Both the position numbers and the translations under genes were made by a program. From Thermomonas sp. (lineage in GTDB: Bacteria > Pseudomonadota > Gammaproteobacteria > Xanthomonadales > Xanthomonadaceae), in the NCBI GenBank assembly GCA_036405455.1, contig DASWXO010000008.1, forward strand, positions 2,731 to 66,730: a DNA stretch of 64,000 bases, in the 5' to 3' direction. Of the stretch, positions 1 through 64,000 are shown piece by piece; position 1 is the stretch's first letter; each line of letters begins with the position of its first letter. The notes beneath the pieces are model-generated. The model saw nothing but the letters and a program-made list of their open reading frames with translations. It was not told where the DNA came from and ran no database searches.

Positions 1-405
1 GCGCACGCGTTGCGACTCGCCACCGGCAGCAGGCTGCAGGATCGCCAGCCGGACCTGCGGGCTGATCAGGACGCCCGTGAGAAGGAAGTCGAAGGCCTGT
101 GCCTCGGCGGCCCCATCATCACCTGCCCCGCTCGCCAGGAAGGCGCGGGGGCGACGATCCTCGGTGAAAAGCGGATGCGCCGCGGCTTCCGCATACTGGG
201 CCAGCGGGCCGATGCGGTCGGCCACCGGCGCCGATGGCCGCGGAAGGGGAAGCTGGGCCACGGGCACCACGGCGACGATCCGCCCCCCCAGGCCCAGCAG
301 CGCGGCAGCCCAGAGCAGCAGCGCCCAGGCGCACGCCACCGCCAGCACCCACGTCATGGGACCGGCACGCCCCAGCTGCTGCAGGAATCCACGCTCAGTC
401 GCCAC
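1..405 (-). CDS. xpsN: Type II secretion protein XpsN (GspN/GspC-like), 5' part; runs off window start
   Basis: Manual translation from GTG 405 gives ...GRAGPMTWVLAVACAWALLLWAAALLGLGGRI, an N-terminal TM segment typical of XpsN. It follows xpsM directly. Not in the ORF track; start uncertain. Confidence 0.65.
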   Translation of the reverse strand, partial: MATERGFLQQLGRAGPMTWVLAVACAWALLLWAAALLGLGGRIVAVVPVAQLPLPRPSAPVADRIGPLAQYAEAAAHPLFTEDRRPRAFLASGAGDDGAAEAQAFDFLLTGVLISPQVRLAILQPAAGGESQRVR

Positions 406-1000
406 GTTGGCCTCCCGCTACCGGACGCAGGTAGCCGTAGAGGTTGAAGTTCACGTCGAGGCCGCCTTCCTGCGGCTGTGCGCTGCCGGGAACGGCGAAG
501 AAGCGCTGTGCCGTGATCCCGAGTGCATCGACAAACAAATAGGGGCGCGCCGACTCCAGTGCATGCAGCACGGCCAGCGTCTCGGCATTGCCGCACCGCA
601 GGCGCACCTGCACGGTCACCCGGCGATAGCGTCCCGCCTGGCCCGCGTCCTCGATCGGCGTGCGGTTCACGATGGCGCAACCGCGACCACCCGGACTGGC
701 GTCGCCGACCACGGTTTCCAGCTGCTGGATCAGGGACGCGGTGGCGAGTTCCGCGGTCGGTTCCACCAGGAAGTCCGATGCCGTTCCACGAGCCTCCAGG
801 GCCGCCAGGCGCTCCTCGACCTGCGTCCGCTGCAGCAGCAGCCCCCGCAGGCGGGCGTCCCGCGCGGCCAGGTCGGCGATCCGGGCATCCACGGCGGCGA
901 ACGGGGCGGCGAACCACGGCCACAGCGCCGCCGCCAGCAGCACCAGCAGGCCGCACAGGAGCCCCAGCGCCAGCCATCGATCCTGCGCAGTGCGGCTCAT
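395..1000 (-). CDS. xpsM: Type II secretion protein M
   Basis: MSRTAQDRWLALGLL TM plus coiled coil, ending GGLDVNFNLYGYL; overlaps the xpsL stop. Confidence 0.85.
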   Translation of the reverse strand: MSRTAQDRWLALGLLCGLLVLLAAALWPWFAAPFAAVDARIADLAARDARLRGLLLQRTQVEERLAALEARGTASDFLVEPTAELATASLIQQLETVVGDASPGGRGCAIVNRTPIEDAGQAGRYRRVTVQVRLRCGNAETLAVLHALESARPYLFVDALGITAQRFFAVPGSAQPQEGGLDVNFNLYGYLRPVAGGQRGD

Positions 1001-2121
1001 CGAACGTCCCCGCCGGCGGCAGGTGGCGCGTCGGCCTGGTGCCGCAGTTGCGCCACCAGCGTGAAGCGGTCCATGCGCGTACGCGGATCCTGCTGCAGGG
1101 CGCCACTCAACGCCGGCGCGCTCCACTGGGGGGCGCCCTCCAGCTTGCCGACCAGTGCCGCCGCCTGGTTGGACAGGCCGATGAGCGTCAGCTGGTCGCC
1201 ATCGATGGCCAGCTTCTCCAGGTAGGTTCCCTCGGGCAGCCGGCGCGCCAAGGCGTCGATCACTTCCACCGACGGCGCACGGCCGTTGCGCTGGGCACGC
1301 AGCCAGGCGCCGCCCTCGATGGCATCCAGCACGCGCTGGCGCTGGCCCGCGACGCGATGCGCCTGCGCCTCGCGGGCCGACATGGCGGCCTGCAGGCCGT
1401 CGGCGGCGGCACGCCGGTTCTCGAGCAACTGCGCCAGCCCCAGCAGCAGCGCGACCAGCGCGACGACGACCAAGGCGAGGTTCCAGCCACGCCAGCGATC
1501 AGGCCCCACCCGCCGGTCCGCGGGCGGCAGCAGGTTGACGCCCAACGGCATGCCGGCCTCGTCGAGCATGTCGACGCCCGCCAGCATCCCGCCCGCCGCG
1601 CCCAGCGGCGCGAGCAGCGCGTCGAGCCGCCGGCGCGGCAACACCACCAGCTCGACGAGCAGCTGGCCATCCTCGCGGACCTGCAGGAGCCGGCCGTCAT
1701 GCAGGACATCCGCCTGCACGAACGGCGTCTGTCGCTCGATCTCGAACGCCAGCACGTCGCGCAACCGCTCCCGGGCAGCAGCCGGCAGCACCAGGCGCCG
1801 GCGCAGCCCGGCGCCGGCGGGCAACCGCAGCCAGCGTGCCCAGTCCCGTGCATCCTCGCGCAGCAGGCGGGCCAAGGGGTCCGGATCGGCGGGAAGCGGC
1901 ACCGGCAGCTCCGCCAGTGGCGACACGTCGTCGCCATGCTGGCGCCAGAGCCGGAGGACATCGCCATCGAGCTGCAACAGCAGGCGATGGTCATCGCACA
2001 GTGCGTGGCGCATCCGCGCGGGCAGCCAGGCCGCCAGACTCCTGCCCCACCAGGCGAGGAAGCCACGCAGCCCTGCCCCGGAGTTTGCCCAGAGGGCACG
2101 ATGGATGGACGTCGCGCTCAC
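997..2121 (-). CDS. xpsL: Type II secretion protein L (PilN-like C-terminus)
   Basis: FLAWW...LRDVLAFEIERQTPF motif and one TM; GTG start overlaps the xpsK stop. Confidence 0.85.
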   Translation of the reverse strand: MSATSIHRALWANSGAGLRGFLAWWGRSLAAWLPARMRHALCDDHRLLLQLDGDVLRLWRQHGDDVSPLAELPVPLPADPDPLARLLREDARDWARWLRLPAGAGLRRRLVLPAAARERLRDVLAFEIERQTPFVQADVLHDGRLLQVREDGQLLVELVVLPRRRLDALLAPLGAAGGMLAGVDMLDEAGMPLGVNLLPPADRRVGPDRWRGWNLALVVVALVALLLGLAQLLENRRAAADGLQAAMSAREAQAHRVAGQRQRVLDAIEGGAWLRAQRNGRAPSVEVIDALARRLPEGTYLEKLAIDGDQLTLIGLSNQAAALVGKLEGAPQWSAPALSGALQQDPRTRMDRFTLVAQLRHQADAPPAAGGDVR

Positions 2122-2945
2122 GGCGCACTCCCGCCACGCCGCGCATCCAGCGTTGTGTAAGTCGAACCGGGCAAACCATCTCCCCCCAAGCGGATCACCA
2201 CCGACCATCGCGCGCTGCGCCCGTCGGCGGGCCGGGCACGGCTCTCGATACTATACGTGCCGCTGCCGGCCACCGGCGATGCCGCGGCATCGGCCGCCGC
2301 CTCCGCGGGCGGCAGGCCCATCGCGCGGCGCAGCAGGGGATCGGCGGACGCGGCCTCCGGCATCGCGCGGCCGCTGTACACGGTCAGGTGCGGGGCCGCC
2401 GCCGCGAACAGCGCGGGCCGCATGCCCAGCACCTCCGCCAGCTCGGCGACACGCTCGAACGGCGCGTCCTTGGCGCCCCCCTGCAGGCCGGCGGCGGCGT
2501 AGTCGGCATCCTCGGCACCACCGGCGGGCTGGACCAGGCTGTCGGCATCGCGCCAGTCGACGACGGCGCCAGCCAACCGCGCCGCCGCCTCGTCGGGCTC
2601 GCCCAGCGCGACGAAAAACGCCTGCAACAGGCCGAACGGCGCGCCGTTGAGATCAAGCTTCGCCGCCTCGTCGCGGACTGCGACGTCGACCGGCACGCCA
2701 TCGAACACCCAGCGATACGTCCGCCCGTCCACCGCCCAGCGCCGCGCAGGGTCGGGGTCGAGCAGGCGCGAGGCGGCGTACTCGACGCCGGCGCGGGCCG
2801 CCTCGCCGGCCACCACGTCGCGCGCCAGGCCGTTGCCTTGCAGCGACGCGATGCGCGCAGACAGCGCATAGCCGGCCACCAGTCCGCTGAGCAGCAGGAC
2901 CAGCCACAGCACCAGCAGCAGCGCCGCGCCGCGGGCGGCCCTCAT
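2118..2945 (-). CDS. xpsK: Type II secretion minor pseudopilin K
   Basis: RGAALLLVLWLV prepilin-like N-terminus; DEAAKLDLN and VVDWRDAD motifs. Confidence 0.88.
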   Translation of the reverse strand: MRAARGAALLLVLWLVLLLSGLVAGYALSARIASLQGNGLARDVVAGEAARAGVEYAASRLLDPDPARRWAVDGRTYRWVFDGVPVDVAVRDEAAKLDLNGAPFGLLQAFFVALGEPDEAAARLAGAVVDWRDADSLVQPAGGAEDADYAAAGLQGGAKDAPFERVAELAEVLGMRPALFAAAAPHLTVYSGRAMPEAASADPLLRRAMGLPPAEAAADAAASPVAGSGTYSIESRARPADGRSARWSVVIRLGGDGLPGSTYTTLDARRGGSAP

Positions 2946-3583
2946 CGCCCCGCTCCGCCGGCGCGCACCAGTGCCACCACCAGGTCCGGCCACGGACCCT
3001 GCCCGTCGCGGATGCGCACGCGCACCTGCGGCGGCAGCGCGTCGGGCGTGTCCCAGGTGTCCTGCCATGGCCCCGGGCGGCCATCGGCCGCCAGCGTGCG
3101 ATAAGCGAAGCGGACCTCCACGAGTCCCGTCACCAGCGGCTCCGGGGACCGCGTGGCCGGCAACGCCTGTCCCGCGCGCAGTTGGCGAAACGCGACATCG
3201 AGCCGCCGCGCCGGCCCAGCACGGACCTGCAATTCGTGCAGGCGGGGGCCCCCGCGATCGAAGTAGGCAGGCACGTCGGATACGAAACGCATGGCCTGCG
3301 CGTCGCCCGCGAAGCGCAGCGACCGGCCACTGCCGGCATCGAAGCCGAACACGAGGCCGTCGGCGCCGCCGATCCGTTCGCGCAGGAATGCCGACACCGC
3401 GCGGATGCGCTCGTTGCGCTCCGCCATTGCCTCGCCGCGCGCCACGGTGGCACCCGCCGCGCGCAGGATGCCGAACGCCAGCGCCAGCGCTGCCGCCAGC
3501 AGCGACGTGGCCAGCAGGACCTCCATCAAGGTGAAGCCGGCCGCCACGCGTGGGCGCCGCACGCGCTCCCCGCGCCGGCTCAC
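2942..3583 (-). CDS. xpsJ: Type II secretion pseudopilin J
   Basis: GFTLMEVLLA N-methylation motif; GTG start overlaps the xpsI stop. Confidence 0.85.
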   Translation of the reverse strand: MSRRGERVRRPRVAAGFTLMEVLLATSLLAAALALAFGILRAAGATVARGEAMAERNERIRAVSAFLRERIGGADGLVFGFDAGSGRSLRFAGDAQAMRFVSDVPAYFDRGGPRLHELQVRAGPARRLDVAFRQLRAGQALPATRSPEPLVTGLVEVRFAYRTLAADGRPGPWQDTWDTPDALPPQVRVRIRDGQGPWPDLVVALVRAGGAGR

Positions 3584-4023
3584 GGGCCCCCTCCCGCCGG
3601 CAGCGGGCGCACCAGCCGCAGCGACGCCAGCCGCAGGCGCTGTTGCGGACTGCCCTCGCCCCACACCACATCCAGCCGGACGTGCAACAGGCGCGCGGCG
3701 AACGGATCCTCCGGCGCCTGGGTCGCCCGCGGCTGCGGGTCGCGCCACGGCGCCACCTCCAGCTGCCAGCGATAGCGTCCCTCCTCGAACGTTCCCGACA
3801 GCCGCCCGGGCCGCAGCAGCGCATCGCTGCGCTCGACCAGCAGCGACTGCGCATGCAGCGCCGCCTGCCCGGCATCGCCGGCCTGTCGCAGCTGCCGGCT
3901 GGCGCCGGACAGCGTGCCCAGCAGCAGGGTCAGGCCCAGCGCGAGCACGCCGAACGCGACCATGATTTCGATCAGGGTGAACCCATGCTGCGGACGCGCA
4001 AGGACGCGGCGTGGGACACTCAT
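3580..4023 (-). CDS. xpsI: Type II secretion pseudopilin I
   Basis: GFTLIEIMVAFGVLALGLTLLLGTLSG motif. Confidence 0.88.
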   Translation of the reverse strand: MSVPRRVLARPQHGFTLIEIMVAFGVLALGLTLLLGTLSGASRQLRQAGDAGQAALHAQSLLVERSDALLRPGRLSGTFEEGRYRWQLEVAPWRDPQPRATQAPEDPFAARLLHVRLDVVWGEGSPQQRLRLASLRLVRPLPAGGGP

Positions 4024-4478
4024 CGCCCATCCCCGATCCGGCGCAGCCGCACCTCGCCGGTCAGCCACGCCACGTCGACGTCCCAGCCGCCGCCATTGGC
4101 GGCCAGGCGCACCCGGCCGCCGGTCGCGGCGCCATCGGGGAAGAAGCGCACCGCGCCCTCGCCGGCCGTCGGCCCGAGTCCACGCGCACCGGTGAAGACC
4201 AGTTCGCCCGTGTCCGGCAGGCGGCCGTGGCGGCCGTTCGGCGCGCGCCAGGCGCGCGCGCGCGGATCGATCACGAAGTCCTGCGGGGCTCCGGTGGAAA
4301 TCGCCACCGCCCGGGTGAAGCGCAGCTGCGCGGCGACCTCCTTCGCCGCCGCCTGCAACCGCGCACCGCGCAGGCCATCGCCGAATGCGGCCATGGCGAG
4401 GACACTGGCGGCGGCGATGAGCGCCAGCACCACCAGCATCTCCAGCAGGGTGAACCCTGCCGTTGCCCGACCGCGCAT
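4020..4478 (-). CDS. xpsH: Type II secretion pseudopilin H
   Basis: GFTLLEMLVV; IRFFPDG-like VRFFPDGAATGGRV; VDVAWLTGEV. Confidence 0.9.
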   Translation of the reverse strand: MRGRATAGFTLLEMLVVLALIAAASVLAMAAFGDGLRGARLQAAAKEVAAQLRFTRAVAISTGAPQDFVIDPRARAWRAPNGRHGRLPDTGELVFTGARGLGPTAGEGAVRFFPDGAATGGRVRLAANGGGWDVDVAWLTGEVRLRRIGDGR

Positions 4479-4502
4479 GTGCCTGTCCCAACCCGTCGCG
4501 TG

Positions 4503-4934
4503 TTATTCGAAGCGCAGGTCGGCGTCCACGCTGTCGCCGCCGGGCTGGCCATCGGCCCCCAAGCTGAGCAGGTCGAACGCACGGCCCTCGCCCGGCACCT
4601 TGTACTGCACCGGATGCATCCACGGGTCCTTGAGGTCCGCCTGCTTCGCGTACGGGCCCAGCCAGCCGGCCACGCCCGACGGCGCCGCCACCAGTGCATC
4701 CAGGCTGGCGGGCAGCGCGCCGGTGTCCATCTGGTACTGCTGGACCTTCTCCGCCAGTGTCTGCAGCTGCGCCTGCGCCAGCTTGACCTTGGCGCGGTCG
4801 CCGCCGCCCAGGATGCGCGATGCCGCGAAGGCGACGATGCCGCCGATCAGCACCACCACCACGATGATCTCGATCAGCGAGAAACCGCGCTGCGCGGCCT
4901 TCGGGATCGGACGGAAATTGCGACGTTCACGCAT
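4503..4934 (-). CDS. xpsG: Type II secretion major pseudopilin G
   Basis: GFSLIEIIVVVVLIG; WLGPY...DLKDPW; LLSLGADGQPGG. Confidence 0.95.
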   Translation of the reverse strand: MRERRNFRPIPKAAQRGFSLIEIIVVVVLIGGIVAFAASRILGGGDRAKVKLAQAQLQTLAEKVQQYQMDTGALPASLDALVAAPSGVAGWLGPYAKQADLKDPWMHPVQYKVPGEGRAFDLLSLGADGQPGGDSVDADLRFE

Positions 4935-4989
4935 GGCATAGCCCCGGCTTGGATGGGATTTCGATTTCGGGATGGCACAGTGCCAGCGC

Positions 4990-6207
4990 TCATCCCACCA
5001 CGTTGGTCAGATCGTAGATCGGCGCCAGCACCGACAGGATCACCACGCCGACGACCGCCGCCAGCACCAGCGTCACCACCGGCACCAGCGCGGCCAACAG
5101 GCGGTCCATCGCCGCCTGCGTCTCCTGGTCGAAAGTGTCCGCGGTCTTCAGCAGCATGGCGTCGAGCGCGCCCGACTCCTCGCCAACCTGGATCATCTGC
5201 AGCGCCAGCCGCGGGAACCGCTTGCCGCGGGCCAGCGCGGAGGACAGACCGATGCCGTTCTTGACCTCCTCGGCGGCGGCGGCGACGTCGTCGGCCAGCA
5301 CGCGGTTGTCCAGCACGTTGCGGGCGATGCCCAGCGCCGCCAGCAGCGGCACGCCGTTGCGCAGCAGGGTCCCCAGCGTGCGCGCCAGCCGCGCGGTGTC
5401 GAGCTTGGCCACCAGCGACCCGGCGAGCTTGCGCTGCAGCAGCCAGCCATCGAAGCGGCGCATCACCGCGGGATCGCGGCGCAGGCGCTCCAGCCACAGC
5501 AGCGCGAGCAACGGCACCGCGAGGATCACGATCCACCAGTCGCGGACGAACACGCCGGTGCCCAGCACCAGCCGGGAGAACCAGGGTAGCTCCGCGTCCA
5601 GGCTTTCGTACATGCCGGCGAATTGCGGCACCACGTACCCCAGCAGGAACAGCAGCGACAGCCCCACCATCACCAGCAGGATCGCCGGGTACACCAGCGC
5701 GTTGACCACCCGCGTGCGCAGCGCGCGCGAACGCTCCAGGTAGTCGGCCAGCCGCTGCAGCGTCTCGTGCAGGCTGCCGCCCGCCTCGCCGGCGCGGACC
5801 ATGTTCACGTACAGCCGGCCGAACGCGCCGTGCTGGCGTTCCAGCGCGGCCGACAGCGAGGCACCGCCGCGCACCGCCTCGCGGATGTCGCCCACGATGC
5901 GCTTGGCCGCCTCGTCCTCCGGCAGCTCCAGCAGGATCCCCAGCGCGCGATCCAGCGGCTGTCCCGCCGCCAGCAGCGTGGCCAGCTGCTGGGTGAACTG
6001 CACCAGGCGCGCGCCGGCGAACGGGGCCGGCTTGAACAGCGCGCGCCACGGGGCGGCGCCGCCCGCGTCGGACGCAGGCCTGGCCTCCACCGGCAGCTGG
6101 CCCTGCGCCTGCAGGCGCGCGGCCACGTCGGCTTCGCTGGCCGCTTCCATCTGCCCGTCCACCAGCGTGCCGCGGGCGTCCAGCGCCTTGTAGCGATACA
6201 GCGCCAT
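4990..6207 (-). CDS. xpsF: Type II secretion inner membrane protein F
   Basis: MALYRYKALD start; two GspF repeats (RAGEAGGSL, QVGEESGALD) and three TMs. Confidence 0.95.
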   Translation of the reverse strand: MALYRYKALDARGTLVDGQMEAASEADVAARLQAQGQLPVEARPASDAGGAAPWRALFKPAPFAGARLVQFTQQLATLLAAGQPLDRALGILLELPEDEAAKRIVGDIREAVRGGASLSAALERQHGAFGRLYVNMVRAGEAGGSLHETLQRLADYLERSRALRTRVVNALVYPAILLVMVGLSLLFLLGYVVPQFAGMYESLDAELPWFSRLVLGTGVFVRDWWIVILAVPLLALLWLERLRRDPAVMRRFDGWLLQRKLAGSLVAKLDTARLARTLGTLLRNGVPLLAALGIARNVLDNRVLADDVAAAAEEVKNGIGLSSALARGKRFPRLALQMIQVGEESGALDAMLLKTADTFDQETQAAMDRLLAALVPVVTLVLAAVVGVVILSVLAPIYDLTNVVG

Positions 6208-6211
6208 CGGC

Positions 6212-7933
<1,722 letters not shown>

Positions 7934-8067
7934 GACTCCTGCAATCCGCGTTGGACTTTAGCAGGCCGCGGGCCAGCCCCGAAACGACGACGCCCGGCGG
8001 CCTGCGGGCCACCGGGCGTCCGACGTGCTCCTCACCGTCCCTGGTCGATCACCCCAGCCAACAACCC

Positions 8068-8177
8068 GCAGGCTGCCGGGCGTTCGCGGGCTCGCGGCTA
8101 GCGCCGCTCGGTGGCACCCCCGGCCCGTCGGCTGGCAGGCCGCCGGGCGTTCGCGGGCTCGCGGCTAGCGCCGCTCG
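8068..8177. repeat. Two 43-bp direct repeats (8068-8110, 8135-8177), REP-like
   Basis: gcaggc(t/c)gccgggcgttcgcgggctcgcggctagcgccgctcg occurs twice with one mismatch, in the purL-xpsE intergenic region. Confidence 0.8.
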
Positions 8178-8187
8178 AAAGCCCCGC

Positions 8188-11100
8188 TCACCCCAGCCAC
8201 ACCCGCGCGTTGCGGAACATGCGCTGCCACGGCGAGTCTTCCGGCCAGTCGGCCGGGGCCCAGCTGAAGTTGGCGCTGCGCAGGGTGCGCTCGGGGTGCG
8301 GCATCAGGATGGTGGCGCGGCCGTCGCGGCTGGCAACGCCGGCGATGCCGTCGGGCGAGCCGTTCGGGTTGGCCGGGTAGCGGTCGGCAATGCGGCCACC
8401 TTCGACATAACGCGCAGCCACGTCCACCGCGCCCTGGTCGATGACGTCGGCGAACACCGCGCGGCCCTCGCCGTGCGCCACCGCCACCGGGATCTTTGAT
8501 CCGGCCATGCCGCGCAGGAAGATCGACGGCGATTCGCCCACTTCCAGCAGGGCCAGCCGCGCTTCGTACTGCTCGCTGGCGTTGCGCTGGAAGGTCGGCC
8601 AGTGCCCAGCGCCGGGGATGATGTCGCGCAGCTGCGCCATCATCTGGCAGCCGTTGCAGATGCCCAGCGAGAAGCTGTTTTCGCGGGCGAAGAACGCCGC
8701 GAACATCTCGCGCAGCGCGGCGCGCTCGAGGATCGACGTCGCCCAGCCGCGGCCCGCGCCCAGCACGTCGCCGTAGCTGAAGCCGCCGCAGGCGGCCAGG
8801 CCGTGGAAGTCTTTGAGGTCAAAGCGGCCGGCGATGAGGTCGCTCATGTGCACGTCGAAGGCGTCGAAGCCGGCGCGATGGAACGCGTAAGCCGTCTCCA
8901 TCTGGCTGTTGACGCCCTGCTCGCGCAGGATCGCCACCTTCGGGCGCGCGCCGGTCGAGACGAACGGCGCGGCCACGTCCTCGGCGGCATCGAAGGTGAG
9001 CACCGGCTGCAGGCCCGGGGCGTCGAAGCGCCGCGCGGCGTCGCGCTCGCTGTCGGCACCGTCCGGATTGTCGCGCAGCCGCTGCATCGCATGGGTGACC
9101 GACCACCACGCGTCGAACAACTCCTCCCAGCGCCATTGCGCCAGCTCGGCGTCGCCGTCGGCGATGCGCACCATCGGCGCCGTGGTCGGCACCGCGATGC
9201 GCTGGGCGCACTCGATCAGGCCGTGGCGGGCGACGAGGTCGGCGAACGCGGCGCGCTCTTCGGTCGGCACCTGCACCACCGCACCCAGTTCCTCGTTGAA
9301 CAGCACCCGCAACGGGTCGTCGGTGCGGCCGTCGCCCCAGCCGTCGAGGCGGATGTCCAGGCCGAGGTGCGAGGCAAACGCCATTTCGCACAGCGCGGCG
9401 AACACACCGCCGTCGGACCGGTCGTGGTAGGCCAGCAGCAACCCGTCTTCGCGTGCGTCGCGGACCAGCTCGAACAGCGCGCGCAGGCGCTGCGGATCAT
9501 CGAGATCGGGGGATTCGCCACCGAACGCCGGCAATGCCGCCCCACTGTTCGCCTCGGGATGGCATTGCGCCAGCACCGAGCCGCCCATGCGCTGGCGGCC
9601 GCCACCGAGGCCGATCAGCCAGAGTTCCGACTCGACGTCGCGGCGCAGCAGCGGGGTGAGCTGCGCGCGCACGTCGACCACCGGCGCGAACGCCGAGACC
9701 ACCAGCGAAACGGGCGAGACCGACTTCTGCGCGGCGCCGTCGCCGGACCACTGCGCCTGCATCGACAGCGAGTCCTTGCCGACCGGGATGCCGAGCTCCA
9801 GTTCGGGGCACAGCTCCATGCCCACCGCCTTGACGGCGTCGAACAGGCGCGCGTCCTCGCCGGGGTGGCCGGCGGCGGCCATCCAGTTGGCGGACAGCTT
9901 GATGCGGTTGAGCGATTCCACCGGCGCGGCGATCAGGTTGGTGATCGCCTCGCCCACCGCCATCCGCGCGGACGCGGCGGCATCCAGCAGGGCCAGCGGG
10001 GTGCGCTCGCCCACGCTCATCGCCTCGCCGGTGAACCCATCGAAGCCGGAGAGCGTGATCGCGCAGTCGGCCACCGGCATCTGCCACGGGCCGACCATCT
10101 GGTCGCGCGCGGTCAGGCCGCCGACGGTGCGGTCGCCAATGGTGATGAGGAAGGACTTGGCCGCCACCGACGGGTGCGCCAGCACGCGCAGGCCGGCTTC
10201 GCGCAGGTCCAGCGCGTCGGTGTCGGCCTGCGGCCAGCGCGGCGGCGCCGGGTGCGCGGTGTCGCGGTGCATCTTCGGCGGCTTGCCGAACAGCACGTCC
10301 ATCGGCAAATCAATGGCCGGCGCCTGGCCTTCGTAGCCCACCCGCAGGTGTTCCTCGGCGGTGGCGGTGCCGACCACCGCGAACGGGCAACGCTCGCGCG
10401 CGCACAGCGCCGCGAACTCGGCCACGCGCGACTGGGCCACGCCCAGCACGTAGCGCTCCTGCGATTCGTTGCACCACAGCTGCATCGGCGACAGCGAAGG
10501 ATCGTCCTTCGGCACCTGGCCGAGGTCGATCACACCGCCCACGCCGGAATCGTGCAGCAGTTCGGGGATGGCATTGGAAAGCCCGCCGGCGCCGACATCG
10601 TGCACGCACAGGATCGGGTTGTCGGCGCCCAGCGCCACGCAACGGTCGATGACCTCCTGCGCGCGGCGCTCCATTTCCGGGTTGTCGCGCTGCACGGAGG
10701 CGAAGTCGAGGTCTTCGGCGGAATCGCCGGAGGCAACCGAGCTGGCGGCACCGCCGCCGAGGCCGATCAGCATCGCCGGCCCGCCGAGCACGATCACCGC
10801 GTCGCCGGGGGACAGCCGCAGCTTCTCCACCTGCCCGCGGTCCATCGCGCCCAAGCCGCCGGCCAGCATGATCGGCTTGTCGTAGGCGCGGGTGAGCCCG
10901 TCGGCTTCGTGCAGCTCGAAGCTGCGGAAGTAGCCGGTCAGGTTGGGCCGGCCGAATTCGTTGTTGAACGCCGCCGCACCCAGCGGTCCATCGAGCATGA
11001 TCTCGACGGCGGAGGCCATACGCGGATTGAGCGGGCGTTCGCCCTCCCACGGCTGCGGCAGGGTCGGGATGCGCAGGTGCGAGACCGAGAACCCGGCCAA

Positions 11101-12072
11101 GCCGGCCTTCGGGCGACCGCCGCGACCGGTGGCGCCCTCGTCGCGGATTTCGCCGCCGGCGCCGGTGGATGCGCCGGGGAACGGGGCGATCGCGGTCGGG
11201 TGGTTGTGGGTTTCCACCTTGATGCAGAACGCCGAGTCCACGGCCGGCTCGCTGCGGTACTGCTGCGTCGCCGGATCCGGGCGCCAGCGCGAGGCCGCAT
11301 AGCCTTCCACCACCGCCGCGTTGTCGCTGTAGGCCGACAGCACGTGCTCCGGCGTGCGCGCCTGCGTGTTCTTGATCATCTTGAACAGCGACGTCGGCTG
11401 CGGCTGGCCGTCGATGGTCCAGCTGGCGTTGAAGATCTTGTGCCGGCAGTGCTCGGAGTTCGCCTGCGCGAACATCATCAGCTCGACGTCATGCGGGTCG
11501 CGGCCCAGCTCGCCGTAGCGGGCGCGCAGGTAGTCGATCTCGTCGTCGGCCAGGGCCAGGCCCAGGCGTACGTTCGCCGCCTCCAGCTGCGCCAGCGGGA
11601 TGACCTCGACGCCGCCGGCGGGCTGCGAGCCGAACAACGCCGCCGCAGCGTCCCGTTCGCCCAGCAGCGACTGGGTCATCGGATCGTGCAGCAGTTTGGC
11701 CAGCGCCGCGGCCGTGGCGGCATCGGCCGGCCATCCCAGCAGGTCGATGCGCAGGCCGCGCTCGACGCGCTTCACCGGCAGGCCGGCGCCGCGCAGCAGC
11801 TCGGTGGCCTTGCTGGCCCAGGGCGACAGCGTGCCCAGCCGCGGCACCACATAGCGGCTGACCGCGCCGGGCTCGGCGGCGGCGAAGCCCTCGCCCGCCT
11901 GCAGGATGCGGCGCAGTGCGGCAGGGTCCGGCGTCGCGCCGGGCTCGGGATCGATCCAGTAGCCGTGCCAGGCGCCGGCGATGCGCAGGCCGGGCACGAG
12001 GGTCTGGAGGCGGGCTTGCAGGCGGTCGCGGCGGAACGGCGACAGGGCGGGCGCGCCCTCGAGGACGATCAT
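8188..12072 (-). CDS. purL: Phosphoribosylformylglycinamidine synthase
   Basis: [23 protein letters not shown]; GATase GICNGCQ and MPHPER motifs. Confidence 0.98.
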
Positions 12073-12138
12073 GTCCGGCAACGGTTGGGGACGGCCCGCT
12101 ATTGTAGCCGAGCCACGCCCTCCCGGCCCGGGCCGGCC

Positions 12139-12945
12139 TCAGCCGGCGGGCGACTCCTTGGCCAGCGCGTCCAGGCGCTCCAGCAGGCGGTCCGGCGGCA
12201 GGTAGCCCCCGACCATGCGCCCATCGGCGTTGAGGATCATCGGCGTGCCGGTCAGGCCCATCCGCAGGCCTGCGTTGTACTGCATGTCCACCGGCGAACG
12301 CGGGCAGGGACCCTGCGTCACCGGGCGATCGTTCTTGGCGTCGGTCAACGCCTTGCGCCGGTCCGGCGCGCACCAGACCGCCACCATCTTGCGGTAGTCG
12401 GGCGTGCCGATGCCGGCGCGCGGGAACGCCATGTACTCCACCCGGATGCCGCGCTTGGTGTACTCGGCGATGTCGGAGTGGAACTTGCGGCAGTAGCCGC
12501 ACTCGACGTCGGTCAGCACCACCACGGTGTGCTTGGTCACGCCGGCCGGGGCGAACACGATGCGGTCGGCTTCCGGCAGCGTGGCCAGCACCTGGCGGCG
12601 CACCTTCGCCATCGCCAGGTCGCCCAGGTCCTTGCGGGCGGCGATGTCCAGCAGGTCGCCCTGGAACAGGTACTTGCCGTCGTCGCTCACCCAGAGCACC
12701 TGGCCGCTGGCCACCACTTCGCGGAAGCCCGGCACCGGCGCCTTGTCGATGGCCTCGACCCGGACCTTCGGGTTCAGCGCGCGCAGGGCGTCGCGGACGC
12801 GCGCTTCCGGCGTACCGGCGGCGAACGTGGGCTCCTTCACCGTCGCCACCGGCTTGGCGGGCCCCACCGGCGCCGCGGCATCGGTGGATTGCGCGCAGGC
12901 CGACAGGCTGAGGCAGAACAGGGCGGCGAGAACGAGGTGTTTCAT
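12139..12945 (-). CDS. dsbC: Thiol:disulfide isomerase DsbC
   Basis: Signal peptide, TDVECGYCRKFH active site, GTP cis-Pro; adjacent to xerD as in many gammaproteobacteria. Confidence 0.92.
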   Translation of the reverse strand: MKHLVLAALFCLSLSACAQSTDAAAPVGPAKPVATVKEPTFAAGTPEARVRDALRALNPKVRVEAIDKAPVPGFREVVASGQVLWVSDDGKYLFQGDLLDIAARKDLGDLAMAKVRRQVLATLPEADRIVFAPAGVTKHTVVVLTDVECGYCRKFHSDIAEYTKRGIRVEYMAFPRAGIGTPDYRKMVAVWCAPDRRKALTDAKNDRPVTQGPCPRSPVDMQYNAGLRMGLTGTPMILNADGRMVGGYLPPDRLLERLDALAKESPAG

Positions 12946-13047
12946 CGGGACTCCGGTCGCGGGCGCACTGTCCGACCCGGACGCGCCACCAAGGTTCCGA
13001 TTGTCGCACGGGGCCATGGCGCGACCTCGCCGCCTCGCGCGGGCCGT

Positions 13048-14010
13048 TCAGGCGCGCGGATGGTGGCGCGCGTGCAGGTTGCGCAGGCGGTCGCGCGCGA
13101 CCAGCGTGTAGATCTGGGTGGTGGTCAGCGAGCTGTGGCCCAGCAACATCTGCAGCGCGCGCAGGTCGGCGCCGTGGTTGAGCAGGTGGGTGGCGAAGCT
13201 GTGCCGCAGCCCATGCGGACTGATCCGCGCCGGGTCGATCCCGGCCACCGCCGCGCAGCGCTTCACCAGCGCCCAGAACGCCTGCCGGGTGGGCGCGATG
13301 CCGCCCCGGGCGACGAACAGCGCCTGCACCGCTCCCGGCTGGCGGACACCATCCAGCAGCGCCGGCCGCGCCTCGCGCAGGTAGCGTTCCAGCCAGTGCT
13401 GCGACTCCTCGCCCAGCGGCACCAGCCGTTCGCGGCTGCCCTTGCCGGTCACCCGCAGCACGCCCTGGCGCAGGTTCACCGCGGTCGCGGGCAGGCCCAC
13501 CAGTTCGCTCACGCGCAGGCCCGCCGCGTACATCAGTTCCAGCATCGCGCGGTCGCGCAGACCCTCCGGCGTGGCCACGTCGGGGGCGTCCAACAGCGCG
13601 GTGACCTGCGCCTCGGACAGCGCCTTGGGTAACAGCCGCGGCAACCGCGGTGGCTGCAGCAGGGCGCAGGGATCGTCGGCGCGCAGGCCGGCGGCCACCG
13701 CCTGCGCGAAATACGCGCGCAGGCAGGACAGCAGCCGCGCCGTGCTGCGCGCGGCATAGCCGGCTTCGGCGCGCATCGCGAGGTAGTCGAACAGATCCTC
13801 CCGGCGCGCCGCCGGCAGCGGCGGCCGCCCGCCGGCACGCAGCCAGCGCGCCAGCCCTTGCAGGTCGGCGCGATACGACGCCAGGGTGGCGCGGGACAGG
13901 CCGTGCGCGGCCCAGGCCGCGTCCAGGAAGCGCTCGATCGCGCTGCCGTCCACCGCGTCCAGCGGCGGCAGTCGGTGGATCCGCTGGCGGCGGTCGGCGA
14001 CGGTCGGCAT
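13048..14010 (-). CDS. xerD: Site-specific tyrosine recombinase XerD
   Basis: GLRVSEL, SPHGLRHSFATHLLNHGADLR, LGHSSLTTTQIY. Confidence 0.96.
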   Translation of the reverse strand: MPTVADRRQRIHRLPPLDAVDGSAIERFLDAAWAAHGLSRATLASYRADLQGLARWLRAGGRPPLPAARREDLFDYLAMRAEAGYAARSTARLLSCLRAYFAQAVAAGLRADDPCALLQPPRLPRLLPKALSEAQVTALLDAPDVATPEGLRDRAMLELMYAAGLRVSELVGLPATAVNLRQGVLRVTGKGSRERLVPLGEESQHWLERYLREARPALLDGVRQPGAVQALFVARGGIAPTRQAFWALVKRCAAVAGIDPARISPHGLRHSFATHLLNHGADLRALQMLLGHSSLTTTQIYTLVARDRLRNLHARHHPRA

Positions 14011-14054
14011 CGCCCAAGCGTAGCCGGTGGCGCGCCCGGCTGTATCCTTCGCCG

Positions 14055-14522
14055 ATGTCCGCGTCTCCCTCCGAACGCTCACCCGCCCTGGTCGGCTGGC
14101 GCCTGCTGGCGCTGCTGTATGACTTCTTCCCGGCGCTGGCGCTGTGGATGGTGCTGTCGGCCGCCTTCACCCTCGGCTACACCTTCCTGGGCCACCACGC
14201 CGCGCGCGAGAACATCGCGCCGTTCAGCGTGCTGCAGTGGCTGCTGTGGCTGTGCTGCTGGCTGGCGACCGGGGTGTACGCGACGGCCAGCTGGCGGCAC
14301 GGCGGGCAAACGCTCGGCATGCGTCCGTGGCGGCTGGTGGTGACCGACGCAGCCGGCGCCCCCCCCACGACGCACGCCCTGTGGCGCCGCTACGCGACGG
14401 GCACGCTGTCGCTGCTGCTGGGCGGGCTGGGCTTCTGGTGGGCGTGGCTGGACCGCGACGGCCTGGCGTGGCACGACCGCGCCAGCGGCACCCGCCTCCA
14501 ACGACGCCCCAAAACCTCCTGA
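14055..14522 (+). CDS. RDD family membrane protein
   Basis: WRLLALLYD, GQTLGMRPW, WHDRASGT motifs. Confidence 0.88.
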   Translation: MSASPSERSPALVGWRLLALLYDFFPALALWMVLSAAFTLGYTFLGHHAARENIAPFSVLQWLLWLCCWLATGVYATASWRHGGQTLGMRPWRLVVTDAAGAPPTTHALWRRYATGTLSLLLGGLGFWWAWLDRDGLAWHDRASGTRLQRRPKTS

Positions 14523-14539
14523 CACGGCCAGAGATTTCC

Positions 14540-15310
14540 ATGGACACCTCCCGCCCCGCGCCGCCGACCACCCGCATTGCGCTCGGCTTCGCGCTGCTGT
14601 TCTTGCTGTACCAGTCGGCCGAAGGCGTGGGCGACCGCATGCTGCACAGCTTTCCCGCGCAGGCCGGGTTGATGCTGGCCTGCGTGCTGGCGGCCTGGCC
14701 GGTGTCGCGCTGGCTGGGCTATCGCGGCCTGGAAGCCTTCGCATTGCCGATGCACGTCCGCGGGTTGGCCTGGCTGGTCCCGCTGCTGGCGCTGGCGTTC
14801 GGCCTGAAAGGCGCGGCCCTGCAGGCCGGCCTGGCGCTGGGGATCTACCAGCCCGACCCGGCGGGCGCCGCGCCGGGGGCCACGCTAGCGGCGGCGCTGC
14901 CGATGCTGCTGCTGTCGACGTTCGTCCCCTCGATCGCCGAGGACATCCTCACCCGCGGCTTCCCGTTCCGCGCCGCGGGCCTGCGCTGGCGCCGCGGGGT
15001 CGCCTTCGTGGCGGCCAGCAGCCTGCTGTACGTGCTGAACCACCTCTACCGGCTGGGGTTGGGGCCGATGGAATGGCTGATGCTGTTCGTCTACGGACTG
15101 GCCTACGCCAGCGCGCTGTGGCGCACCGGCAGCCTGTGGGCCGCGGTCGGCCTGCACTGGGGCTGGAACCTGGGCAACGCCGCGCTGGCGGTGGCCATGC
15201 CGACGAACACCGCCGACGTGGACGGCGGCCGCCTGCTGTCGATGGCGGCACACCTGCTGATGCTGGCCGTGGTGCTCATCGCCACCCGCCGGGCGGCACC
15301 GGCGCGCTAG
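14540..15310 (+). CDS. CPBP (CAAX/Abi-type) intramembrane metalloprotease
   Basis: IAEDILTRG, VLNHL, AVGLHWGWN motifs; multiple TMs. Confidence 0.8.
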   Translation: MDTSRPAPPTTRIALGFALLFLLYQSAEGVGDRMLHSFPAQAGLMLACVLAAWPVSRWLGYRGLEAFALPMHVRGLAWLVPLLALAFGLKGAALQAGLALGIYQPDPAGAAPGATLAAALPMLLLSTFVPSIAEDILTRGFPFRAAGLRWRRGVAFVAASSLLYVLNHLYRLGLGPMEWLMLFVYGLAYASALWRTGSLWAAVGLHWGWNLGNAALAVAMPTNTADVDGGRLLSMAAHLLMLAVVLIATRRAAPAR

Positions 15311-16404
15311 CGGCTGCGCCGCCGGAACATCAGGAACGACACCGCCAGCATGATGATCGGCGGCATCGCGTAGGCGATGCGGTAATCGAAGCGGAAGACG
15401 CCGGCCACCTGCACCGACACGCGCTGCAGCAAATAGAAGCCCAGCGCGAACACGATGCCGATGAACAGCCGCTTGCCATAGCCACCGCTGCGCAGCGAAC
15501 CGAACGCGAACGGAATCGCCGCCAGGCACAGCGCCAGCACGTTGACCGGGTAGAACCAGCGACCCCAGTACACGGTCTCGAACTCGCTGGAATCGAGGTT
15601 GTTGCGCTTGCGGTACTCGATGCCCTGGGCCAGCTCGCGGCTGCCCATGTAATCCGGCTTGGTCACGCTGGACGCCAGCGACGATTCGTCCAGGTGCGAG
15701 TCCCAGCGCTCCTCGGGGACGCGCTCGCGGGTCACTGCCTTGTCCTGGAAGCGGGTGCGCTCCACGCCACGCAGCAGCCAGCCGCCGGGGCGGTGCTCGG
15801 CCCGCTCGACGTTGGCGATGGAGCGCAGGCGGCCGTCGGCATCGAACTGGAACAGGCGCACGCCGCGCAGCTCCAGCCAGCGGTCCGTACCGCGCTGGCG
15901 CTGCTCGCCGCTGCGGGCGTTGAGGAACATGTCACCCTCGCGCGCCCACAGCCCGCTGTACTTCGACACCACCATGTCGGGATTGCGCGCCGAGCGCAGG
16001 GCCTGCGAGCGCTCGTCGCCCCAGGGCGCCAGCACTTCGCCGTTGATCACCATCAGCGTCGTCAGCAGGGCCAGCGACAGCGCCACCGACGCCCCCAGGC
16101 GCCGCCGCGACAGCCCCAGCGCACGCAGCGCGGTGAGCTCCGAGGATGCGGCCAGCTGGCCCAGCCCCAACAGCGCGCCGATCACCGCCGCCGTCGGGAA
16201 CAGGTTGTAGATGCGCCACGGGATCGACAGTCCGGTGGCGGCGATGGCGTGGTTGGCGGTGTACGCCCCCTTGCCGATGTCCCCCACCTCGCCGGCGAAG
16301 GCCAGCACCACGTCCAGGCCCACCAGCACCGCCCAGACCATCAGGACGCTGGTGACCACGGTGCGGGCGATGTAGGTGTCGTGCAGGCGCGGCCAGTGCT
16401 TCAT
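15307..16404 (-). CDS. lptG: LPS export ABC transporter permease LptG
   Basis: GQLAASSELTALRALGLS; second gene of the lptFG pair next to pepA. Confidence 0.93.
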   Translation of the reverse strand: MKHWPRLHDTYIARTVVTSVLMVWAVLVGLDVVLAFAGEVGDIGKGAYTANHAIAATGLSIPWRIYNLFPTAAVIGALLGLGQLAASSELTALRALGLSRRRLGASVALSLALLTTLMVINGEVLAPWGDERSQALRSARNPDMVVSKYSGLWAREGDMFLNARSGEQRQRGTDRWLELRGVRLFQFDADGRLRSIANVERAEHRPGGWLLRGVERTRFQDKAVTRERVPEERWDSHLDESSLASSVTKPDYMGSRELAQGIEYRKRNNLDSSEFETVYWGRWFYPVNVLALCLAAIPFAFGSLRSGGYGKRLFIGIVFALGFYLLQRVSVQVAGVFRFDYRIAYAMPPIIMLAVSFLMFRRRSR

Positions 16405-17480
16405 CGGCGCCACCGTGCGCGGCCCACGCGCCCGTCGCGGGCATACAGCCAGGCGCCCAGGCCCAGCATCGGCAGCACCAGCCACCACAGCCCGAAGGCC
16501 AGCGGCAGCTGGCCGGACGCCAGCCACTCGGTGCCCAGCACCATCAGGAAGATGCCCACCAGGTAGGCAAGGAAGGCGAGCAGCAGCGCGCCGTGGCGCG
16601 ACTGCCGCGGCGAACTGCGCGCCAGCGGCACCGCCATCAGCGCGAACGCCAGCGCCAGCAGCGGCGGCGCGATGCGCCAGTGCAGCTCCGCCCGCGCCGC
16701 GGCCCCCGGCGTGGCCAGCAGGGCCGGCAGCGGCAGGAAGGCGGGGTCGTCCATGCGCCGCTGGTCATCCGGCGCGGGCAGCAGCATCTCGTTGCGGGCA
16801 TAGCGCATCAGCCGGTAGTCCAGTGCCGCGCCGGCCACCGGGCCTTCCACCCGGAACCCGTCCAGCAGCGCCAGCACGCGGGCGCCCTGGTCGCGGTACA
16901 GCTCGCCGCTGCGCGCGGTGGCCACGTCCATGCGGTCGCCACGCTCGCGGAAGATGAACACCCGCGCCAGCTTCGTGCCGTCGCTCGACATCTCGCCGGC
17001 GTAGGCCACCCCACCGTTCGCCATCGGGGTGAAGCGGCCCGGCTCCAGCCCGGCCACCAGCAGGTTCTTGTTGGCCTCGATCACCATCCCGCGCGCCAGC
17101 CGGCCGGCCCACGGGCCCAGCCACAACGAGCACGCCGCGATGACCAGCAGCACCGGCGCCACCACCAGCAGCACCGGGCGCAACAGCCGGCGCGGGCCCA
17201 CGCCCACGGCGGTCAGCACGTGCATCTCGGAATCGCGGTACAGGCGGCCCACCGACAGCAGCAGCCCCAGCAGCAGCGCCAGCGGCAGGATCAGCGGCAG
17301 GTAGCTCAGCAGGCGCAGCCCCAGCTGGGACAGCAGCAGCGCCGGCGGCACCTTGCCACGGGCCATCTCGCCGATCAGGTCGGCGAACACGCCGCCCAGG
17401 CTGACCATGCCCAGCACCACCAGCGCCGCGAGGACGGCACGGGCGAATTCGCTGCTGAGGTAGCGGTCCAGCTTCGGCAT
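16401..17480 (-). CDS. lptF: LPS export ABC transporter permease LptF
   Basis: GRLYRDSEMHVLTAVG; AELHWRIAPP; divergent from pepA. Confidence 0.93.
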   Translation of the reverse strand: MPKLDRYLSSEFARAVLAALVVLGMVSLGGVFADLIGEMARGKVPPALLLSQLGLRLLSYLPLILPLALLLGLLLSVGRLYRDSEMHVLTAVGVGPRRLLRPVLLVVAPVLLVIAACSLWLGPWAGRLARGMVIEANKNLLVAGLEPGRFTPMANGGVAYAGEMSSDGTKLARVFIFRERGDRMDVATARSGELYRDQGARVLALLDGFRVEGPVAGAALDYRLMRYARNEMLLPAPDDQRRMDDPAFLPLPALLATPGAAARAELHWRIAPPLLALAFALMAVPLARSSPRQSRHGALLLAFLAYLVGIFLMVLGTEWLASGQLPLAFGLWWLVLPMLGLGAWLYARDGRVGRARWRR

Positions 17481-17650
17481 GGGGCCGGCTTGCTCCGGGG
17501 AAGATGCTTTAGAATCGTGGGTTCGCCGCGCGCGGAGCCTGACGCTTGTCGCGGCCGCGCATTGTAAGCGACGCCAGCCCGCATGCCGCCGGCCCCCGCC
17601 GACGGGCATCCGCCCGCCTCAGATGGCATTTAGCCCGGATACCTTGTTCG

Positions 17651-19132
<1,482 letters not shown>

Positions 19133-19214
19133 TGCGCGGCCCGGCGGCGACGGCGCCAGCCTCGACCCCGCGGCCCGCCGGCCGCGGCTGACGCCGTCCA
19201 CGCCAGGACCTCCC

Positions 19215-19637
19215 ATGCCCCGCGCCGATTTCTACCTGATCGACAAGCCGCGCTTCCGCGAACAGCCGCTGCTGCTGGTCTGCGAGCTCGCCAAGCGCGC
19301 CTTCGCCGCCGAGCTGCCCACCCTGGTGCTGGCGCGCGACGCCGCGCAGGCGGAAGCCCTGGACGACCTGCTGTGGGCGTTCGACCCGGACGAGTACCTG
19401 CCGCACCAGATCGCCGGGCTGGACGAGGACGACGACGCGCCGATCCTCATCGCCACGCCCGACCTCGACGTGCCCGCGCGCCCGCTGCTGATCAACCTGC
19501 GCGACGACGCGCCCACCGGCGACTTCGCGCGGGTGCTCGAAGTGGTGCCCGCCGACCCCGCCGCGCGCGGCCCGCTGCGCGAGCGCTGGAAGCACTACCA
19601 GGCGCTGGGCTTCGACCTGAACAAATTCGACATGTGA
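19215..19637 (+). CDS. holC: DNA polymerase III subunit chi
   Basis: [22 protein letters not shown]; conserved pepA-holC-valS order. Confidence 0.95.
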
Positions 19638-19647
19638 TCCCGCCCCG

Positions 19648-22485
19648 ATGACCACCCTCGCTTCCGGCTACGACCCCAAGTCCTTCGAGTCCCGCCTCTA
19701 CCAGCAATGGGAGGCCAGCGGCGCGTTCGCGCCCCAGGGCGACGGCCCGGCCTACACCATCCTGCTGCCGCCGCCGAACGTCACCGGCACGCTGCACATG
19801 GGCCACGCGTTCCAGCACACGCTGCAGGACGCGCTGGTCCGCTACCACCGCATGCGCGGCTACCGCACCCTGTGGCAGATGGGCACCGACCACGCCGGCA
19901 TCGCCACCGAGATGGTGGTGAGCCGCAACCTCGCCATCGAGGGCAAGGGCGAGACCCGCGATTCGCTGGGCCGCGAGAAGTTCATCGAAAAAGTGTGGGA
20001 GTGGAAGCAGCACTCCGGCGACACCATCGAGCGGCAGATGCGCCGCCTCGGCGCGTCCGGTGACTGGTCGCGCAGCGTGTTCACCATGGACCCGATGGCC
20101 AGCGAGGCGATCACCGAGGCCTTCGTGCGCCTGCACGAGCAGGGCCTGGTCTACCGCGGCCAACGCCTGGTCAACTGGGACCCGGTGCTGAAGACCGCCA
20201 TCTCCGACCTCGAGGTGGTCAACGAGGAAGAGAACGGCCACCTGTGGTCGATCCGCTACCCGCTGGCCGACGGCGCCACGTTCGAATACGTCGAGCACGA
20301 CGCCGACGGCCACGAAGTCCTGCGCGAGGTGCGCGACTACGTGGTGGTGGCCACCACCCGCCCGGAAACCATGCTGGGCGACACCGCGGTGATGGTGCAC
20401 CCAGAGGATCCGCGCTACCTCGCCCTGCACGGCAAGGCCGTGGACCTGCCGCTGACCGGCCGCCGCATCCCGGTCATCACCGACGACTACGTGGACCGCG
20501 CGTTCGGCACCGGCGTGGTGAAGGTGACCCCGGCGCACGACTTCAACGACTACGCGGTCGGCCAGCGCCACGGCCTGCCGCTGATCAACGTGTTCACGGA
20601 CGAGGCGAAGGTCGTGTCCTCGCGCGAGGACATCGCGGCGCAGTACCGCGGCCTCGACCGCTTCGACGCGCGCAAGGCCATCGTGGCCGACCTCGAGGCC
20701 GCCGGCCTGCTGGTCGAGATCAAGCCGCACAAGCTGCAGGTGCCGCGCGGCGACCGCAGCGGGCAGGTGATCGAGCCGTTCCTCACCGACCAGTGGTTCG
20801 TGAAGATGGACGACCTGGCTCGCCGCGGCCTGGAACTCGTCGAATCGGGCGAAGTGAAGTTCGTCCCGGCGAACTGGATCAACACCTACCGCCACTGGCT
20901 GGAGAACATCCAGGACTGGACGATCAGCCGCCAGCTCTGGTGGGGCCACCGCATCCCGGCGTGGTTCGACGATGCCGGCAATGCCTACGTGGGCCGCAGC
21001 GAGGCCGAGGTGCGCGCCGCGCACGGGCTGGGCGACGCGCCCCTGCGCCAGGACCCGGACGTGCTGGAGACCTGGTTCTCCTCGGCGATGTTCCCGTTCA
21101 GCACGCAGGGCTGGCCGAACGAAGACCGGATGGCCGAGCTCGGCTTCGATGCCGCGCTGCCGACCTCGGTGCTGGTCACCGGCTTCGACATCATCTTCTT
21201 CTGGGTGGCGCGGATGATCATGATGACCGACCGCCTGGTCGGCCGCGTGCCGTTCCGCGACGTCTACATCACCGGCCTGGTCCGCGACAAGGATGGCCAG
21301 AAGATGTCGAAGTCGAAGGGCAACATCCTCGACCCGCTGGACATCATCGACGGCATCACCGCCGACGCGCTGGTCGCCAAGCGCACCACTGGGCTGATGC
21401 AGCCGAAGATGGCCGAAAAGATCGAGAAGGCCACGCGCAAGGAATTCCCGGACGGCATCAACCCGCACGGCGCCGACGCGCTGCGCTTCACCATGGCCGC
21501 GCTGGCCGGCCCGGGCCGCGACATCAAGTTCGACCTGGCCCGCGCCGAGGGCTACAAGAACTTCTGCAACAAGCTGTGGAATGCCACCCGCTTCGCGCTG
21601 ATGAACGTGGGCGACGCCCGCTTCGACGGCGCGCCGCAGCCGAAGACGGATGCGGAGAAGTGGATCCTCGCCCAGCTGGCGCACACCAGCGCGCAGGCGG
21701 AGGAACATTTCGGCAGCTACCGCTTCGACCTGCTGGCGCAGTGCCTGTACGAGTTCACCTGGAACCAGGTCTGCGACTGGTTCCTCGAGCTGGCCAAGCC
21801 GGCGCTCAACGGCGACGATGCCGAAGCCGCCTACAGCACGCGCCACACGCTGGCCCACGTGCTGGAAACCCTGCTGCGCCTGCTGCATCCGCTGATGCCG
21901 TTCGTGACGGAAGAACTCTGGCAGGCGGTGGCACCGAAGCTCGGCAAGTCGGGCAGCATCATGGTCCAGCCGTATCCCACCGCGTCCGCCCTCCAGGCCT
22001 ACCTGACGGACGAGTTCCGCGAAGCCGACGCCAGCATCGAGTGGCTGAAGGCGATGGCCACCGCGGTGCGTCGTATCCGCAGCGAACTCGGCGTGTCGCC
22101 GGCCAAGCAGGTGGCCCTGCTGGTGCGCGGCGGAAGCATCGAGGATGCGGCGCGCATCGCCCGCTTCGACGCGCAGCTGCGCTTCCTGTGCAAGCTGGAG
22201 CGGATCGAGGCGATCACCGGCGAGCCGCCGGCCGCCGCGCCGGCGGTGGTGGGCGAGCTGCAGCTCTTCGTGCCGCTGGAAGGCCTGGTCGACCTCGACG
22301 CCGAGCGCGCGCGCCTGGACAAGGAGCTGGCCAAGGTGGGCGCGGAAAAGGAGAAGAGCGAGGCCAAGCTGGCCAAGTTCGGCGCCGGCGTGCCGGCCGC
22401 GGTGGTGGACCAGGAGCGCCAGCGCCTGGCCGACTGGAGCACCAAGCTGGCCGCGCTGGCCGAACAGCGCGCGCGGCTGGGATAA
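19648..22485 (+). CDS. valS: Valine--tRNA ligase
   Basis: [13 protein letters not shown] (HIGH) and KMSKS motifs; C-terminal coiled coil. Confidence 0.99.
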
Positions 22486-22562
22486 GCCGCGCCTCGCCAC
22501 CGCCCGGCGCGCCATCGCCGCCGGGCGCACGCTCCATCAGGCGTCCCTACCCCCGGACATGC

Positions 22563-22586
22563 AAAAGCCCGCTTGCGCGGGCTTTG
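22563..22586. terminator. Bidirectional intrinsic terminator between valS and the tRNA 3' fragment
   Basis: aaaGCCCGC-ttgc-GCGGGCttt hairpin flanked by A and T tracts. Confidence 0.8.
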
Positions 22587-22595
22587 CGTGCGTCG

Positions 22596-22625
22596 CTGGT
22601 GGCTATGGGTGGACTCCATTATGAG
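22596..22625 (-). repeat. Island attachment site: displaced 3' fragment of tRNA-Met with a 16-bp internal deletion
   Basis: ctggtggctatgggtggactc (22596-22616) = 60427-60447; cattatgag (22617-22625) = 60464-60472. Confidence 0.9.
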
Positions 22626-22779
22626 GACGAGGCATCTGAAATACGCCAAAGAACGCCAATAGTCGTCAATGCTCATACAGAAGCCGCATTGAGTCCTTTC
22701 CAGTGGCAGATATTTCTATATTAATCATGATGTTATAGAGATTTCAGTTGTTTTACTCACAAACGTCAGTCCTGCCGGC

Positions 22780-25700
22780 TTGAAGCCAAGAATTTCGATT
22801 GAGGTGCAACGAAGTCGTTTAATGACTGCCACAGGGTATCTGTCCACTGGCGAGGAGCGTGACCCAAACACTACTTTTGGGCACATGGACGGAAGCGCAC
22901 CCGGAAAGGACCTCTTCTTCGCATTCGACCGGGCAGCCGTCCCGGACTCTTGGTGGCCAGATCTAAGTCGGACGCTTCTCGAACTCGGGGAAGCCATACC
23001 TCTCATTGATCGGCCAATCCTTGCGCCTCTGGCCGCCCATCTCGCCCAATACCAGTCGGCCTTGCGATTTCAGGCGGCAATGAACGCGCCGGTCGAACCG
23101 CCCAAAGAAATCCACGAACACCACCCAGGCAGCGCGACGCTGTTCCGATATCGGCATGGCCGATCAGCCGGCCTGGAGCGACTCACCAGCATTGGCCTGT
23201 GTGCCCTGCTAGAAGCAAGCGAGGCAGGCCGGGGACCTGCCAAACGGCTGTTATCGATCATCCGCGGCGCGATGGATAGCTCCAACTCCCCGCTGTCGGG
23301 CGCATTGGGTGCCATTTCCTCGATCCCTGAGCTTGTCCGGATTGTGGACACAGATGAACCCACAAGGAGGGCGCTGCCTCGGCATTTCCTCCAACTCTGG
23401 GATGCCTGGCTTCGAGACACCCTCTACCGCTGGATGTTCAAAGATCCTGAGCGGATGCGGCAGGCGCTGGAACCCTCGGCGCTAACGCCGCTGCTCGAGC
23501 ACCCAGCACTCCCGGTTGCGTTAGAACCGGGAAACCTCGAGGGCGGGACAACCCTGTCATGCAGCAATGCTTCTCCTTCCACCCACCCGTCAGACGAAAC
23601 GCCCACCAGCATCCGCTCAGGTCGAGCTGCATCCGATCTGTTGGAGAGGGAAAGCGCCGGCGACCTCATGGCATCGCCCGAGCAGCGGCTTCCCCGTCCC
23701 CTGGATGAGCGCTTGTGCCGCGAATCTGTACGAAGTGCGCGTGAGAATCAGGAGGACCCGGCCCGCGCGGAACCGTACGCCGCCCTGGCACTGATCCTCG
23801 CAGGAGCCGTCAGGGAAATCGATCTGCGTAATGTGGTGTGGGGCGATGAAGGAGCAGCTCGGCCGTTCGCTATCGACCCCTTACTACCCGTGCTTTACCG
23901 GAAACTGAAGCGTCCGGCCAGCGCGGTTGTGCCTCCAAAGGAGCTATCCACCTGGTGGCTGATGCCAATTACCGAGGTTATGGCTTGGCCCTTACCCCGT
24001 TCAGTGCATGCCGCGTTGTTAAGTCTATCGAGTGGAGCCCCGATTACCGGACAAGGCGTCCTTCCCATGCTGTCCGCATCACCAGCATCGCCGTACCGGA
24101 TGCTTGAAGTGATCTCGAGGCTAGTCCCCGAGGCCAAGGTCGGAGCCTTGGCGCCGCGCCTAGCACTTGCGTCGGAAATAACCGCCGCATTGGGTTCGGA
24201 AGTAGCCCAGCTCGTGATGGCGGACACCTTCGGCATGCCATCAGTTCCCGCCTACTACTCGTCGTTGCCTGAAGGAGAGTTGGCGACATTCGTCGCAGGG
24301 ATTCAGGCTCGCCGCTTCGGCGAACAGGTGCGCGCGCCCGATGGGCGCGATGGATACATGGGTTCGAGGCTGGTTCTCACTAATCAAGCCGCAATGCTGT
24401 GGCCAACCCAGCTCACGAGTGCCTTGAAGGCTGCCTCGCGGCAACCCGACGGCTGGCTGGAGCTATGGCACGCTCACCGGAATCATCTGGTGGCTGCCCT
24501 GTGCTCTGCGACCGGTCACCGTCCCGAGGATGCCTTAGGGCGAATCTTTCTGTGGGACGTCATCCCGGAATACGGCCTGATCATCCTCCAGGATAAACAG
24601 GTGGATGCGCTTCGTGCCACACGCATTGCAGCTACTGGTCGCCTGTGGCTGTCGGACTTACGCCGCTACCTCGATCGCCTGATCGAGATTGCAGCACGAC
24701 ACAAAGGCGAGCCTGCAGGTAACTTGGCTAACGCCATCCTGCGCAACGAAGAGCCGTTGTTCAGCGTCCTCACCCCCGAGAATCAAGTGGCACCCATGAC
24801 CGCAGGCACTCTGCGCAAAGGCATGCCTCAGGAATTGCAATCCGTCGACAACTTCTTTCGGCACAGGCTGAACCAGTGCCTGTTGGCGAGGCGGGTGGAC
24901 CCGGAATTGCGGCACGCGCAATTGGGATGGGTCGTGTCACCGGCGCATCTCCACGCGGACGTCTCTCCTCGTGCTCCGATCGACATGGGTCGGGACCTTG
25001 GGCCGTTCATCGATGACGTCCTCGTCCAGGATGGCTGGTATCTCCCCTCTGCGCGGAAGACGCGATGGACGTGGAATGGCGTTCCCATGCCTGCACCGGT
25101 GGACTGGGAGGCTGTCTTCACAACGCATAAGCGCCAACACGAAGAGAACATTAAGAGCATCAGGCTACGCCTGCGAGAACGCTGGAAGGAATTCGAGGGC
25201 CCCATCATGGCTCGGCTGGCAGACGCCTTCCAGGAGTTTTGCCCCCTCCTTCGGGTCGATATCGAGAAGAAGTGCCTTGTGCAAATTCATGGAGGAAAGG
25301 GTCCCGTTGAACTTGGCCCCGATCACCATGCGCTCATTTGCGATCGCGTGAAGCTGGGGGATCAGGAGCCATCCAGTGGCCTTGAATCGGTTGTTGCCCG
25401 AATTCTGCTGTACCGACTTGTGCGACGAGGTCGGGACAGGAATCTCGTTCTTGGCCCGATCCCCGGACGCCCCTTCTTGAGCGTGACATCGGAGCCATCG
25501 CCCTTCGTACCAGGGCTGGGCGCCGCGATTCGCCACGCGCACGCAATCCGGCAGGATCTCGAAACGAGGGCGAACGCGGGCTATGTCCGGGATCTGGGCC
25601 CGCTGACAACCTTCTCGATTCTGGCCTTCTCGATGTACAGGCGAGTGCCCTGGGCCCAGGCCGCTCTCCAGGCCGCCCGAACGGCCATGCGCGGACAGCA

Positions 25701-28035
25701 ACGGCGACATGTCCTCCGGGTAGACGCCCGAGTGGATGGTAATCGCATGCACATGGTGTTCAGCGGGGTCCCCGCGGTCCTGCTGGCAAGGCGAAAGCGA
25801 CATGCCCCCACATCCCCTGCGCCTTCGCGGGAGACGCTGGACGAGTGGGCGTGCTCCCACCTTAGCCATAACGTCATGTGGGGTGGACGTGCACTTGCCT
25901 CGGTGCAGATTGAGAGCGTCCTCGCCGCCGCAGCCCGAATCGAACTGTCAGGCATCGAGCGGTTGCTTCTTCAGATGGGAACACAGACTGCCGCTGAATC
26001 TCCGGCGCGCTGTATTGCACGAGACGACAACTGGCCTGTCCTCACGTCCGATGGCACGTCCAGCGAAAAGGATGCCAATGGTGTCGAGCCACCCACAACA
26101 GAGACGACACCGTCCAAGCCTGCTTTGGTACACAAGCAGCAAGACTTTGACCGTTTTATGGGCTTTCTCAACAAGCGAACGTTTGCGCAATCCCGGGCGA
26201 AAAAGTCGACCAAACGAAAAAATGCAACAGATGGTCAGTACGACTGGCGGCGTGCACTCCGTGCGTCTCTAGTGACCTTCCGCGACGAGATCGGAAGCAA
26301 TTCAAACCTGGCGCTATTGGTTTCGTATGTGCTGGACCATCTTCGCTATGGCAGCGAGGATGGCCATCGCCTTTCCCACAACTCATTGCGTCGCGAAGTC
26401 TCGCAGATTGGCCGAGCCTTGCTCATCCTGCTCGCCGATCGCAGCCTCCTCAGCCTGCCCTCGGAGGAACTGCGACGCCTGTATAGAGACATCCTACTTT
26501 CCAAATCCACCGATGCAAGGCCATACGCGTTCGAAGAACTCCATCGATTTCATCGCTACTTGATGCGGGTGCATGCACGGCCAGCCGTGGACATGGCCGA
26601 GCTCTCGCTTCTCGCTGGATCGCGGAAAATTGGCATCGAGCCTGGCTTGCTTACGCCTGCCGAACGCCAGGCTATCGTCGAAGAACTGCAGGCCGATTTC
26701 GAGAATGAGGCGAAGCGCGCCGATGCCGATCCCGACTTCCTGCGCCTTGCGCAATTGCAGAAGCTCTACTTCCTGATTATGGATGCTGCGGGTATTCGTC
26801 CAGGATCGACCTACGGGCTGACTCTTGGGGATATCCACTTTCTTGGCGATGCGGGTGATTTCGTCCATGTCCGGACGGGCGACTACGGAGAAGCCAAAAC
26901 CACGACGTCCATGGGTTTCGTGCGACTTGAAGGCGAGCTTTGGGCTCGGCACCGCGCATGGGTGGAACACTGGATCGCGGAGCAGCGCAAGATCCACCCC
27001 GACGGTTGGCGGGAGTTGCCGCTTTTCGGCACCATGACCGGGCACCGCGTCCGGGTTCACGAACACCATCTCACAGGTCGCATCAATGCCCTGCTGAAGT
27101 GGGCATGCGGTTATCGCGACGCGAGTTGCTACTGGTTGAGGAAGACTCGTATCTCGGAACGCTACCAGTCACTAGCATCTAAGGGGGAGACGTCGGCTCG
27201 CGAGCTTTACCGAACCATGGTGGCGTCCGGGCATGCCTGGATCCAGATTGCCGTTGAGCGGTACATCAATGATCCCAGCTGCCTCCTGTTTGTAGATCAG
27301 AGAACCGGCTGCGAAGCTCCACGCTCTCTGCTGCTGGCCATGTCGGGGCTCGACGACGGGCCGCTAGATGCGGCATGGCACCGGGCCGGTCGTGATCGGG
27401 CAACCAGATTGGGCATCGTGCTTGATCGTGTGCAGGCAAATTTCGTTTCCACCCCAGCCGGTCACCGGACCGCTGCACCTGCGCTTCGTCGCTTCAAGGC
27501 CTTAAAACCCGCGCACGTGGACGCCTTTGCACGTGCGATGCAACAACACAGGGACTTGGCAGAAGCGACTTTGGCCGCAGGGATTACCGGGCAACAGGCG
27601 CTCCAGCTCCAAAATGCTGCGTCTGACATGCTTGTTCGGCGCGGCAGCACCCTGTGGAGGCTTACAGGCACAACTGGCACGCGTTATGTCCTGCCGGCAC
27701 CGCGCAAGATCGCAGGTAGCGAGAAATGGTTTGATCTTCTGACGCACGAACCATCGGATACGTTCATGGCCATCGCAGAATCGTGGATGGGGCAACCCCA
27801 TGCAGAACGCCTGCATGGCGAAGGCACCATGATGCTGGTCGAGCCCACCCATCTACCCGCCCTTCACGCCTTGCTGGAGGAAACTGGCCTTGAAATGAAG
27901 GTGGTGACCCAAAACGGCCACCACCTGTTGAAAGCTCCTCTTCAAGCCAAATTCACAAAAGGGCACAGCGCAGCGCTGCGCTGGGTTCTCGCCATCATCT
28001 GGCTCCACGCACACGCGACGACAGTGAGCGATTAG
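22780..28035 (+). CDS. Giant (~1750 aa) protein with two tyrosine-recombinase-like catalytic domains
   Basis: Domain 1: TGHRPED...DKQ...NFFRH...LGW. Domain 2: AGIRPGS...AKT...YWLRKT...SGHAWIQIAVERY. Start uncertain (TTG 22780, ATG 22822 or ATG 22885). Confidence 0.75.
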   Translation: MKPRISIEVQRSRLMTATGYLSTGEERDPNTTFGHMDGSAPGKDLFFAFDRAAVPDSWWPDLSRTLLELGEAIPLIDRPILAPLAAHLAQYQSALRFQAAMNAPVEPPKEIHEHHPGSATLFRYRHGRSAGLERLTSIGLCALLEASEAGRGPAKRLLSIIRGAMDSSNSPLSGALGAISSIPELVRIVDTDEPTRRALPRHFLQLWDAWLRDTLYRWMFKDPERMRQALEPSALTPLLEHPALPVALEPGNLEGGTTLSCSNASPSTHPSDETPTSIRSGRAASDLLERESAGDLMASPEQRLPRPLDERLCRESVRSARENQEDPARAEPYAALALILAGAVREIDLRNVVWGDEGAARPFAIDPLLPVLYRKLKRPASAVVPPKELSTWWLMPITEVMAWPLPRSVHAALLSLSSGAPITGQGVLPMLSASPASPYRMLEVISRLVPEAKVGALAPRLALASEITAALGSEVAQLVMADTFGMPSVPAYYSSLPEGELATFVAGIQARRFGEQVRAPDGRDGYMGSRLVLTNQAAMLWPTQLTSALKAASRQPDGWLELWHAHRNHLVAALCSATGHRPEDALGRIFLWDVIPEYGLIILQDKQVDALRATRIAATGRLWLSDLRRYLDRLIEIAARHKGEPAGNLANAILRNEEPLFSVLTPENQVAPMTAGTLRKGMPQELQSVDNFFRHRLNQCLLARRVDPELRHAQLGWVVSPAHLHADVSPRAPIDMGRDLGPFIDDVLVQDGWYLPSARKTRWTWNGVPMPAPVDWEAVFTTHKRQHEENIKSIRLRLRERWKEFEGPIMARLADAFQEFCPLLRVDIEKKCLVQIHGGKGPVELGPDHHALICDRVKLGDQEPSSGLESVVARILLYRLVRRGRDRNLVLGPIPGRPFLSVTSEPSPFVPGLGAAIRHAHAIRQDLETRANAGYVRDLGPLTTFSILAFSMYRRVPWAQAALQAARTAMRGQQRRHVLRVDARVDGNRMHMVFSGVPAVLLARRKRHAPTSPAPSRETLDEWACSHLSHNVMWGGRALASVQIESVLAAAARIELSGIERLLLQMGTQTAAESPARCIARDDNWPVLTSDGTSSEKDANGVEPPTTETTPSKPALVHKQQDFDRFMGFLNKRTFAQSRAKKSTKRKNATDGQYDWRRALRASLVTFRDEIGSNSNLALLVSYVLDHLRYGSEDGHRLSHNSLRREVSQIGRALLILLADRSLLSLPSEELRRLYRDILLSKSTDARPYAFEELHRFHRYLMRVHARPAVDMAELSLLAGSRKIGIEPGLLTPAERQAIVEELQADFENEAKRADADPDFLRLAQLQKLYFLIMDAAGIRPGSTYGLTLGDIHFLGDAGDFVHVRTGDYGEAKTTTSMGFVRLEGELWARHRAWVEHWIAEQRKIHPDGWRELPLFGTMTGHRVRVHEHHLTGRINALLKWACGYRDASCYWLRKTRISERYQSLASKGETSARELYRTMVASGHAWIQIAVERYINDPSCLLFVDQRTGCEAPRSLLLAMSGLDDGPLDAAWHRAGRDRATRLGIVLDRVQANFVSTPAGHRTAAPALRRFKALKPAHVDAFARAMQQHRDLAEATLAAGITGQQALQLQNAASDMLVRRGSTLWRLTGTTGTRYVLPAPRKIAGSEKWFDLLTHEPSDTFMAIAESWMGQPHAERLHGEGTMMLVEPTHLPALHALLEETGLEMKVVTQNGHHLLKAPLQAKFTKGHSAALRWVLAIIWLHAHATTVSD

Positions 28036-28745
28036 AGCGCAAGCTGCGTATGCAGCTTGCCACCCGGTAGCGCGCGGTAGACGTTCTTGCTAACAAGCCT
28101 GACCGGGCCGGTAAAGGTGGTCGAGCCTTTCACGACCATATCGACGAGGACATCGATGCCGTGCGGATAATCGATGGTCGCAAGCTCAAGTAAGGTCAGG
28201 TCGCCGAGCAGCAGGACGTTGGCATCCTGCCCCGGTTTGCAAACCCCGATGGTGCTCACCCTGAGATGCCTCTGTTCGTCGTCAGGCTTTTTTGGTTCTG
28301 TAAAGGCCGATAGTTTCGGGTGGGGCAATTCGATCGTCTTGCTCGCAACGTGCAACGACGCCGTCAGTTCGCTTTTGTCGTATGTCGTGGCGAGCGCCCG
28401 AAGCAGGTCGATGCAATGCGTATTCTTCACGGCTTGGGTAAGCGCCAGCGGCGGCGTGAGCATCGCGTTTACTTCCAACTCCTTTGCAGTCAAAGCGAGT
28501 TCGTTCGCGATGCTTTCCGTAACGTCAAAGAGATCCTCGTCACTGCAGACTTCCATGACGATTTCTCCGCCCCACAACGTGGGCTCACCAAGCCGTGAGC
28601 CATAGCATTCGACCAATGCTCGTAAAAGCTTGGGAACATGTCCCAGCTTGTCCGTGGCGTCCTCGTCGAGGGTCAGAGGTTCGCCTGGGTTCGCGTTATC
28701 GGCGAAGGTCAGGCGAATTGACTGAGGCAATTTGAGACTATTCAT
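28032..28745 (-). CDS. Hypothetical protein (237 aa)
   Basis: Open frame from MNSLKLPQS with AGGAAG RBS; convergent 4-bp overlap with the giant gene; no family recognised. Confidence 0.7.
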   Translation of the reverse strand: MNSLKLPQSIRLTFADNANPGEPLTLDEDATDKLGHVPKLLRALVECYGSRLGEPTLWGGEIVMEVCSDEDLFDVTESIANELALTAKELEVNAMLTPPLALTQAVKNTHCIDLLRALATTYDKSELTASLHVASKTIELPHPKLSAFTEPKKPDDEQRHLRVSTIGVCKPGQDANVLLLGDLTLLELATIDYPHGIDVLVDMVVKGSTTFTGPVRLVSKNVYRALPGGKLHTQLAL

Positions 28746-29516
28746 GTTTGCTTCCTGATGTGAGGTTTGAGGTGCAGGGCGGCGTAACGAAGGACGCTTG
28801 CCGTCTCCGTCGAAATCGTGAATTCGTGTGCTCCGGCCCTGCGCAGGAGCAAAGTCGAAGGCGCTCCACTTGGGCCTAGTAAGGCCAGCGTGGAATCGTG
28901 GGTATTGGCATCGCCCAGGACGCTCCACTGGCGACTGCGATCGGGGAGTAGATTGCCGCTCGCTTATCCAGCAGCGTCGAGGCGTGGCAGTGCTAAACGA
29001 CTAAACCTGAGGCAGAAGCCTCGTCAGCGGGCATCAATTGCGTATGACCAGGCGCCGCCTATAGCTCATAGATTCGCAGGTCGCGGCAAGATGGTAGGAC
29101 GCACATGCCTGAATGGCGCGGCCAAAAAGACGTATGCGCGCTCTGCCTTTTGTGGCAGCTGGGGGTAGAACCACCCCGTCGTCTTAAATGTAGACTTAAG
29201 TGAAATTTACAGAAGTGGACGGAGACGTCCCGTCTCAGGGGGCTGCAGTGGCAGCCGTGTGAGATTTATTGACCAGAAGGCCATTGTCAAGTGGCTTGTA
29301 TCCTTACCCTCGAACCACAGATGTGCTTAGCGTCTATCCGGGACCCTGTGTAGCGTGATCCCGCTGTGCACGCTTAGCGCACCAGGACCGCCGACAACAA
29401 CGGTGCCTGCGGCCTCGTTCGCTCCCTAATCTACTGCGCGTATCGCTCACTGGTCGGATTCTCCAAACCCTTGATCTCATTTGCGTAATGGACCCACCAG
29501 ATTTCAGTAGAAGCTG

Positions 29517-29753
29517 TTAGTTGCTGCTGTGCGCGTCGCACCTTTCAAGCAGCGAGATCGCACCTAAGACACACGGCTCGTGGTCTTCATCCTTGTAGAC
29601 CTGCCAGAAACCAGGCCCAGTCACCTGTCTGCTAAGGACGGCTTTGTCCAGCCGGCGGGGTTCGCTGGCGGTCCTGTCTTGCGCGTTCACCGATGCCGGC
29701 ACCGCAAGCAGGAGGAGCAATACCAGTAAAGCGACATAAGAACGTCCCTGCAC
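29517..29753 (-). pseudogene. Probable N-terminal fragment of a TraB/GumN-family exported protein
   Basis: Signal peptide followed by GPGFWQVYKDEDHEPCVLGAISLL, which resembles the GPGLWKV...LWILGTLSPLP start of GumN/TraB proteins (recalled, not searched), then an early stop. Confidence 0.45.
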
Positions 29754-30117
29754 TTCGAGGGATCCATCCGGGCTGGGGGGGGGGGCTCGAGCGCCGGTTT
29801 TGGCACCCTGTCTCGCCCAACTTTACTGGCGACATGGCGCTGTGGCACCCAGCCGGGGCAACTTCGACTGCTGAGCGATGCCTTTGGCGGCACTTCCCGA
29901 TCCGATGCAATCCACCGGGCAGTGCTTAGCTGCCTGGTCATGCGTGCCGCCGAAGCAGCTTCAGGCCCGACGACGGGGCGGGGGCGATGACCCCGATGAT
30001 CTGCTCCTTGGTGAATCGAATCTTGCGCATGTACGTCCTCTCTGGCTGACGGACTCTAAATCGCCCCGCTACTGAAGGCGGGGGGACATCGGACCCGCTA
30101 CCAGTGAAGTGAGCGCC

Positions 30118-32118
30118 TCAACTCCAGCGGCCTCCTTCAATCGCTCCCAAACGATCGCGGCTCAAAGATGCTGCCGCCTCCAACGCATCGAAGTAGCGCT
30201 CAAGATTGTCCAAGGAACGTTGCATGTTGTCGTTCCAGGCCTCGTTCTTGACGTCGGTGGCTTCGTCCGCGTCGAACGCGCGGTAAGGCTCGGAGGGGAC
30301 ATCGACCGCGTCGAATCCGAAAGCGCGCAGCGGCCGATTCGCGGAATGGATGAAGTCGCTGGACAGCGACGCATAGGCCCGCACCTTTGCGACCAACGCA
30401 TCGTGGCTGGAATTGGCCATCTTTCGCCCGAGCGAGATCCCGGCCCTCATCAAGAATCCTTCGTCGCCGAAGCTCGCCCACGACATCGCTACTTCCTGGA
30501 ACTGTTTGAGCATGGCCGACCGAATGTCCATGCACATCCGGAAGTCTTCCCTCCAGCCTTTGTCGATGCCGAGGAGCGCCCCGGTGAGCGATACTTTCCG
30601 GAAATCGATGATCGTCGACCATTCCTTCGTTTCGGAATGAATCAAGCAGACGATCTCCGCGATCTCCTCGGGCGACTCCGAAGTCGCCAAGGTGACTGCA
30701 TTCTGGAGCAACGCCTCGGCCTTCTGATTCTTCATGTCGAACAACTGGCACATCTGCAGGATCCGCTCGCGCGACTTCGGATCGATCGCTCCGTCGCGGG
30801 TCGCGAGGAAGGCAGCGTCGACGACCCAGGCGACCTGGCGCTTTTGATCGGCCAGGGCGGAAAGAACAGCCGCCATGTCCACGAGGACCGGGGGGCGGAT
30901 CCTTTCGCAACGCTGCTCGCTGGCATCGACGTCTAGAACACGCGCGAGCGATGCGAGGAAACTCCGCTGCGCGGCGTTGGCTTCACCGTCGATCGCGACA
31001 GCAACGAGGGCGTCCACAAAGGACTGTCGTTCGGGTACGGGGACGTCGAGCGCCAGCAGGGCGTGCGACTTCAGCGGCACATGCTGCGCCAGCAATTCGT
31101 CGATCGTAAGCGTGCGCGCAGCGGCAGTCTGCACCGCGGGGGCCTGCGGCACCGGATCCAGCGTGAGCAGGTCACGCACCAGCGTTATGCCGGCGACGAT
31201 TTCCTTGGCGAGGTTCGCCAGGTCATATTCGATCTCCGGCTCCTGCACTAAGGCGCCGGCGGCCTTCCTGCAGATCTCGGCGCGCAGATCGCTCGGTTCC
31301 GAGCGCGTGATCCGCATGGCGTGCGGAATCTCGTTGGTCAGATCCATGATGCAACCGAAAGCGCGCCCGGCAACGAGACCCGACACGCGCGCAGGGTCCA
31401 GCGAGCGCTCGCCGATGCCGATTCGGGTGATCTCGCCGAATCGTTCAACGCCCGTGGACAGGACGTCTTCCGCCAACTGCGTGGCAAACTCCCCCAGCGT
31501 TATTCGCCTGCCCGGCGACATCCCCAGCCCGGTGAACGCGAGTTCCAGGTCATGGCTCTGTTCCAGCCGCTCCATGGCGTGGCCATGTTCGTCGAACTTA
31601 TCGGCGTACTCGAAGGCGGCCTTCACGACACGCAGGAGTTCGGGTAAGGCGAGGTAGTCTTCGCGCACCTTGATGCTGTCGCGCCAGTCGATGACGCGGA
31701 CATCCTGTGCAAGCCTGCCGACCTTTCGCGTCTGCTCGAGCACCAGCCCGCCCAGGCGATGTTGCGTGTGGGCCAAGTGCGCGAGGTTGTTCCGGACCAC
31801 TGCGATGGCACGCGCCGTAAACAGCCCCTGCTTCTGCATGCCGGCCAGGCACTGCCACGCCATGAGCTGGACTTCGACAAGGTCTGCGACCGTCGCCCGC
31901 TCCAACGATGCGGTCTTGCCGCTGAACCTGTACCAAAGGCGCAGGAAAAAGCCGGCGCCGCGGAACTGCTCCAGCCTGTCCTCTGACAGCCCCGCGAGGC
32001 GCGACGCATCGGTCGCGAGTTGATCGGCAGCGGCTTGGCTCAGCTCGCCTTCGGCAAGGAGATCAACGACGCGAGGATCGAGCGCTTCGACGTCGGCAAG
32101 GAGTGCGTTGGATTCCAT
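30118..32118 (-). CDS. Hypothetical 666-aa protein with two TerB-like repeats in the C-terminal half
   Basis: FVDALVAVAIDGEANAAQRSFLASLARVL and WVVDAAFLATRDGAIDPKSRERILQMCQLF resemble TerB helical repeats; starts 3 bp after the upstream stop. Confidence 0.7.
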   Translation of the reverse strand: MESNALLADVEALDPRVVDLLAEGELSQAAADQLATDASRLAGLSEDRLEQFRGAGFFLRLWYRFSGKTASLERATVADLVEVQLMAWQCLAGMQKQGLFTARAIAVVRNNLAHLAHTQHRLGGLVLEQTRKVGRLAQDVRVIDWRDSIKVREDYLALPELLRVVKAAFEYADKFDEHGHAMERLEQSHDLELAFTGLGMSPGRRITLGEFATQLAEDVLSTGVERFGEITRIGIGERSLDPARVSGLVAGRAFGCIMDLTNEIPHAMRITRSEPSDLRAEICRKAAGALVQEPEIEYDLANLAKEIVAGITLVRDLLTLDPVPQAPAVQTAAARTLTIDELLAQHVPLKSHALLALDVPVPERQSFVDALVAVAIDGEANAAQRSFLASLARVLDVDASEQRCERIRPPVLVDMAAVLSALADQKRQVAWVVDAAFLATRDGAIDPKSRERILQMCQLFDMKNQKAEALLQNAVTLATSESPEEIAEIVCLIHSETKEWSTIIDFRKVSLTGALLGIDKGWREDFRMCMDIRSAMLKQFQEVAMSWASFGDEGFLMRAGISLGRKMANSSHDALVAKVRAYASLSSDFIHSANRPLRAFGFDAVDVPSEPYRAFDADEATDVKNEAWNDNMQRSLDNLERYFDALEAAASLSRDRLGAIEGGRWS

Positions 32119-32121
32119 GAT

Positions 32122-33534
32122 TCAGATCTTTTCGATGGCGAGTTGAAGTGCGTCCAGCTGAGTCTCGATGCCTTCCATTTGTGCGGAAAACTGCCGCTCG
32201 GATTGGGCGACGCCGACGCGAAATGACACGAACGCCCGCTCCGACATTGCGATCAGCGCGGTGGACTCGACCAGTACATGGTGCGATCGCACGAGTCCTT
32301 CGGCTGTCGCGACCGTTTCGAGGTAGGGCGCTTCGATGTGGTTGTCGATGGCGATCGTCGTGGCGAGCGACACGATCAATGCCCCGACGACACTCCCGAC
32401 ATAGACGCCGACCGGCCCAGCTGGCGCGCCGATCGCGCCCCCGATAGCGGAACCTACGACAGCGCTGGCGCTCTGCAGCAGGTTCTTGCCGGTCCGTGTT
32501 TCCAGCTCGTCCATCGTCATGCGGCCGGCCGCAACGAGGACAAGACACTCGGCCAGGTCCACTGCGCTGATGGCAAGGCCCGCCACGCCACCCGAAACCA
32601 GTGCGGTCTGGAACGCGCTGCCTGCAAACAACTGCGGCAGCGTGCGCGCGGCGATGCTAACCGTCGCTGTCGCGGCGCCAGCCTTGAGCGCGGCGTCCCC
32701 AGCCGCGATGGCCGTGTTCCACAGGATGTATTTCGTTGCGTCGATTTCGCTCAGCTTTCCATCCCGGACCAGCTTGAGGCACTGCACGGTATTGACGGTT
32801 CCTGCCACGACCGTCGCGATCATCGCAGCCGATTTGGCGGCATGCCACGACTGCTTCGCAGTGGAAGCGTCGAGATAGCGGCCCTCTGTCTTGCGTCGAA
32901 GAGCTTCACCTTCTTCCTTGCCGGCCCCCAGCGCCTTGGCGTCTTCCAGGGGCAGCTCCGCAGACTGGACGCCGTCACGCTCGAGGTGTCCCGTCACCTT
33001 CTGTTCCACCTCGCGCGCGGCGTCCGCAACGTGGGGCCGTTTCCCCGCGTTCTCGATCTGCGTCTTGCGCGCGGCCTGTCGGACGGATTCCACCTGGTCC
33101 GAGGGAACGACATGCTGTTCGGTTTCGTGGTATTTCGGGATGCCGTCGCGTGTTTCCCGCAATGCCTTCTGCGTGTCTTCCGCCGTGCGGTAGTACTTGA
33201 GTTGCGCACGCGTATCGGGCGACTTTCCATCGCGCAGGAGAATGTCGGTGGTCGAGTCGATGCTGGAGAGCGTCGATCCCGGATGCTGGGCGGTGTAAGC
33301 CCGCACCCGCTTGTCTTTCAGGATCGCTTCGAGATTGAACGTCTCGGCGTGGTGCACCTCGGCTGCGAATCCGGCCTTGTGGGGCAAGCCTTGCCCGGTG
33401 CTAGCGATCCGTTGGAATTGCGTGTTGGCGAGCCGAATCTCGTCGACCATTCGGCCCACCTCCGCTGACGCACGCTCCCCCCAGATATGACACACGTCCA
33501 CCGCGCGATAGCGCTTCGCCCCATTCTGCTTCAT
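32122..33534 (-). CDS. Hypothetical 470-aa protein: putative PD-(D/E)xK-like N-terminus plus glycine-zipper hydrophobic region and coiled-coil tail
   Basis: AAEVHH...TDILL...AQLKYY motif; GSAIGGAIGAPAGPVGVYVGSVVG; start MKQNG chosen from the GGGGA RBS. Confidence 0.7.
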   Translation of the reverse strand: MKQNGAKRYRAVDVCHIWGERASAEVGRMVDEIRLANTQFQRIASTGQGLPHKAGFAAEVHHAETFNLEAILKDKRVRAYTAQHPGSTLSSIDSTTDILLRDGKSPDTRAQLKYYRTAEDTQKALRETRDGIPKYHETEQHVVPSDQVESVRQAARKTQIENAGKRPHVADAAREVEQKVTGHLERDGVQSAELPLEDAKALGAGKEEGEALRRKTEGRYLDASTAKQSWHAAKSAAMIATVVAGTVNTVQCLKLVRDGKLSEIDATKYILWNTAIAAGDAALKAGAATATVSIAARTLPQLFAGSAFQTALVSGGVAGLAISAVDLAECLVLVAAGRMTMDELETRTGKNLLQSASAVVGSAIGGAIGAPAGPVGVYVGSVVGALIVSLATTIAIDNHIEAPYLETVATAEGLVRSHHVLVESTALIAMSERAFVSFRVGVAQSERQFSAQMEGIETQLDALQLAIEKI

Positions 33535-33935
33535 CGACTTCCCCTGTTCCCGGCAAAACAACTGCACATTCAAGCGCTCGCCCGCGGGCCGCGGAGATTG
33601 CGAATCGCCTCCTGCGTCATCGCGATTACAACCCACAAACCAATAAATGCGAAAATGTCCTTCATCATGTTGCTCTCCGAACCCGCTTAGGAACGGCGAA
33701 TATCGTCGAAGGCCATCTCACTACGCGAGACGACGACCCTGGTCACACCGGACGTCCGACCCGATCTGTCCAATCCGAACTCCGTGAAGGGCGCTTTCAC
33801 CATAGGAAAGACCCTCACGGGTCGGCGGCCGACTGGATGACTTGGATTTCGTTGACGTAGCACCGATCCTACGGGAAAGTTTATCCAGCGTGGAGCAGAA
33901 TGTCCGTTTTGGGTCGATACCCGCCTTCCAAGGCA

Positions 33936-34301
33936 CTAATTCAGTTGATCATCAAGATATCTTCGTACAGCAGCCAGTCCATCGATGCCCTCCTCTTCCA
34001 TCAAGTCGATCGCGGATCGTCCAGCAAACAGCGGCGCACTATTGGGGCGCATGATCCAACCGTCGGCTTGAAGTTCATTGGGGAAGATCGTGTGCAGCGC
34101 TTTATAGATACCAAGAACGTAGCTGATGCGAATGAGTACATCGTGCGATACGCCGGAACATTCGCCTTGGCGCCAAGAGTCGAGAGTACGGCGATCTTCG
34201 CAGCCCAATAGCGAGCCCTGTTGTTCGGGCGACATTTGCCACTTCTCAGAAATGCGAAAAAAGGTCCGGAGGCCAGAACCCGCCAACTCTTGCTCGCTCA
34301 T
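33936..34301 (-). CDS. Xre/MbcA/ParS-family antitoxin (DUF2384)
   Basis: GLRTFFRISEKW...RISYVLGIYKALHTIF...WIMRPNSAPLFAGRSAIDLM...VRRYLD matches the canonical family signature. Confidence 0.88.
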   Translation of the reverse strand: MSEQELAGSGLRTFFRISEKWQMSPEQQGSLLGCEDRRTLDSWRQGECSGVSHDVLIRISYVLGIYKALHTIFPNELQADGWIMRPNSAPLFAGRSAIDLMEEEGIDGLAAVRRYLDDQLN

Positions 34302-34356
34302 AGAAATGCTCCCAATGCACGCACTCCCTGCACTATCTGCTCAAGAAGAGCCAAGA

Positions 34357-34635
34357 CTAGGCCGAAAACCCATGAGCAGCTTTTTGAACGGCAGTCAGGA
34401 TATCCGCGGCACGTCCTTCCGCTACAGCCCTCGCGGGAGAGCTCTGCAATCCTCTCAAGTCGGAGCACACCCATCGAGCTGCCGACTCTGAACTCGAAAA
34501 TAGATCCAGAATGTGCCGTGCAAGTTCCGGCTCCGCTTGCACCAGCGCAGTCCAAACAGCTTGGCGGCACGCATGGAGCTCACCGGCCTTGGCTTCTTCG
34601 GCAGCGACTGCCTTCAACAGCTCGTCATGCTGCAT
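34357..34635 (-). CDS. Small DUF2384-like (MbcA/ParS toxin-binding domain) protein
   Basis: LFSSSESAARWVCSDLRGLQSSPARAVAEG...AAHG pattern; GGAG RBS before MQHDELL. Confidence 0.65.
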   Translation of the reverse strand: MQHDELLKAVAAEEAKAGELHACRQAVWTALVQAEPELARHILDLFSSSESAARWVCSDLRGLQSSPARAVAEGRAADILTAVQKAAHGFSA

Positions 34636-34796
34636 ACGGATCTCCCTGGCTCCCGACGCCTTGGGCATCGAAGCGCAAGATGCCTGTTCTAGGTAATTTT
34701 TTTTCCACACGCTCTCGGCAGCCCATCGCAACATTCCGTGTCTTGACCACCGGACAATCACACCGATGATGCCTCTGTCCGCATCCAGAGCTCCCC

Positions 34797-35171
34797 TCAC
34801 CCATACTGTCCCGACGAAATCGTCTGCAGGTAACGTAGAGTTCTCTCCGCTTCGCCATCGCGTACCGTGTCGAACAGCATCCGATGATCCAGTGGGCTGA
34901 TCCGCGTTACCGTCATTCGGACGGCCGCCAGTCCTGCGTCTGACTGCACCGCCAACAGGCTTTCGAACACGCCAACGAATGGCCGAAGCTACTGCTGGAT
35001 CGATCCATCATCTGGGCATTGCTGCAGGCTGTCGATATCCAAGCGAAGCGCCTCCGCCAGCTCCGGCTCGGAGACCCCAAGTGCCTGTGCAAAGCGCGCG
35101 TGCGACTGGGCATCGCACCCCTCATCCTTGAACACGCTTTCCGATGCTTGATCCTGATGCGTCATTTGCAC
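34797..35171 (-). pseudogene. Xre-HTH + DUF2384 antitoxin-like gene with an in-frame TAG (34989-34991)
   Basis: Reading through the TAG gives ...ARFAQALGVSEPELAEALRL...IQQ*LRPF...LFDTVRDGEAERTLRYLQTISSGQYG, 125 codons in one frame. Confidence 0.65.
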
Positions 35172-35268
35172 TCCCTTTTCTCTCTCAAACTACGCTCCAC
35201 AGCAACCTTCCCGACTCTCTGGACCACTTGCCCCCCTCGCAAGAGGGAGGCTAGATCTGCGCTCAGCC

Positions 35269-35640
35269 CTACGACAGGTTGCAGTGCATGATCGCGAAGC
35301 AGTAGTTGGTTCCCGGCGGGCAACTCGCAATGAGTTCCAGCGCTGCTTGTGGGATCCAGCGGGTAATGCTCCGCGTGGTCGCGCTGGACATATCTCCGAT
35401 GACGTCCAGCGCCACATGCTCCTTACAGTACTCAGGAACGTTTTTTTTGAAGGCATTCTTTGCGTGCTCCTCCGTTCCGCTGACAGCAACAAAGAGGGTT
35501 TCCCCTTCGCCCGTTGCGCCAAACGCGTAATAGGCGATGTGGCACTCAACTGGACGGTCGCCCTGCTCGAGGTCTTGCCCGAATGCCCCCTCCTGCGCCG
35601 CTAAGCCCGCCCCACCCTGCGCTCGAATATGTGCCTGCAT
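35269..35640 (-). CDS. Hypothetical protein (123 aa)
   Basis: GAGGAG RBS before MQAHIRA; co-oriented with neighbours. Confidence 0.6.
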   Translation of the reverse strand: MQAHIRAQGGAGLAAQEGAFGQDLEQGDRPVECHIAYYAFGATGEGETLFVAVSGTEEHAKNAFKKNVPEYCKEHVALDVIGDMSSATTRSITRWIPQAALELIASCPPGTNYCFAIMHCNLS

Positions 35641-35644
35641 TGCG

Positions 35645-35950
35645 CTACTCCTCGTACGCCAAATAGATCCTTTGCGACAACAGGCCCATGCTTCTGGCAT
35701 AGGTCACAGCCGCCTGCTCAGACGGGAACCACAGTGGTCGAGGGGCATTCCATCCGTCTGGACGGATGAGATTGGGCGCAGGCAGGGGCTCATCCCGCAG
35801 CACCCTGGTGAATCCTCGCCCTCGGACCACAAGTACCCACGAGGACGCTCTGCCATTGAACACCTGAACGGGCTCGATGACCCTGACCAGCCTGAACAGT
35901 CGGGCGATCTGGAGGGGAAACAGGGAGATCAATCCGTATCGCATCGGCAC
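35645..35950 (-). CDS. Hypothetical protein (~101 aa)
   Basis: Open frame ending 4 bp before the next start; start uncertain. Confidence 0.45.
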   Translation of the reverse strand: MPMRYGLISLFPLQIARLFRLVRVIEPVQVFNGRASSWVLVVRGRGFTRVLRDEPLPAPNLIRPDGWNAPRPLWFPSEQAAVTYARSMGLLSQRIYLAYEE

Positions 35951-36158
35951 ACCTTCTTAGGGCTCAGGAGCAAGGATTGCCGGAAGGCGTCTCGCCAGCT
36001 GCGACCGAATCCACTCGATTGAACACACTTGAAGCTTCGGGGGATGGGGCGTACCGCCCACAGTTCACCGCACTTTGAGCCGCTTATTCACGCATCCATC
36101 GCAACGGGTGGACCAATGAGTGACTGGATTGTGTGATCTGGCAGTGTGGGATGTGACC

Positions 36159-37028
36159 CTATCTGCGAAAGGTCAACACGTTGTCGCCATTGGGCTTAGA
36201 CGGCGACCACGGTCGATGGGGATGGCGGCCGTGCAAGCGCAGGTCATTCTCTGCGCTGGCCTGGTCGTACGCCCGAACCAGACTTCCAACCGCCATCAGC
36301 GGCTTGCCCCCATGGCGCTTCCACTGGCCGGACAACAGCGATCGCATCGCAACCGCCCCATCAGGCCAGTCACACCCCAGACGTTCCAGCGCGCCATGCA
36401 GCCGCGCGAGCCCCACCAGCTCATGGCCCAAGGCATACAGGTGAGCACCCCCCTCCGCGTAGCACCACAGCTTGCCCACGTCATGGGTGAGAGCGTGAGC
36501 GATCCCCACATCTCGTTCCATGCCTGTCAATCGCGGCGTGTCCCGAACGTTCTCTGCCATCTCGATTGAATGCACCGCCAAACCACCGGCATACGCATGG
36601 TGATGCGCCTTCGAGGCCTGGCACTGCCAGAAGTTTCGGTACACAGCCGGCATGGAAAACACGTTGCTGAGAAAGCGCCTCAGCGGCTCGGATTCACAGG
36701 CATCCACCACATCGCGACAGCGGAACACGATGTCGTCGCGCTCGCCGAACTGGTCCGGAATCAGGTTGAACACATCCAGCTCCGGCCTCGGCTGGATGCG
36801 GGTCACCACATGCGTTTCGCCCTCCGAGGTTTCCAGCGGCATCGCGCAAACCTCGGCCTTCAGTACCCGCTCGGTATCCTGGGCCATCGTCGGCAGCCAG
36901 GACCAAGCATCCATCTGACCGGCTTCCTGCAGGATCCTGAGGTGGCTTGCCCCCGAGTCGTAGGTGTGGACCTGCTCGACAATGGCGTTGATCAGGATCG
37001 TGCGGACATAGGGAATCTCGACTTCCAT
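36159..37028 (-). CDS. HD-domain phosphohydrolase (YhaM / TraI_2-MobH-like)
   Basis: HHHAYAGGLAVHSIEMAE and ALTHDVGK motifs; AAGGAG RBS. Confidence 0.82.
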   Translation of the reverse strand: MEVEIPYVRTILINAIVEQVHTYDSGASHLRILQEAGQMDAWSWLPTMAQDTERVLKAEVCAMPLETSEGETHVVTRIQPRPELDVFNLIPDQFGERDDIVFRCRDVVDACESEPLRRFLSNVFSMPAVYRNFWQCQASKAHHHAYAGGLAVHSIEMAENVRDTPRLTGMERDVGIAHALTHDVGKLWCYAEGGAHLYALGHELVGLARLHGALERLGCDWPDGAVAMRSLLSGQWKRHGGKPLMAVGSLVRAYDQASAENDLRLHGRHPHRPWSPSKPNGDNVLTFRR

Positions 37029-37043
37029 TTCGTACTCCTTGGT

Positions 37044-38363
37044 TTAGGCAACCTTCGAGGCGAGCAACTGATTCAGGGCACTGCGGAGCTGTTCAGCGGA
37101 CATCCCCGACAGCTGTTCGGGCGTGATCGACTGGAGCTCGGCAGGCGCCTTCTGTCCGTGGGCGCTGAGCAGCCCGGCGATCGCCAGCCCATCCTGACGC
37201 GCGAGGTTGGGGACGAAGCGCGAGTACACCGTGAACAACATCTGCGTATTGCTGTGCCCCATGAGTCGGGCGATCCACTCCGGACTCTCGCCCGAAGCCA
37301 ACATCAGCGTCGCCGTGGTGTGCCGCGTCTGGTAGGGACGACGCTTCTCCAATTCCAGAAAGCGCAGCAGCGGATACCAGATCCGGTTGGCGAAGTTGTG
37401 CGCATCGATCGGATTGCCTTCCCGGCTGCAGAACACGTATTCCACATCCGGATCCCGCTTCTCCCACTGCCGCTCCAACGCCTCCCTGACCATCGGCAGC
37501 ATCGGGATGTCCCGGATCGAGCTTTCGGTCTTGGCGTTCTCTTCGGACTCGCCTGCCGAGAACACCTCCCGGATCCGGATAACCCCTTGTTCGAAGTCGA
37601 CGTACTTCCACTTCAGTCCGTTGATTTCGCCGGTGCGCATGCCGGTGAAGAACCGACAGGTAACGTAGTTCCGAAAGTCCGGGCGAATGGTGTTGCGAAC
37701 CCTCTCCACCTCCGCCAGCGAGAACGGCTTGACGTCGGAGCGCCTCCCCTTCAGCCGTTTCACCCCCTTGAAGATGTCCGGCATCCCGAAGCGTTCGCTG
37801 GCTTCCGTCATGCACTGCCGCAGCAGACCCATCGTGCGGTTGACGGTCGTAGGCGACAGCTTGGCACTGGAGCGACCAGGAAGATCAGCCAACCTGGCGC
37901 GGAAGCTCAGCACATCGGCCTTGGTGATCGAATCGACCCGCCGGTTCCCGAACTCCGCCAACAGATGCGCGTCGAACGTCGCGTCCACGCTTTCACGATG
38001 CTGGCGCCGCCACTGCGGTGCCATTTCTTTGCGCCAAGTCACAGAAAAGTCTGAGAACGTCGGAGTACCGAGGTGGCTCTGGACGGTTGGCTCAAGGACT
38101 CCACCCTTCACAACGGGATACGCGCCGCTAGTGGGGCTCGGCAGATCCGCGAACTGCGCGGCTCTAGGGCTGCCCGGAAACGTAGCGCCGTAATCGAACT
38201 GCCCCTGCTTGATCTCCTTGGAGACTCTGTTCATCAGCGACTGGACACGCCGTCGATTCTCCGCCGTATCTGGCAGGGCCGTCTGCTCTCTGCAGCGGAC
38301 TCCCCGATAGTAGAAATCCAAAAACAGCAGGCCGTTGTCCTTGCGGGCGCGGACCTTAGCCAT
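37044..38363 (-). CDS. int: Tyrosine integrase with N-terminal arm-DNA-binding (DUF3596-like) domain
   Basis: MAKVRARKDNGLLFLDFYYRGVRCRE; TGMRTGE, AKT, YQTRHT, MGHSNTQMLFTVY (full R-K-x-R-H-Y set). Confidence 0.92.
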   Translation of the reverse strand: MAKVRARKDNGLLFLDFYYRGVRCREQTALPDTAENRRRVQSLMNRVSKEIKQGQFDYGATFPGSPRAAQFADLPSPTSGAYPVVKGGVLEPTVQSHLGTPTFSDFSVTWRKEMAPQWRRQHRESVDATFDAHLLAEFGNRRVDSITKADVLSFRARLADLPGRSSAKLSPTTVNRTMGLLRQCMTEASERFGMPDIFKGVKRLKGRRSDVKPFSLAEVERVRNTIRPDFRNYVTCRFFTGMRTGEINGLKWKYVDFEQGVIRIREVFSAGESEENAKTESSIRDIPMLPMVREALERQWEKRDPDVEYVFCSREGNPIDAHNFANRIWYPLLRFLELEKRRPYQTRHTTATLMLASGESPEWIARLMGHSNTQMLFTVYSRFVPNLARQDGLAIAGLLSAHGQKAPAELQSITPEQLSGMSAEQLRSALNQLLASKVA

Positions 38364-38622
38364 GGGCCAACCCGCCGTTGGCCATCGGGATGCCCATGCC
38401 CGCGGTCGGCGCCATGCGGCTACCCGGTGCCTTGCTCGCGGAGAACTTGCCAATGTCCCGTTCGATCGTCTCGCGGATGAAAAGGAGCTTCCGGCCGCCA
38501 AACGGGCGGATGTAGTGCACGCCCTCCAGCAGCACGGCGTCCTTCAGGCGGGTACGGATGGTCCTGGAGTCGTAGTGGATGATCTCGGCGAGCTGATCGG
38601 TGGTAAGGTACGTCTGGTTCAT
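38356..38622 (-). CDS. Putative excisionase / recombination directionality factor (winged helix)
   Basis: MNQTYLTTDQLAEIIHYDSRTIR...GVHYIRPFGGRKLLF; AAGGAG RBS; overlaps the int start. Confidence 0.7.
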   Translation of the reverse strand: MNQTYLTTDQLAEIIHYDSRTIRTRLKDAVLLEGVHYIRPFGGRKLLFIRETIERDIGKFSASKAPGSRMAPTAGMGIPMANGGLAHG

Positions 38623-38679
38623 TTCTGCGCTCCTTGTTTCGTACGTGATGCACATGCACCGCTCTTGATCCACAGTGCC

Positions 38680-38740
38680 TTTGTATCACAAACGAATCGT
38701 AAAGCAATGTAAATGATACATATGCACCGAATACGATTCA
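38680..38740. promoter_or_regulatory. Divergent AT-rich promoter/operator region between xis-int and xre-pglW
   Basis: Interleaved inverted repeats TGTATCA/TGATACA (38682-88, 38714-20) and GAATCGTA/TACGATTC (38694-701, 38732-39); the latter gives a TACGAT -10-like box on each strand. Confidence 0.6.
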
Positions 38741-38756
38741 GCTAAGGTTCAGATCA

Positions 38757-39017
38757 ATGCTCAGGTTCAAGCTCAAAGAGCGCATCGCAGACAAGGAATT
38801 CAAAGAGGGGAGGCGCATCTCCCTGACAGAAGTTGCAGACGTGACCGGTATCGGCCGCATCACGTTGTCGCGGATGCTCAACAGGGGCACGAACGTGCGC
38901 TCGGACACGCTGGATCGCCTGTGTGCCTACTTCGATTGCAGGATTGAAGACCTGGTCGAGTACATCGCCGACGATGCCGCCGCCTATCAGGGCACCGCGA
39001 CGCAGCAGCGAGGCTAG
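38757..39017 (+). CDS. Xre/Cro-C1 family HTH transcriptional regulator
   Basis: ISLTEVADVTGIGRITLSRM...TLDRLCAYFDCRIEDLVEY. Confidence 0.9.
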   Translation: MLRFKLKERIADKEFKEGRRISLTEVADVTGIGRITLSRMLNRGTNVRSDTLDRLCAYFDCRIEDLVEYIADDAAAYQGTATQQRG

Positions 39018-39020
39018 GGC

Positions 39021-42000
39021 ATGGCCACAGGGGACAGCCGCTGGCACGTCGTACATCCATCGGCCCATGCGCACGAACAGCAGGCCCTGGATCTGCTGCG
39101 CGAGCACCTGCCCGACTTCCCGCCGTTCCGCGCCTGGTCGAACTTCGAGTTCATCGCCGAAGACGGCAGCATCAATGAAGTCGACGCGCTGGTGGTGTCC
39201 AGCGACCGCATCTACCTGGTCGAGATCAAGCACTGGGCCGGCTACATCAGCGGCAACCAGAACAGCTGGCTGATCCGCTCGCCCAGCGGCCGCGAGCGTT
39301 ACGAGGAAAACCCGCTGCTGCTGGCCAACCGCAAGGCGCGCAAGCTCAAGTCGCTATTGGGTCGCCAGCAGGCCTTCCACAAGGGCCAGGTGCCGTACAT
39401 CCAGGCCGCCGTGTTCCTGTCCGAACCGCAGGTCGAACTGGCGCTGGACGAGATCGCCACCCAGCATGTTTACCTGCGCCCCGATGCCCGCCACCGCAGC
39501 GGCGCACACAGCATCATCGACGTGATCCAGGGCCGCGCCACCCAGGCCGAAGGCCGCCCCGGCATTGGCCGCGACACCGAACGCGCCCTGGCCCGCGCGA
39601 TGGACCAGCTCGGCCTGCGCAAGCGCACCCGCGCCGCCACCGTCGGCGACTACCTGCTCACCGGCCTGATCGCAGAAAACGACCGCTACCAGGACTGGCA
39701 GGCCACCCACCAGCGCGTGGCCAGCGACCACAAGCGCATCCGCATCTTCCCCCACGCCCAGCGTGCGGCCGAGGCCGAAAAGCGCGAGCGCAAGGACATC
39801 GCCACCCGCGAGTACGCGCTGCTGCGCGACATCCGCCACGACGCCATCCTCAGCCCGCGCCAGCTCACCGAGAGCGACATCGGCCCGGCCCTGGTCTACG
39901 ACTTCGATCCCGATGCGCAGCGCCTGGATCACCTGATCGATGCCGCCACCGCAGCCCCCGGCTTCGACCAGCGGCTGGAGCTGATCCGCGCCATCGCCGA
40001 AGCCCTGGCTTACGCGCACAGCCGCAATGTCTACCATCGCGCACTCAGTCCCTGGACCATCGAGCTGCACCGCGATACCCAGGGCAAGGCGCGCCCGGTG
40101 CTGCGCGACTGGCAGAGCGGCATCGCCAGCCAGGACAGCACCGCCGACACCCGCATGACCATGCACCTGGGCCAGCAGGCCGGAGTGATCGACAATCCGC
40201 GATCGGCCATCTACGCCTCGCCCGAAGTCGTGGCTGGCCACGGCTACGACCCGGTCGCGATCGACATCTTCTCGCTCGGCGCGCTCACCTACGCCCTGTT
40301 CGGCGGCCGCCATCCGGCGGCCAGCGTCGAAGAGATGCTCGACAAATGCCGCCGCGGCCCGGGCCTGATGATGTCCGAGGCGCTGGACGGCGCGCCCGAC
40401 AGCCTGCAGGTGCTGGTGCAGGCGGCCACCGATCCCAACCCCGCCGATCGCCCGTCCGATGTGCGCGAGTTTCTGCGCATGCTCGACGACGTGGAAGAAG
40501 AGCTGACCGCGCCCGAGCCCGAGCGCGGCGCGCTCCCGGCCGACGCCCGCCAGGGCGACCTGCTCACCGGTGGCTTCAAGGTCCTGCGCCGCCTGGGCGC
40601 CGGCTCCACCTGCCACGCGCTGGCGGTGGAGAACCCGGAAGGCCAGCAGGGGGTGCTCAAGGTCGCCAAGGATCCGTCTTTCAACGAGCGCCTGCGGCAG
40701 GAGTACGACACCCTGCTGGACGTGCCGCATCCGAATATCGTCAAGGCCTTCGGCGTCCACGAGATCGACGGCCTGACCGCGATCTTCATCGAGCAGGCCG
40801 GCCACCGCACCATGGGCCAGCGACTGCGCGAACAGGGACCGCTCTCGCTCGACCTGCTCGAACGCTTCGGCGATGAACTGCTCGCCGTGCTGGTGCACCT
40901 GGAGCGCGAGGGCATCAACCATCGCGACATCAAGCCCGAGAACATCGGCCTGGGCGAAACCCGCAAGCGCGCCCTGACCCTGAAGCTGTTCGACTTCTCC
41001 CTGGCGCGCGCCCCGGCCGAGAACATCCGCGCCGGCACCCCGCCGTACCTGGACCCGTTCCTCAGCCTGCGCCAGCCGCCGCGCTGGGACCTGCACGCTG
41101 AGCGCTTCGCCGCCGCCATGACCCTGCACGAAATGGCCACCGGCACCCTGCCCACTTGGGGCACGGCCGGCCAGGACCCGGCCAGCAGCGACGAAGACGC
41201 TAGCTTGGACGTGGAGAAGTTCGACGCCTCCATCCGCGACGGCCTGGCCGACTTCTTCCGCCGCGCCCTGCACCGCGACAGCAGGAAGCGCTTCGACAAC
41301 GCCGACCTGATGCACCTGGCCTGGAAGAACCTCTTCCGCCATATCGACCAGGCCACCACCACCGACGACGACCGCGACGGCAGCACCACGCTCGACTTCT
41401 CCCGCGTGGACAACCTCACCCATGCCACGCCGCTGTCCGAGCTGGGCCTGAGCGCGCGCGAGCTCAACGCCGCCGACCGCATCGGCGCCACCACGGTCGG
41501 CCAACTGCTGGCCCTGCCCGGCATCCGCTTCTACCGCAACCGCGGCATCGGCCAGCAGATCACCCGCCGCCTGCGCCAGGTGCGCGAGGCGCTGGCCGCG
41601 CACCTGGGCCAGGCGGCAGCCCCGGACCTGCCCGACGACCAGCCCGGTGCCTGGAGCATCGACCGCCTGGTCAAGGCGCTGGAGGGCACCAAGCTCGAAG
41701 CCGGCGAGGCCGAGATCATCAACCACTGGCTCGGCCTGGCCGACGCCACCCCGGCCGCCACCCTCGACCTGCCCAGCCAGCGCGAAGTGGCCGAAGCCAC
41801 CGGCAGCAGCCGTGCCCAGGTCCAGGCCGCCATCGACCGCGCCGCCGGCAAGTGGGCCAAGAACAGCTGGATGACCGCCCTGCGCGACGAAGTGGCCGCC
41901 TACCTGCAGCGCCGCGAATCCATCGCCAGCGTGGCCGAAGTCGCCAGCGGCCTGCTCATCGCCCGCGGCTCAACTGCCGGTGAAGCCGAGCGCCAGCGCC

Positions 42001-43235
42001 TGTCCGCCGCGGTGCTCCAGGCCGCGCTGGAAGTCGAAGCCACCCGCGAATCCGCCCGCTACGTGCTCTACCGCGGCCACGCCGTGCCGCTGCTGGTGAG
42101 CACCGAAGGGCAGGGCGGCGAACCGCATGCCTCCACCGCCGAGCGCACCGGTTTTGCCGAAGCACTGGCCGAAGAAGCCACCAGGCTGGCCGCCGAAGAC
42201 CCCTTGCCCAGCCCGCGCCGCGCCGAGCAGGCGCTGATGGCCGTCCCCGCACCGGCCGGCGACCCGCCCATGACCCCCGAACGCCGCCTGCGCCTGGCCC
42301 AGGCCGTCGCCCCCGGCGTGGCCCTGTCCAGCCGGCAGGAGCTGTATCCGGTGGGCCTGTCCGCCGAGCGCGCCCTGCGCCTGGGCGCCAACACCCTGCT
42401 CGGCGCGCGCCGCTTGAGCGTGGAGCAGCTGCACGCCCGCATCCACAGCCGCTTCGCCATGGCCGAGCGCCTGCCCGGCCGCCCAGCGCTGGACCGCCTG
42501 CTGCAGCAGATCGACTTCCCCCTGCAGTGGTACGAGGCCGGCGACGGCTTGCCCGCCGGCTACGCCATGCCGCAGCAGGCCAGCGGCGCCACCCGCCACA
42601 CCAGCACCCTGCGGCGCATGACCACCGCCGTGCACGGTGATGCCGACTCCCCGGACGCGCAGCAGGCGCGCGCCTTCGACGCCACCGTGCGCCGCGCGCT
42701 GCATGCCGGACGTGTGCTGCTGGTCAGCGCCGACCTGAAATGGGTGGAAGCCGCCGCCCCCGAGCTGTGCCAGCAGTACGCCCTCACCGCGCTCAGCCTC
42801 GACCAACTGCTGATCGACGCGCTCAAGGCCCAGGCCGGCCGGATCGGTGCCGACTGGCGCGTAGTGCGCCAGGCCGACGCCGCCGTGCAGGCCAGCGCCG
42901 ACTGGCGCCGCCTGACCGCCCTGGTCGAGCGCGCCATCCCGGCCGTGGTCGAACAGCTCCGCGACGACCCGCGCCCACTGCTGCTCCAGCATCCGGGCCT
43001 GCTGGTCCGCTACGGCCAGGTCGATCTGATCCAGCGCCTGCGCGACGCCGCCAGCGCCGGCCAACGCCCCGCGCGCCTGCTGCTGCTGCCCGGCGACAGC
43101 CACCAGCCGCCGATGCTCGACGGCGTGGTGTTGCCCGTCATCACCCCCGCCGACTGGACCCACCTGCCCCGGTCCTGGCTGGAAAACCGCCACCGCGCGG
43201 CCCCGGCCGCCACCATTTCCGGAACCACCGCGTGA
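39021..43235 (+). CDS. pglW: BREX type 2 serine/threonine kinase PglW (NERD + two kinase domains + alpha-CTD-like HhH)
   Basis: NERD EVDALVV...VEIKHW; kinase 1 HRALSP; kinase 2 HRDIKPEN...DFSLA; LSELGLSARELNA. Confidence 0.93.
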   Translation: MATGDSRWHVVHPSAHAHEQQALDLLREHLPDFPPFRAWSNFEFIAEDGSINEVDALVVSSDRIYLVEIKHWAGYISGNQNSWLIRSPSGRERYEENPLLLANRKARKLKSLLGRQQAFHKGQVPYIQAAVFLSEPQVELALDEIATQHVYLRPDARHRSGAHSIIDVIQGRATQAEGRPGIGRDTERALARAMDQLGLRKRTRAATVGDYLLTGLIAENDRYQDWQATHQRVASDHKRIRIFPHAQRAAEAEKRERKDIATREYALLRDIRHDAILSPRQLTESDIGPALVYDFDPDAQRLDHLIDAATAAPGFDQRLELIRAIAEALAYAHSRNVYHRALSPWTIELHRDTQGKARPVLRDWQSGIASQDSTADTRMTMHLGQQAGVIDNPRSAIYASPEVVAGHGYDPVAIDIFSLGALTYALFGGRHPAASVEEMLDKCRRGPGLMMSEALDGAPDSLQVLVQAATDPNPADRPSDVREFLRMLDDVEEELTAPEPERGALPADARQGDLLTGGFKVLRRLGAGSTCHALAVENPEGQQGVLKVAKDPSFNERLRQEYDTLLDVPHPNIVKAFGVHEIDGLTAIFIEQAGHRTMGQRLREQGPLSLDLLERFGDELLAVLVHLEREGINHRDIKPENIGLGETRKRALTLKLFDFSLARAPAENIRAGTPPYLDPFLSLRQPPRWDLHAERFAAAMTLHEMATGTLPTWGTAGQDPASSDEDASLDVEKFDASIRDGLADFFRRALHRDSRKRFDNADLMHLAWKNLFRHIDQATTTDDDRDGSTTLDFSRVDNLTHATPLSELGLSARELNAADRIGATTVGQLLALPGIRFYRNRGIGQQITRRLRQVREALAAHLGQAAAPDLPDDQPGAWSIDRLVKALEGTKLEAGEAEIINHWLGLADATPAATLDLPSQREVAEATGSSRAQVQAAIDRAAGKWAKNSWMTALRDEVAAYLQRRESIASVAEVASGLLIARGSTAGEAERQRLSAAVLQAALEVEATRESARYVLYRGHAVPLLVSTEGQGGEPHASTAERTGFAEALAEEATRLAAEDPLPSPRRAEQALMAVPAPAGDPPMTPERRLRLAQAVAPGVALSSRQELYPVGLSAERALRLGANTLLGARRLSVEQLHARIHSRFAMAERLPGRPALDRLLQQIDFPLQWYEAGDGLPAGYAMPQQASGATRHTSTLRRMTTAVHGDADSPDAQQARAFDATVRRALHAGRVLLVSADLKWVEAAAPELCQQYALTALSLDQLLIDALKAQAGRIGADWRVVRQADAAVQASADWRRLTALVERAIPAVVEQLRDDPRPLLLQHPGLLVRYGQVDLIQRLRDAASAGQRPARLLLLPGDSHQPPMLDGVVLPVITPADWTHLPRSWLENRHRAAPAATISGTTA

Positions 43236-46200
43236 TCAATGCAAGACAGCTGCTGACCGATCTGCAGGCCCAGCAGAAGAAACTCGAAAACGACCTGCGC
43301 CAGCAGGCCGAGGCCCTGCCCGAACTCAAGGCGCGGCTTGAAGCCGAGTACAAAGCCGCCCGCGACGCCGGCCGCACCGCCGACACCTTCAACATCTGGC
43401 GCGAGCACCAGGTCACCCAGTCCGCCGTGGCGTGGGTGCTGGCCTGCACCTTCGTGCGCTTTGCCGAAGACACCGGCCTGCTGCCCACCCCGCGCCTGTC
43501 CGGCCCCGGCGACGCCCTGCGCCGCGCTCGCGACGCCTTCGGCGAGTTCGTGCGCCAGCGCCCCACCGATCACGAGCGTCACTACCTGGAATCCGTGTTC
43601 GACGGCCTGGCCGAGTTCCCCGCGCTCACCGGCCTGTTCGGCCGCGCCCACAATCCGCTGTTCGCCATCCCGCCAACGTATGAGGCCGCGCGCGACCTGC
43701 TCGCCTTCTGGCAGCAGACGGATCCGGATACGGGCGCCCTGCGCCACGACTTCAGCGATCCGGTTCTGGACACCCGCTTCCTCGGCGACCTCTACCAGGA
43801 CCTGTCCGAAGCCGCGCGCAAGCGCTACGCCCTGCTGCAGACGCCGGAGTTCGTGGAAGAATTCATCCTCGACCGCACCCTGGAGCCGGCCATCAAGACC
43901 TTCGGGCTGGACGGCATCCGCCTGATCGATCCCACCTGCGGCTCGGGCCACTTCCTGCTCGGCGCCTTCCAGCGCCTGCTGGACCACTGGCAGCGCAGCG
44001 CGCCGGGGCTGGACGCGCGCGAGCGCGTGATCAAGGCGCTCGCCGGCGTCTACGGCGTGGACCTCAACCCCTTTGCGGTGGCCATTGCCCGCTTCCGCCT
44101 GCTGGTGGCCGCGCTCCGGGCCAGCGGCATCCGCACCCTGCGCGAAGCGCCGGGCTGGACGTTCAATGTCACCACCGGTGACTCACTGCTGCATGGCCGC
44201 CGCTTCGACCTGCTAGGTGCGGACGATCTTTCGCAGCGGTATCCGCACGCCTACGCCGCCGAGGACATCGACGCCGTCAACCGCATCCTCGGCCAGCGCT
44301 ACCACGCCGTGGTCGGCAACCCGCCATACATCACCGCCAGCGACAGCGCGCTTAATGCGCTTTATCGCAAGCGCTATTCCGACAGCTGTCACCGTCAGTT
44401 TTCGCTCGGTGTGCCCTTTACCGAGCGCTTCTTCCAGCTGGGCGAACCCCAGGGCGACGCGCCGGCTGGCTATGTCGGCCTGATCACCGCCGACAGCTTC
44501 ATGAAGCGCGAGTTCGGCAAGAAGCTGATCGAGGACTGGTTCCCGCGCCAGGACCTGACCCACCTCATCCACACCTCTGGCGCTTATATCCCCGGCCATG
44601 GCACGCCCACGGTGATCCTGTTCGGCCGCAACCGCGCTCCAGTAGCCAGTACGGTGCGCACTGTGCTCGGCATTCGCGGCGAGCCGTCTCCGCCGGAAGA
44701 TCCGGCGCGGGGATTGGTCTGGCGATCCATCGTGCAACTGACGGACCAGCCCGGTGCGAGAAACGAGTACATCAGCGTGGCCGACATGGAGCGCGAGCGC
44801 TTGGGCAAGCATCCTTGGAGCTTGCAGGGTGGTGATGCCCCATCGGTGCTCGGACAGATCGATGCGGCAGCTTCAGCGCTTTTGGAAAGCGAAGTTGAGA
44901 CTCCGATTGGCCGAGCTGTTCGAATAGCGGAAGAGGATGCGTTTATCTATTCGTCTTCGCGCAAAAAGAATTCATCAATCTCGCAATCAGCGTTTCGGGA
45001 CTACTTGGTGGGGGATGCCGTCCGGGACTGGCACGTTGGCGCTCTGGAAAGTGTTTGGTATCCCTACCACCGTGCTGATGCGGATGAGGTGGCTCTCAAG
45101 GAGCTATGGCCGTGGCGCACTAGATTGGCACGGAGAAAGACATTCCAAGGTGAGATGGAAGATGCGGGACTGTCGTGGTTTGATTACATGCAGCACACGG
45201 CTTCTGCATATCGAACCGAGAAGTCAATCGCTTTTGCTGAGGTCGCCACCCACAACCATTTCGTGCTCGATCGCGGTGGAAAGGTGTTCAAGCAAACGGC
45301 GCCGGTCATCAAGCTTCCGGCCGAAGCCAGCGAGGCCGATCATCTGGGCCTGCTCGGGCTGTTGAACAGCTCGACCGCGTGCTTCTGGCTGCGTCAGAAC
45401 TGCTTTGGAAAGGGTGGCGATCACGTCGGCACGGATGGTGCGCGGGTCGTTAAGACTGCATGGGAGGAACGTTTCGCTTTTAACGCTACGCGCATCGAAG
45501 AATTTCCGCTTATTAGGCAGCGCCCGCTGGAACTCACCCGTCAGCTCGACATGCTGGCCCGCGAACGCGGATCCCATCTCCCTGCGTCGCTCGCCGCCCG
45601 GCTACCGCTCTCGCGCGCGGAATTGGATGCGCACCGTGCCCAGGCCGACGCGCTGTTCGCGCGCATGGTCGCCCTGCAGGACGAGCTGGACTGGTGGAGC
45701 TACCGCCCCTACGGCCTGCTCGGCGACGACCTGACCTTTGCCAGCGAGCCGCCCGGCATCGCCCTGGGCGAGCGCGCCTTCGAGATCGTACTGGCGCGGC
45801 GCATCGCAGCGGGTGAAGTCGAAACCAAATGGTTCGAGCGCCACGGTTCCATCCCGGTCACCGAAGTGCCCGCGCACTGGCCGGCCGACTACCGCGCCCT
45901 GGTCGAGCGCCGCATCGCCCTGATCGAATCCCACCCGTGGATCGGCCTGCTGGAGCGCCCCGAATACAAGCGCCGCTGGAATCAGCCCGGCTGGCACGAA
46001 CTGGAGCAGGCCGCCCTGCGCGGCTGGCTGCTGGACCGCCTGGAAACCCCACGCTACTGGCCCGAGCCGGCCCTGCAGCGCATCGGCGACTTGGCCGCCC
46101 GCGCCGAGCGCGACGCCGACTTCATGGCCGTGGCTGCGCTCTACACCGGCCAGCCCGCCTTCGACCTCGCCGCCCTGCTGCGCGACCTGCTGGACGGCGA

Positions 46201-46858
46201 ATCCGTGCCCGCGCTCAAGGCGCTGCGCTACAAGCCCGCCGGCCTGCGCAAGCGCGCCGACTGGGAGCACACCTGGGCCCAGCAGCGCCGCGAGGACGCC
46301 ATCGACGCCGCCGTGGCCGCCGAGCACCCGCGCCTCGACGGCGAGGACGAGGCCCAGTGGCAGGCCCGGATCAAGCCCGAGCAGGACCAGCGCAGGCTGG
46401 CCGAAGTCGGTCGCCTGCCGGCCCCGCCCAAATACACCAGCGCCGACTTCCTGAAGCCCGTCTACTGGCGCCTGCGCGGCGGCCTGGACGTACCCAAGGA
46501 GCGCTGCTTCACCGTCCCCGACCCGCAGGCCCCCGGCGACTGGCTCTACGGCTGGGCCGGCTGGAACCCCGCCCAGCGCGTCCGCGCCCTGGCCGGCGCC
46601 TTCATCGACGGCATCGAGCGCAGCGGCGCCGCCCCCGCCCAGCTCCTGCCCCTGCTCATCGCCTTGGACGAGGCGCTGCCCTGGGTCCTGCAGTGGCACA
46701 ACGCCATCGACCCCGACACCGACGTCCGCCCCGGCGACTACTTCCGGCAATGGCTCCACGAACAGCTCAACCGCCACCACTGGACCCGCCAGACCCTGGC
46801 CGAGTGGCAGCCCCCGGCCACCGCCCGTCGGGGAAGGCGACCACGGGCCGCCTCCTGA
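43232..46858 (+). CDS. pglX: BREX-2 N6-adenine DNA methyltransferase PglX
   Basis: GTG start overlaps the pglW stop; [10 protein letters not shown] motif I, VVGNPPY motif [27 protein letters not shown]. Confidence 0.94.
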
Positions 46859-46879
46859 GCCGGGATTCAGGCATGATAT

Positions 46880-46894
46880 TTATCACGGTGATAA
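46880..46894. promoter_or_regulatory. Perfect 7-bp inverted repeat, candidate MqsA operator
   Basis: TTATCAC-G-GTGATAA immediately upstream of the toxin ATG (46900). Confidence 0.55.
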
Positions 46895-46899
46895 GATAG

Positions 46900-47328
46900 A
46901 TGACCAGCCTGTGGCTGATCGACCCGACGCAACTGGTGCCCCCTTCAGGGACCGGAAGCCGGCGTCTCCGCAAGCGTGGAGACCCGCTGATTGATCTGGT
47001 CGCACTGAAGCAAGCAATTTCTGATGGTGCTCTGGAGCGTGAAGATGTCTGGCTGGCGACAGACGACTGCGAGAAGAATGTTCAGGATCTCACCTGGACC
47101 ATCGACGATATCCTCGACTGCCTTGTATGCCTTCGCCCTGAGGACCACAAGAATTCAGAGTGGTGCAAAGACAGGCATGGCAACTGGCATGCCTGCGACG
47201 CTTATGCCATCCGTTATGACGACGCTGCCAAGCGCAGAGTACGCTACAGCGACATCAACTATTACCTGAAGTTTTCATTGGATGAGGACGGCGCTTTGAC
47301 GCTTGTCCTGATCAGTTGCCACGTCTGA
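46900..47328 (+). CDS. mqsR: MqsR-like (RelE-fold) type II toxin
   Basis: W...DAYAI...YYLKF...LISCH pattern; upstream of a Zn-finger HTH antitoxin. Confidence 0.72.
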   Translation: MTSLWLIDPTQLVPPSGTGSRRLRKRGDPLIDLVALKQAISDGALEREDVWLATDDCEKNVQDLTWTIDDILDCLVCLRPEDHKNSEWCKDRHGNWHACDAYAIRYDDAAKRRVRYSDINYYLKFSLDEDGALTLVLISCHV

Positions 47329-47359
47329 CGTTGGACGTGACAGAGAGCCGGAGTAAGTA

Positions 47360-48031
47360 ATGAACCAAGCCAAGACGCGACGCTGCCCTGCCTGCCGACA
47401 GGCAGAACTGCAACCAGCGACCCGTGTCCGCGAGTTCCATCCGCGCGGACGGGCAGCCCCGGTTCGCGTTGAACTGCTGACGTCTGTTTGCCCGTCCTGT
47501 GGCGCCGAAGCTACCTCCGCCGCGCAGCATTCGGAGAACCTGAAGCGGCTCAAGGCGCGCAAGGCGCAGTACGGCGGCGTGTTGCTGGGCGAGGAGATCT
47601 TCTCCCTGCGCCGCCGCTACGGCATCACCCAGCAGGCGGCAGCGAAGATTTTCGGCAAGGGCAAGATCGCGTTTTCGCGCTACGAGAATGAGACATCGTA
47701 CCCGGACGACTCCGCGACGCTGTTGCTCACCCTGGCCATCGAGAAGCCGGAGGTCATCCGCTCGCTGGCAGACAAGGCCGGCGTTGAACTGCCGCTGTGG
47801 GAGGCGCGTTGCGAAGACGAGCGCCGCGCCAAGCTGCACGTCATGAGTGATGTCCTCAAAGTGGATACCGAGAGCAGTCGCGCTCCGGGAGTTGGCGAAA
47901 AACGAGTCGCTTGGTTCCACGTTTTCGGCGGTGGTTTACACCGTGAGGCCAGCTATACATTCGATCATTCAAAACCGGTCGTGAGCGCCAATGACGACCA
48001 CTACGCCATGAAGTCGGCAGGGTTCGCATGA
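47360..48031 (+). CDS. mqsA: MqsA-family antitoxin (Zn finger + HTH) with C-terminal extension
   Basis: CPAC...CPSC; LRRRYGITQQAAAKIFGKGKIAFSRYE; ~70-aa tail. Confidence 0.88.
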   Translation: MNQAKTRRCPACRQAELQPATRVREFHPRGRAAPVRVELLTSVCPSCGAEATSAAQHSENLKRLKARKAQYGGVLLGEEIFSLRRRYGITQQAAAKIFGKGKIAFSRYENETSYPDDSATLLLTLAIEKPEVIRSLADKAGVELPLWEARCEDERRAKLHVMSDVLKVDTESSRAPGVGEKRVAWFHVFGGGLHREASYTFDHSKPVVSANDDHYAMKSAGFA

Positions 48032-48573
48032 AAACTGCGCCAATCCAGTTGAGTCTGCTTTCCTTCCGGCGCATCAGTGTGGAAATCGATGCTGGCCGGA
48101 TTCCAGAGGATGGATCAACGCCGGAGGACGTGGCGTTCGACTTCGACGGCGTCAACATTGCGACCCATGTCAGCTTCTCGCCGGAGGATGAATCCATTCC
48201 GGCCGGAACGGCATTCTTCCTTGCGCTGCGCGTGGTGATCGACAATCAGTCGTCAGACGAAACAGACCTGCGGTTCTCCCCGTACCTGATTGATATCGAG
48301 GCAGGCGCCGTGGTGCGCGCGTTGCCCGGCGCGGAAGTGCTTGGTGATATCCAGGACCTCATTGTCGTTAATGGAACATCGCTGCTCTGGTCGGCGATCC
48401 GGGAGCAGGTCTGCAACCTCACCGCGAGGATGCCGGCAGGCCAGGTGATGCTGCCGACGGTGAATTTCCACGACCTCAAGCGTCAGAACCGCGAGCAGGA
48501 GGCAGACGAGACGTCTGCGGCCAAGCCGAAGGCGAGGCCGGGACGGAAGGCGGCGAAGACTTCCGGCAAATGA
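48028..48573 (+). CDS. SecB-like chaperone of a toxin-antitoxin-chaperone (TAC) module
   Basis: NGTSLLWSAIREQVCNLTARMPAGQVMLPTVNF is a SecB-like C-terminal signature; ATGA overlap with mqsA. Confidence 0.85.
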   Translation: MKTAPIQLSLLSFRRISVEIDAGRIPEDGSTPEDVAFDFDGVNIATHVSFSPEDESIPAGTAFFLALRVVIDNQSSDETDLRFSPYLIDIEAGAVVRALPGAEVLGDIQDLIVVNGTSLLWSAIREQVCNLTARMPAGQVMLPTVNFHDLKRQNREQEADETSAAKPKARPGRKAAKTSGK

Positions 48574-48588
48574 GTTTGCGGAGGTGAC

Positions 48589-48631
48589 TTGCGTCTAACA
48601 TGGCCATGTTATATAACGCGGCCATGTTAGA
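48589..48631 (+). promoter_or_regulatory. Sigma70-like promoter overlaid by palindromic operators
   Basis: TTGCGT (48589-94), 17 bp, TATAAC (48612-17). 16-bp palindrome TAACATGGCCATGTTA (48596-48611). 12-bp IR TCTAACATGGCC/GGCCATGTTAGA (48594-605, 48620-631). Confidence 0.75.
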
Positions 48632-49772
48632 TTCCGATCCAAGGCGGGCTGATCCGGAACGAGCGCACGCAAAGGCGCTGGCGGGCGTGTTTGCCGATCA
48701 AGGCTGGTCGGTGGCTCTTGCGCCGGAGGTGCCAGGCCCTGACCTGCTGGTGTCCAAAGGCCGCCAGCGCTATGCGGTCGAGCTGAAATCCTCCTCGGAA
48801 GGGCGAGCCGACCGGGTCATCCCGCTGCTGTCGCAGGCCATCCTGCAGGCGATGCACCATGCCGCCCGGTCTTCCGGCGCGCGGCCGCTGGCCGTGGTGC
48901 GGGTCGGGCGCCTGACGAAGACCCTGCGCGAACGCGCCAGCCGCTTCCATGCCGAGTATGCTCCGCAGGCGGCCATCGGCCTGATAGACGACGATGGCGG
49001 CCGCTGGTTCGAGGGTGCCGGCCTGGAGGGCCTGAACGCGGAGCCAAAGTCGCACGCGGCGCGGCGCAAGGGTGCGCTGCCCAAGCGCGGCCACGATCTG
49101 TTCTCAGATCTGAACCAGTGGCTGCTCAAGGTGCTGCTGGCGCCGGAGTTGCCCGAGCACCTGTTGGGCGCGCCGCGCCGAGACTATCGGACGGCCGCCG
49201 AGCTGGCCGAGGCCGCGCAGGTGTCGGCGATGAGCGTGTCGCGCTTCATCAAGCGCCTGCGTGAGGAAGGCTTTGTCGACGAGAGCGGTGCCACGCTGCG
49301 CCTGGTGCGGCGCGCGGAGCTGTTTCGGCGCTGGCAGGCGGCCGCCTCGCGCGCCACGCCGGAGTTGCCGATGCGCTTCCTGATGCCGGGGGCGCCACGC
49401 GAGCAACTCGGAAAGGTGGTGGCGCGTCATCCAGAAGCCTGCGTCGGCTTGTTTGCTGCAGCCAGTCTGCTCGATTCGGGGCACGTGGCTGACGGTCTGC
49501 CCTGGGTCTATGTGCGCAAGCTGCCGGAGTTTCCGGATCAGGCGTGGCCGGAGCTGGTCGAGGTCTCGCCCGGCCAGCCGCTGCAGCTCATCCTCAAGCA
49601 AGCGGCCACGCCCGAGTCGGTCTTTCGCGGCGCGGTGCAGGTGCGGGGGGCCTGGGTGTCGGACATCCTGCAGATCTGGCTGGATGTGTCCTCGCATCCG
49701 TCCCGGGGTAGCGAGCAAGCCGACCACTTGGCGCGGACGGTGCTGGCACCCGTGATGGGGCGCGGGGCATGA
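48624..49772 (+). CDS. AbiEi-like type IV antitoxin/regulator (PD-(D/E)xK-like N-terminus, central HTH, AbiEi-type C-terminus)
   Basis: PDLLV...YAVELK; TAAELAEAAQVSAMSVSRFIKRL; SDILQIWLDVSSHPSRGSEQADHL; start 48624 preferred over 48600 because of promoter position. Confidence 0.7.
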   Translation: MLDSDPRRADPERAHAKALAGVFADQGWSVALAPEVPGPDLLVSKGRQRYAVELKSSSEGRADRVIPLLSQAILQAMHHAARSSGARPLAVVRVGRLTKTLRERASRFHAEYAPQAAIGLIDDDGGRWFEGAGLEGLNAEPKSHAARRKGALPKRGHDLFSDLNQWLLKVLLAPELPEHLLGAPRRDYRTAAELAEAAQVSAMSVSRFIKRLREEGFVDESGATLRLVRRAELFRRWQAAASRATPELPMRFLMPGAPREQLGKVVARHPEACVGLFAAASLLDSGHVADGLPWVYVRKLPEFPDQAWPELVEVSPGQPLQLILKQAATPESVFRGAVQVRGAWVSDILQIWLDVSSHPSRGSEQADHLARTVLAPVMGRGA

Positions 49773-50575
49773 GCGAGCAGCTTGCCTTCGGACGCCTGGT
49801 CACCGGCCTGTCGCCGTGGCTGGGGCAACTGGTGTTCGTGGGCGGGTGGGCGTTCCGCCTGTACCGCCTGCATCCGGGCGCGGAGGTGCCGGCGTATCGA
49901 CCGGTAGTGACCCTGGACGCGGATGTCGCCTTCGCCGAGGGCGAGCGCCTGGAGGGCAATATCCGTGCGCGCCTGCTGGACACCGGTTTCGTGGAAAACC
50001 TGATGGGCAACCACCGGCCGCCGGTCTCGCAGTACACGCTGGGCGATGATGTCTCGGGCTTCTATGCGGAATTCCTCACGCCGCTGAGCGGCAGCGGTCG
50101 GCGGCGCGATGGCGAACCGATGGCGACCGTCGCCAGGGCGGGCGTGACCGCCCAGCGCCTGCGCCATCTTGACCTGCTGCTTGAAGTGCCGTGGCAGGTC
50201 AGCCTGGGCGCGGGCTGGGGCGTGGGCCCGGATACGTCGGTTCGGGTTCCCAATCCTGCGAGCTTCATCGCCCAGCGATTGTTGATCCACGACCAGCGGC
50301 TGCCAGGCAAGAAGGCGCAGGACATCCTGTACATCCACGACACGCTGGAGCTGTTCGGCGGACAGCTCGATGTTCTGGGCCAGCTGTGGCGCGACGCGCT
50401 TGCACCTACACTTCACGCACGGCAACGGCGCGAGCTGTTGCAGGCGATTGACACCATTTTCGGCCGCCTGGATGACCGGATCCGCGATGCGGCGGCGATT
50501 CCCGCCGACCGCGAACTGGATCCGGAGCGGATGCGGCAGATGTGCCGGATGGCACTGGGGGACATGCTGGAATGA
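49769..50575 (+). CDS. Nucleotidyltransferase-fold protein (GSU2403/AbiEii-like type IV toxin)
   Basis: VFVGGWA...TLDADVA Pol-beta motif; KKAQDILY; ATGA overlaps on both sides. Confidence 0.78.
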   Translation: MSEQLAFGRLVTGLSPWLGQLVFVGGWAFRLYRLHPGAEVPAYRPVVTLDADVAFAEGERLEGNIRARLLDTGFVENLMGNHRPPVSQYTLGDDVSGFYAEFLTPLSGSGRRRDGEPMATVARAGVTAQRLRHLDLLLEVPWQVSLGAGWGVGPDTSVRVPNPASFIAQRLLIHDQRLPGKKAQDILYIHDTLELFGGQLDVLGQLWRDALAPTLHARQRRELLQAIDTIFGRLDDRIRDAAAIPADRELDPERMRQMCRMALGDMLE

Positions 50576-53500
50576 CCACGATCGGCGACATCTTCACCAT
50601 TCCGGACGCCGTCCACCAGGGCGACTTCGTCCTGCGCCTGACCGAAGGCCTGCAAGCCGACAAGCGCAGGCAGACGATGCAGCAGTACGTGGTCACGCCG
50701 CAGCTGGTGCAGTCCTTCAAGCAGGCGCTGTCGCTGATCGGCAGCGCGGTCACCAGCAACTCGTCCAAGGGCGCCTACCTGCATGGCAGCTTCGGCAGCG
50801 GCAAGAGCCACTTCATGGCGGTGCTGGACATGATCCTGGAAGGCGACGCCGATGCGCGCGCCATTCCCGAGCTGGCCGGCGTGGTACGCGAGGCCAATGC
50901 CTGGTGGGAGGGCGGCCGCTATCTTGTGGTGCCGTTCCACATGATCGGTGCGCGCAGCATGGAGTCGGCGATCTTGGGCGGTTATGCGGCACATGTGCGC
51001 GAGAAGCACCCCGATGCGCCCACGCCCGGCTTCTACCGCAGCGCCGAGCTGATCGAGAACGCGCATCGCCTGCGCGGGCAGATGGGCGACGAGAGTTTCT
51101 TCAAGGCGCTGGGCGGCAGCGGCGGTGGTGATGTTGGCTGGGGCAGCCTGGGAGATGGCTGGGATGCGGCCGCCTATGACGCCGCGGCCGCTGCCGATCC
51201 GGACGATGCCGAGCATCGGCGCCTGGTCGGCGATCTGGTGGATGCCTTCTTCCGCCACCTGCACGCCAACGCCGACACCGACAACTACGTGAGTCTGGAC
51301 CGCGGCCTGGCGGTGATGTCGCAGCACGCGCGCGACCTGGGCTACCGGGCCGTAGTGCTGTTCCTGGACGAGCTGATCCTGTGGCTGGCCAGCCACTCGC
51401 AGGACAGCGCATTCCTCAATCGCGAAGGTCAGAAGGTGGCCAAGCTGGTGGAGGCCGAGGCGGCGGGCCGGCCGATCCCGATCGTGAGCTTCATCGCCCG
51501 CCAGCGCGACCTGCGCGAGCTGGTGGGGGCCTCGGTGCCCGGCGCGCAGCAACTGGCCTTCGCCGATGTGCTGCAGTGGTGGGAGGCGCGCTTCGACAAG
51601 ATCGTGCTGGAGGACCGCAACCTGCCGGCGATCATCGAGCGGCGCCTGCTGCAGCCGCGAGGCGAAGCCGAGAAGCAGCAGGTGCACGATGCCTTTGAAA
51701 AGACCGCGCGCGTGCGCCAGGAGGTTCTGGACATCCTGCTGACCAACGAAGGCGACCGGCGGATGTTCGAGCAGGTCTATCCCTTCAGCCCGGCGCTGGT
51801 GCAGGTGCTGGTGGCGCTGTCGGGGCTGCTGCAGCGCGAGCGCACCGCGCTCAAGCTGATGCTGCAGTTGCTGGTGCAGAGCAAGGACCGCCTGCAGCTT
51901 GGCGACGTGATTCCGGTGGGTGATCTGTTCGACGTCATCATCGATGGCGACGAGCCGTTCACGCCAGTGATCAAGAACCTGTTCGACCGTGCGCGCGGAG
52001 TGTGGAACCGCAAGCTGGTGCCGCTGCTGGAGGCCGACCACGGCGTGTCCAACCAGGACATCCTTGACGGCAACGCCGATCCCCAGGTGGTCCGGCGCTA
52101 CCGCGCCGACGCCGGCATCCTCAAGACCCTGCTGCTGTCCACGCTGGCGCCGGAGGTGGAGGCGCTGCGCAACCTGACCCCGATCCGCTTGGCGGCGCTC
52201 AACCACGGCACCATCCGCTCGCCCCTGCCCAATGGCGAAGCCAGCACGGTGCTGGCCAAGGTCCGCGGCTGGGCCAGCCATGCCGGCGAGATCCAGCTGA
52301 GCCCGGATGCGGCCCAACCGGTCATCACCATGCAGCTCAGCGGGGTGGACGTGGAGGGCGTGCTGGAAAACGCACGCGCCATGGACAACTTCGGCAATCG
52401 CGTGCGGATGGTGAAAGACCTGCTGTTCGGCGAGATCGGCATCGATGCGGCCACCGCACTGCTGGCACCGGAGTACGCTTGGCTGTGGCGTGGTACGCCG
52501 CGGCGTACGGAAGTGCTGCTGCAGAACGTGCGCGAGCTGACCGACGAGAGCATGCGCCCCGGCGACGGCGTGTGGCGATTGCTGGTGGATTACCCGTTCG
52601 ACGAGGATCCGGCGCGCACGCCGGCCGACGACCGGGCGCGGCTGCAGACCTTCCGCGAGCGCGCCGAATCGGTGCGCACCATCGCGTGGATTCCGTCCTT
52701 TCTCAATGATCGTGCCCTCGACGACCTGGGGCGCCTGGTGATCCTCAACCATGTGCTGTCCGGGCCACGTCTGGACGAGTACGGCGCGCACCTGCAGCCG
52801 ATCGAGCGCAGTGAGGCCCGGGCCACGCTCAAGAGCCAGCGCGACCAGTTGGAGCTGCGTGTGCGCGCTGCGCTCAAGCAGGCCTACGGCATTGCCCAGG
52901 GCACCGGTACCGATGTGCACACCAGCCATACGCTGGACGAGCATTTCCAGTCGCTGGCCAACGGCCTGCGGCTGCAGCCTCCGCCGGGCGGCGGCTTCAA
53001 AGAAAGCGTGGAGCACCTGCTGGACCAGGCGCTGGCGCACCAGTACCCGGCGCATCCGAAGTTCGAGGGCGAGGTGCGTCGCTCCGGTCTGAAGCGGTCG
53101 TTGGATGCGTTGCGCGAGGCGGTGGAGTCGGCCGATGGGCGTGCGGGGCTGGGTAGCCAACGCGATGAGATCCGCCGCATTGTCCAGCCGTTGAGGCTGG
53201 CGACGTGTGGCGAAGCCCATCTGTCGCTGGAGGAACACTGGCGCACCCACTTCACCCGCAAGATGGCCGCCGAGCGCGTGGACAACCCCACCGTCCGCCA
53301 GCTCCGGCAGTGGATGGATGAGCCGCACGCCATGGGGCTGCAGGACGACGCCTCGGACCTGGTGATCCTGGCCTGGGCGGCACAGGCGGGTCGCACGCCC
53401 TACCTGCACGGTGCGCCGGTGCAGGCGGAGATCGGCAGCCTGAACCGGGAGTGCGAACTGCGTGAGCAGGCGCTTCCGGACGAAGCGCTGTGGAAGGAAG

Positions 53501-54213
53501 CGGTCCGCCGTGCCTCCGATATTTTCGGCGAAGCAGGCACCGGCGCCGGCCGCAATCCGGGCAACGTGGCGAGCATGGTGCAGACACTGCGCCGACATGC
53601 CAGCGACAAAATGGGGGCCGTGCGCGACTACAGCGCCGCGCTGGAAAGCCGACTCAAGGACTGGAGCGTGGCCGACGACTGCGCGCGCATGCGGACCGCG
53701 CAGGCATCACTGGATCTGCTGATCGCGCTGGCCGATGCTGGCGCGGATCCGGTGGCGGTGCTGGCGCAGGCGCGGGTGGACACCTCCAGCGCGGCTATGG
53801 GCGCAGTAATGGCATCCGCGCCTGCCCTGACGACAACGCTGCGTTCATCGCAGTGGCAGGTGTTGGAGTCCTTCCGCAGCCTGGGCCGCAGCGACACACC
53901 TGCGGTGGCGGTCCTGGATGCGGTGGTCGCGGCACTGGCGGCCGACGAGCACGTCACCAGGCTGGATGCGGAGCTGTCCCGCCAGCATGGGGCCGCGCTG
54001 AAGCTGATGGTCGTGGCACCTCCGCCTGCTCCGCCGCCGCCCGCGCCGGTGCCACCGTCGCTGCCTGCCGTGCGCAGCATCGAGCGGCGTTCGGCGGATG
54101 CCGCCGCGGTGACCGAGGTGATGCGGGAGCTGCAGCAGACGTTGGATGAAGATCCTTCGCTGCGCGTGGACATCGAATGCCGCGTGTATCGCGATGGCGG
54201 TGGTGGGGCGTGA
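50572..54213 (+). CDS. pglY: BREX-2 ATPase PglY
   Basis: MTTIGDIFTIP..VHQGDFVLRL; GSFGSGKSHF Walker A; LFLDELILWLA; YPFSPALV. Confidence 0.93.
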   Translation: MTTIGDIFTIPDAVHQGDFVLRLTEGLQADKRRQTMQQYVVTPQLVQSFKQALSLIGSAVTSNSSKGAYLHGSFGSGKSHFMAVLDMILEGDADARAIPELAGVVREANAWWEGGRYLVVPFHMIGARSMESAILGGYAAHVREKHPDAPTPGFYRSAELIENAHRLRGQMGDESFFKALGGSGGGDVGWGSLGDGWDAAAYDAAAAADPDDAEHRRLVGDLVDAFFRHLHANADTDNYVSLDRGLAVMSQHARDLGYRAVVLFLDELILWLASHSQDSAFLNREGQKVAKLVEAEAAGRPIPIVSFIARQRDLRELVGASVPGAQQLAFADVLQWWEARFDKIVLEDRNLPAIIERRLLQPRGEAEKQQVHDAFEKTARVRQEVLDILLTNEGDRRMFEQVYPFSPALVQVLVALSGLLQRERTALKLMLQLLVQSKDRLQLGDVIPVGDLFDVIIDGDEPFTPVIKNLFDRARGVWNRKLVPLLEADHGVSNQDILDGNADPQVVRRYRADAGILKTLLLSTLAPEVEALRNLTPIRLAALNHGTIRSPLPNGEASTVLAKVRGWASHAGEIQLSPDAAQPVITMQLSGVDVEGVLENARAMDNFGNRVRMVKDLLFGEIGIDAATALLAPEYAWLWRGTPRRTEVLLQNVRELTDESMRPGDGVWRLLVDYPFDEDPARTPADDRARLQTFRERAESVRTIAWIPSFLNDRALDDLGRLVILNHVLSGPRLDEYGAHLQPIERSEARATLKSQRDQLELRVRAALKQAYGIAQGTGTDVHTSHTLDEHFQSLANGLRLQPPPGGGFKESVEHLLDQALAHQYPAHPKFEGEVRRSGLKRSLDALREAVESADGRAGLGSQRDEIRRIVQPLRLATCGEAHLSLEEHWRTHFTRKMAAERVDNPTVRQLRQWMDEPHAMGLQDDASDLVILAWAAQAGRTPYLHGAPVQAEIGSLNRECELREQALPDEALWKEAVRRASDIFGEAGTGAGRNPGNVASMVQTLRRHASDKMGAVRDYSAALESRLKDWSVADDCARMRTAQASLDLLIALADAGADPVAVLAQARVDTSSAAMGAVMASAPALTTTLRSSQWQVLESFRSLGRSDTPAVAVLDAVVAALAADEHVTRLDAELSRQHGAALKLMVVAPPPAPPPPAPVPPSLPAVRSIERRSADAAAVTEVMRELQQTLDEDPSLRVDIECRVYRDGGGGA

Positions 54214-56798
54214 GCCTGACGCTGTCGCAACTGGCCAGCCACGCCGCCAGGGTGCTGGAAGAAGGCGCGCCGCGGCAGGCGCTGGCCTATGCCTGGCCGC
54301 ACCCGTGGTCGGGCGGCGAGTCGATCGAGGTAGGCGGGCGCACCCTGCCGTTGTGCTACTGCAGCTCGAACCTGGAAGTGCGCGAGGCGCTGGCGGCCGA
54401 CGGCGACACGCCTGCGGTCCTGCTGATCGGCTTGCCGGAGAACGCGCTGGGCCAGGACATCCTGGCGCGCTTTGCGCGCCATCGGCTGCTGCATGTGGAT
54501 CGCTGGCAGCTGGTGCAGGACGCCTACGGTGTGCGCCAGGTGGACGCGAGGCTGTTCCCGCTGCAGTGGCTGCCTGCCGTGCTGCTGGACGCGGTATCGG
54601 CTCGCCCGCGGACGCCTGCGCCGGTGCTGACACTGGAAGAGGCCATGGCTACCTGCCTGGCGTTCTCGTTCGGCTTGCCGGTCGAGCAGCCGGGACTGGA
54701 GGATTTCGCGCAGACCTGTGAAGCCAGCCACGCGCGATGGCTGGCCATCCCGCAGGAGCAGCGCGTCCACTTCAGGCAGCATCTGCTGGGCCAGTTCGGG
54801 CCGCTGGCCGAGGCCTTCGTCGCGGCCATGGAGAATGGCAACGGGCATGCCATTACCGCCATCGGGCTGGCCTGCGACGTGCTGTACGCGGATCAGGCCG
54901 AGAAGGTGCCGGAGCTGCGTGATGCCCGTGTGCGGCTTGAATCGCGCCTTGGCGGCCACCGCCTGCAGGCTGCGGAGGGCAAGCGCTGGGCACGGTTGGC
55001 GCAGGAGCTGATTGGGCGTCTGAATGAGGCGGGGCGCGTGTCGATTGAACGCATGACCGCCGAGCTGCTGCATGCTGTTGGTGCCGACGAGCATCTGGCC
55101 TTGAGCAGCGTGCTGTCGCTGGGGCTGGATGCGCGCCTGGACCAGCTTGGCAAATCGATCGAACTGTTCTTGCGCACACCCGATGCGCTGACCGAGGTCG
55201 AAGCCGCCACGGCCCACGCGCTGGCCCATCGGCATGCCCCGCGCAACCACCCGGGCCCCGGGGCGGTGCGGATGGCTGCGCGACTGTGCCGTTCGCTGGC
55301 CGAAGACATCGCGGGCGCGGCGGGTGCCGATCCGGTCGGCTACTACCTGGAGCACGGTGCGTGGCAGGACTGGGCGCGCAGGTCGCTGCGTGGTGTTCGG
55401 CCCGAGCGCTTCGCGCGTGCGGTGACCAGGCTGCTCGACCAGGTGGCGCTCGTGCGCCGGGCGCAGGACGAAGCCTTCGCCCGCAGTTTGCTGGCCTCCC
55501 TGCGCTTGGGCGAAGTTCCAGCCGGGCTGACGCCTGTGGAATCGGCCCTGGATCGGGTGGTGGCCCCGCTGGCGTCGCAGTTGCCGCTGCTGCTGGTGGT
55601 GCTGGACGGCATGAGCGCGGATGTCTCGCTGGCGATGTCGCAGTCGCTGCTGTCACGCGGCTGGACTGCCTGGGACCGCCGCGGAGAGCCGCTGGCATTG
55701 CTGGCGACCATACCGTCAGTGACCGAATGCAGCCGCAGCAGCTTGCTGTCGGGAAGGCTTGCGCGCGGCGTCGCTCGTCAGGAGGCCCAGGCGTTCGCCG
55801 CGCACGAAGGTCTCCGGCGGGCAAGCCGCTCGGGCCATCCGCCGCGGTTGTTCCACAAGGCCGGCGTGGAGCAGAGCCACCAGCTGGGCACTGAGGTGGC
55901 GGCCGCGATTGCCGACGCCAGCTGCCAGGTGGTGGCCGTGGTCATCAATGCCATTGACGATGCGCTGGCCAAATCGGACCAGGTCCGCATCGACTGGGAC
56001 ATCGAAACCATCCCCTTGCTGGCTGAGGTGCTGGATCATGCCAGCCGTGCCGGCAGGGCCGTGGTCCTGACCAGTGATCACGGCCACGTGCTTGAGCGTG
56101 ATTCGATACTGCGGCCCGGTGGCGCAGGAGAACGCTACCGCACGGCCGAAGCGCCGGTCGCCGAGGGTGAGTTGCTGGCCGACGGGCCGCGCGTGCGGGC
56201 GCTGATGGACAGCGCGATCGTGGTGCCCTGGCGCGAGGACATCCGCTATGCGGTGAAAAAGAACGGATATCACGGCGGCGTGTCCCGCCAGGAAATGATC
56301 GTGCCGCTGGGTATCTGGACGCCTCCGGGCATGGAGCTGCCGGATGCCGGGTACCTGCCGACGAACAATGCCAGCCCAGCGTGGTGGGAGTCCGACGGCC
56401 AAGTGCCACCACCCCGGTCCGTGCCCGCGCAACCGCCTGTCAGGCGAAGGGCGGCGGAGGCGTCCGGCGACCTGTTTGCACCGCGGCAGGCCAGCGGCTT
56501 GGCTGATGCGCTGTTGGCCAGCAGCGTCTTCGGTCACCAGCAGGCGCGGGTCGGACGTGTGGCCCTTGAGCCTCAGCGGCTGGCCACGCTGGTGCGGAAA
56601 CTGGAGGATGGTGGCGGGCGCGCCCGGATCGAACAGCTTGCGCAGGCGATCGAGATGCCCGCGGTGCGGATGCGCGGCGTGGTGTCGATCCTCCAGCGCA
56701 CGCTCAATATCGATGGTTTCCCGGTGGTCACCTTTGAGCAGGCGACCGGGACCGTCCTGCTTGACCTGCCACTGCTGCGCACACAGTTCCAGCTATGA
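54210..56798 (+). CDS. pglZ: BREX-2 phosphatase PglZ
   Basis: LVVLDGMS, TIPSVTECSRSSLLSG, TSDHGH, GYHGG alkaline-phosphatase-like motifs; GTG overlaps the pglY stop. Confidence 0.93.
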   Translation: MSLTLSQLASHAARVLEEGAPRQALAYAWPHPWSGGESIEVGGRTLPLCYCSSNLEVREALAADGDTPAVLLIGLPENALGQDILARFARHRLLHVDRWQLVQDAYGVRQVDARLFPLQWLPAVLLDAVSARPRTPAPVLTLEEAMATCLAFSFGLPVEQPGLEDFAQTCEASHARWLAIPQEQRVHFRQHLLGQFGPLAEAFVAAMENGNGHAITAIGLACDVLYADQAEKVPELRDARVRLESRLGGHRLQAAEGKRWARLAQELIGRLNEAGRVSIERMTAELLHAVGADEHLALSSVLSLGLDARLDQLGKSIELFLRTPDALTEVEAATAHALAHRHAPRNHPGPGAVRMAARLCRSLAEDIAGAAGADPVGYYLEHGAWQDWARRSLRGVRPERFARAVTRLLDQVALVRRAQDEAFARSLLASLRLGEVPAGLTPVESALDRVVAPLASQLPLLLVVLDGMSADVSLAMSQSLLSRGWTAWDRRGEPLALLATIPSVTECSRSSLLSGRLARGVARQEAQAFAAHEGLRRASRSGHPPRLFHKAGVEQSHQLGTEVAAAIADASCQVVAVVINAIDDALAKSDQVRIDWDIETIPLLAEVLDHASRAGRAVVLTSDHGHVLERDSILRPGGAGERYRTAEAPVAEGELLADGPRVRALMDSAIVVPWREDIRYAVKKNGYHGGVSRQEMIVPLGIWTPPGMELPDAGYLPTNNASPAWWESDGQVPPPRSVPAQPPVRRRAAEASGDLFAPRQASGLADALLASSVFGHQQARVGRVALEPQRLATLVRKLEDGGGRARIEQLAQAIEMPAVRMRGVVSILQRTLNIDGFPVVTFEQATGTVLLDLPLLRTQFQL

Positions 56799-58102
56799 CG
56801 ACGATCTCACCCGCCCGTGCCGATGAAATCCTGGATGCGCTGCGACGCGGCACCGTGCCCGAGTCCGCGCTGGACGCGTTTGCGGTCGGGCTGGACCCCT
56901 ACCGCGACACCCTGCTGGCGGAGCTGAGCCAGGCTTCGACAGGCCGAGGCCGGTTCAAGGCCGTGCGCGGCGACTACGGAACGGGCAAGACCTTTTTTGC
57001 CCGCTGGTTCCAGGGGCTGGCGCGTGCGGAAGGGTTCGCCAGCTCGGAAGTGCAGATCTCCGAAGCGGAAACGCCGCTGCATCGCCTGGAAACGGTGTAC
57101 AGGCGGCTGATCGAGCACCTGATGATCGAAGGTGGGGAGCGCGGTGCCATGCGCGCGATCATCGACGGCTGGTTCTATGCGCTGGAAGAGGAAGTGCTTG
57201 CGCGGGAAGGTGATTGCGCCGAGGACAGGCTGCTCCAGGCGAGCGAGGCGCTGATGACTGAGCGCCTGCGCCCGATCGAGCGGCAGGCGCCGGCATTTGG
57301 TGCCTGCCTGCGGACCTATCGCCGTGCGATGGCGGCCGGCGACGAGGCTCTGGCCAGTGGTCTGATTGCCTGGATGTCGGGGCAGCCGAACGTGGCCGCT
57401 GCGGTCAAACGCGCGGCCGGGATCAAGGGCGACATCGATCACTTCGGGGCGCTGGGCTTCCTGCAGGGCCTGCTGCTGATCCTGCGCGACAGTGGATTTT
57501 CCGGCCTGGTGCTGGTGCTGGACGAGGTGGAAACCCTCCAGCGCGTGCGCGGCGATGTCCGGGAAAAGAGCTTGAACGCGCTGCGCCAGCTCATGGACGA
57601 GATCGATGCCGGCCGCTTTCCAGGCCTGTACCTGATGATTACCGGCACGCCGGCGTTCTTCGATGGCCCGCAGGGTGTGCAGCGACTGCCGCCCTTGGCG
57701 CAGCGGCTGCACGTGGACTTCGGTGCCGATGGACGGTTCGACAATCCGCGTGCGGTCCAGATCCGCCTGCGTGCCTTCGACATGGAGCGCCTGGTCGAAG
57801 TCGGGCGCAACGTAAGGGCTGTGTTCGTCCAGCGCAGCGCCGCCGCAGATCGCGTGCTCGCGCATGTCGACGATGCCTTGATCACGGACCTGGCAACCGC
57901 CGTGACCGGCAGGCTGGGCGGGAAGGTTGGCGTTGCGCCACGGATCTTCCTGAAGAAGCTGGTGTCCGAGGTGCTGGATCGGGTCGATCAGTTTCCCGAC
58001 TTCGACCCCCGCAAGGATTATCAGCTCGTGGTGCAGCTTGCGGAGCTGAGCCAGGACGAGCGGCGCGTGCTGTCGCCAGACGATATCCAGCTCGATCTGT
58101 GA
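56795..58102 (+). CDS. brxD: BREX system ATP-binding protein BrxD
   Basis: ALRRGTVP; GDYGTGKT Walker A; LVLDEVE; RFDNPRAVQIRL. Confidence 0.92.
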   Translation: MTTISPARADEILDALRRGTVPESALDAFAVGLDPYRDTLLAELSQASTGRGRFKAVRGDYGTGKTFFARWFQGLARAEGFASSEVQISEAETPLHRLETVYRRLIEHLMIEGGERGAMRAIIDGWFYALEEEVLAREGDCAEDRLLQASEALMTERLRPIERQAPAFGACLRTYRRAMAAGDEALASGLIAWMSGQPNVAAAVKRAAGIKGDIDHFGALGFLQGLLLILRDSGFSGLVLVLDEVETLQRVRGDVREKSLNALRQLMDEIDAGRFPGLYLMITGTPAFFDGPQGVQRLPPLAQRLHVDFGADGRFDNPRAVQIRLRAFDMERLVEVGRNVRAVFVQRSAAADRVLAHVDDALITDLATAVTGRLGGKVGVAPRIFLKKLVSEVLDRVDQFPDFDPRKDYQLVVQLAELSQDERRVLSPDDIQLDL

Positions 58103-60177
58103 GCAGCGACGGCACCGAGGCCAGTGCGTTCGAGCTTCTGCATCCGGCAGTCCAATACCACGTGGTCAACTCGCTTGGGTGGCCGGGGCTGAGGCCGCTG
58201 CAGGAGCAGGCGGTTGCGCCGCTGGTGCAGGGACATCACGCGCTGCTGATCGCACCTACGGCTGGTGGGAAGACCGAAGCGGCGGTTCTGCCCGTGCTCT
58301 CGCGGATGCTGAGCGAGGAATGGCGCGGGCTCAGCGTCCTGTATGTCTGCCCGATCAAGGCGCTGTTGAACAACCTGGAGCCGCGCCTGTCCGCACTGGC
58401 AGGCATGGTGGGGCGCAGGGTGGAGGTCTGGCATGGCGACGTGAGCGCCGGCGACAAGTCGCGCGCGCAGCGCGAACCGCCGGACATTCTGTTGACGACG
58501 CCCGAGTCGCTCGAGGGCATCCTGATCGGAAGTCGCCGCGACCACCGCCGGCTACTTGGTGGCGTGCGCTGCGTGATCGTGGATGAGTTGCATGCCTTTG
58601 CCGGTGACGACCGGGGCTGGCATCTGCTTGCGCTGCTGGAGCGCCTGCGCGCGCTGGGTGCGCCCCTTGAACAGCGCATCGGGCTATCCGCCACGGTCGG
58701 GGATCCTGCTGCGCTGCTGGAGTGGCTGACGGGACACGCAGGCGGCACGAGCACTCTGGTTCAGATCTCGGCACCGCCCGCCGAGTCCGAAATCACCATC
58801 GACTACGCCGGCAGCATCGCCAATGCGGCCATCCTGATCAGCAGGCTGCATGCTGGCGAGAAGCGGTTGGTGTTCTGCGACAGCCGGACGAAGGTGGAAG
58901 AGCTCGCGTTGGCCTTGCGCGCGCTGGAGGTCGACGTCTTCGTGTCCCACGCGGCCTTGTCCGCGGACATTCGCCGGCAGGCCGAGCAGGCGTTCGCCGA
59001 GCGCCAGAACTGCGTCATCGTGGCGACCAGCACGCTGGAGCTGGGTCTGGATGTGGGAGATCTGGATCGAGTGATCCAGATTGACGCGCCAGGATCGGTC
59101 GCCTCGTTCCTCCAGCGACTGGGGCGCACGGGCAGGCGGCCGGGCAGTCGTCGCAACATGCTGTTCATTGCGACCAGCGGGGAAGGCTTGCTGCAGGCTG
59201 TAGCCATCAACCGACTGTTCGGCGAGGGCTATGTGGAACCGGTGCCGCCGCCGCCCCTGCCGTACCACCTTCTGGTGCAGCAACTGTTCGCGCTGATCTT
59301 CGAGCGTGGCGGCGAGGTGGCCGAAGCCGACTTTCTGGCACTGTTCGGACGCGTTCCCGGGATGGTCGAGGCCGTGGATGCGGGCTGGCCGGAGATCAGG
59401 GCACATCTGGTTGCGGGCGACTGGCTAGTCGGCACCGGCATGCAGTTGGCGTTGGGACCGAAGGCGGAAGCCAGGTTCCGCGGCAAGGGCCTGGCCGACC
59501 TGTGCGTCTCCTTTGATTCGCCAAACTCCTTCGCGGCCATCCATGGCAACGTGCTGGTGGGCCATGTCGACCCGTTGAGCCTGGCTGGCAAGCGGAATTC
59601 GCCCTTGATCCTGGCCCTTGGAGGGCGCTCGTGGCGTGTGGTGTCTTCCGACTTGTCACGTGCGCGAGTCCATGTCGTTCCCAGCGAAGAGAAGGGCAGT
59701 AGCCGTTGGCTGGGTGCGACGCGCGGCGCATCCCGGGCGCTGTCGCAAAAGGTGCGCGCTGTCCTTGCTGATGCCAGCCCGGATGACGAGCCGGGGCTTT
59801 CGGGAAGGGCGCGGACGAAGCTTGCCGAGCTTCAGGAGGAGCTGGAGGACACCCTCCGGGCAACTCCGTTCGAGCGCGCCGATGGCGGCTATATCTGTTG
59901 GACATATGCGGGCTTGGCCGCAAACCTTCTGCTGGCCGGCCGCATCACCGCCGCCGGTGGCACTTACGGAGTGGTGACCGCGTGGAGCGTGAAGTTCACG
60001 TTGAGTACGGCAGCACTGAAGCGCGTCGGCGGCTGGAAGGGCCTAGTGGCATTGGAGCCGTTCTGGGAGCCTGCGAGCCAGCCCAAGTTCGCGGAACTGC
60101 TACCTACCAGCCGGGTTCAGGACATGACGCTTCAAAGGGTTAAGGCCATTGCGTCGATCAGATATCCCCCTGAGTGA
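58099..60177 (+). CDS. brxHI: BREX-2 Lhr-like SF2 helicase BrxHI
   Basis: APTAGGKT, TTPESLE, DELH, SAT, TLELGLD, QRLGRTGR. Confidence 0.9.
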   Translation: MSSDGTEASAFELLHPAVQYHVVNSLGWPGLRPLQEQAVAPLVQGHHALLIAPTAGGKTEAAVLPVLSRMLSEEWRGLSVLYVCPIKALLNNLEPRLSALAGMVGRRVEVWHGDVSAGDKSRAQREPPDILLTTPESLEGILIGSRRDHRRLLGGVRCVIVDELHAFAGDDRGWHLLALLERLRALGAPLEQRIGLSATVGDPAALLEWLTGHAGGTSTLVQISAPPAESEITIDYAGSIANAAILISRLHAGEKRLVFCDSRTKVEELALALRALEVDVFVSHAALSADIRRQAEQAFAERQNCVIVATSTLELGLDVGDLDRVIQIDAPGSVASFLQRLGRTGRRPGSRRNMLFIATSGEGLLQAVAINRLFGEGYVEPVPPPPLPYHLLVQQLFALIFERGGEVAEADFLALFGRVPGMVEAVDAGWPEIRAHLVAGDWLVGTGMQLALGPKAEARFRGKGLADLCVSFDSPNSFAAIHGNVLVGHVDPLSLAGKRNSPLILALGGRSWRVVSSDLSRARVHVVPSEEKGSSRWLGATRGASRALSQKVRAVLADASPDDEPGLSGRARTKLAELQEELEDTLRATPFERADGGYICWTYAGLAANLLLAGRITAAGGTYGVVTAWSVKFTLSTAALKRVGGWKGLVALEPFWEPASQPKFAELLPTSRVQDMTLQRVKAIASIRYPPE

Positions 60178-60193
60178 TTCTCGTCCGTACTTC

Positions 60194-60366
60194 GGGCACA
60201 TCGTGTTGGGGTCGATTCGGTCGCGTGGAGCCCGGATGGCCTGCATGACTTGGGCACGGAACCGGGCACGAACCGGGCACAAGCCATTTTCGTCCCTCCT
60301 GAGGGACGAGAGCCGATGCTTGGCCTGAGGATGGTAAGGGCGGCTTCGTGCCCACCATTCGGGCAC
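60194..60366. repeat. Cluster of GGGCAC motifs, candidate integrase arm-binding sites
   Basis: GGGCAC at 60194, 60252, 60264, 60275 and 60361, plus an inverted copy at 60348. Confidence 0.55.
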
Positions 60367-60395
60367 AAAAAAGCCCGCGTCGGTGGCGGGCTTTT
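60367..60395. terminator. Island-borne intrinsic terminator downstream of tRNA-Met / brxHI
   Basis: aaaaGCCCGC-gtcggtg-GCGGGCtttt. Confidence 0.82.
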
Positions 60396-60427
60396 ATTGG
60401 GTAGCTTGTTGTTTCTATTGAAAAATC

Positions 60428-60504
60428 TGGTGGCTATGGGTGGACTCGAACCACCGACCCCAGCATTATGAGTGCTGTGCTCTAACCGGCTGAGCTACAT
60501 AGCC
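60428..60504 (-). tRNA. tRNA-Met (CAT), elongator type
   Basis: GGCTATGTAGCTCAG...CTCATAA...GGTTCGAGTCC...AGCCACCA, 77 nt, encoded CCA, G1-C72; resembles E. coli elongator tRNA-Met. Confidence 0.96.
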
Positions 60505-60527
60505 AGATTTCCCAAATTGTTTGCGTT

Positions 60528-60576
60528 GACCCCGACATTATGAGTGCTGTGCTCTAACCGGCTGAGCTACATAGCC
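60528..60576 (-). pseudogene. Duplicated 5' half of tRNA-Met
   Basis: 60536-60576 is identical to 60464-60504 (41 bp); extends to 49 bp with 2 mismatches; lacks the T arm and 3' acceptor strand. Confidence 0.85.
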
Positions 60577-60695
60577 GACGCGAACCCGGAATTATTCCGG
60601 GTTCGCCGCCCGGCGTCAATCACCCGCAGCGTGGGTTGCGGCATCCCGGCGCGGCTGGCAGAGTCGAAGCCAGTGGATATCGTGGAGTCCGCATC

Positions 60696-61238
60696 GTGAT
60701 CGATCCGGACGGTTTCAGGCCCAACGTGGGCATCGTGCTGATGCACGAGGACGGGCGGGTGTTCTGGGCGCGACGCGTGCGCCGGGACGGCTGGCAGTTC
60801 CCGCAGGGCGGGATCAACAGCGACGAAACGCCGCTGGAGGCCATGTACCGCGAACTGCGGGAGGAAACCGGGCTGCTGCCCGCGCACGTCGAGGTGCTGG
60901 GCGCGACGCCCGGCTGGCTGCGCTACCGGCTGCCGCCCCATGCCATCCGCCACCGCGACCGCCTGGTCTGCATCGGCCAGAAGCAGGTCTGGTACCTGCT
61001 GCGCTTCCGCGGCAGCGACGCCGACCTGCGGCTGGACCTGACCGACACGCCCGAATTCGACGGCTGGCGCTGGGTGGACTTCTGGTACCCGCTGCAGCAC
61101 GTGGTGACCTTCAAGCGCAGCGTGTATGCGCGTGCGCTGGGGCATCTCGCCCCGCTGGCGCGCGCCGTGGCGGGCTTCGCGGCGGTACCGGAGGCCGCCC
61201 TGCCACTGGCGCGCCCCGGCCACCTCCGCCAGCGCTGA
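60696..61238 (+). CDS. rppH: RNA pyrophosphohydrolase
   Basis: [12 protein letters not shown]; Nudix box [32 protein letters not shown]. Confidence 0.96.
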
Positions 61239-61391
61239 GCCGCGCCCCGCTTGCCCACCGGCCGCGAGCCTGAACGCGGCACGACCGTTCGTCGGCTCGA
61301 TGTTGCATCGCAACAATCCGGGCGTTATGTTGCACCGCACAACCGGCGAGATCCGCCGCCGGCACGCAAACAGGCAACGCAGGAGAACGCC

Positions 61392-61787
61392 ATGTACCAG
61401 TTCAACGACCAGTTCAACAACGCCGCCCGCCAGTTCGCCGACGCCGCCGCCAACGTGAACCGCCTGGCCCTCGAGAACGCCGGCAAGGTGTTCGGCCTGC
61501 AGATGGCCGCCATCGAGGACAGCTTCAACGCCACCTTCGCCTACGCCAGCGAGCTGCTGGACGTGCGCGACGCCGAGGGCCTGAAGACCGTGTGGCCGAA
61601 GGGCCTGCAGGTCGCCCGCGCCAATGCCGAGCGCAGCTTCGGCGCCGCGCAGGAAGCCTTCGCCGGCACCATCAAGACCAACGAAGCGATCGGCGCCCTG
61701 GCCAAGAGCCAGTTCGAGCAGGCCGGCGCTCAGGTCAAGGCCGAAGTCGAGAAGGCCACCAAGGCCGCCTCCAAGGCCGCCAAGTAA
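61392..61787 (+). CDS. Phasin-family protein
   Basis: AGGAG RBS; Ala-rich amphipathic helices; Lys/Ala-rich tail. Confidence 0.75.
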   Translation: MYQFNDQFNNAARQFADAAANVNRLALENAGKVFGLQMAAIEDSFNATFAYASELLDVRDAEGLKTVWPKGLQVARANAERSFGAAQEAFAGTIKTNEAIGALAKSQFEQAGAQVKAEVEKATKAASKAAK

Positions 61788-61838
61788 TCCCCCCACGGGA
61801 TCGCGCCAGCCTCCCCCCTCCGGCCGGCGCGTCCATGG

Positions 61839-61869
61839 CCCGGTAGCTTCGGCTACCGGGTTTTTTTTT
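61839..61869 (+). terminator. Intrinsic terminator
   Basis: CCCGGTAGC-TTCG-GCTACCGGG followed by T9. Confidence 0.92.
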
Positions 61870-61883
61870 GCGTGCGCGCCCGG

Positions 61884-64000
61884 TCAGCGCGGCTCCTGGC
61901 GCAGCATCGAGCCGAAGCTGAGGTACCAGGCATCGGCACCGTGGCTGTTGCGGCCGAAGCCCAGGAACACCGGGCCCAGCGGGGTGTCCAGACCGCCGAA
62001 CAGGCTGCCGGCCACCACCGGCGTGCCGGTCCCGAACGCCTCCCGCGACTGCCACACGTTGCCGGTTTCCAGGCTGGCGCCGACGTACAGCGGCAGCGAG
62101 AACAGCCGGCTGGTGTCGCCGCTGCGCCGGTAGAACACGGCGCGCGCCAGCGCCGCCTGGGTGCCGACCAGCGAGCGCTCGGAGAAGCCGGACAGGTTGA
62201 GGAACCCGCCCAGGAAGGTCTGCGCCCGGAACGCCGCCGCATCGTCGATGGCACTGGCCAGCCGCGCCCCCAGCAACACGTGGTAGCGCCGCCAGGACAG
62301 TGCGCGGTCGTAGGCGAAGCGGACCACCTCGCCGTCGGCATCGGCACTGGCCCACGGCTGCAGCGACAGCCACTCCAGATCGGCACGGGCGCCGCGGGTG
62401 GGGAAGCTGATGCTGTCCAGCGTGTCGCGGGTCGCGACCAGGCGCAGGCCGGCGAAACTCTCCGACGCGTTCGGCAACAGCGCAGGGTCCCCGATCCCGA
62501 GCCGCGCGGCGTCCTTGCCGCCCACCAGTGCAATGCCCACCCGCCAGGCGGGTGATGGCGAATAGCCCGCCTCCAGGCTGGCCTCGCGCCGCAGCAGGCG
62601 GTATTCGGCCAATTGCGCCTCACCGTCCCGCCACAGCGGCAGCGATTCGCTGCGCAGCGCGACGGCCGGCTGCACGTAAAAGGCACCGCCGTCGCCGAAC
62701 GGCTGGCGGAACTCGCTGCGCAGGCCGGTGGTCCGGCCCAGCTGCAGCAGGTTGCGCCACTGCCCACCGCTGCGGTTGACGTCGTTGAACACCAGCTCGG
62801 CGGAGAGCAGGTAGTTGCTGCGGCCATTGAAATCGTCGTCCAGCTGCAGGCCCACCTTGCCGAAGGCGGTCCACGGCTTCTGCCGCGGCAGCAGTTCGAG
62901 GCCGGTCTGGCCGTCGCGCCGGACCAGCCGGTAGTCGATGGCCTCGAAGCGGCCGTCCCCGTAGGCGCGACCGATGCTGCGCTCCACGGCGTCGACGTCG
63001 AACGGGCGGCCGACCAGCGCCTCGGTGGCCCACGCCGCGCGGCGGGTGGCCGAGGGCGACAGCCCGGGTTCGACCTCGAGGAAGGCCAGCAGGCCCGGAT
63101 CGAACGCCCGGTGCCGCTGGCGCGCGCGCACTGCGGCATAGGCCTCCGGCGGCAGCGCCAGTGCGCGCAGCTGCGGCAGCAGGGCTTCGGCCGCACGCTC
63201 GCCCGCCGCCACCGCCTCGGCAGCGCGGTTGAACTGGGCGGCGGTGAGGTCGCCCAGGTCGGGCTTCAGCAGCACGTCGCCCGGCCCCAGCGTGGCCAGC
63301 TCGCGCGCGGTCTTCTCCGCCATCAGCGCGGTGACCACCTGGTCGAGGATGGCGGCCGGATTGCGCAGTTCCGCCTCGCCCAGCAGCGGCGAGCCCACGT
63401 CCACCACCACCAGCCGCCGCGCGCCCATCGCGCGCACTTCGGACACGGGCACGTTCTCGGCCAGGCCGCCGTCGACCAGCAGGCGGTCGCCCACCTTGAC
63501 CGGCGCGAACGCGCCCGGCACCGACATGCTGGCGCGCATCGCCACCGCCAGGTCGCCGTCGGCGAACACCTGCTTGCGGCCGCTGACGATGTCGGTGGCC
63601 ACCGCGCGGAAGGGAATGGGCAGGGCGTCGAAGCGGTCGGTGCGCCAGGTGGACAGGGTCAGCCGACGGAGCAGCAGCATCAGCTTCTGCCCACGCACCA
63701 GCCCGGCGGGGACGCCCAAGCGGCCGTCGCGATAGCCGATCTCAAGGTCCAACAGGTGGCGGAAGTCCTCCTCCTTGCGCTCCATCGGCAACGCCTCCCG
63801 CGGCGGGCCGTCGGCCAGCACGTCGGCCCAATCGAGGGTGCCGACCAGGCGCTCCAGCTCGGCGGCGTCGTACCCCGCCGCGTAGAGCCCGCCGACGATC
63901 GCGCCCATGCTGGTGCCGGCCAGCGCGCACACCGGGATGTGTTCGCGCTCCAGCACTTTCAGCACGCCGACGTGGGCAATGCCGCGGGCGCCGCCACCGC
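61884..64000 (-). CDS. Patatin-like phospholipase with POTRA-like and beta-barrel C-terminus (PlpD-like); 5' end beyond the window
   Basis: GGARGIAHVGVLKV at the window edge, GTSMG, DGG; C-terminal beta strands. Confidence 0.85.
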   Translation of the reverse strand, partial: GGGARGIAHVGVLKVLEREHIPVCALAGTSMGAIVGGLYAAGYDAAELERLVGTLDWADVLADGPPREALPMERKEEDFRHLLDLEIGYRDGRLGVPAGLVRGQKLMLLLRRLTLSTWRTDRFDALPIPFRAVATDIVSGRKQVFADGDLAVAMRASMSVPGAFAPVKVGDRLLVDGGLAENVPVSEVRAMGARRLVVVDVGSPLLGEAELRNPAAILDQVVTALMAEKTARELATLGPGDVLLKPDLGDLTAAQFNRAAEAVAAGERAAEALLPQLRALALPPEAYAAVRARQRHRAFDPGLLAFLEVEPGLSPSATRRAAWATEALVGRPFDVDAVERSIGRAYGDGRFEAIDYRLVRRDGQTGLELLPRQKPWTAFGKVGLQLDDDFNGRSNYLLSAELVFNDVNRSGGQWRNLLQLGRTTGLRSEFRQPFGDGGAFYVQPAVALRSESLPLWRDGEAQLAEYRLLRREASLEAGYSPSPAWRVGIALVGGKDAARLGIGDPALLPNASESFAGLRLVATRDTLDSISFPTRGARADLEWLSLQPWASADADGEVVRFAYDRALSWRRYHVLLGARLASAIDDAAAFRAQTFLGGFLNLSGFSERSLVGTQAALARAVFYRRSGDTSRLFSLPLYVGASLETGNVWQSREAFGTGTPVVAGSLFGGLDTPLGPVFLGFGRNSHGADAWYLSFGSMLRQEPR

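Follow-up and report, generated by a model that had tools for sequence, protein, structure and literature searches.

What is a gene of more than five kilobases, bearing the motifs of several tyrosine recombinases (YRs), doing beside the end of an island inserted in a tRNA gene? Tyrosine recombinases are single-domain proteins of 300-450 aa that act as homo- or hetero-tetramers. In the window, a 64,000-nt stretch of Thermomonas sp. DNA, the gene in question reads as follows, with residues numbered from TTG 22780.

22780-28035, forward strand: giant open reading frame (ORF), open, 1751 aa counted from TTG 22780
22885-28035, forward strand: giant gene, 1716 aa from a conserved ATG

A preliminary description of the locus had put the protein at about 1750 aa; the ORF is indeed open over 1751 aa, but the likely start, ATG 22885, shortens the product to 1716 aa. 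By sequence comparison the true start is almost certainly this ATG (M36) rather than TTG 22780, because homologues are ~1716 aa long and share this ATG, which is preceded by a conserved non-coding block.

Long spurious ORFs are frequent in GC-rich genomes and the assembly is a 186-contig MAG, both of which could favour an artefact, either a spurious frame or a frameshift fusion of adjacent integrase genes. This reading has practically no chance of being right, and it is refuted by same-length homologues, hundreds of them, across many genera and from isolates as well as MAGs. The 75 close homologues (91-25% identity) are nearly all ~1715 aa long, and an exhaustive HMMER search recovered a family of 490 clusters at 50% identity in which full-length members nearly all measure 1650-1880 aa. 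This constancy of length argues against a frameshift fusion and bears out the earlier view of a single polypeptide; one short member (P0253), checked as a possible natural split version, is a fragment at a contig end. AF2 models of the giant are confident (pLDDT 83-85), and the residues conserved at 93% or more in the homologue alignment are almost exclusively YR catalytic positions. The gene is single-copy and patchily distributed (13 of 301 genomes), and no homologue was found in a collection of 72,556 plasmids or in a viral collection.

Domain libraries gave no lead. Neither Pfam nor NCBIfam recognised an integrase domain in the giant, whole or in pieces; PF00589 did not match the protein of this window at E <= 1 in either form, let alone reach its gathering threshold, and there was no Pfam match to an Arm-DNA-bind domain. 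PADLOC-DB models matched neither the giant nor its partner (see below) at E <= 0.1, and PDB sequence and profile searches with the giant returned no match. The family is uncovered by the Pfam, NCBIfam and PADLOC copies searched and is therefore invisible to those domain scans. Across the family, PF00589 is the sole Pfam family with matches in two or more members, and this holds for each half of the protein. Because Pfam and NCBIfam are blind to the giant, the motif reading was checked against fold and profile, and it stood up. Conservation counts and profile tests used an alignment of 189 diverse homologues; with a shallow 40-sequence alignment, hhalign matches were in register but non-significant, becoming informative with the 189-sequence alignment. 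The resulting layout is as follows.

22885-23529, forward strand: N-terminal helical domain, aa 36-250 (AF2 model A), followed by a disordered linker at aa ~251-295
23665-24339, forward strand: TR0, aa ~296-520, predicted YR-derived catalytic unit
24340-25089, forward strand: TR1, aa ~521-770 (domain 1 of the preliminary description), predicted YR-derived catalytic unit without Tyr
25090-26049, forward strand: MID, aa ~771-1090, helical/beta, followed by a disordered linker at aa ~1091-1130
26170-27339, forward strand: CB2 and TR2, aa ~1131-1520 (domain 2 of the preliminary description), predicted core-binding and catalytic YR module
27340-28032, forward strand: C-terminal domain, aa 1521-1751 (AF2 model B)

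Evidence for a recombinase is clearest in CB2-TR2. In Foldseek searches of the PDB, its best 50 matches were all YRs (probability 1.00, ~350 columns, target TM 0.5-0.63), including XerH (2.5e-5), IntI, XerA, lambda Int and Cre, and TR2 matched a YR profile at E = 4e-10 in hhalign (probability 96.7%). The catalytic set comprises R1340, K1373, Y/H1451, R1454, H1485 and Y1495, kept in 175-189 of the 189 homologues, with both arginines present in all of them and K1373 and Y1495 in 188. These motifs had been placed exactly (R1340 at nt 26797, K1373 at 26896, YWLRK at aa 1451-1455, H1485 at 27232 and Y1495 at 27262). PF00589 matches distant family members at positions equivalent to aa 1325-1459, that is, in TR2; one of these, P0259, scores 37.5 bits there against a cut-off of 27.1 bits. 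Both the superfamily fold and the R-K-H-R-H/W-Y residues, canonically spaced, are found in CB2-TR2, and sequence and model alike indicate that TR2, with its own core-binding domain, is a genuine, complete YR module with a full R-K-(Y/H)-R-H-Y site.

TR1, the most conserved segment of the giant, seems to offer a pocket without a nucleophile. Its motifs, too, lie precisely where they had been reported: R581 at nt 24520 (TGHRPED), K606 at 24595 (DKQ), N691-x-x-R694-H695 within NFFRH at aa 691-695, and W717 within LGW at aa 715-717. R581 and R694 occur in 189 of 189 homologues and K606 in 188, and residue 717 is W in 147 of them and H in the other 42. The claim that this domain lacks the catalytic Tyr also stands, as no conserved Tyr follows LGW in the 189 homologues. 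Against a YR profile, TR1 aligned in register over 122 columns at E = 6.6e-3, with a probability of just 5.7%; its score of 26.4 compares with 12.8 +/- 2.0 for a column-shuffled null (z ~7), and it matched TR2 at E = 1.6e-3. The Foldseek check on AF2 models that had been proposed gave a clear YR result for TR2 and weak integrase matches for model A: probabilities above 0.5 went to integrases only, in two independent libraries, at E >= 0.2 and with the aligned part of the model not reported. We assign TR1 a YR fold with moderate confidence, on profile and model evidence less strong than that for TR2.

The ~580-aa N-terminus, previously left unassigned, contains a third recombinase-like unit. 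TR0 has a box-I-like LAGAVREIDL (R345), R460, D482 and Y492/Y493, and no conserved hairpin Lys. Its box-I Arg is replaced in the subfamily found at tRNA-Arg, in which Y493 is retained, so that of the canonical YR set TR0 has the box-II Arg and Tyr only; Y493 is invariant (189/189). TR0 matched a genuine YR profile at E = 5.3e-5 over 124 columns, with R345 and R460 in register, and scored 38.6 against 10.6 +/- 1.6 for the column-shuffled null (z ~17). In the TR0 and TR1 alignments with the YR profile, the Arg, His and Trp positions of the catalytic set fall in register. The order of its secondary-structure elements in AF2 model A is that of a YR catalytic domain. The same profile showed no similarity to the N-terminal domain, the least conserved segment of the giant (aa 36-250; E = 0.57), and no significant similarity to the C-terminal domain. 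Intermediates linking TR0 or TR1 to ordinary integrases were absent from the best 150 HMMER matches, all of them giant-family members. The two tandem YR domains of the preliminary description are thus upheld by fold and profile as TR1 and TR2, but the count was one short: sequence profiles and models show three YR-derived catalytic units, of which TR2 is complete, TR1 lacks Tyr and TR0 retains little beyond Tyr.

An invariant Y493 in an incomplete TR0 pocket, next to a Tyr-less pocket in TR1, suggests that the two form a composite active site. Flp offers a mechanistic precedent, in that the R, K, H, R and W of its YR pocket are joined by a tyrosine from another protomer. The donor in Flp is a separate, identical protomer, whereas the donor proposed here would be another domain of the same chain. 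The earlier proposal that the Tyr-less domain receives its Tyr in cis is plausible from the sequence, with Y493 as candidate donor.

We then consider where the giant lies. The ends of the island are marked by the following features.

22597-22628, no strand assigned: displaced tRNA-Met 3' fragment, attR-type island end (TGGTGGCTATGGGTGGACTC and CATTATGAG, lacking the 16 tRNA nt that would separate the pieces)
22629-22884, forward strand: conserved non-coding leader, from att core to giant start (19-locus alignment and pairwise alignment with Thermomonas)
60428-60504, reverse strand: intact tRNA-Met (CAT) gene, attL-type other end of the 38-kb island (ARAGORN and repeat analysis)

An exact 20-mer of the att fragment has a single further copy, at 60428-60447, where the tRNA-Met gene has its 3' end. 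The check that homologues sit at tRNA att sites, likewise proposed at the outset, had a positive outcome: in 19 distinct loci the giant is preceded by a tRNA-Met 3' fragment, in ~25 of 40 loci a 17-mer of the tRNA-Met 3' end is found 270-320 bp upstream of its start codon, and the 3' half of tRNA-Arg(CCG) takes this place in a distant subfamily. Pairwise comparison with Thermomonas finds the giant at the same tRNA site. These islands, 30-75 kb long, occupy tRNA-Met or tRNA-Arg genes in Xanthomonadales. Wherever the upstream region is readable, the distance from the displaced tRNA fragment inward to the start of the giant is ~290 bp, and the gene points into the island. The leader carries a GATGAAnTACAT-like motif at 22636-22648 and, at about 22826-22887, the block TGTCAC-N19-21-TGACCC-N-AGCACTA-N12-16-ATG, which by its sequence is probably a promoter or operator; a sigma-70 promoter scan of the leader found no consensus match.

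At its other end, the giant meets a second conserved gene.

28032-28745, reverse strand: conserved partner gene, ~237 aa from an internal ATG, with its ORF open to 28928

The two are convergent, and their stop codons overlap by 4 nt. This partner (c1) is the next gene after the giant in about 20 loci. Its homologue in the distant subfamily (c2; hhalign probability 95.4%, E = 1.8e-8) runs in the same direction as the giant, and most loci have a partner gene at this place. In a branch of ~1800-aa giants, the neighbour is a 245-aa protein with no detectable similarity to the partner. The partner itself has no Pfam or PADLOC match. Similarity between islands stops past the partner gene. In this family of tRNA islands (30-75 kb), the giant and its ~240-aa partner make up a fixed module at one end. 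An independent nested transposon made up of the pair was rejected, as terminal inverted or direct repeats that might delimit it (22480-30200) were at chance level only.

The island is a defence island; it carries BREX type 2, which was confirmed, and, according to the first reading, toxin-antitoxin and candidate defence genes. Large multidomain proteins of unassigned role are common in such islands, and the giant has the patchy distribution of an accessory gene. It could on these grounds be defence or exclusion cargo that acts, for example, against phages or rival elements at the same tRNA by cleaving or occupying their DNA or att sites. We regard this as improbable. PADLOC does not recognise the giant, and cargo varies, whereas next to att the position, orientation and leader of the giant stay the same at ~25% protein identity and with either target tRNA. 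Given this fixed place beside att, the giant behaves as a backbone gene, not as cargo.

Is it, then, the integrase of the island? The same island encodes another candidate.

37044-38501, reverse strand: P4-type integrase (Arm-DNA-bind_2 and Phage_integrase; PF00589 E = 2e-22, PF12167 E = 1e-21)

Under this reading, the giant would be the true tRNA-specific integrase/excisionase and the P4-type enzyme would stem from a separate co-resident or ancestral element. The giant lies ~290 bp from the att core, facing inward, in two subfamilies with different target tRNAs; the layout is that of gin and SE recombinase operons at an element end; and its catalytic residues are strictly conserved. However, every resolvable giant-bearing island (12 or more) has one homologue of the P4-type integrase, a kind known to target tRNA genes, which sometimes adjoins the intact tRNA, and 13 of 24 genomes have this integrase family but no giant. 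Two tandem elements are likewise unsupported; the tandem-island idea was rejected, as no internal att copy was found in the island. We therefore give this reading little chance, and the role of island integrase that the preliminary description had implied for the giant is weakened. Because each resolvable island has a P4-type integrase that also occurs alone, the giant is probably not the sole integrase of its island; the P4-type enzyme can account for tRNA integration, and a role of the giant in integration or excision is therefore not required.

The presence of another integrase opens a further possibility, namely that the giant is a nickase or relaxase of YR fold that nicks an oriT or ori in the conserved leader beside attP and so starts conjugative mobilisation or rolling-circle replication of the island once excised, leaving excision and integration to the P4-type Int and Xis. 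With integration already covered, the conserved non-coding block directly upstream of the giant would find a use; the island has no T4SS and would need mobilisation; and faint OB-fold hints in the partner, a fold that binds ssDNA, would be in keeping. There is also a precedent in SGI1: its atypical relaxase MpsA is YR-like, and oriT lies upstream of the MpsA gene (PMC6414798). Known YR-like relaxases are, however, small and single-domain, which leaves three units and two tyrosines unexplained. The absence of the family from 72,556 plasmids also speaks against a relaxase, as does the lack of any oriT-like inverted repeat save a short imperfect GTCAC/GTGAC pair. We consider this explanation unlikely, if somewhat less so than the preceding two.

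On balance, sequence and distribution favour an account in which the giant, through TR2 and combined TR1/TR0 sites, acts as an asymmetric pseudo-dimer alongside the P4-type integrase. Each chain would have two working sites, TR2 alone and the TR1 pocket, to which TR0 would give its tyrosine within one chain in an otherwise Flp-like manner. Such a built-in pseudo-dimer would cleave and rejoin DNA at the island end, at attP or close to either, and may serve the life cycle of the island in circularisation, transfer, resolution or cargo capture, beside the P4-type integrase rather than replacing it.

To our knowledge, the division of labour among the recombinases of GInt, SE (strand-biased circularising integrative elements), RIT and Tn554 has not been solved. 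All four need several YRs, each from a separate gene. The giant may act like these multi-gene sets (GinABC plus GinD; IntA-Tfp-IntB plus Srap; RIT; Tn554) fused in one polypeptide. The likeness to GInt and SE is one of published layout. GInt islands (Bardaji et al. 2017, PMC5385486) are 2.5-70 kb long and encode GinA, GinB, GinC and GinD. Common to these and to the giant are three YR-type units, one without catalytic residues, a small non-YR partner, site-specific insertion and a module that bounds one island end, with variable cargo directly after the partner gene. GInt modules, however, are four separate, co-oriented and co-transcribed genes in one operon, inserted beside protein-coding genes with no other integrase, whereas the giant is one ORF with its partner on the opposite strand (co-oriented in the distant subfamily), in islands that lie in tRNA genes and have a P4-type integrase.

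SEs (Idola et al. 2023, PMC10214605) encode IntA, Tfp, IntB and Srap. From the left end, by attL, the order is a catalytic YR, the YR-fold Tfp without RHRY, a large catalytic YR and an auxiliary protein, an order comparable to TR0, TR1, TR2 and partner. The genes of SEs are separate and translationally coupled, whereas the units of the giant share one chain. Tfp lacks the entire RHRY set; TR1, in the middle position, lacks only the Tyr and keeps both Arg, the Lys and W/H. SEs are found mainly in Vibrionales, Pseudomonadales and Alteromonadales, outside tRNA genes and with no further integrase, unlike the giant islands, in which a P4-type integrase was present wherever the island could be resolved.

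RIT elements (RitA, RitB, RitC) and Tn554 (TnpA, TnpB, TnpC) also have several cooperating YRs per mobile element, resembling the units of the giant, and Tn554 needs a third, non-YR protein. Both use separate genes, and their hosts and targets differ from those of the giant; RIT elements are flanked by inverted repeats, whereas the giant locus, a single ORF, has only chance-level ones (around 22480-30200). P4-type integrases share their superfamily fold with TR2 and occur in the same islands in tRNA genes. They measure ~440 aa, with one catalytic and one arm-binding domain, and are recognised by Pfam (2e-22), as opposed to 1716 aa and no Pfam match for the giant. Their hallmarks, an arm domain and a single PF00589 domain within 400-450 aa, are seen in the integrase at 37044-38501 and not in the giant.

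The three-unit single-chain architecture is described in no paper of the literature library that we searched, in line with the initial impression that no characterised protein shares the two-domain arrangement then described. More tentatively, the giant and its partner could represent a new class of self-contained, split-site recombinase, a pseudo-multimer of YR units in which TR0 supplies the Tyr for TR1 while TR2 is autonomous. It would be a fused counterpart of GInt and SE borne by tRNA islands, catalysing an asymmetric and possibly copy-out-like (single-strand-exchange) reaction at the end near attP and giving the island a second pathway for mobility or cargo capture, independent of the P4-type integrase; we hold this to be possible rather than probable. 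With covalently linked units, stoichiometry and order would be set by the chain, and the Tyr-less pocket next to a pocket-less Tyr makes a mutationally testable prediction on how catalytic and 'non-catalytic' YRs cooperate. The giant also marks one end of widespread tRNA-borne defence islands, providing a handle on their boundaries, movement and cargo gain, and a single-chain asymmetric recombinase could interest genome engineers.

The segment between TR1 and CB2 may hold a further trace of the same fold. MID shows a weak resemblance to the core-binding domain of YRs that extends as far as a box-I-like AFSxYR (R954), with hhalign E ~1e-3 only over YR profile positions 53-150; a piece at aa 900-1130 scored 15.4, with the null at 9.8 +/- 1.5, a weak excess. 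MID is possibly, from its sequence, a degenerate fourth unit.

The open frame at 22780..28035 (+) runs for 1,751 codons and encodes a giant protein resembling tyrosine recombinases (YRs); residues are numbered here from the TTG at 22780. From sequence comparison, the true start is almost certainly the ATG at 22885 (M36): it is conserved, homologues are ~1,716 aa long and align over 98% of the query, and the 105-bp stretch from the TTG falls within a conserved non-coding block. An alignment of loci showed that the ~290-bp leader carries a GATGAAnTACAT-like motif and, directly before the giant start codon, the block TGTCAC-N19-21-TGACCC-N-AGCACTA-N12-16-ATG, found at 22826-22887 and at equivalent positions in 19 loci. 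The block includes an imperfect GTCAC/GTGAC inverted repeat, has no match to the sigma-70 consensus before the giant start, and probably represents a promoter/operator whose leader is very short.

A homologous-protein search found 75 clusters whose identity ranges from 91 down to 25% and whose lengths almost all fall at 1,707-1,766 aa. With the N-terminal 765 residues as query, an exhaustive HMMER search reached 490 clusters (50% identity) at E ≤ 1e-3 and 161 at E ≤ 1e-30, the full-length members being 1,650-1,880 aa and a few ~2,090 aa. This conserved length excludes a spurious ORF and also the frameshift-fused pair of normal genes that the preliminary description had raised against a single chain; the family is real, old and single-chain. 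The one short match examined (P0253, 330 aa) was rejected as a natural split gene because a contig end cuts its sequence. Distribution is patchy, with the gene in 13 of 301 genomes of the taxonomic family, 2 of 10 of the genus and in one copy in this Thermomonas sp. genome; no homologues were found among 72,556 plasmids or in viral contigs.

Pfam, NCBIfam, PADLOC and PDB sequence/profile searches recognised nothing in the giant, and the first three hold no model covering its family. The ordinary integrase of the island matches PF00589 at 2e-22, so the giant is strongly diverged. We therefore turned to structure prediction on two overlapping pieces, using alignments cut from 30-35 loci. For the C-terminal model (residues 760-1751; pLDDT 84.5, pTM 0.71), the 50 best PDB matches were all YRs, including XerH (2.5e-5), integron IntI, XerA, lambda Int, Cre and Tn1549 Int, with ~350 columns aligned at a target-normalised TM of 0.5-0.63. 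As modelled, region 2 (aa ~1131-1520) is a complete core-binding and catalytic YR module. The N-terminal model (residues 36-800; pLDDT 82.8, pTM 0.74) gave weak E-values (≥ 0.09) in PDB and BFVD, where integrases were nonetheless the sole matches with probability above 0.5: XerA at 0.96 and an MRSA integrase catalytic domain at 0.97 (target TM 0.56) in PDB, and in BFVD phage integrases that fill more than 15 of the best 50 places. Of the two integrase folds anticipated, the second is thus clear and the first more faintly drawn.

Profile comparisons were made with a family alignment of 189 sequences (Neff 6-8) against a YR reference profile built from integrases of the XerC/D and phage types encoded by this genome, together with the P4-type family, with 30 column-shuffled versions of each segment as nulls.

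Segments of the giant compared with the YR profile by hhalign (E; probability; aligned columns; score; null score)
TR2, aa 1290-1520: 4e-10; 96.7%; 138; 71.5; 11.8 +/- 2.2
TR0, aa 296-520: 5.3e-5; 67%; 124; 38.6; 10.6 +/- 1.6
TR1, aa 520-770: 6.6e-3; 5.7%; 122; 26.4; 12.8 +/- 2.0
N-terminal domain (control): 0.57; 0.1%; 21; 11.7; no null

All three units align to one profile stretch (positions 135-274), placing in register the box I arginines (R345, R581, R1340), the box II arginines (R460, R694, R1454) and, at the G-H column, LGW717 and GH1485. Compared with each other, TR1 and TR2 match at E = 1.6e-3 and TR0 and TR2 at E = 6.7e-4. Both recombinase domains of the preliminary description are thus YR-derived, but they are joined by a third unit, TR0, which it had missed. 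In three distant family members PF00589 itself matches the TR2 equivalent, corresponding to aa 1325-1459 here (P0259, 2.6e-9, 37.5 bits against a 27.1-bit cut-off; P0280, 2.5e-5; P0256, 6e-4), and no other Pfam family matches at least two members in each half of the giant, both sets of PF00589 matches being weak. A sliding-window scan also gave a weak core-binding-like signal (E ~1e-3) over aa ~756-1045, up to a box-I-like AFSxYR; this middle region is tentatively a fourth, degenerate unit.

Positions conserved in at least 93% of the 189 sequences are almost exclusively the catalytic ones of YRs.

Conserved residues by unit
TR0: R460, D482, Y493 (189/189)
TR1: G528, R581, P582, D605, K606, R615, N691, R694, Q714, G716
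TR2: R1340, D1351, K1373, R1454, G1484, Y1495; plus H1485 (175/189) and Y/H1451

The motifs first read by eye lie exactly where they had been placed, in region 1 (R581 at 24520, K606 at 24595, NFFRH at aa 691-695, LGW at aa 715-717) and in region 2 (R1340 at 26797, K1373 at 26896, YWLRK at aa 1451-1455, H1485 at 27232, Y1495 at 27262). Position 717 of TR1 is W in 147 sequences and H in 42, and the matching position of YRs admits just W or H. Conservation along the giant peaks in TR1 (0.47; TR2, 0.44; N-terminus, 0.32), and the suspected lack of a catalytic tyrosine holds across the alignment, in which no tyrosine is conserved past LGW. TR0, in turn, has no conserved hairpin lysine, and throughout the subfamily at tRNA-Arg, where the alignment was checked, T, S, N, A or V stands in place of its box-I arginine. 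Across the 189 sequences, then, TR1 has the whole pocket but no nucleophile, and TR0, the unit that directly precedes it, has the nucleophile but only part of a pocket. The most economical interpretation of the conservation is that Y493 would enter the TR1 pocket to form a composite active site within one chain, giving, with TR2, two working active sites per polypeptide. Flp likewise donates its tyrosine to another pocket; here the donation would stay inside one chain.

The giant is therefore a conserved single chain of three YR-derived catalytic units with two invariant tyrosines and two complete pockets, fixed with a conserved partner beside the attP-proximal end of tRNA islands. We infer that it would be an active DNA breaking-rejoining enzyme acting on island-end DNA, and we rank this account, with its role in island-end recombination, first and consider it fairly probable; the processes served might be alternative circularisation, resolution, mobilisation/replication nicking, cargo capture or exclusion. 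Second comes an MpsA-like nickase or relaxase, which we think unlikely.

Features of the island and its left flank
19648..22485, host valS (from codon-position G+C and Pfam)
22597-22628, island left end, displaced tRNA-Met fragment
28032..28745 (-), partner gene
36159-37028 (-), 289-aa protein
37044..38501 (-), P4-type integrase
39021-60177, type 2 BREX (Pgl) system
39021-43235, PglW
50542-54213, PglY/BrxC
54177-56798, PglZ
56795-58102, BrxD
58099-60177, BrxHI
60428-60504, intact tRNA-Met gene

Host DNA is ~72% G+C, and the island, from ~22.6 to ~60.4 kb, 58-66%. Its left end, TGGTGGCTATGGGTGGACTC plus CATTATGAG, copies the 3' end and anticodon loop of the tRNA-Met gene with 16 nt of the tRNA absent between them; the repeat and the gene set the island at 38 kb. 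The giant had been placed right beside the left att, and its homologues bear this out: in ~25 of 40 aligned loci, drawn from Thermomonas, Luteimonas, Dyella, Dokdonella, Rhodanobacter and metagenomes, sequence 270-320 bp ahead of the giant's start matches a tRNA end, the exact tRNA-Met 3'-end 17-mer occurs in 22 of 64 fetched loci, and ARAGORN found no intact tRNA upstream of the giant. A distant subfamily (~25% identity) has a tRNA-Arg(CCG) 3' half at the same distance, and a ~1,800-aa branch has tRNA-Arg-like end fragments.

The displaced tRNA-Met fragment always retains the 3'-terminal ~20 nt and (C/G)ATTATGAG of the anticodon loop (window and upstream regions of L001-L041), with internal deletions of at least eight sizes (0-17 nt) whose right edge always abuts CATTATGAG and whose left edge varies. 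The 16-nt deletion is common to the window, L007 and L020, with just 37-57% identity among their giants. The deletions resemble a one-sided series adjoining the crossover core, for which repeated nick-and-resect or island-borne att variants may be the cause. A locus of the ~1,800-aa branch (L065, 9540-9780) has two partial tRNA-Arg 3'-end copies before the giant, TGGCGCGCCCGGCAGGAT... and TGGCGCGCCCGGCA|CGCCTTCGGAGGG, the second lacking the T-arm portion, an echo of these deletions. Outside the island, 23 nt past the intact gene, a second copy of the tRNA-Met 5' part through the anticodon loop (60528-60576, 96% identical) may be a trace of earlier integrations. In Thermomonas sp. LB-4 the island occupies the same chromosomal site, yet ~1.6 kb of extra G+C-rich DNA between valS and the att fragment (L001, 8171-9750), absent from the window, makes the host flank differ; by eye, one frame there resembles a sensor/diguanylate-cyclase-type gene.

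Islands with both ends on one contig, the set assessed, span 31-75 kb and carry one P4-type integrase each, adjoining the intact tRNA or mid-island, whether at tRNA-Met (Dyella, 67 kb; L007, 75 kb; L010, 31 kb; L004, ~38 kb; window, 38 kb) or tRNA-Arg (G308, G290, G270, G111, G161, G310, G311). That the giant is the island's sole integrase is thus improbable, and we place it behind the nickase or relaxase. In the 301-genome sample, the P4-type family was present in 11 of 13 giant-bearing genomes, the other two being fragmented assemblies, and in 13 genomes without the giant, so the giant depends on this island type and the integrase is independent of the giant. Tandem elements were rejected, as a search for an internal att copy found none, as was a nested transposon of giant and partner, as no terminal repeats were found around them; the pair was accordingly treated as a backbone end-module. 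Beside the integrase, the 289-aa protein has a weak match to TraI_2 (E = 5e-4), an HD-domain, MOBH-relaxase-like family; kept beside int in L008 and L010, it may by sequence be a backbone mobilisation gene.

The partner (~240 aa) follows the giant, running convergent with it at ~20 loci; the distant subfamily has a co-oriented version, and the two forms are homologous (hhalign probability 95.4%, E = 1.8e-8). The partner matches no known family, with just faint OB-fold hints. The giant falls in an established enzyme superfamily and is similar to multi-YR modules already described in mobile elements, the closest by analogy being the multi-gene sets of GInts, SEs, RITs and Tn554. GInts encode GinA, B and C plus D (PMC5385486) and SEs encode IntA, Tfp and IntB plus Srap (PMC10214605); in both, one unit has the YR fold but no catalytic residues, the system cannot do without a small non-YR protein, and the module delimits one island end, as giant and partner do (PMC5385486, PMC10214605). 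In contrast, the giant's units are fused into one chain, its middle unit TR1 keeps the pocket and lacks only the tyrosine, and its islands target a tRNA gene and carry a P4-type integrase as well. What seems new is the presence of several YR units on one polypeptide, of which searches for multi-domain or fused tyrosine recombinases among 8.4 million papers gave no description.

Past the partner gene, the islands diverge from one another. The BREX genes of the window stand between the integrase and the tRNA, an unusual arrangement, as an integrase normally adjoins the tRNA. A role for the giant itself in defence or exclusion is also ranked below the nickase or relaxase, and we hold it to be a slim prospect. 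Just past the partner, two adjacent ORFs of 666 and 504 aa (30118-33636, -) have no Pfam or PADLOC match and are a candidate new defence pair. Upstream of the giant in Dokdonella soli (L006, 326-9496), a 3,057-codon open frame on the same strand may be spurious in G+C-rich DNA.

What the first reader, a model, noticed from the sequence alone, without database searches (positions are those of the whole stretch)
33936..35171. Array of three Xre/MbcA/ParS (DUF2384)-type antitoxins with no RES toxin
Seen: three consecutive co-oriented DUF2384-like genes of different subtypes (34797-35171, 34357-34635, 33936-34301), with no RES-domain ORF in the ~400 bp downstream or elsewhere in the window. Established: these antitoxins normally precede an NAD+-degrading or ADP-ribosylating RES toxin (MbcTA, ParST, Xre-RES). 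Inference: an orphan antitoxin bank that could neutralise RES toxins of competing elements or phages (anti-addiction), or the genes are repurposed regulators.
Basis: partly seen in the sequence, partly recalled or inferred. Interest (0 to 1): 0.62.

Follow-up and report, generated by a model that had tools for sequence, protein, structure and literature searches.

The report
Toxin-less RES-antitoxin genes in island backbone
Three small neighbouring genes really are relatives of the antitoxins that normally block NAD-destroying RES toxins, but no toxin gene accompanies them; one is broken here, and the set is a conserved fixture of a family of mobile defence islands, most likely disarming RES toxins met elsewhere or regulating the island.

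Summary
The observation largely holds. Three co-oriented minus-strand genes all have the RES-antitoxin (Xre/MbcA/ParS, DUF2384) fold:
- g1, 34797-35165
- g2, 34357-34635
- g3, 33936-34301

Only g3 passes Pfam directly. g2 is supported through its family profile. g1 is supported by its predicted structure (best PDB match MbcA) and by distant plasmid homologues that sit in front of RES genes.

No RES gene or RES remnant was found in the array, the window or the 94%-complete MAG. This is not local decay. The genes form a conserved but mosaic module (o101, then g1 and/or g2, then g3) directly after xis-int-HD. It recurs in islands whose cargo differs.

The island g3 clade is well supported, and all five members I examined lack RES. 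g2 and g3 are under purifying selection. g1 and g2 are never both intact: I saw four separate losses. The working unit therefore looks like "g1 or g2, plus g3", not a bank of three.

RES-less DUF2384 genes are common in this bacterial family (26 of 71). Function is inferred only. I favour trans-neutralisation of RES NADases (counter-defence or anti-addiction). Island regulation is a serious rival.

The parts
34797..35165 (-). g1: MbcA-like RES-antitoxin homologue of 122 codons, a pseudogene in this window (in-frame TAG at 34989-34991, plus substitutions at otherwise near-invariant H83 and T96)
34989..34991 (-). Premature TAG in g1; the nearest relatives have CAG here and more distant ones CGG
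34357..34635 (-). g2: intact 92-aa protein with a long N-terminal helix, a C-terminal DUF2384-type domain and no HTH
33936..34301 (-). g3: intact 121-aa protein with an Xre-like HTH and a DUF2384 domain; member of a RES-less clade carried on islands
33810..33823 (-). Weak terminator-like hairpin about 110 nt after g3; possibly the end of the backbone transcript
   Evidence: consensus match only; the number of such sites is not above chance
35645..35950 (-). o101: conserved small gene of unknown function, the first gene of the module in the related int-HD islands where the region could be examined
35269..35640 (-). o143 (123 aa from ATG 35640): optional cassette of unknown function; present intact only here and in L020, and as a truncated remnant in L083
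36159..37028 (-). HD-domain protein with a MobH/TraI_2-like motif; conserved backbone gene upstream of the module
37044..38363 (-). Tyrosine integrase of the island (the end coordinate marks the likely start codon, inferred from homologues)

Best explanation
The three genes descend from the three architectural types of RES-toxin antitoxin: g1 is MbcA-like, g2 is an HTH-less mini-DUF2384, and g3 is Xre-HTH plus DUF2384. All three lineages have lost the toxin.

They form a conserved but mosaic accessory module (o101, optionally o143, g1 and/or g2, then g3). It lies on the same strand directly after xis-int-HD in a family of integrase-bearing, probably mobilisable, genomic islands with exchangeable defence cargo. 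The window's island sits at tRNA-Met.

In this window g1 is dead, while g2 and g3 are intact and under purifying selection. Across relatives the working unit is 'g1 or g2, plus g3'.

Inferred mechanism: the proteins are made from the island's backbone transcript. Their DUF2384 domains bind and plug the active site of RES-domain NAD+ phosphorylases encoded elsewhere. Candidate targets are Xre-RES modules of the host or of rival elements, and stand-alone aRES-type defence proteins. This would protect the island, or the helper element that moves it, from NAD+ depletion or post-segregational killing. g3 may also bind DNA through its HTH.

Shown here: identity, absence of RES, conservation and selection. 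Inferred only: binding in trans and its biological purpose.
For: Identity:
- g3 passes Pfam.
- g2 is supported at family level: 12 of 49 members pass PF09722 and hhalign gives 84% probability.
- g1 is supported by structure: the top 11 PDB hits are all RES antitoxins. Its distant homologues also overlap RES genes.

No RES:
- None in the MAG and no remnant in the array.
- None in any of the related loci examined.
- g3 homologues at 52-54% identity do have an adjacent RES gene.

Backbone status:
- The same module follows int-HD in islands with different cargo: DUF2026, IS elements, McrBC, a Phage_DNA_bind-like gene, and Dionysus-like genes here.
- It is kept in an island whose HD protein is only 30% identical (L046).

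Selection: dN/dS is 0.09-0.25 for g3 and about 0.3 for g2.

The island g3 clade has 100/99 support, and 5 of 5 examined members lack RES.

Cassette-like presence and absence fits an accessory arsenal.

Possible targets exist: RES genes are common in this bacterial family, and 29 of 75 have no upstream DUF2384 gene.

Precedents:
- aRES defence and phage aRad1 proteins that plug the RES active site (bioRxiv 10.64898/2026.01.28.702374).
- Orphan antitoxins are highly represented in plasmid leading regions (PMC11541004).
- Phage orphan antitoxin-like enzymes neutralise DarTG1 (PMC11825919).
Against: - No binding or neutralisation was tested.
- The present host has no RES gene to neutralise.
- g1 and g2 are never both intact. 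That pattern suits two alternatives for a single role better than a bank of distinct specificities.
- g3 keeps a full HTH and recurs beside recombinase modules of several kinds, which fits a regulator.
- The conserved W, P and G residues of the domain may be structural rather than toxin-contacting.
- g1 has H in place of the hallmark W.
- No oriT or transfer polarity is known, so the 'entry module' idea is unanchored.
Confidence: 0.42

Rival explanations
1. Repurposed island regulators. g3 would be an HTH repressor or integrase regulator of the backbone. g1 or g2 would act as its modulating partner through DUF2384-mediated contacts. RES toxins would play no part.
For: - g3 keeps the Xre-like HTH above the Pfam cut-off.
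- RES-less g3 relatives lie beside different recombinase modules: int-HD, a three-recombinase module (L063), a DUF6538 protein (L055) and a P4-type integrase (L069).
- g1 and g2 are mutually exclusive, as expected for alternative occupants of one partner slot.
- The g1-like and g3-like genes overlap by ATGA in L065.
- Pfam DUF2384 was used as an excisionase marker in ICE annotation (PMC8138268).
Against: - A separate xis-like gene and a divergently transcribed Xre gene already flank int.
- g2 has no DNA-binding domain.
- The module is dispensable in parts: L020 lacks both g1 and g2, and L016 lacks g3.
- The most conserved parts of g1 and g2 are their toxin-binding-type domains.
- No operator or binding site has been identified.
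Confidence: 0.3
2. Acquired immunity against injected RES-domain effectors (polymorphic toxins delivered by T6SS, CDI or Rhs systems of neighbouring bacteria). This would be analogous to orphan immunity-gene arrays beside recombinases.
For: - RES domains occur in polymorphic toxins (Zhang et al. 2012, PMC3482391).
- The array sits in a horizontally acquired defence island next to an integrase.
Against: - The immunity family reported for Tox-RES polymorphic toxins is Imm51; DUF2384 is listed for TA systems.
- There are no Rhs, CDI or T6SS remnants nearby.
- The g1/g2 exclusivity is not predicted by this model.
Confidence: 0.1
3. Antitoxins for a non-RES toxin encoded in cis, for example o101, o143, the HD protein or the downstream cargo.
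For: - o101 always accompanies the module in int-HD islands, and its function is unknown.
- The genes are tightly linked on one strand.
Against: - Cargo differs between islands while g3 stays.
- o143 is optional.
- g3-clade genes also occur without HD or o101 (L063, L065).
- No toxin-like domain was found in o101 or o143 with Pfam, NCBIfam, PADLOC or PHROGs.
Confidence: 0.08
4. Functionless remnants of three decayed Xre-RES loci.
For: - g1 is a pseudogene here and in the nearest relatives.
- g1 dN/dS is 0.66-0.69 against close intact copies.
Against: - No RES remnants.
- g2 and g3 are intact and under purifying selection.
- The module is conserved across deeply diverged islands and in a well-supported RES-less clade.
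Confidence: 0.05

Closest known systems
Type II RES-Xre toxin-antitoxin systems: P. putida Xre-RES (6GW6, 9R35), M. tuberculosis MbcTA (6FKG), P. aeruginosa NatRT (8QNL), V. parahaemolyticus VPA0770/0769 (8GUG), ParST
   Same: - Antitoxin fold and domains.
- g3 is 52-54% identical to antitoxins with an adjacent RES gene.
- The g1 model superposes on MbcA, NatR, VPA0769 and Xre.
- The g2 C-terminal domain matches PF09722 at family level.
   Different: - No RES toxin next to the genes, in the genome, or in any related island.
- The genes sit in an island backbone after xis-int-HD, not in a two-gene addiction cassette.
- Several antitoxin types stand in tandem.
Orphan antitoxins and toxin-blocking proteins of mobile elements: orphan antitoxins in plasmid leading regions (Samuel et al. 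2024, PMC11541004), phage orphan antitoxin-like enzymes against DarTG1 (PMC11825919), phage aRad1 inhibitors of aRES (bioRxiv 10.64898/2026.01.28.702374)
   Same: - Toxin-less, antitoxin-like small genes carried by a mobile element.
- RES NADases are now a demonstrated defence that small proteins can block by binding the active site.
   Different: - The carrier here is an integrative island, not a plasmid or phage.
- No oriT or leading-region polarity is known.
- Activity is untested.
Orphan immunity-gene arrays beside recombinases (acquired interbacterial defence clusters of Bacteroidales; cited from memory, not checked here)
   Same: Tandem toxin-less protective genes next to a tyrosine recombinase on a mobile element.
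   Different: Those arrays hold immunity genes for secreted effectors and are long and highly variable. Here there are only two or three genes, and g1 and g2 exclude each other.

Membership tests
Xre/MbcA/ParS antitoxin superfamily (PF09722 +/- PF20432) | C-terminal DUF2384 toxin-binding domain detectable by HMM: g3 | tested here: met
   PF09722 at 38.1 bits against a cut-off of 24.5
Xre/MbcA/ParS antitoxin superfamily (PF09722 +/- PF20432) | C-terminal DUF2384 domain: g2 | tested here: met
   The window copy scores only 12.7 bits. However, 12 of 49 family members pass PF09722 and hhalign to the g3 family gives 84% probability, E 7.5e-6. The model's C-terminal 51 residues superpose on NatR and VPA0769 at 1.6-1.7 A, though with weak Foldseek E-values of 5-9.
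Xre/MbcA/ParS antitoxin superfamily (PF09722 +/- PF20432) | C-terminal DUF2384 domain: g1 | tested here: met
   There is no Pfam hit for the window copy or close homologues. Membership rests on other evidence: the profile's best specific PDB match is MbcA at E 0.13-0.15; the top 11 Foldseek hits are all RES antitoxins; one g1-family member passes PF09722 at 37.3 bits; and plasmid homologues are annotated antitoxins overlapping RES genes. The hallmark W is replaced by H.
Xre/MbcA/ParS antitoxin superfamily (PF09722 +/- PF20432) | N-terminal Xre-like HTH | tested here: inconclusive
   g3 meets it (27.9 bits, cut-off 25.8). g2 does not: it has one long helix instead. g1 has three short helices in the model and only a weak HTH_26 hit in the L065 homologue.
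Type II RES-Xre toxin-antitoxin system | RES-domain toxin gene adjacent (normally immediately downstream, often overlapping) | tested here: not met
   No PF08808 match in the MAG and no remnant by tblastn. None was found in any related locus examined. The search method does find RES next to 45 of 71 DUF2384 genes in the same bacterial family.
Type II RES-Xre toxin-antitoxin system | Antitoxin neutralises the toxin and autoregulates the operon | not testable with these tools
   Needs co-expression, pull-down and promoter assays.
Mobile-element orphan antitoxin / anti-RES counter-defence | Toxin-less antitoxin homologue conserved on a mobile element | tested here: met
   The module follows xis-int-HD in many related islands with different cargo. 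It is under purifying selection.
Mobile-element orphan antitoxin / anti-RES counter-defence | Neutralises a toxin encoded elsewhere (in trans) | not testable with these tools
   No assay was possible.
Excisionase / recombination directionality factor or integrase regulator | Small DNA-binding protein functionally tied to the adjacent recombinase | tested here: inconclusive
   Adjacency to recombinase modules recurs, and DUF2384 has been used as an excisionase marker (PMC8138268). However, a separate 78-80-aa xis-like gene already precedes int, and no function was tested.

The most novel reading that the evidence does not exclude
The pair '(g1 or g2) + g3' is a RES-independent switch built entirely from antitoxin-fold proteins. 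g3 would be an HTH repressor of island backbone, excision or transfer genes. The upstream DUF2384 protein would be its exchangeable anti-repressor or co-repressor. In that case a toxin-antitoxin antitoxin was exapted into a mobile-element control circuit, which would explain both why g1 and g2 exclude each other and why the pair tracks recombinase modules.
Probability: 0.15. Interest if true: 0.7.

Novelty: new variant of a known kind. Interest (0 to 1): 0.45.

Why it matters
RES-domain NAD+ phosphorylases act as toxins in TA systems and, as recently shown, as stand-alone antiphage defence (aRES). If islands routinely carry toxin-less RES antitoxins as a backbone module, that would be a counter-defence or anti-addiction layer for integrative elements. 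Such a layer has so far been documented mainly for plasmids and phages.

The module is also a ready source of candidate RES inhibitors of three architectures.

About a third of DUF2384 genes in this bacterial family lack RES, so automatic annotation of such genes as 'antitoxin' is often misleading.

The mutual exclusivity of g1 and g2 is a concrete, testable clue to how the module works.

Tried and rejected
- Pfam, NCBIfam, PADLOC and PHROGs on the window's g1 and g2, o101, o143 and the short ORFs downstream of g3 gave nothing useful.
- hhalign of the shallow g1 and g2 alignments was uninformative, both against each other and against the g3 family. Only the deeper g2 alignment worked.
- The RES remnant search was negative. 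A lone tblastn hit at window 1087-1422 (E 0.001) lies in core DNA and is not supported by the Pfam search, so I dismissed it.
- The genome-contig scan with the HD protein found only one locus, a Thermomonas MAG.
- g2 has no plasmid homologues, and its Foldseek search against viral structures was insignificant.
- Promoter and terminator scans were no better than chance.
- I recalled that ICEclc InrR might be a DUF2384 protein. The papers I read do not give its domain, so I dropped the idea.
- I rejected 'cargo-specific antitoxin', because the cargo changes while g3 stays.

Full report
**Setting**

The window's G+C content drops from about 72% to about 60% between roughly 22 and 39 kb. Earlier notes of this scan place a tRNA-Met-inserted defence island there. 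Its right part reads, on the minus strand:
- xis-int (to about 38.4 kb)
- an HD-domain protein with a MobH/TraI_2-like motif (36159-37028)
- small genes down to 33936
- a two-gene Dionysus-like cargo (30118-33636)

The finding concerns the last three small genes.

**Observation**

ORF listing and translation show three co-oriented genes, each with a plausible ribosome-binding site.

g3 (33936-34301, 121 aa):
- It passes PF09722 (38.1 bits) and PF20432 (27.9 bits).

g2 (34357-34635, 92 aa):
- It has eight close homologues, all 92 aa.
- A full HMMER scan of 1.84 billion representative proteins finds only 74 clusters, mostly 89-92 aa.
- The window copy scores 12.7 bits on PF09722, but 12 of 49 aligned family members pass, best E 1.2e-11.
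- The family profile aligns to the DUF2384 part of the g3 family at 84% probability, E 7.5e-6.
- Its AF2 model (pLDDT 90.7) is one long helix followed by a four-helix C-terminal domain. That domain superposes on NatR and VPA0769 at 1.6-1.7 A over about 51 residues. These are the top-ranked PDB hits, but their statistics are weak (E 5-9).

g1:
- It starts at ATG 35165 and carries an in-frame TAG at 34989-34991.
- Six full-length homologues at 73-78% identity are intact 122-aa proteins.
- At the TAG position the nearest relatives have CAG and others have CGG.
- The window copy also replaces the near-invariant H83 and T96.
- dN/dS against close intact copies is 0.66-0.69. Together these mark g1 as a pseudogene here.
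- It has no Pfam hit, but the family profile's best specific PDB match is MbcA (E 0.13-0.15).
- The 11 best Foldseek matches of the AF2 model (pLDDT 76) are all antitoxins of RES systems: MbcA (E 4e-3, TM 0.63/0.68), NatR, VPA0769 and P. putida Xre.
- One g1-family member passes PF09722 at 37.3 bits.
- Plasmid homologues at 30-33% identity overlap 'RES family NAD+ phosphorylase' genes by 4 bp.

All three are therefore RES-antitoxin relatives, of three different architectures.

**No toxin**

- PF08808 finds nothing at E<=1 in the 2.46-Mb, 94%-complete MAG.
- The same search finds RES in 8 of 14 and in 45 of 53 related genomes.
- tblastn with a RES protein paired with a 52-53%-identical g3 homologue gives no hit in or after the array.

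**This is not local decay**

Homologues of g1, g2 and g3 lie in the same place in many metagenomic and genomic contigs. The layout is a divergent xre gene, then xis-int-HD, sometimes KfrA_N, then o101, sometimes o143, then g1 and/or g2, then g3, then cargo that differs between elements. Cargo seen includes DUF2026, IS elements, McrBC and a Phage_DNA_bind-like gene.

An island in another genus of the same family keeps o101-g1-g3 even though its HD protein is 30% and its integrase 46% identical (L046).

blastn shows that each small gene is a separate block, present or absent independently.

- dN/dS is 0.09-0.25 for g3, about 0.3 for g2 and 0.18-0.36 for o101.
- In a maximum-likelihood tree, the island-type g3 sequences form a clade with 100/99 support. 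All five members whose context I examined lack RES.
- The two homologues with an adjacent RES gene that I examined (52-54% identity; L054, L067) fall in the other part of the tree.
- The RES-less clade also lacks the N-terminal extension of about 13 residues.

**g1 and g2 exclude each other**

- Window: g1 has one stop and g2 is intact.
- L083-L086 (nearest relatives, same three-gene array): g1 has two other stops and g2 is intact.
- L014 and L015: only a 66-aa N-terminal remnant resembling the P0010-type g1 N-terminus (by eye; blastp to the window's g1 was insignificant, E 1.1) survives, and g2 is intact.
- L016: g1 is intact, and g2 has a stop at its near-invariant tryptophan.
- Elsewhere one finds g1+g3 without g2 (L006-9, L046, L051-53, L065-66). 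In L065 the g1-like and g3-like genes overlap by ATGA.

These are four independent inactivations. They suggest that g1 and g2 do the same job, so the unit is 'g1 or g2, plus g3' rather than a bank of three specificities.

**Baseline**

In 151 genomes of the same bacterial family, 71 loci pass PF09722.
- 45 have RES within 1 kb downstream on the same strand.
- 26 (37%) do not.
- 29 of 75 RES loci have no upstream DUF2384 gene.

RES-less DUF2384 genes are therefore common. Stand-alone RES genes, which are possible targets, are common too.

Another genome has two tandem RES-less DUF2384 genes just upstream of a P4-type integrase (L069). RES-less relatives of g3 also follow a three-recombinase module (L063) and a DUF6538 protein (L055). 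A g1-like gene follows TraD/DUF4400 in an ICE (L094).

**Interpretation**

Shown:
- The three genes have the RES-antitoxin fold.
- Their lineages lack RES.
- They are backbone genes of a mobile island family.
- g2 and g3 are functional genes.
- g1 is dead here.

Inferred:
- Reading 1 (about 0.42): the proteins bind RES NADases encoded elsewhere. Several precedents support this. RES proteins are a demonstrated defence (aRES) that phage aRad1 proteins block at the active site. Orphan antitoxins are highly represented in plasmid leading regions. Phages use orphan antitoxin-like enzymes against DarTG1.
- Reading 2 (about 0.30): the proteins are island regulators. In its favour are g3's intact HTH, the recurring recombinase neighbourhood, the g1/g2 exclusivity, the translational coupling, and the use of DUF2384 as an excisionase marker.
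- Lesser readings: immunity to injected RES effectors, a cis non-RES toxin, and plain decay.

**Limits**

- Nothing was assayed.
- The g1/g2 pattern rests on about seven element types.
- Contexts were examined for a minority of homologues.
- The conserved domain residues may be structural rather than toxin-contacting.

Noticed in passing
window 35645-35950 (-): o101 is a 99-101-aa protein of unknown function. It follows the HD gene in the related int-HD islands where the region could be examined and is under purifying selection (dN/dS 0.18-0.36). It has no hit in Pfam, NCBIfam, PADLOC or PHROGs.
   Followed up: partly
window 35269-35640 (-); L020 7992-8420; L083 1420-1560: o143 is an optional cassette between o101 and g1. 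It is intact only in the window and in a Thermomonas MAG, and is a 46-aa remnant in the nearest relatives.
   Followed up: partly
L006 3732-4388, L051 5044-5700: Related islands carry a KfrA_N gene between HD and o101. The window lacks it.
   Followed up: no
L069 (G914:C1) 4154-7893 (-): Two tandem RES-less DUF2384 genes lie directly upstream of a P4-type tyrosine integrase in another genome of the same family. This is an independent example of an integrase-linked orphan antitoxin array.
   Followed up: partly
L063/L064 98-6375: A 61%-identical RES-less g3 homologue follows a module of three recombinase-like genes (432, 520 and 728 aa) plus a 133-aa gene. This recalls the giant triple recombinase at the other end of the window's island.
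   Followed up: no
L094 (G614:C192) 2688-6348: A g1-family gene sits just after a TraD/TraG coupling protein and a DUF4400 protein, so it lies inside a conjugative element.
   Followed up: no
53 genomes of the same family: 29 of 75 RES-domain loci have no PF09722 gene upstream. Stand-alone (possibly aRES-like) RES genes appear frequent in this bacterial family.
   Followed up: no
L060 (G484:C217) 3495-5886: The only g2-like gene found in 400 genomes of the class lies after an MqsA-like antitoxin and a 171-aa gene. This recalls the MqsRA-SecB trio elsewhere in the window.
   Followed up: no
L065/L066: A g1-like/g3-like pair with overlapping stop and start codons lies next to a Gabija-like pair (OLD/TOPRIM ATPase plus UvrD helicase). 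No recognisable integrase is present in the stretch held.
   Followed up: no
window 1087-1422 (+): Weak tblastn similarity (E 0.001, 34% over 118 aa) to a RES protein in high-GC core DNA. The Pfam RES model does not support it, so it is probably compositional.
   Followed up: partly

Follow-up and report, generated by a model that had tools for sequence, protein, structure and literature searches.

An MqsRAC-type toxin-antitoxin-chaperone triad in the pglX-pglY slot of a type 2 BREX locus: a putative phage sensor

Three adjacent genes that form a toxin-antitoxin-chaperone (TAC) module are located between pglX and pglY of a BREX locus in a 64,000-nt stretch of Thermomonas sp. DNA (GenBank assembly GCA_036405455.1, contig DASWXO010000008.1, positions 2,731 to 66,730), which is designated the window and supplies the coordinates used here. 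All three open reading frames were found on the forward strand in the order toxin T (46900-47328, 142 aa), antitoxin A (47360-48031, 223 aa) and chaperone C (48028-48573, 181 aa), as a sequence-only reading of the region had placed them. The ATGA overlap described in that reading was also present, with the TGA stop of A (48029-48031) lying over the ATG of C (48028-48030); this translational coupling of A and C is near-universal in the family. The upstream border of the slot is formed by the BREX methyltransferase gene pglX (43232-46858, forward strand; PADLOC PglX, 1582 bits) and the downstream border by pglY/brxC (50572-54213, forward strand; PADLOC BrxC-PglY, 1424 bits). The triad had been described as lying inside BREX, and PADLOC identified a complete type 2 locus arranged PglW-PglX-insert-PglY-PglZ-BrxD-BrxHI, in which the six genes pglW, pglX, pglY, pglZ, brxD and brxHI were recovered with E values of 0 to 1e-194. 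A second cargo, outside the TAC, shares the slot and consists of genes for a wHTH protein (48600-49772) and an NTP_transf_8 nucleotidyltransferase (49769-50575), both on the forward strand and both recognized by Pfam. This wHTH-NTase cassette lies 3' of the TAC in many loci and is missing in L012, L017 and others.

Antitoxin A belongs to the MqsA family. It scored above the curated cut-offs of both PF15731 (64.1 bits, cut-off 30, E 1.8e-17) and TIGR03830 (89 bits, cut-off 61.8, E 2e-25), and its residues 8-135 aligned with all of E. coli MqsA (PDB 3gn5, E 1.8e-10). Residues 1-135 comprise the Zn ribbon and the HTH, in keeping with the Zn-finger/HTH antitoxin proposed earlier; the CxxC...CxxC motif is formed by C9, C12, C44 and C47, and the four cysteines are invariant in an alignment of 10 antitoxins. 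When E. coli MqsA was aligned with these 10 proteins it ended at antitoxin residue ~137 and had no tail, whereas A continues for 88 residues (136-223; 47765-48028, forward strand). The extra residues carry conserved aromatic anchors at W147, W185/F186/F189, Y199/F201, Y215 and F222. By analogy, the tail is presumed to be a ChAD; in V. cholerae MqsA the ChAD likewise begins at residue 136 (PMC5105189).

The tail had been described from the sequence as ~70 aa long with an aromatic patch, VAWFHVF. The patch is present (residues 183-189, nt 47906-47926), but the length was underestimated, and the patch is common only to the window antitoxin and its closest relative, L002. Since the family does not conserve it, VAWFHVF was rejected as the central ChAD element. 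The elements that are conserved are the segment LADKAGVELPLW147-x-ARCEDER, with VELPLW(147)-x-ARCEDER at its core, the further aromatic anchors, and a C-terminal ANDDHY..AFA end.

The last 14 residues of A, ANDDHYAMKSAGFA (47987-48028, forward strand), resemble an ssrA tag, with ANDDHYAM..FA at the antitoxin end compared to ANDDNYALAA in the lineage. The tag was taken from relatives of the same genus and the same order (ANDDNYALAA, ANDDVYALAA and ANDENYALAA), since ARAGORN found no tmRNA in the window's own MAG and Rfam gave only a weak match there. Among 7562 six-frame ORFs of the genome, a single one, antitoxin A itself, carried AND[DE]x[YF] within its last 20 aa, and the genome encodes SspB. 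The ssrA-like motif is retained in 11 of 54 distinct family tails and in its full form is restricted to the window's clade; most other tails end in ..EAA, ..LAA or ..MAA. From this likeness the antitoxin end is presumed to be an SspB/ClpX degron, and its mimicry of the host ssrA tag would point to SspB/ClpXP as the executioner.

Chaperone C scored ~14.6-14.8 bits against Pfam SecB (PF02556; E 0.031), short of the cut-off of 26, and matched the PADLOC model PD-T4-9_C (CmdC) with an E value of 2.8e-4. A profile of 39 chaperone homologues reached no SecB when searched against the PDB by sequence. An AF2 model of C (pLDDT 81.7) was compared with the PDB by Foldseek, and the best 13 matches were all SecB or M. 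tuberculosis Rv1957 (1fx3, 1ozb, 5mtw, 5jtl), with E values of 8e-6 to 1.5e-4, a probability of 1.0 and TM scores (target) of 0.49-0.69. C is thus predicted by its model to have the SecB fold, which comprises a four-stranded sheet and a long helix, and the SecB-like character assigned earlier to the third gene was upheld in this search. Residues 158-181 form a disordered, Lys/Arg-rich tail. A canonical SecB (169 bits) is encoded elsewhere in the genome, and the chaperone profile found no relative on IMG/VR viral contigs, in contrast to the prophage-borne TACs of E. coli.

Toxin T, a putative mRNA endoribonuclease, was matched by no Pfam (E <= 0.1), NCBIfam or PADLOC model, and PF15723 had no match when the genome was searched in six frames. 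Sequence searches of the PDB with T alone or with a narrow profile returned only noise, namely tropomyosin and MCM10. In the AF2 model of T (pLDDT 83.8) a beta-alpha-beta-alpha stretch leads into four strands, an order like that of MqsR. When this model was compared with the PDB by Foldseek, nothing significant was returned (best E 0.36) and neither MqsR nor RelE was matched, HigB2 (5jaa_D) standing at rank 22 with a probability of 0.16; it is thus sequence profiles, and not structure, that support the assignment to MqsR. A toxin profile search gathered 348 representative clusters; 76 of these were sampled, and 35 matched Pfam MqsR_toxin (PF15723). Relatives of T at ~30% identity reached up to 25.7 bits with PF15723, for which the cut-off is 26.2. 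When toxin alignments were compared by hhalign with a canonical MqsR alignment of 28 sequences, set A3 matched at a probability of 94.3% (E 1e-7, columns 29-137 vs 5-95) and set A1 at 90.6% (E 1.3e-6), and the single PDB match of the toxin profile was MqsR (3hi2_B, E 0.07). These profile comparisons indicate that T is a divergent MqsR homologue, homologous over the whole domain. The label MqsR that T had been given thus held in profile-profile comparison but was invisible to Pfam, NCBIfam, PADLOC, sequence search of the PDB and Foldseek.

The divergent N-terminal extension ascribed to T proved real and conserved; it spans ~25 residues, and M1 and W5 are invariant. Conservation in the small family of T runs the full length of the protein, with 28 invariant columns among 23 members and a conserved C-terminal half. 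Residues Y81, K83, D69, Y71, S57 and S94 of MqsR correspond to Y122, K124, D100, Y102, S86 and S139 of T and are conserved, and the position of K96 is taken by H141, a near-invariant His. K56 of MqsR aligns with N85, which lies beside K84, and Q68 with H98 or C99. Brown and colleagues reportedly proposed in 2009 that K56, Q68, Y81 and K96 (E. coli numbering) are the catalytic residues of MqsR; K56 and Q68 show no one-for-one conservation in T.

The locus thus holds an adjacent, co-oriented toxin, a type II antitoxin homologue and a SecB-like chaperone, and with the identities of T, A and C established, the triad is an MqsRAC-type TAC. The MqsR-MqsA-SecB identity first read from the sequence was sustained for each of the three proteins by its own test. 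The same triad was found in more than 60 independent contigs, a recurrence that is beyond chance. It is not new as such, because MqsRAC modules have already been described, one of them a proven anti-phage system.

A palindrome, TTATCACGGTGATAA (46880-46894, no strand), lies 5 nt upstream of the toxin ATG and overlaps an SD-like GGTGAT. It is 15 nt long and perfect (7+1+7), and it occurs once in the window against a chance expectation of 0.01. In nine aligned loci the palindrome is invariant despite diverging flanks; it was present exactly once per locus in 61 loci, and at the toxin start in 61 of the 64 TAC loci that keep the 5' region of the toxin. This pattern suggests that the palindrome is likely the operator of the MqsA-like antitoxin. 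A duplicated pglX 3' end was considered in L006, and a repeat search found none; only ~20 nt upstream of the palindrome in that locus resemble the pglX end of the window. A consensus scan of 46500-50700 found no sigma-70-like promoter. C and the genes that follow it are not separated by a terminator, and the module accordingly does not stand out clearly as a self-contained transcription unit.

The triad lineage resides almost only in the BREX-2 slot, where pglX and/or pglY of type 2 BREX adjoin 29 of 34 informative metagenomic chaperone clusters. Pairs of loci with more similar PglY proteins tend to have more similar chaperones as well (Spearman 0.69, Mantel p 0.001), and chaperone swaps are also seen, with PglY at 76% identity and the chaperone at 32%. 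The TAC does not define BREX, being missing in L020, L022, L024-L031 and all actinobacterial loci.

We propose, with a probability of roughly 65%, that the triad is an MqsRAC-type TAC carried as cargo of the pglX-pglY slot, and that it acts as a phage sensor in which titration of the chaperone sets an RNase free, as an independent layer behind BREX. By homology, the MqsA-like antitoxin would at rest bind and neutralise the MqsR-like RNase, and the antitoxin dimer would repress the module at the palindrome over the toxin start. The 88-residue tail would destabilise the antitoxin because of its aromatic anchors and the proposed ssrA-like ClpX/SspB degron at its C-terminus, and the dedicated SecB-fold chaperone would bind the tail, so that the antitoxin stays soluble and the degron masked. 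During infection, by analogy with HigBAC, CmdTAC and E. coli MqsRAC, an abundant new phage protein would compete for the chaperone; the antitoxin would then be degraded, the toxin would cut mRNA and the infection would be aborted. The module would most likely serve as an independent second layer behind BREX, and would move and diverge together with the BREX locus. We infer toxicity, chaperone dependence, DNA binding and phage triggering alike, and with them, from the characterized TACs, the role of the triad as a phage sensor.

The tight, long-term linkage to BREX-2, seen in those 29 of 34 clusters and in the co-divergence (r = 0.69), would also fit an addiction or stabilisation module, in which the TAC serves mainly to guard the costly BREX locus, or its island, against loss through post-segregational killing and does no phage sensing. 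The slot takes other TA-like cargo as well (PIN in L020, RES-Xre in L014, wHTH-NTase in the window), as might be expected of such a role. A plain two-gene TA would suffice for addiction, however, and the chaperone, the tail and the swaps of chaperone type among close BREX loci resemble the diversification of a sensor. Published TACs, moreover, function in defence (PMC9519451), and we consider addiction an unlikely explanation.

It is also conceivable, although we give it only an outside chance, that the TAC is an integrated second tier of BREX-2 and not a passenger. The fast-swapping chaperone would then respond to an anti-BREX factor or to a phage protein made late, and once the antitoxin was lost the RNase would be freed and pglY-pglZ-brxD-brxHI derepressed at the invariant operator upstream of them. 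If this were true, a single ssrA-tagged repressor would link abortive infection to BREX expression, and whatever is sensed would be made once BREX has failed. A simpler form, in which the antitoxin at its operator controls pglY-pglZ-brxD-brxHI and its loss frees the RNase and raises or alters BREX expression, appears quite improbable. The operator does lie between pglX and everything downstream, and the missing terminator after C is matched in many loci, among them L072, L084 and L087, by a gap of only 16-25 bp between C and pglY, which leaves no space for one; E. coli MqsA, too, regulates genes outside its own operon. Against such control, the position of the TAC varies, lying between pglW and pglX in L103/L104, and 1-4 kb of other cargo separates C from pglY in L014, L082-86 and L091, as does the wHTH-NTase cassette in the window. 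An active RNase would also cleave the BREX mRNAs.

A general stress TAC, in which unfolded or aggregated host proteins titrate the chaperone and growth arrest is unrelated to phage, was the original model for M. tuberculosis HigBA1-SecB (PMC3581621, PMC8165232). The near-exclusive siting of the triad in anti-phage systems, namely BREX-2 and, for a distant relative on the Thiodictyon plasmid pTs485, DISARM, makes this very unlikely here. That the module is a decayed or inert remnant with an inactive toxin is scarcely credible: no gene of the locus has diverged further than the toxin (64% identity to L002, compared to 81-98% for its neighbours) and broken copies exist elsewhere (toxin truncated and tail frameshifted in L016; toxin split by ISAs1 in pTs485), but in the window all three frames are unbroken, the putative operator and the ATGA overlap are both preserved, and the invariant toxin columns include the MqsR-equivalent Y122 and K124.

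The phage-sensor reading places the triad in a class that, to our knowledge, is one of the few in phage defence for which the means of sensing is understood, namely the titration of a chaperone by phage structural proteins. The TACs studied are, as far as we know, a handful, all from E. coli prophages or M. tuberculosis. What is new here is the residence in the BREX-2 slot, the conserved palindrome, the conservation of W147/VELPLW and the ssrA look-alike end. The toxin subfamily is missed by current Pfam, NCBIfam and PADLOC models. Within one fixed slot the chaperone and the tail vary, which gives a natural series suited to mapping trigger specificity, and the putative operator offers a clear, testable site.

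The closest counterparts are MqsRAC of E. coli C496_10, which protects against T2 and whose protection is abolished by excess chaperone (Vassallo et al. 2022, PMC9519451), and the chaperone-addicted MqsRA-SecB(TA) of V. cholerae RC385 (Bordes et al. 2016, PMC5105189). By their descriptions, these modules share with the triad the T-A-C order, an MqsR-type toxin, a dedicated SecB-like chaperone, and an MqsA-type Zn-ribbon/HTH antitoxin with an extra tail from ~residue 136. The logic of a chaperone-addicted antitoxin, with defence lost when the chaperone is in excess, is presumably shared as well. In contrast to their MqsR, T is too diverged for Pfam MqsR_toxin and bears the ~25-residue extension; C falls under the Pfam SecB cut-off, and the tail of A is longer (88 aa) and ends in the ssrA look-alike. 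The putative operator TTATCAYGGTGATAA may be compared with the palindrome of E. coli mqsRA, ACCT-N-AGGT, and the window lineage resides in type 2 BREX whereas the E. coli TACs are prophage-borne.

The chaperones of HigBAC (E. coli NT1F31) and CmdTAC/PD-T4-9 (E. coli ECOR22) respond to phage capsid or tail proteins (PMC11618068; bioRxiv 10.1101/2024.02.24.581848), and a SecB-fold chaperone is presumed to be the sensor here as well. The HigA ChAD is ~97 aa long with anchors W128, F158, F188 and Y214 (bioRxiv 10.1101/2024.02.24.581848), which resembles the long tail of A with aromatics spaced at W147, ~175-189, ~196-201 and 215. ClpXP-dependent turnover of the antitoxin is a further likeness, presumed for A. 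The toxins differ, HigB being an RNase and CmdT an mRNA ADP-ribosyltransferase, as do the antitoxins, and the triggers of those systems are known (lambda gpV and the T4 capsid).

In M. tuberculosis HigB1-HigA1-SecB(TA) (Rv1955-1957), the HigA1 ChAD holds the chaperone site and a ClpX degron together (PMC8165232). The model of C matches the 5MTW chains with a probability of 1.0, and the C-terminal hydrophobic ClpX degron of HigA1 ends in Val-Ala, compared to Phe-Ala in A. The chaperone site of HigA1, EVPTWHRL..Y114, is centred on an aromatic residue, to which VELPLW in A may correspond. The M. tuberculosis system differs in being HigBA and not MqsRA, in being described as stress-responsive and in lying outside any defence system.

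The triad also resembles the BREX-embedded 'backup' effectors (PMC12839542; BrxU, PARIS-type inserts) as a suicidal-type module placed between core genes in the same orientation, in a slot that also accepts other cargo. In its main text, the NAR 2026 survey of these effectors lists HNH, HKD, PD-(D/E)XK, OLD/TOPRIM, HEPN, PIN and Schlafen nucleases (PMC12839542); SecB, MqsA and MqsR are absent from that text, which thus describes no chaperone-gated TA in the BREX-2 slot. The triad would add a putative chaperone-gated RNase to this catalogue, and it provides a tractable case in which to ask if embedded modules merely co-travel with BREX or cooperate with it.

The toxin, antitoxin and chaperone genes lie within a complete type 2 BREX (Pgl) locus, in which PADLOC identified PglW (39021-43235), PglX (43232-46858), PglY/BrxC (50572-54213), PglZ (54177-56798), BrxD (56795-58102) and BrxHI (58099-60177). 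The sequence-only reading had placed an MqsR-MqsA-SecB triad inside BREX at 46900-48573, and ORF calls recovered it there, all on the forward strand: a toxin of 142 aa (46900-47328), an antitoxin of 223 aa (47360-48031), its start codon preceded by GGAG at a distance of 6 nt, and a chaperone of 181 aa (48028-48573) whose ATG overlaps the antitoxin TGA as ATGA. The G+C content of this toxin-antitoxin-chaperone (TAC) module is 57-62%, compared to ~70% in the flanking genes. Two further genes complete the five-gene insert between PglX and PglY, encoding a wHTH protein (48600-49772) and, overlapping it, an NTP_transf_8 nucleotidyltransferase (49769-50575), both assigned with Pfam. No terminator-like site was found downstream of the chaperone gene. 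The wHTH-NTP_transf_8 pair (48600-50575) follows the TAC in many loci, with overlapping codons that fuse it to pglY. It is missing from L012 and L017, two BREX loci fetched for comparison, and from many metagenomic loci, and is therefore a cargo unit separate from the TAC.

The toxin had no match in Pfam, NCBIfam, PADLOC or PDB sequence searches, and Foldseek returned no significant match for its model, which was good (pLDDT 83.8). Its assignment as a toxin of the MqsR kind was borne out by profile comparison. Searching 1.8 billion representatives with a toxin profile yielded 348 clusters, and 35 of 76 sampled superfamily members matched Pfam MqsR_toxin (best 1.7e-8); residues 27-82 of one member, P0179, matched profile positions 2-56 at 25.7 bits. 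The broader of two toxin profiles had a single match in the PDB, MqsR (3hi2_B, E 0.07). When the broad and the narrow profile were compared by hhalign with an independent MqsR alignment (28 canonical proteins), the probabilities were 94.3% (E 1e-7) and 90.6% (E 1.3e-6), respectively, with nearly the whole of MqsR covered in both. In this alignment MqsR S57, D69, Y71, Y81, K83 and S94 correspond to toxin S86, D100, Y102, Y122, K124 and S139, respectively. MqsR K96 aligns with the near-invariant H141, K56 with N85, adjacent to K84, and Q68 with H98 or C99. The close family (23 clusters, 43-94% identity) is conserved from M1 and W5 through the C-terminal H141, and the N-terminal extension that had been proposed is therefore real. 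From these alignments we conclude that the toxin is homologous to MqsR but divergent, with ~25 extra residues at its N terminus. Divergence within the locus is fastest in the toxin (64% identity to the closest relative, L002; PglW 91, PglX 82, antitoxin 85, chaperone 85, PglY 90 and BrxD 98%), with variation in the N-terminal 90 residues and an almost unchanged C-terminal 50.

The antitoxin scored above the curated cut-offs of both MqsA models (PF15731, 64 bits; TIGR03830, 89 bits), and its residues 8-135 matched the entire E. coli MqsA (PDB 3gn5, E 1.8e-10), in agreement with the predicted Zn-finger/HTH protein. Among its relatives, little or no variation is seen in the four zinc cysteines and in the HTH segment GITQQ..AAKIFGKGKIAFSRYENE. 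The long C-terminal tail was also present, although it measured 88 aa (residues 136-223) rather than the suggested ~70 aa, beginning where E. coli MqsA ends. The aromatic patch VAWFHVF exists at residues 183-189 but is common only to L002. Alignment of ten relatives instead identified three kept tail elements: LADKAGVELPLW(147)-x-ARCEDER, aromatics around 175-189 and around 196-201, and a terminal ANDDHY/F..AAFA.

The C-terminal end of the antitoxin reads SANDDHYAMKSAGFA, and the tmRNA tags of eight relatives of the same genus or order read ANDDNYALAA, ANDDVYALAA or ANDENYALAA. Among 7562 six-frame ORFs of the genome (>= 80 aa), the antitoxin was the only one with AND[DE]x[YF] in its last 20 residues. 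The complete ssrA-like motif was found in 11 of 54 distinct antitoxin tails, those of the window's clade; the majority of the remainder finish ..EAA, ..LAA, ..MAA or ..VAS. The genome also encodes SspB (135 bits). [quoted passage not shown]

At the sequence level the chaperone barely resembles SecB: it scored 14.6 bits against Pfam SecB (cut-off 26) and 2.8e-4 against PADLOC PD-T4-9_C (CmdC), and a profile of 39 homologues did not find SecB in the PDB. The predicted structure settles its SecB-like nature, as had been claimed for the third gene. Foldseek comparison of the AlphaFold model (pLDDT 81.7) with the PDB returned, as its best 13 matches, SecB of H. influenzae and E. coli and the M. tuberculosis TAC chaperone Rv1957 (E 8e-6 to 1.5e-4, probability 1.0). 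An ordinary SecB is encoded on another contig of the genome (169 bits), and the chaperone is therefore an additional, specialised paralogue. Its last ~24 residues (48499-48570; ..AAKPKARPGRKAAKTSGK) are disordered and Lys/Arg-rich. Export SecB has an acidic tail to which SecA binds, and this difference suggests that the chaperone would not engage SecA.

A perfect 7+1+7 palindrome, TTATCACGGTGATAA (46880-46894), ends 5 nt before the toxin ATG and occurs once in the window (expected 0.01). The pattern TTATCAYGGTGATAA had exactly one copy in each of 61 fetched loci, and it was present in 61 of the 64 TAC loci with the toxin 5' region on the contig; the other three are the most distant (chaperone identity <=37%). 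DNA flanking the palindrome could not be aligned between distant loci. In 19 loci, as in the window, the palindrome starts 20 nt upstream of the point where the toxin is inferred to begin; in 31 loci this distance is 8 nt, and the GTG/ATG start falls within the palindrome. We regard it as a putative operator, the obvious ligand of which would be the dimeric MqsA-type HTH repressor. N97 of E. coli MqsA contacts bases in the MqsA-DNA structure. In the alignment with 3gn5 it is Ile in the antitoxin and R101 is retained, which fits recognition of another operator sequence. A three-codon frame opens inside the palindrome (46888-46902, GTG ATA AGA TAG ATG) and its TAG immediately precedes the toxin ATG. 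The same layout was seen in L002, L014 and L088, with an overlapping TGATG in L012. The frame is open in 31 loci of greater distance, and there the toxin apparently starts at the GTG or ATG within the palindrome. Initiation at these starts may be leaderless or coupled.

All toxin homologues looked up (L002-L013) lie between pglX and pglY of type 2 BREX, as do two of three chaperone homologues of ~52% identity (L014/15, L017). The third, L016, from a 3.3-Mb genome, was the only copy outside BREX among these loci and looks like a relic: in L016:8654-10738 PglX is reduced to 44 aa of its C terminus, the toxin is truncated, the antitoxin tail reads as frameshifted, the chaperone is called at 245 aa and the palindrome is retained. 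A metagenome scan with the chaperone profile recovered 68 loci in 47 clusters; PglX and/or PglY adjoin the chaperone in 29 of 34 informative clusters (85%), and in L103 (5836-7428) and L104 the TAC and palindrome lie between pglW and pglX instead. When species-representative genomes were searched from PglY, the TAC was found in two proteobacterial loci (L019, a Burkholderiales MAG; L021, a Rhodanobacteraceae MAG) and was absent from nine (L020, L022, L024 of Nitrococcus mobilis, L025, L026, L028, L029, L031, L048) and from all actinobacterial Pgl loci. L020, a close relative with 89% PglY identity, carries the wHTH-NTase pair and lacks the TAC, in place of which L020:6448-7987 contains genes of 255 and 117 aa and a PIN-like protein of 138 aa; the pglX|pglY slot therefore exchanges TA-like cargo. 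Other cargo comprises Bro-N and RES-Xre in L014 and, between pglX and the TAC in L006:7976-9855, an AAA_21/AAA_15 ATPase (431 aa) with a family-less 195-aa gene, a PARIS- or Gabija-like add-on. Immediately before the L006 palindrome, ~20 nt retain similarity to the window's pglX at its 3' end. Chaperone and PglY identities were correlated across 41 loci (Spearman 0.69, Mantel p 0.001), yet some pairs with 76% identical PglY share only 32% chaperone identity, indicating swaps of chaperone type between related BREX loci.

Beyond BREX, Thiodictyon plasmid pTs485 (L129; NZ_CP020372.1 458330-470758) carries a distant TAC, with 37% chaperone identity and with MqsA and SecB annotated, between the gene of a large DNA methyltransferase and DISARM drmA/DUF1998. 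An ISAs1 transposase interrupts the MqsR-like toxin of this TAC, and the palindrome is absent. No chaperone relatives were found on IMG/VR viral contigs. A gene with 27% identity to the chaperone is present in four Burkholderia phages; in vB_PR2a (L130; PQ789823.1 31673-33260) it lies downstream of two small unannotated genes, beside the C2 repressor region. This gene set is possibly a phage-borne TAC of another family.

MqsRA-SecB TACs are an established kind. Chaperone addiction is described for MqsRA-SecB of V. cholerae RC385, whose ChAD begins at residue 136 (PMC5105189), and E. coli C496_10 MqsRAC defends against T2, protection being lost with extra chaperone (PMC9519451). Lambda gpV is sensed by HigC and the T4 capsid protein by CmdC (bioRxiv 10.1101/2024.02.24.581848; PMC11618068). 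Backup effectors embedded in BREX loci are known from a survey whose main text does not name SecB, MqsA or MqsR (PMC12839542); among the papers searched, none was found to discuss TAC modules or chaperones of the SecB type as part of BREX loci. The evidence supports the triad as a divergent new representative of the MqsRAC kind, for which we infer function and phage trigger. What is new relative to the literature searched is that the module resides almost exclusively in the pglX|pglY slot of proteobacterial type 2 BREX and diverges together with it, that its putative operator is invariant, that its antitoxin ends in an ssrA mimic and that its toxin belongs to a subfamily which current models miss.
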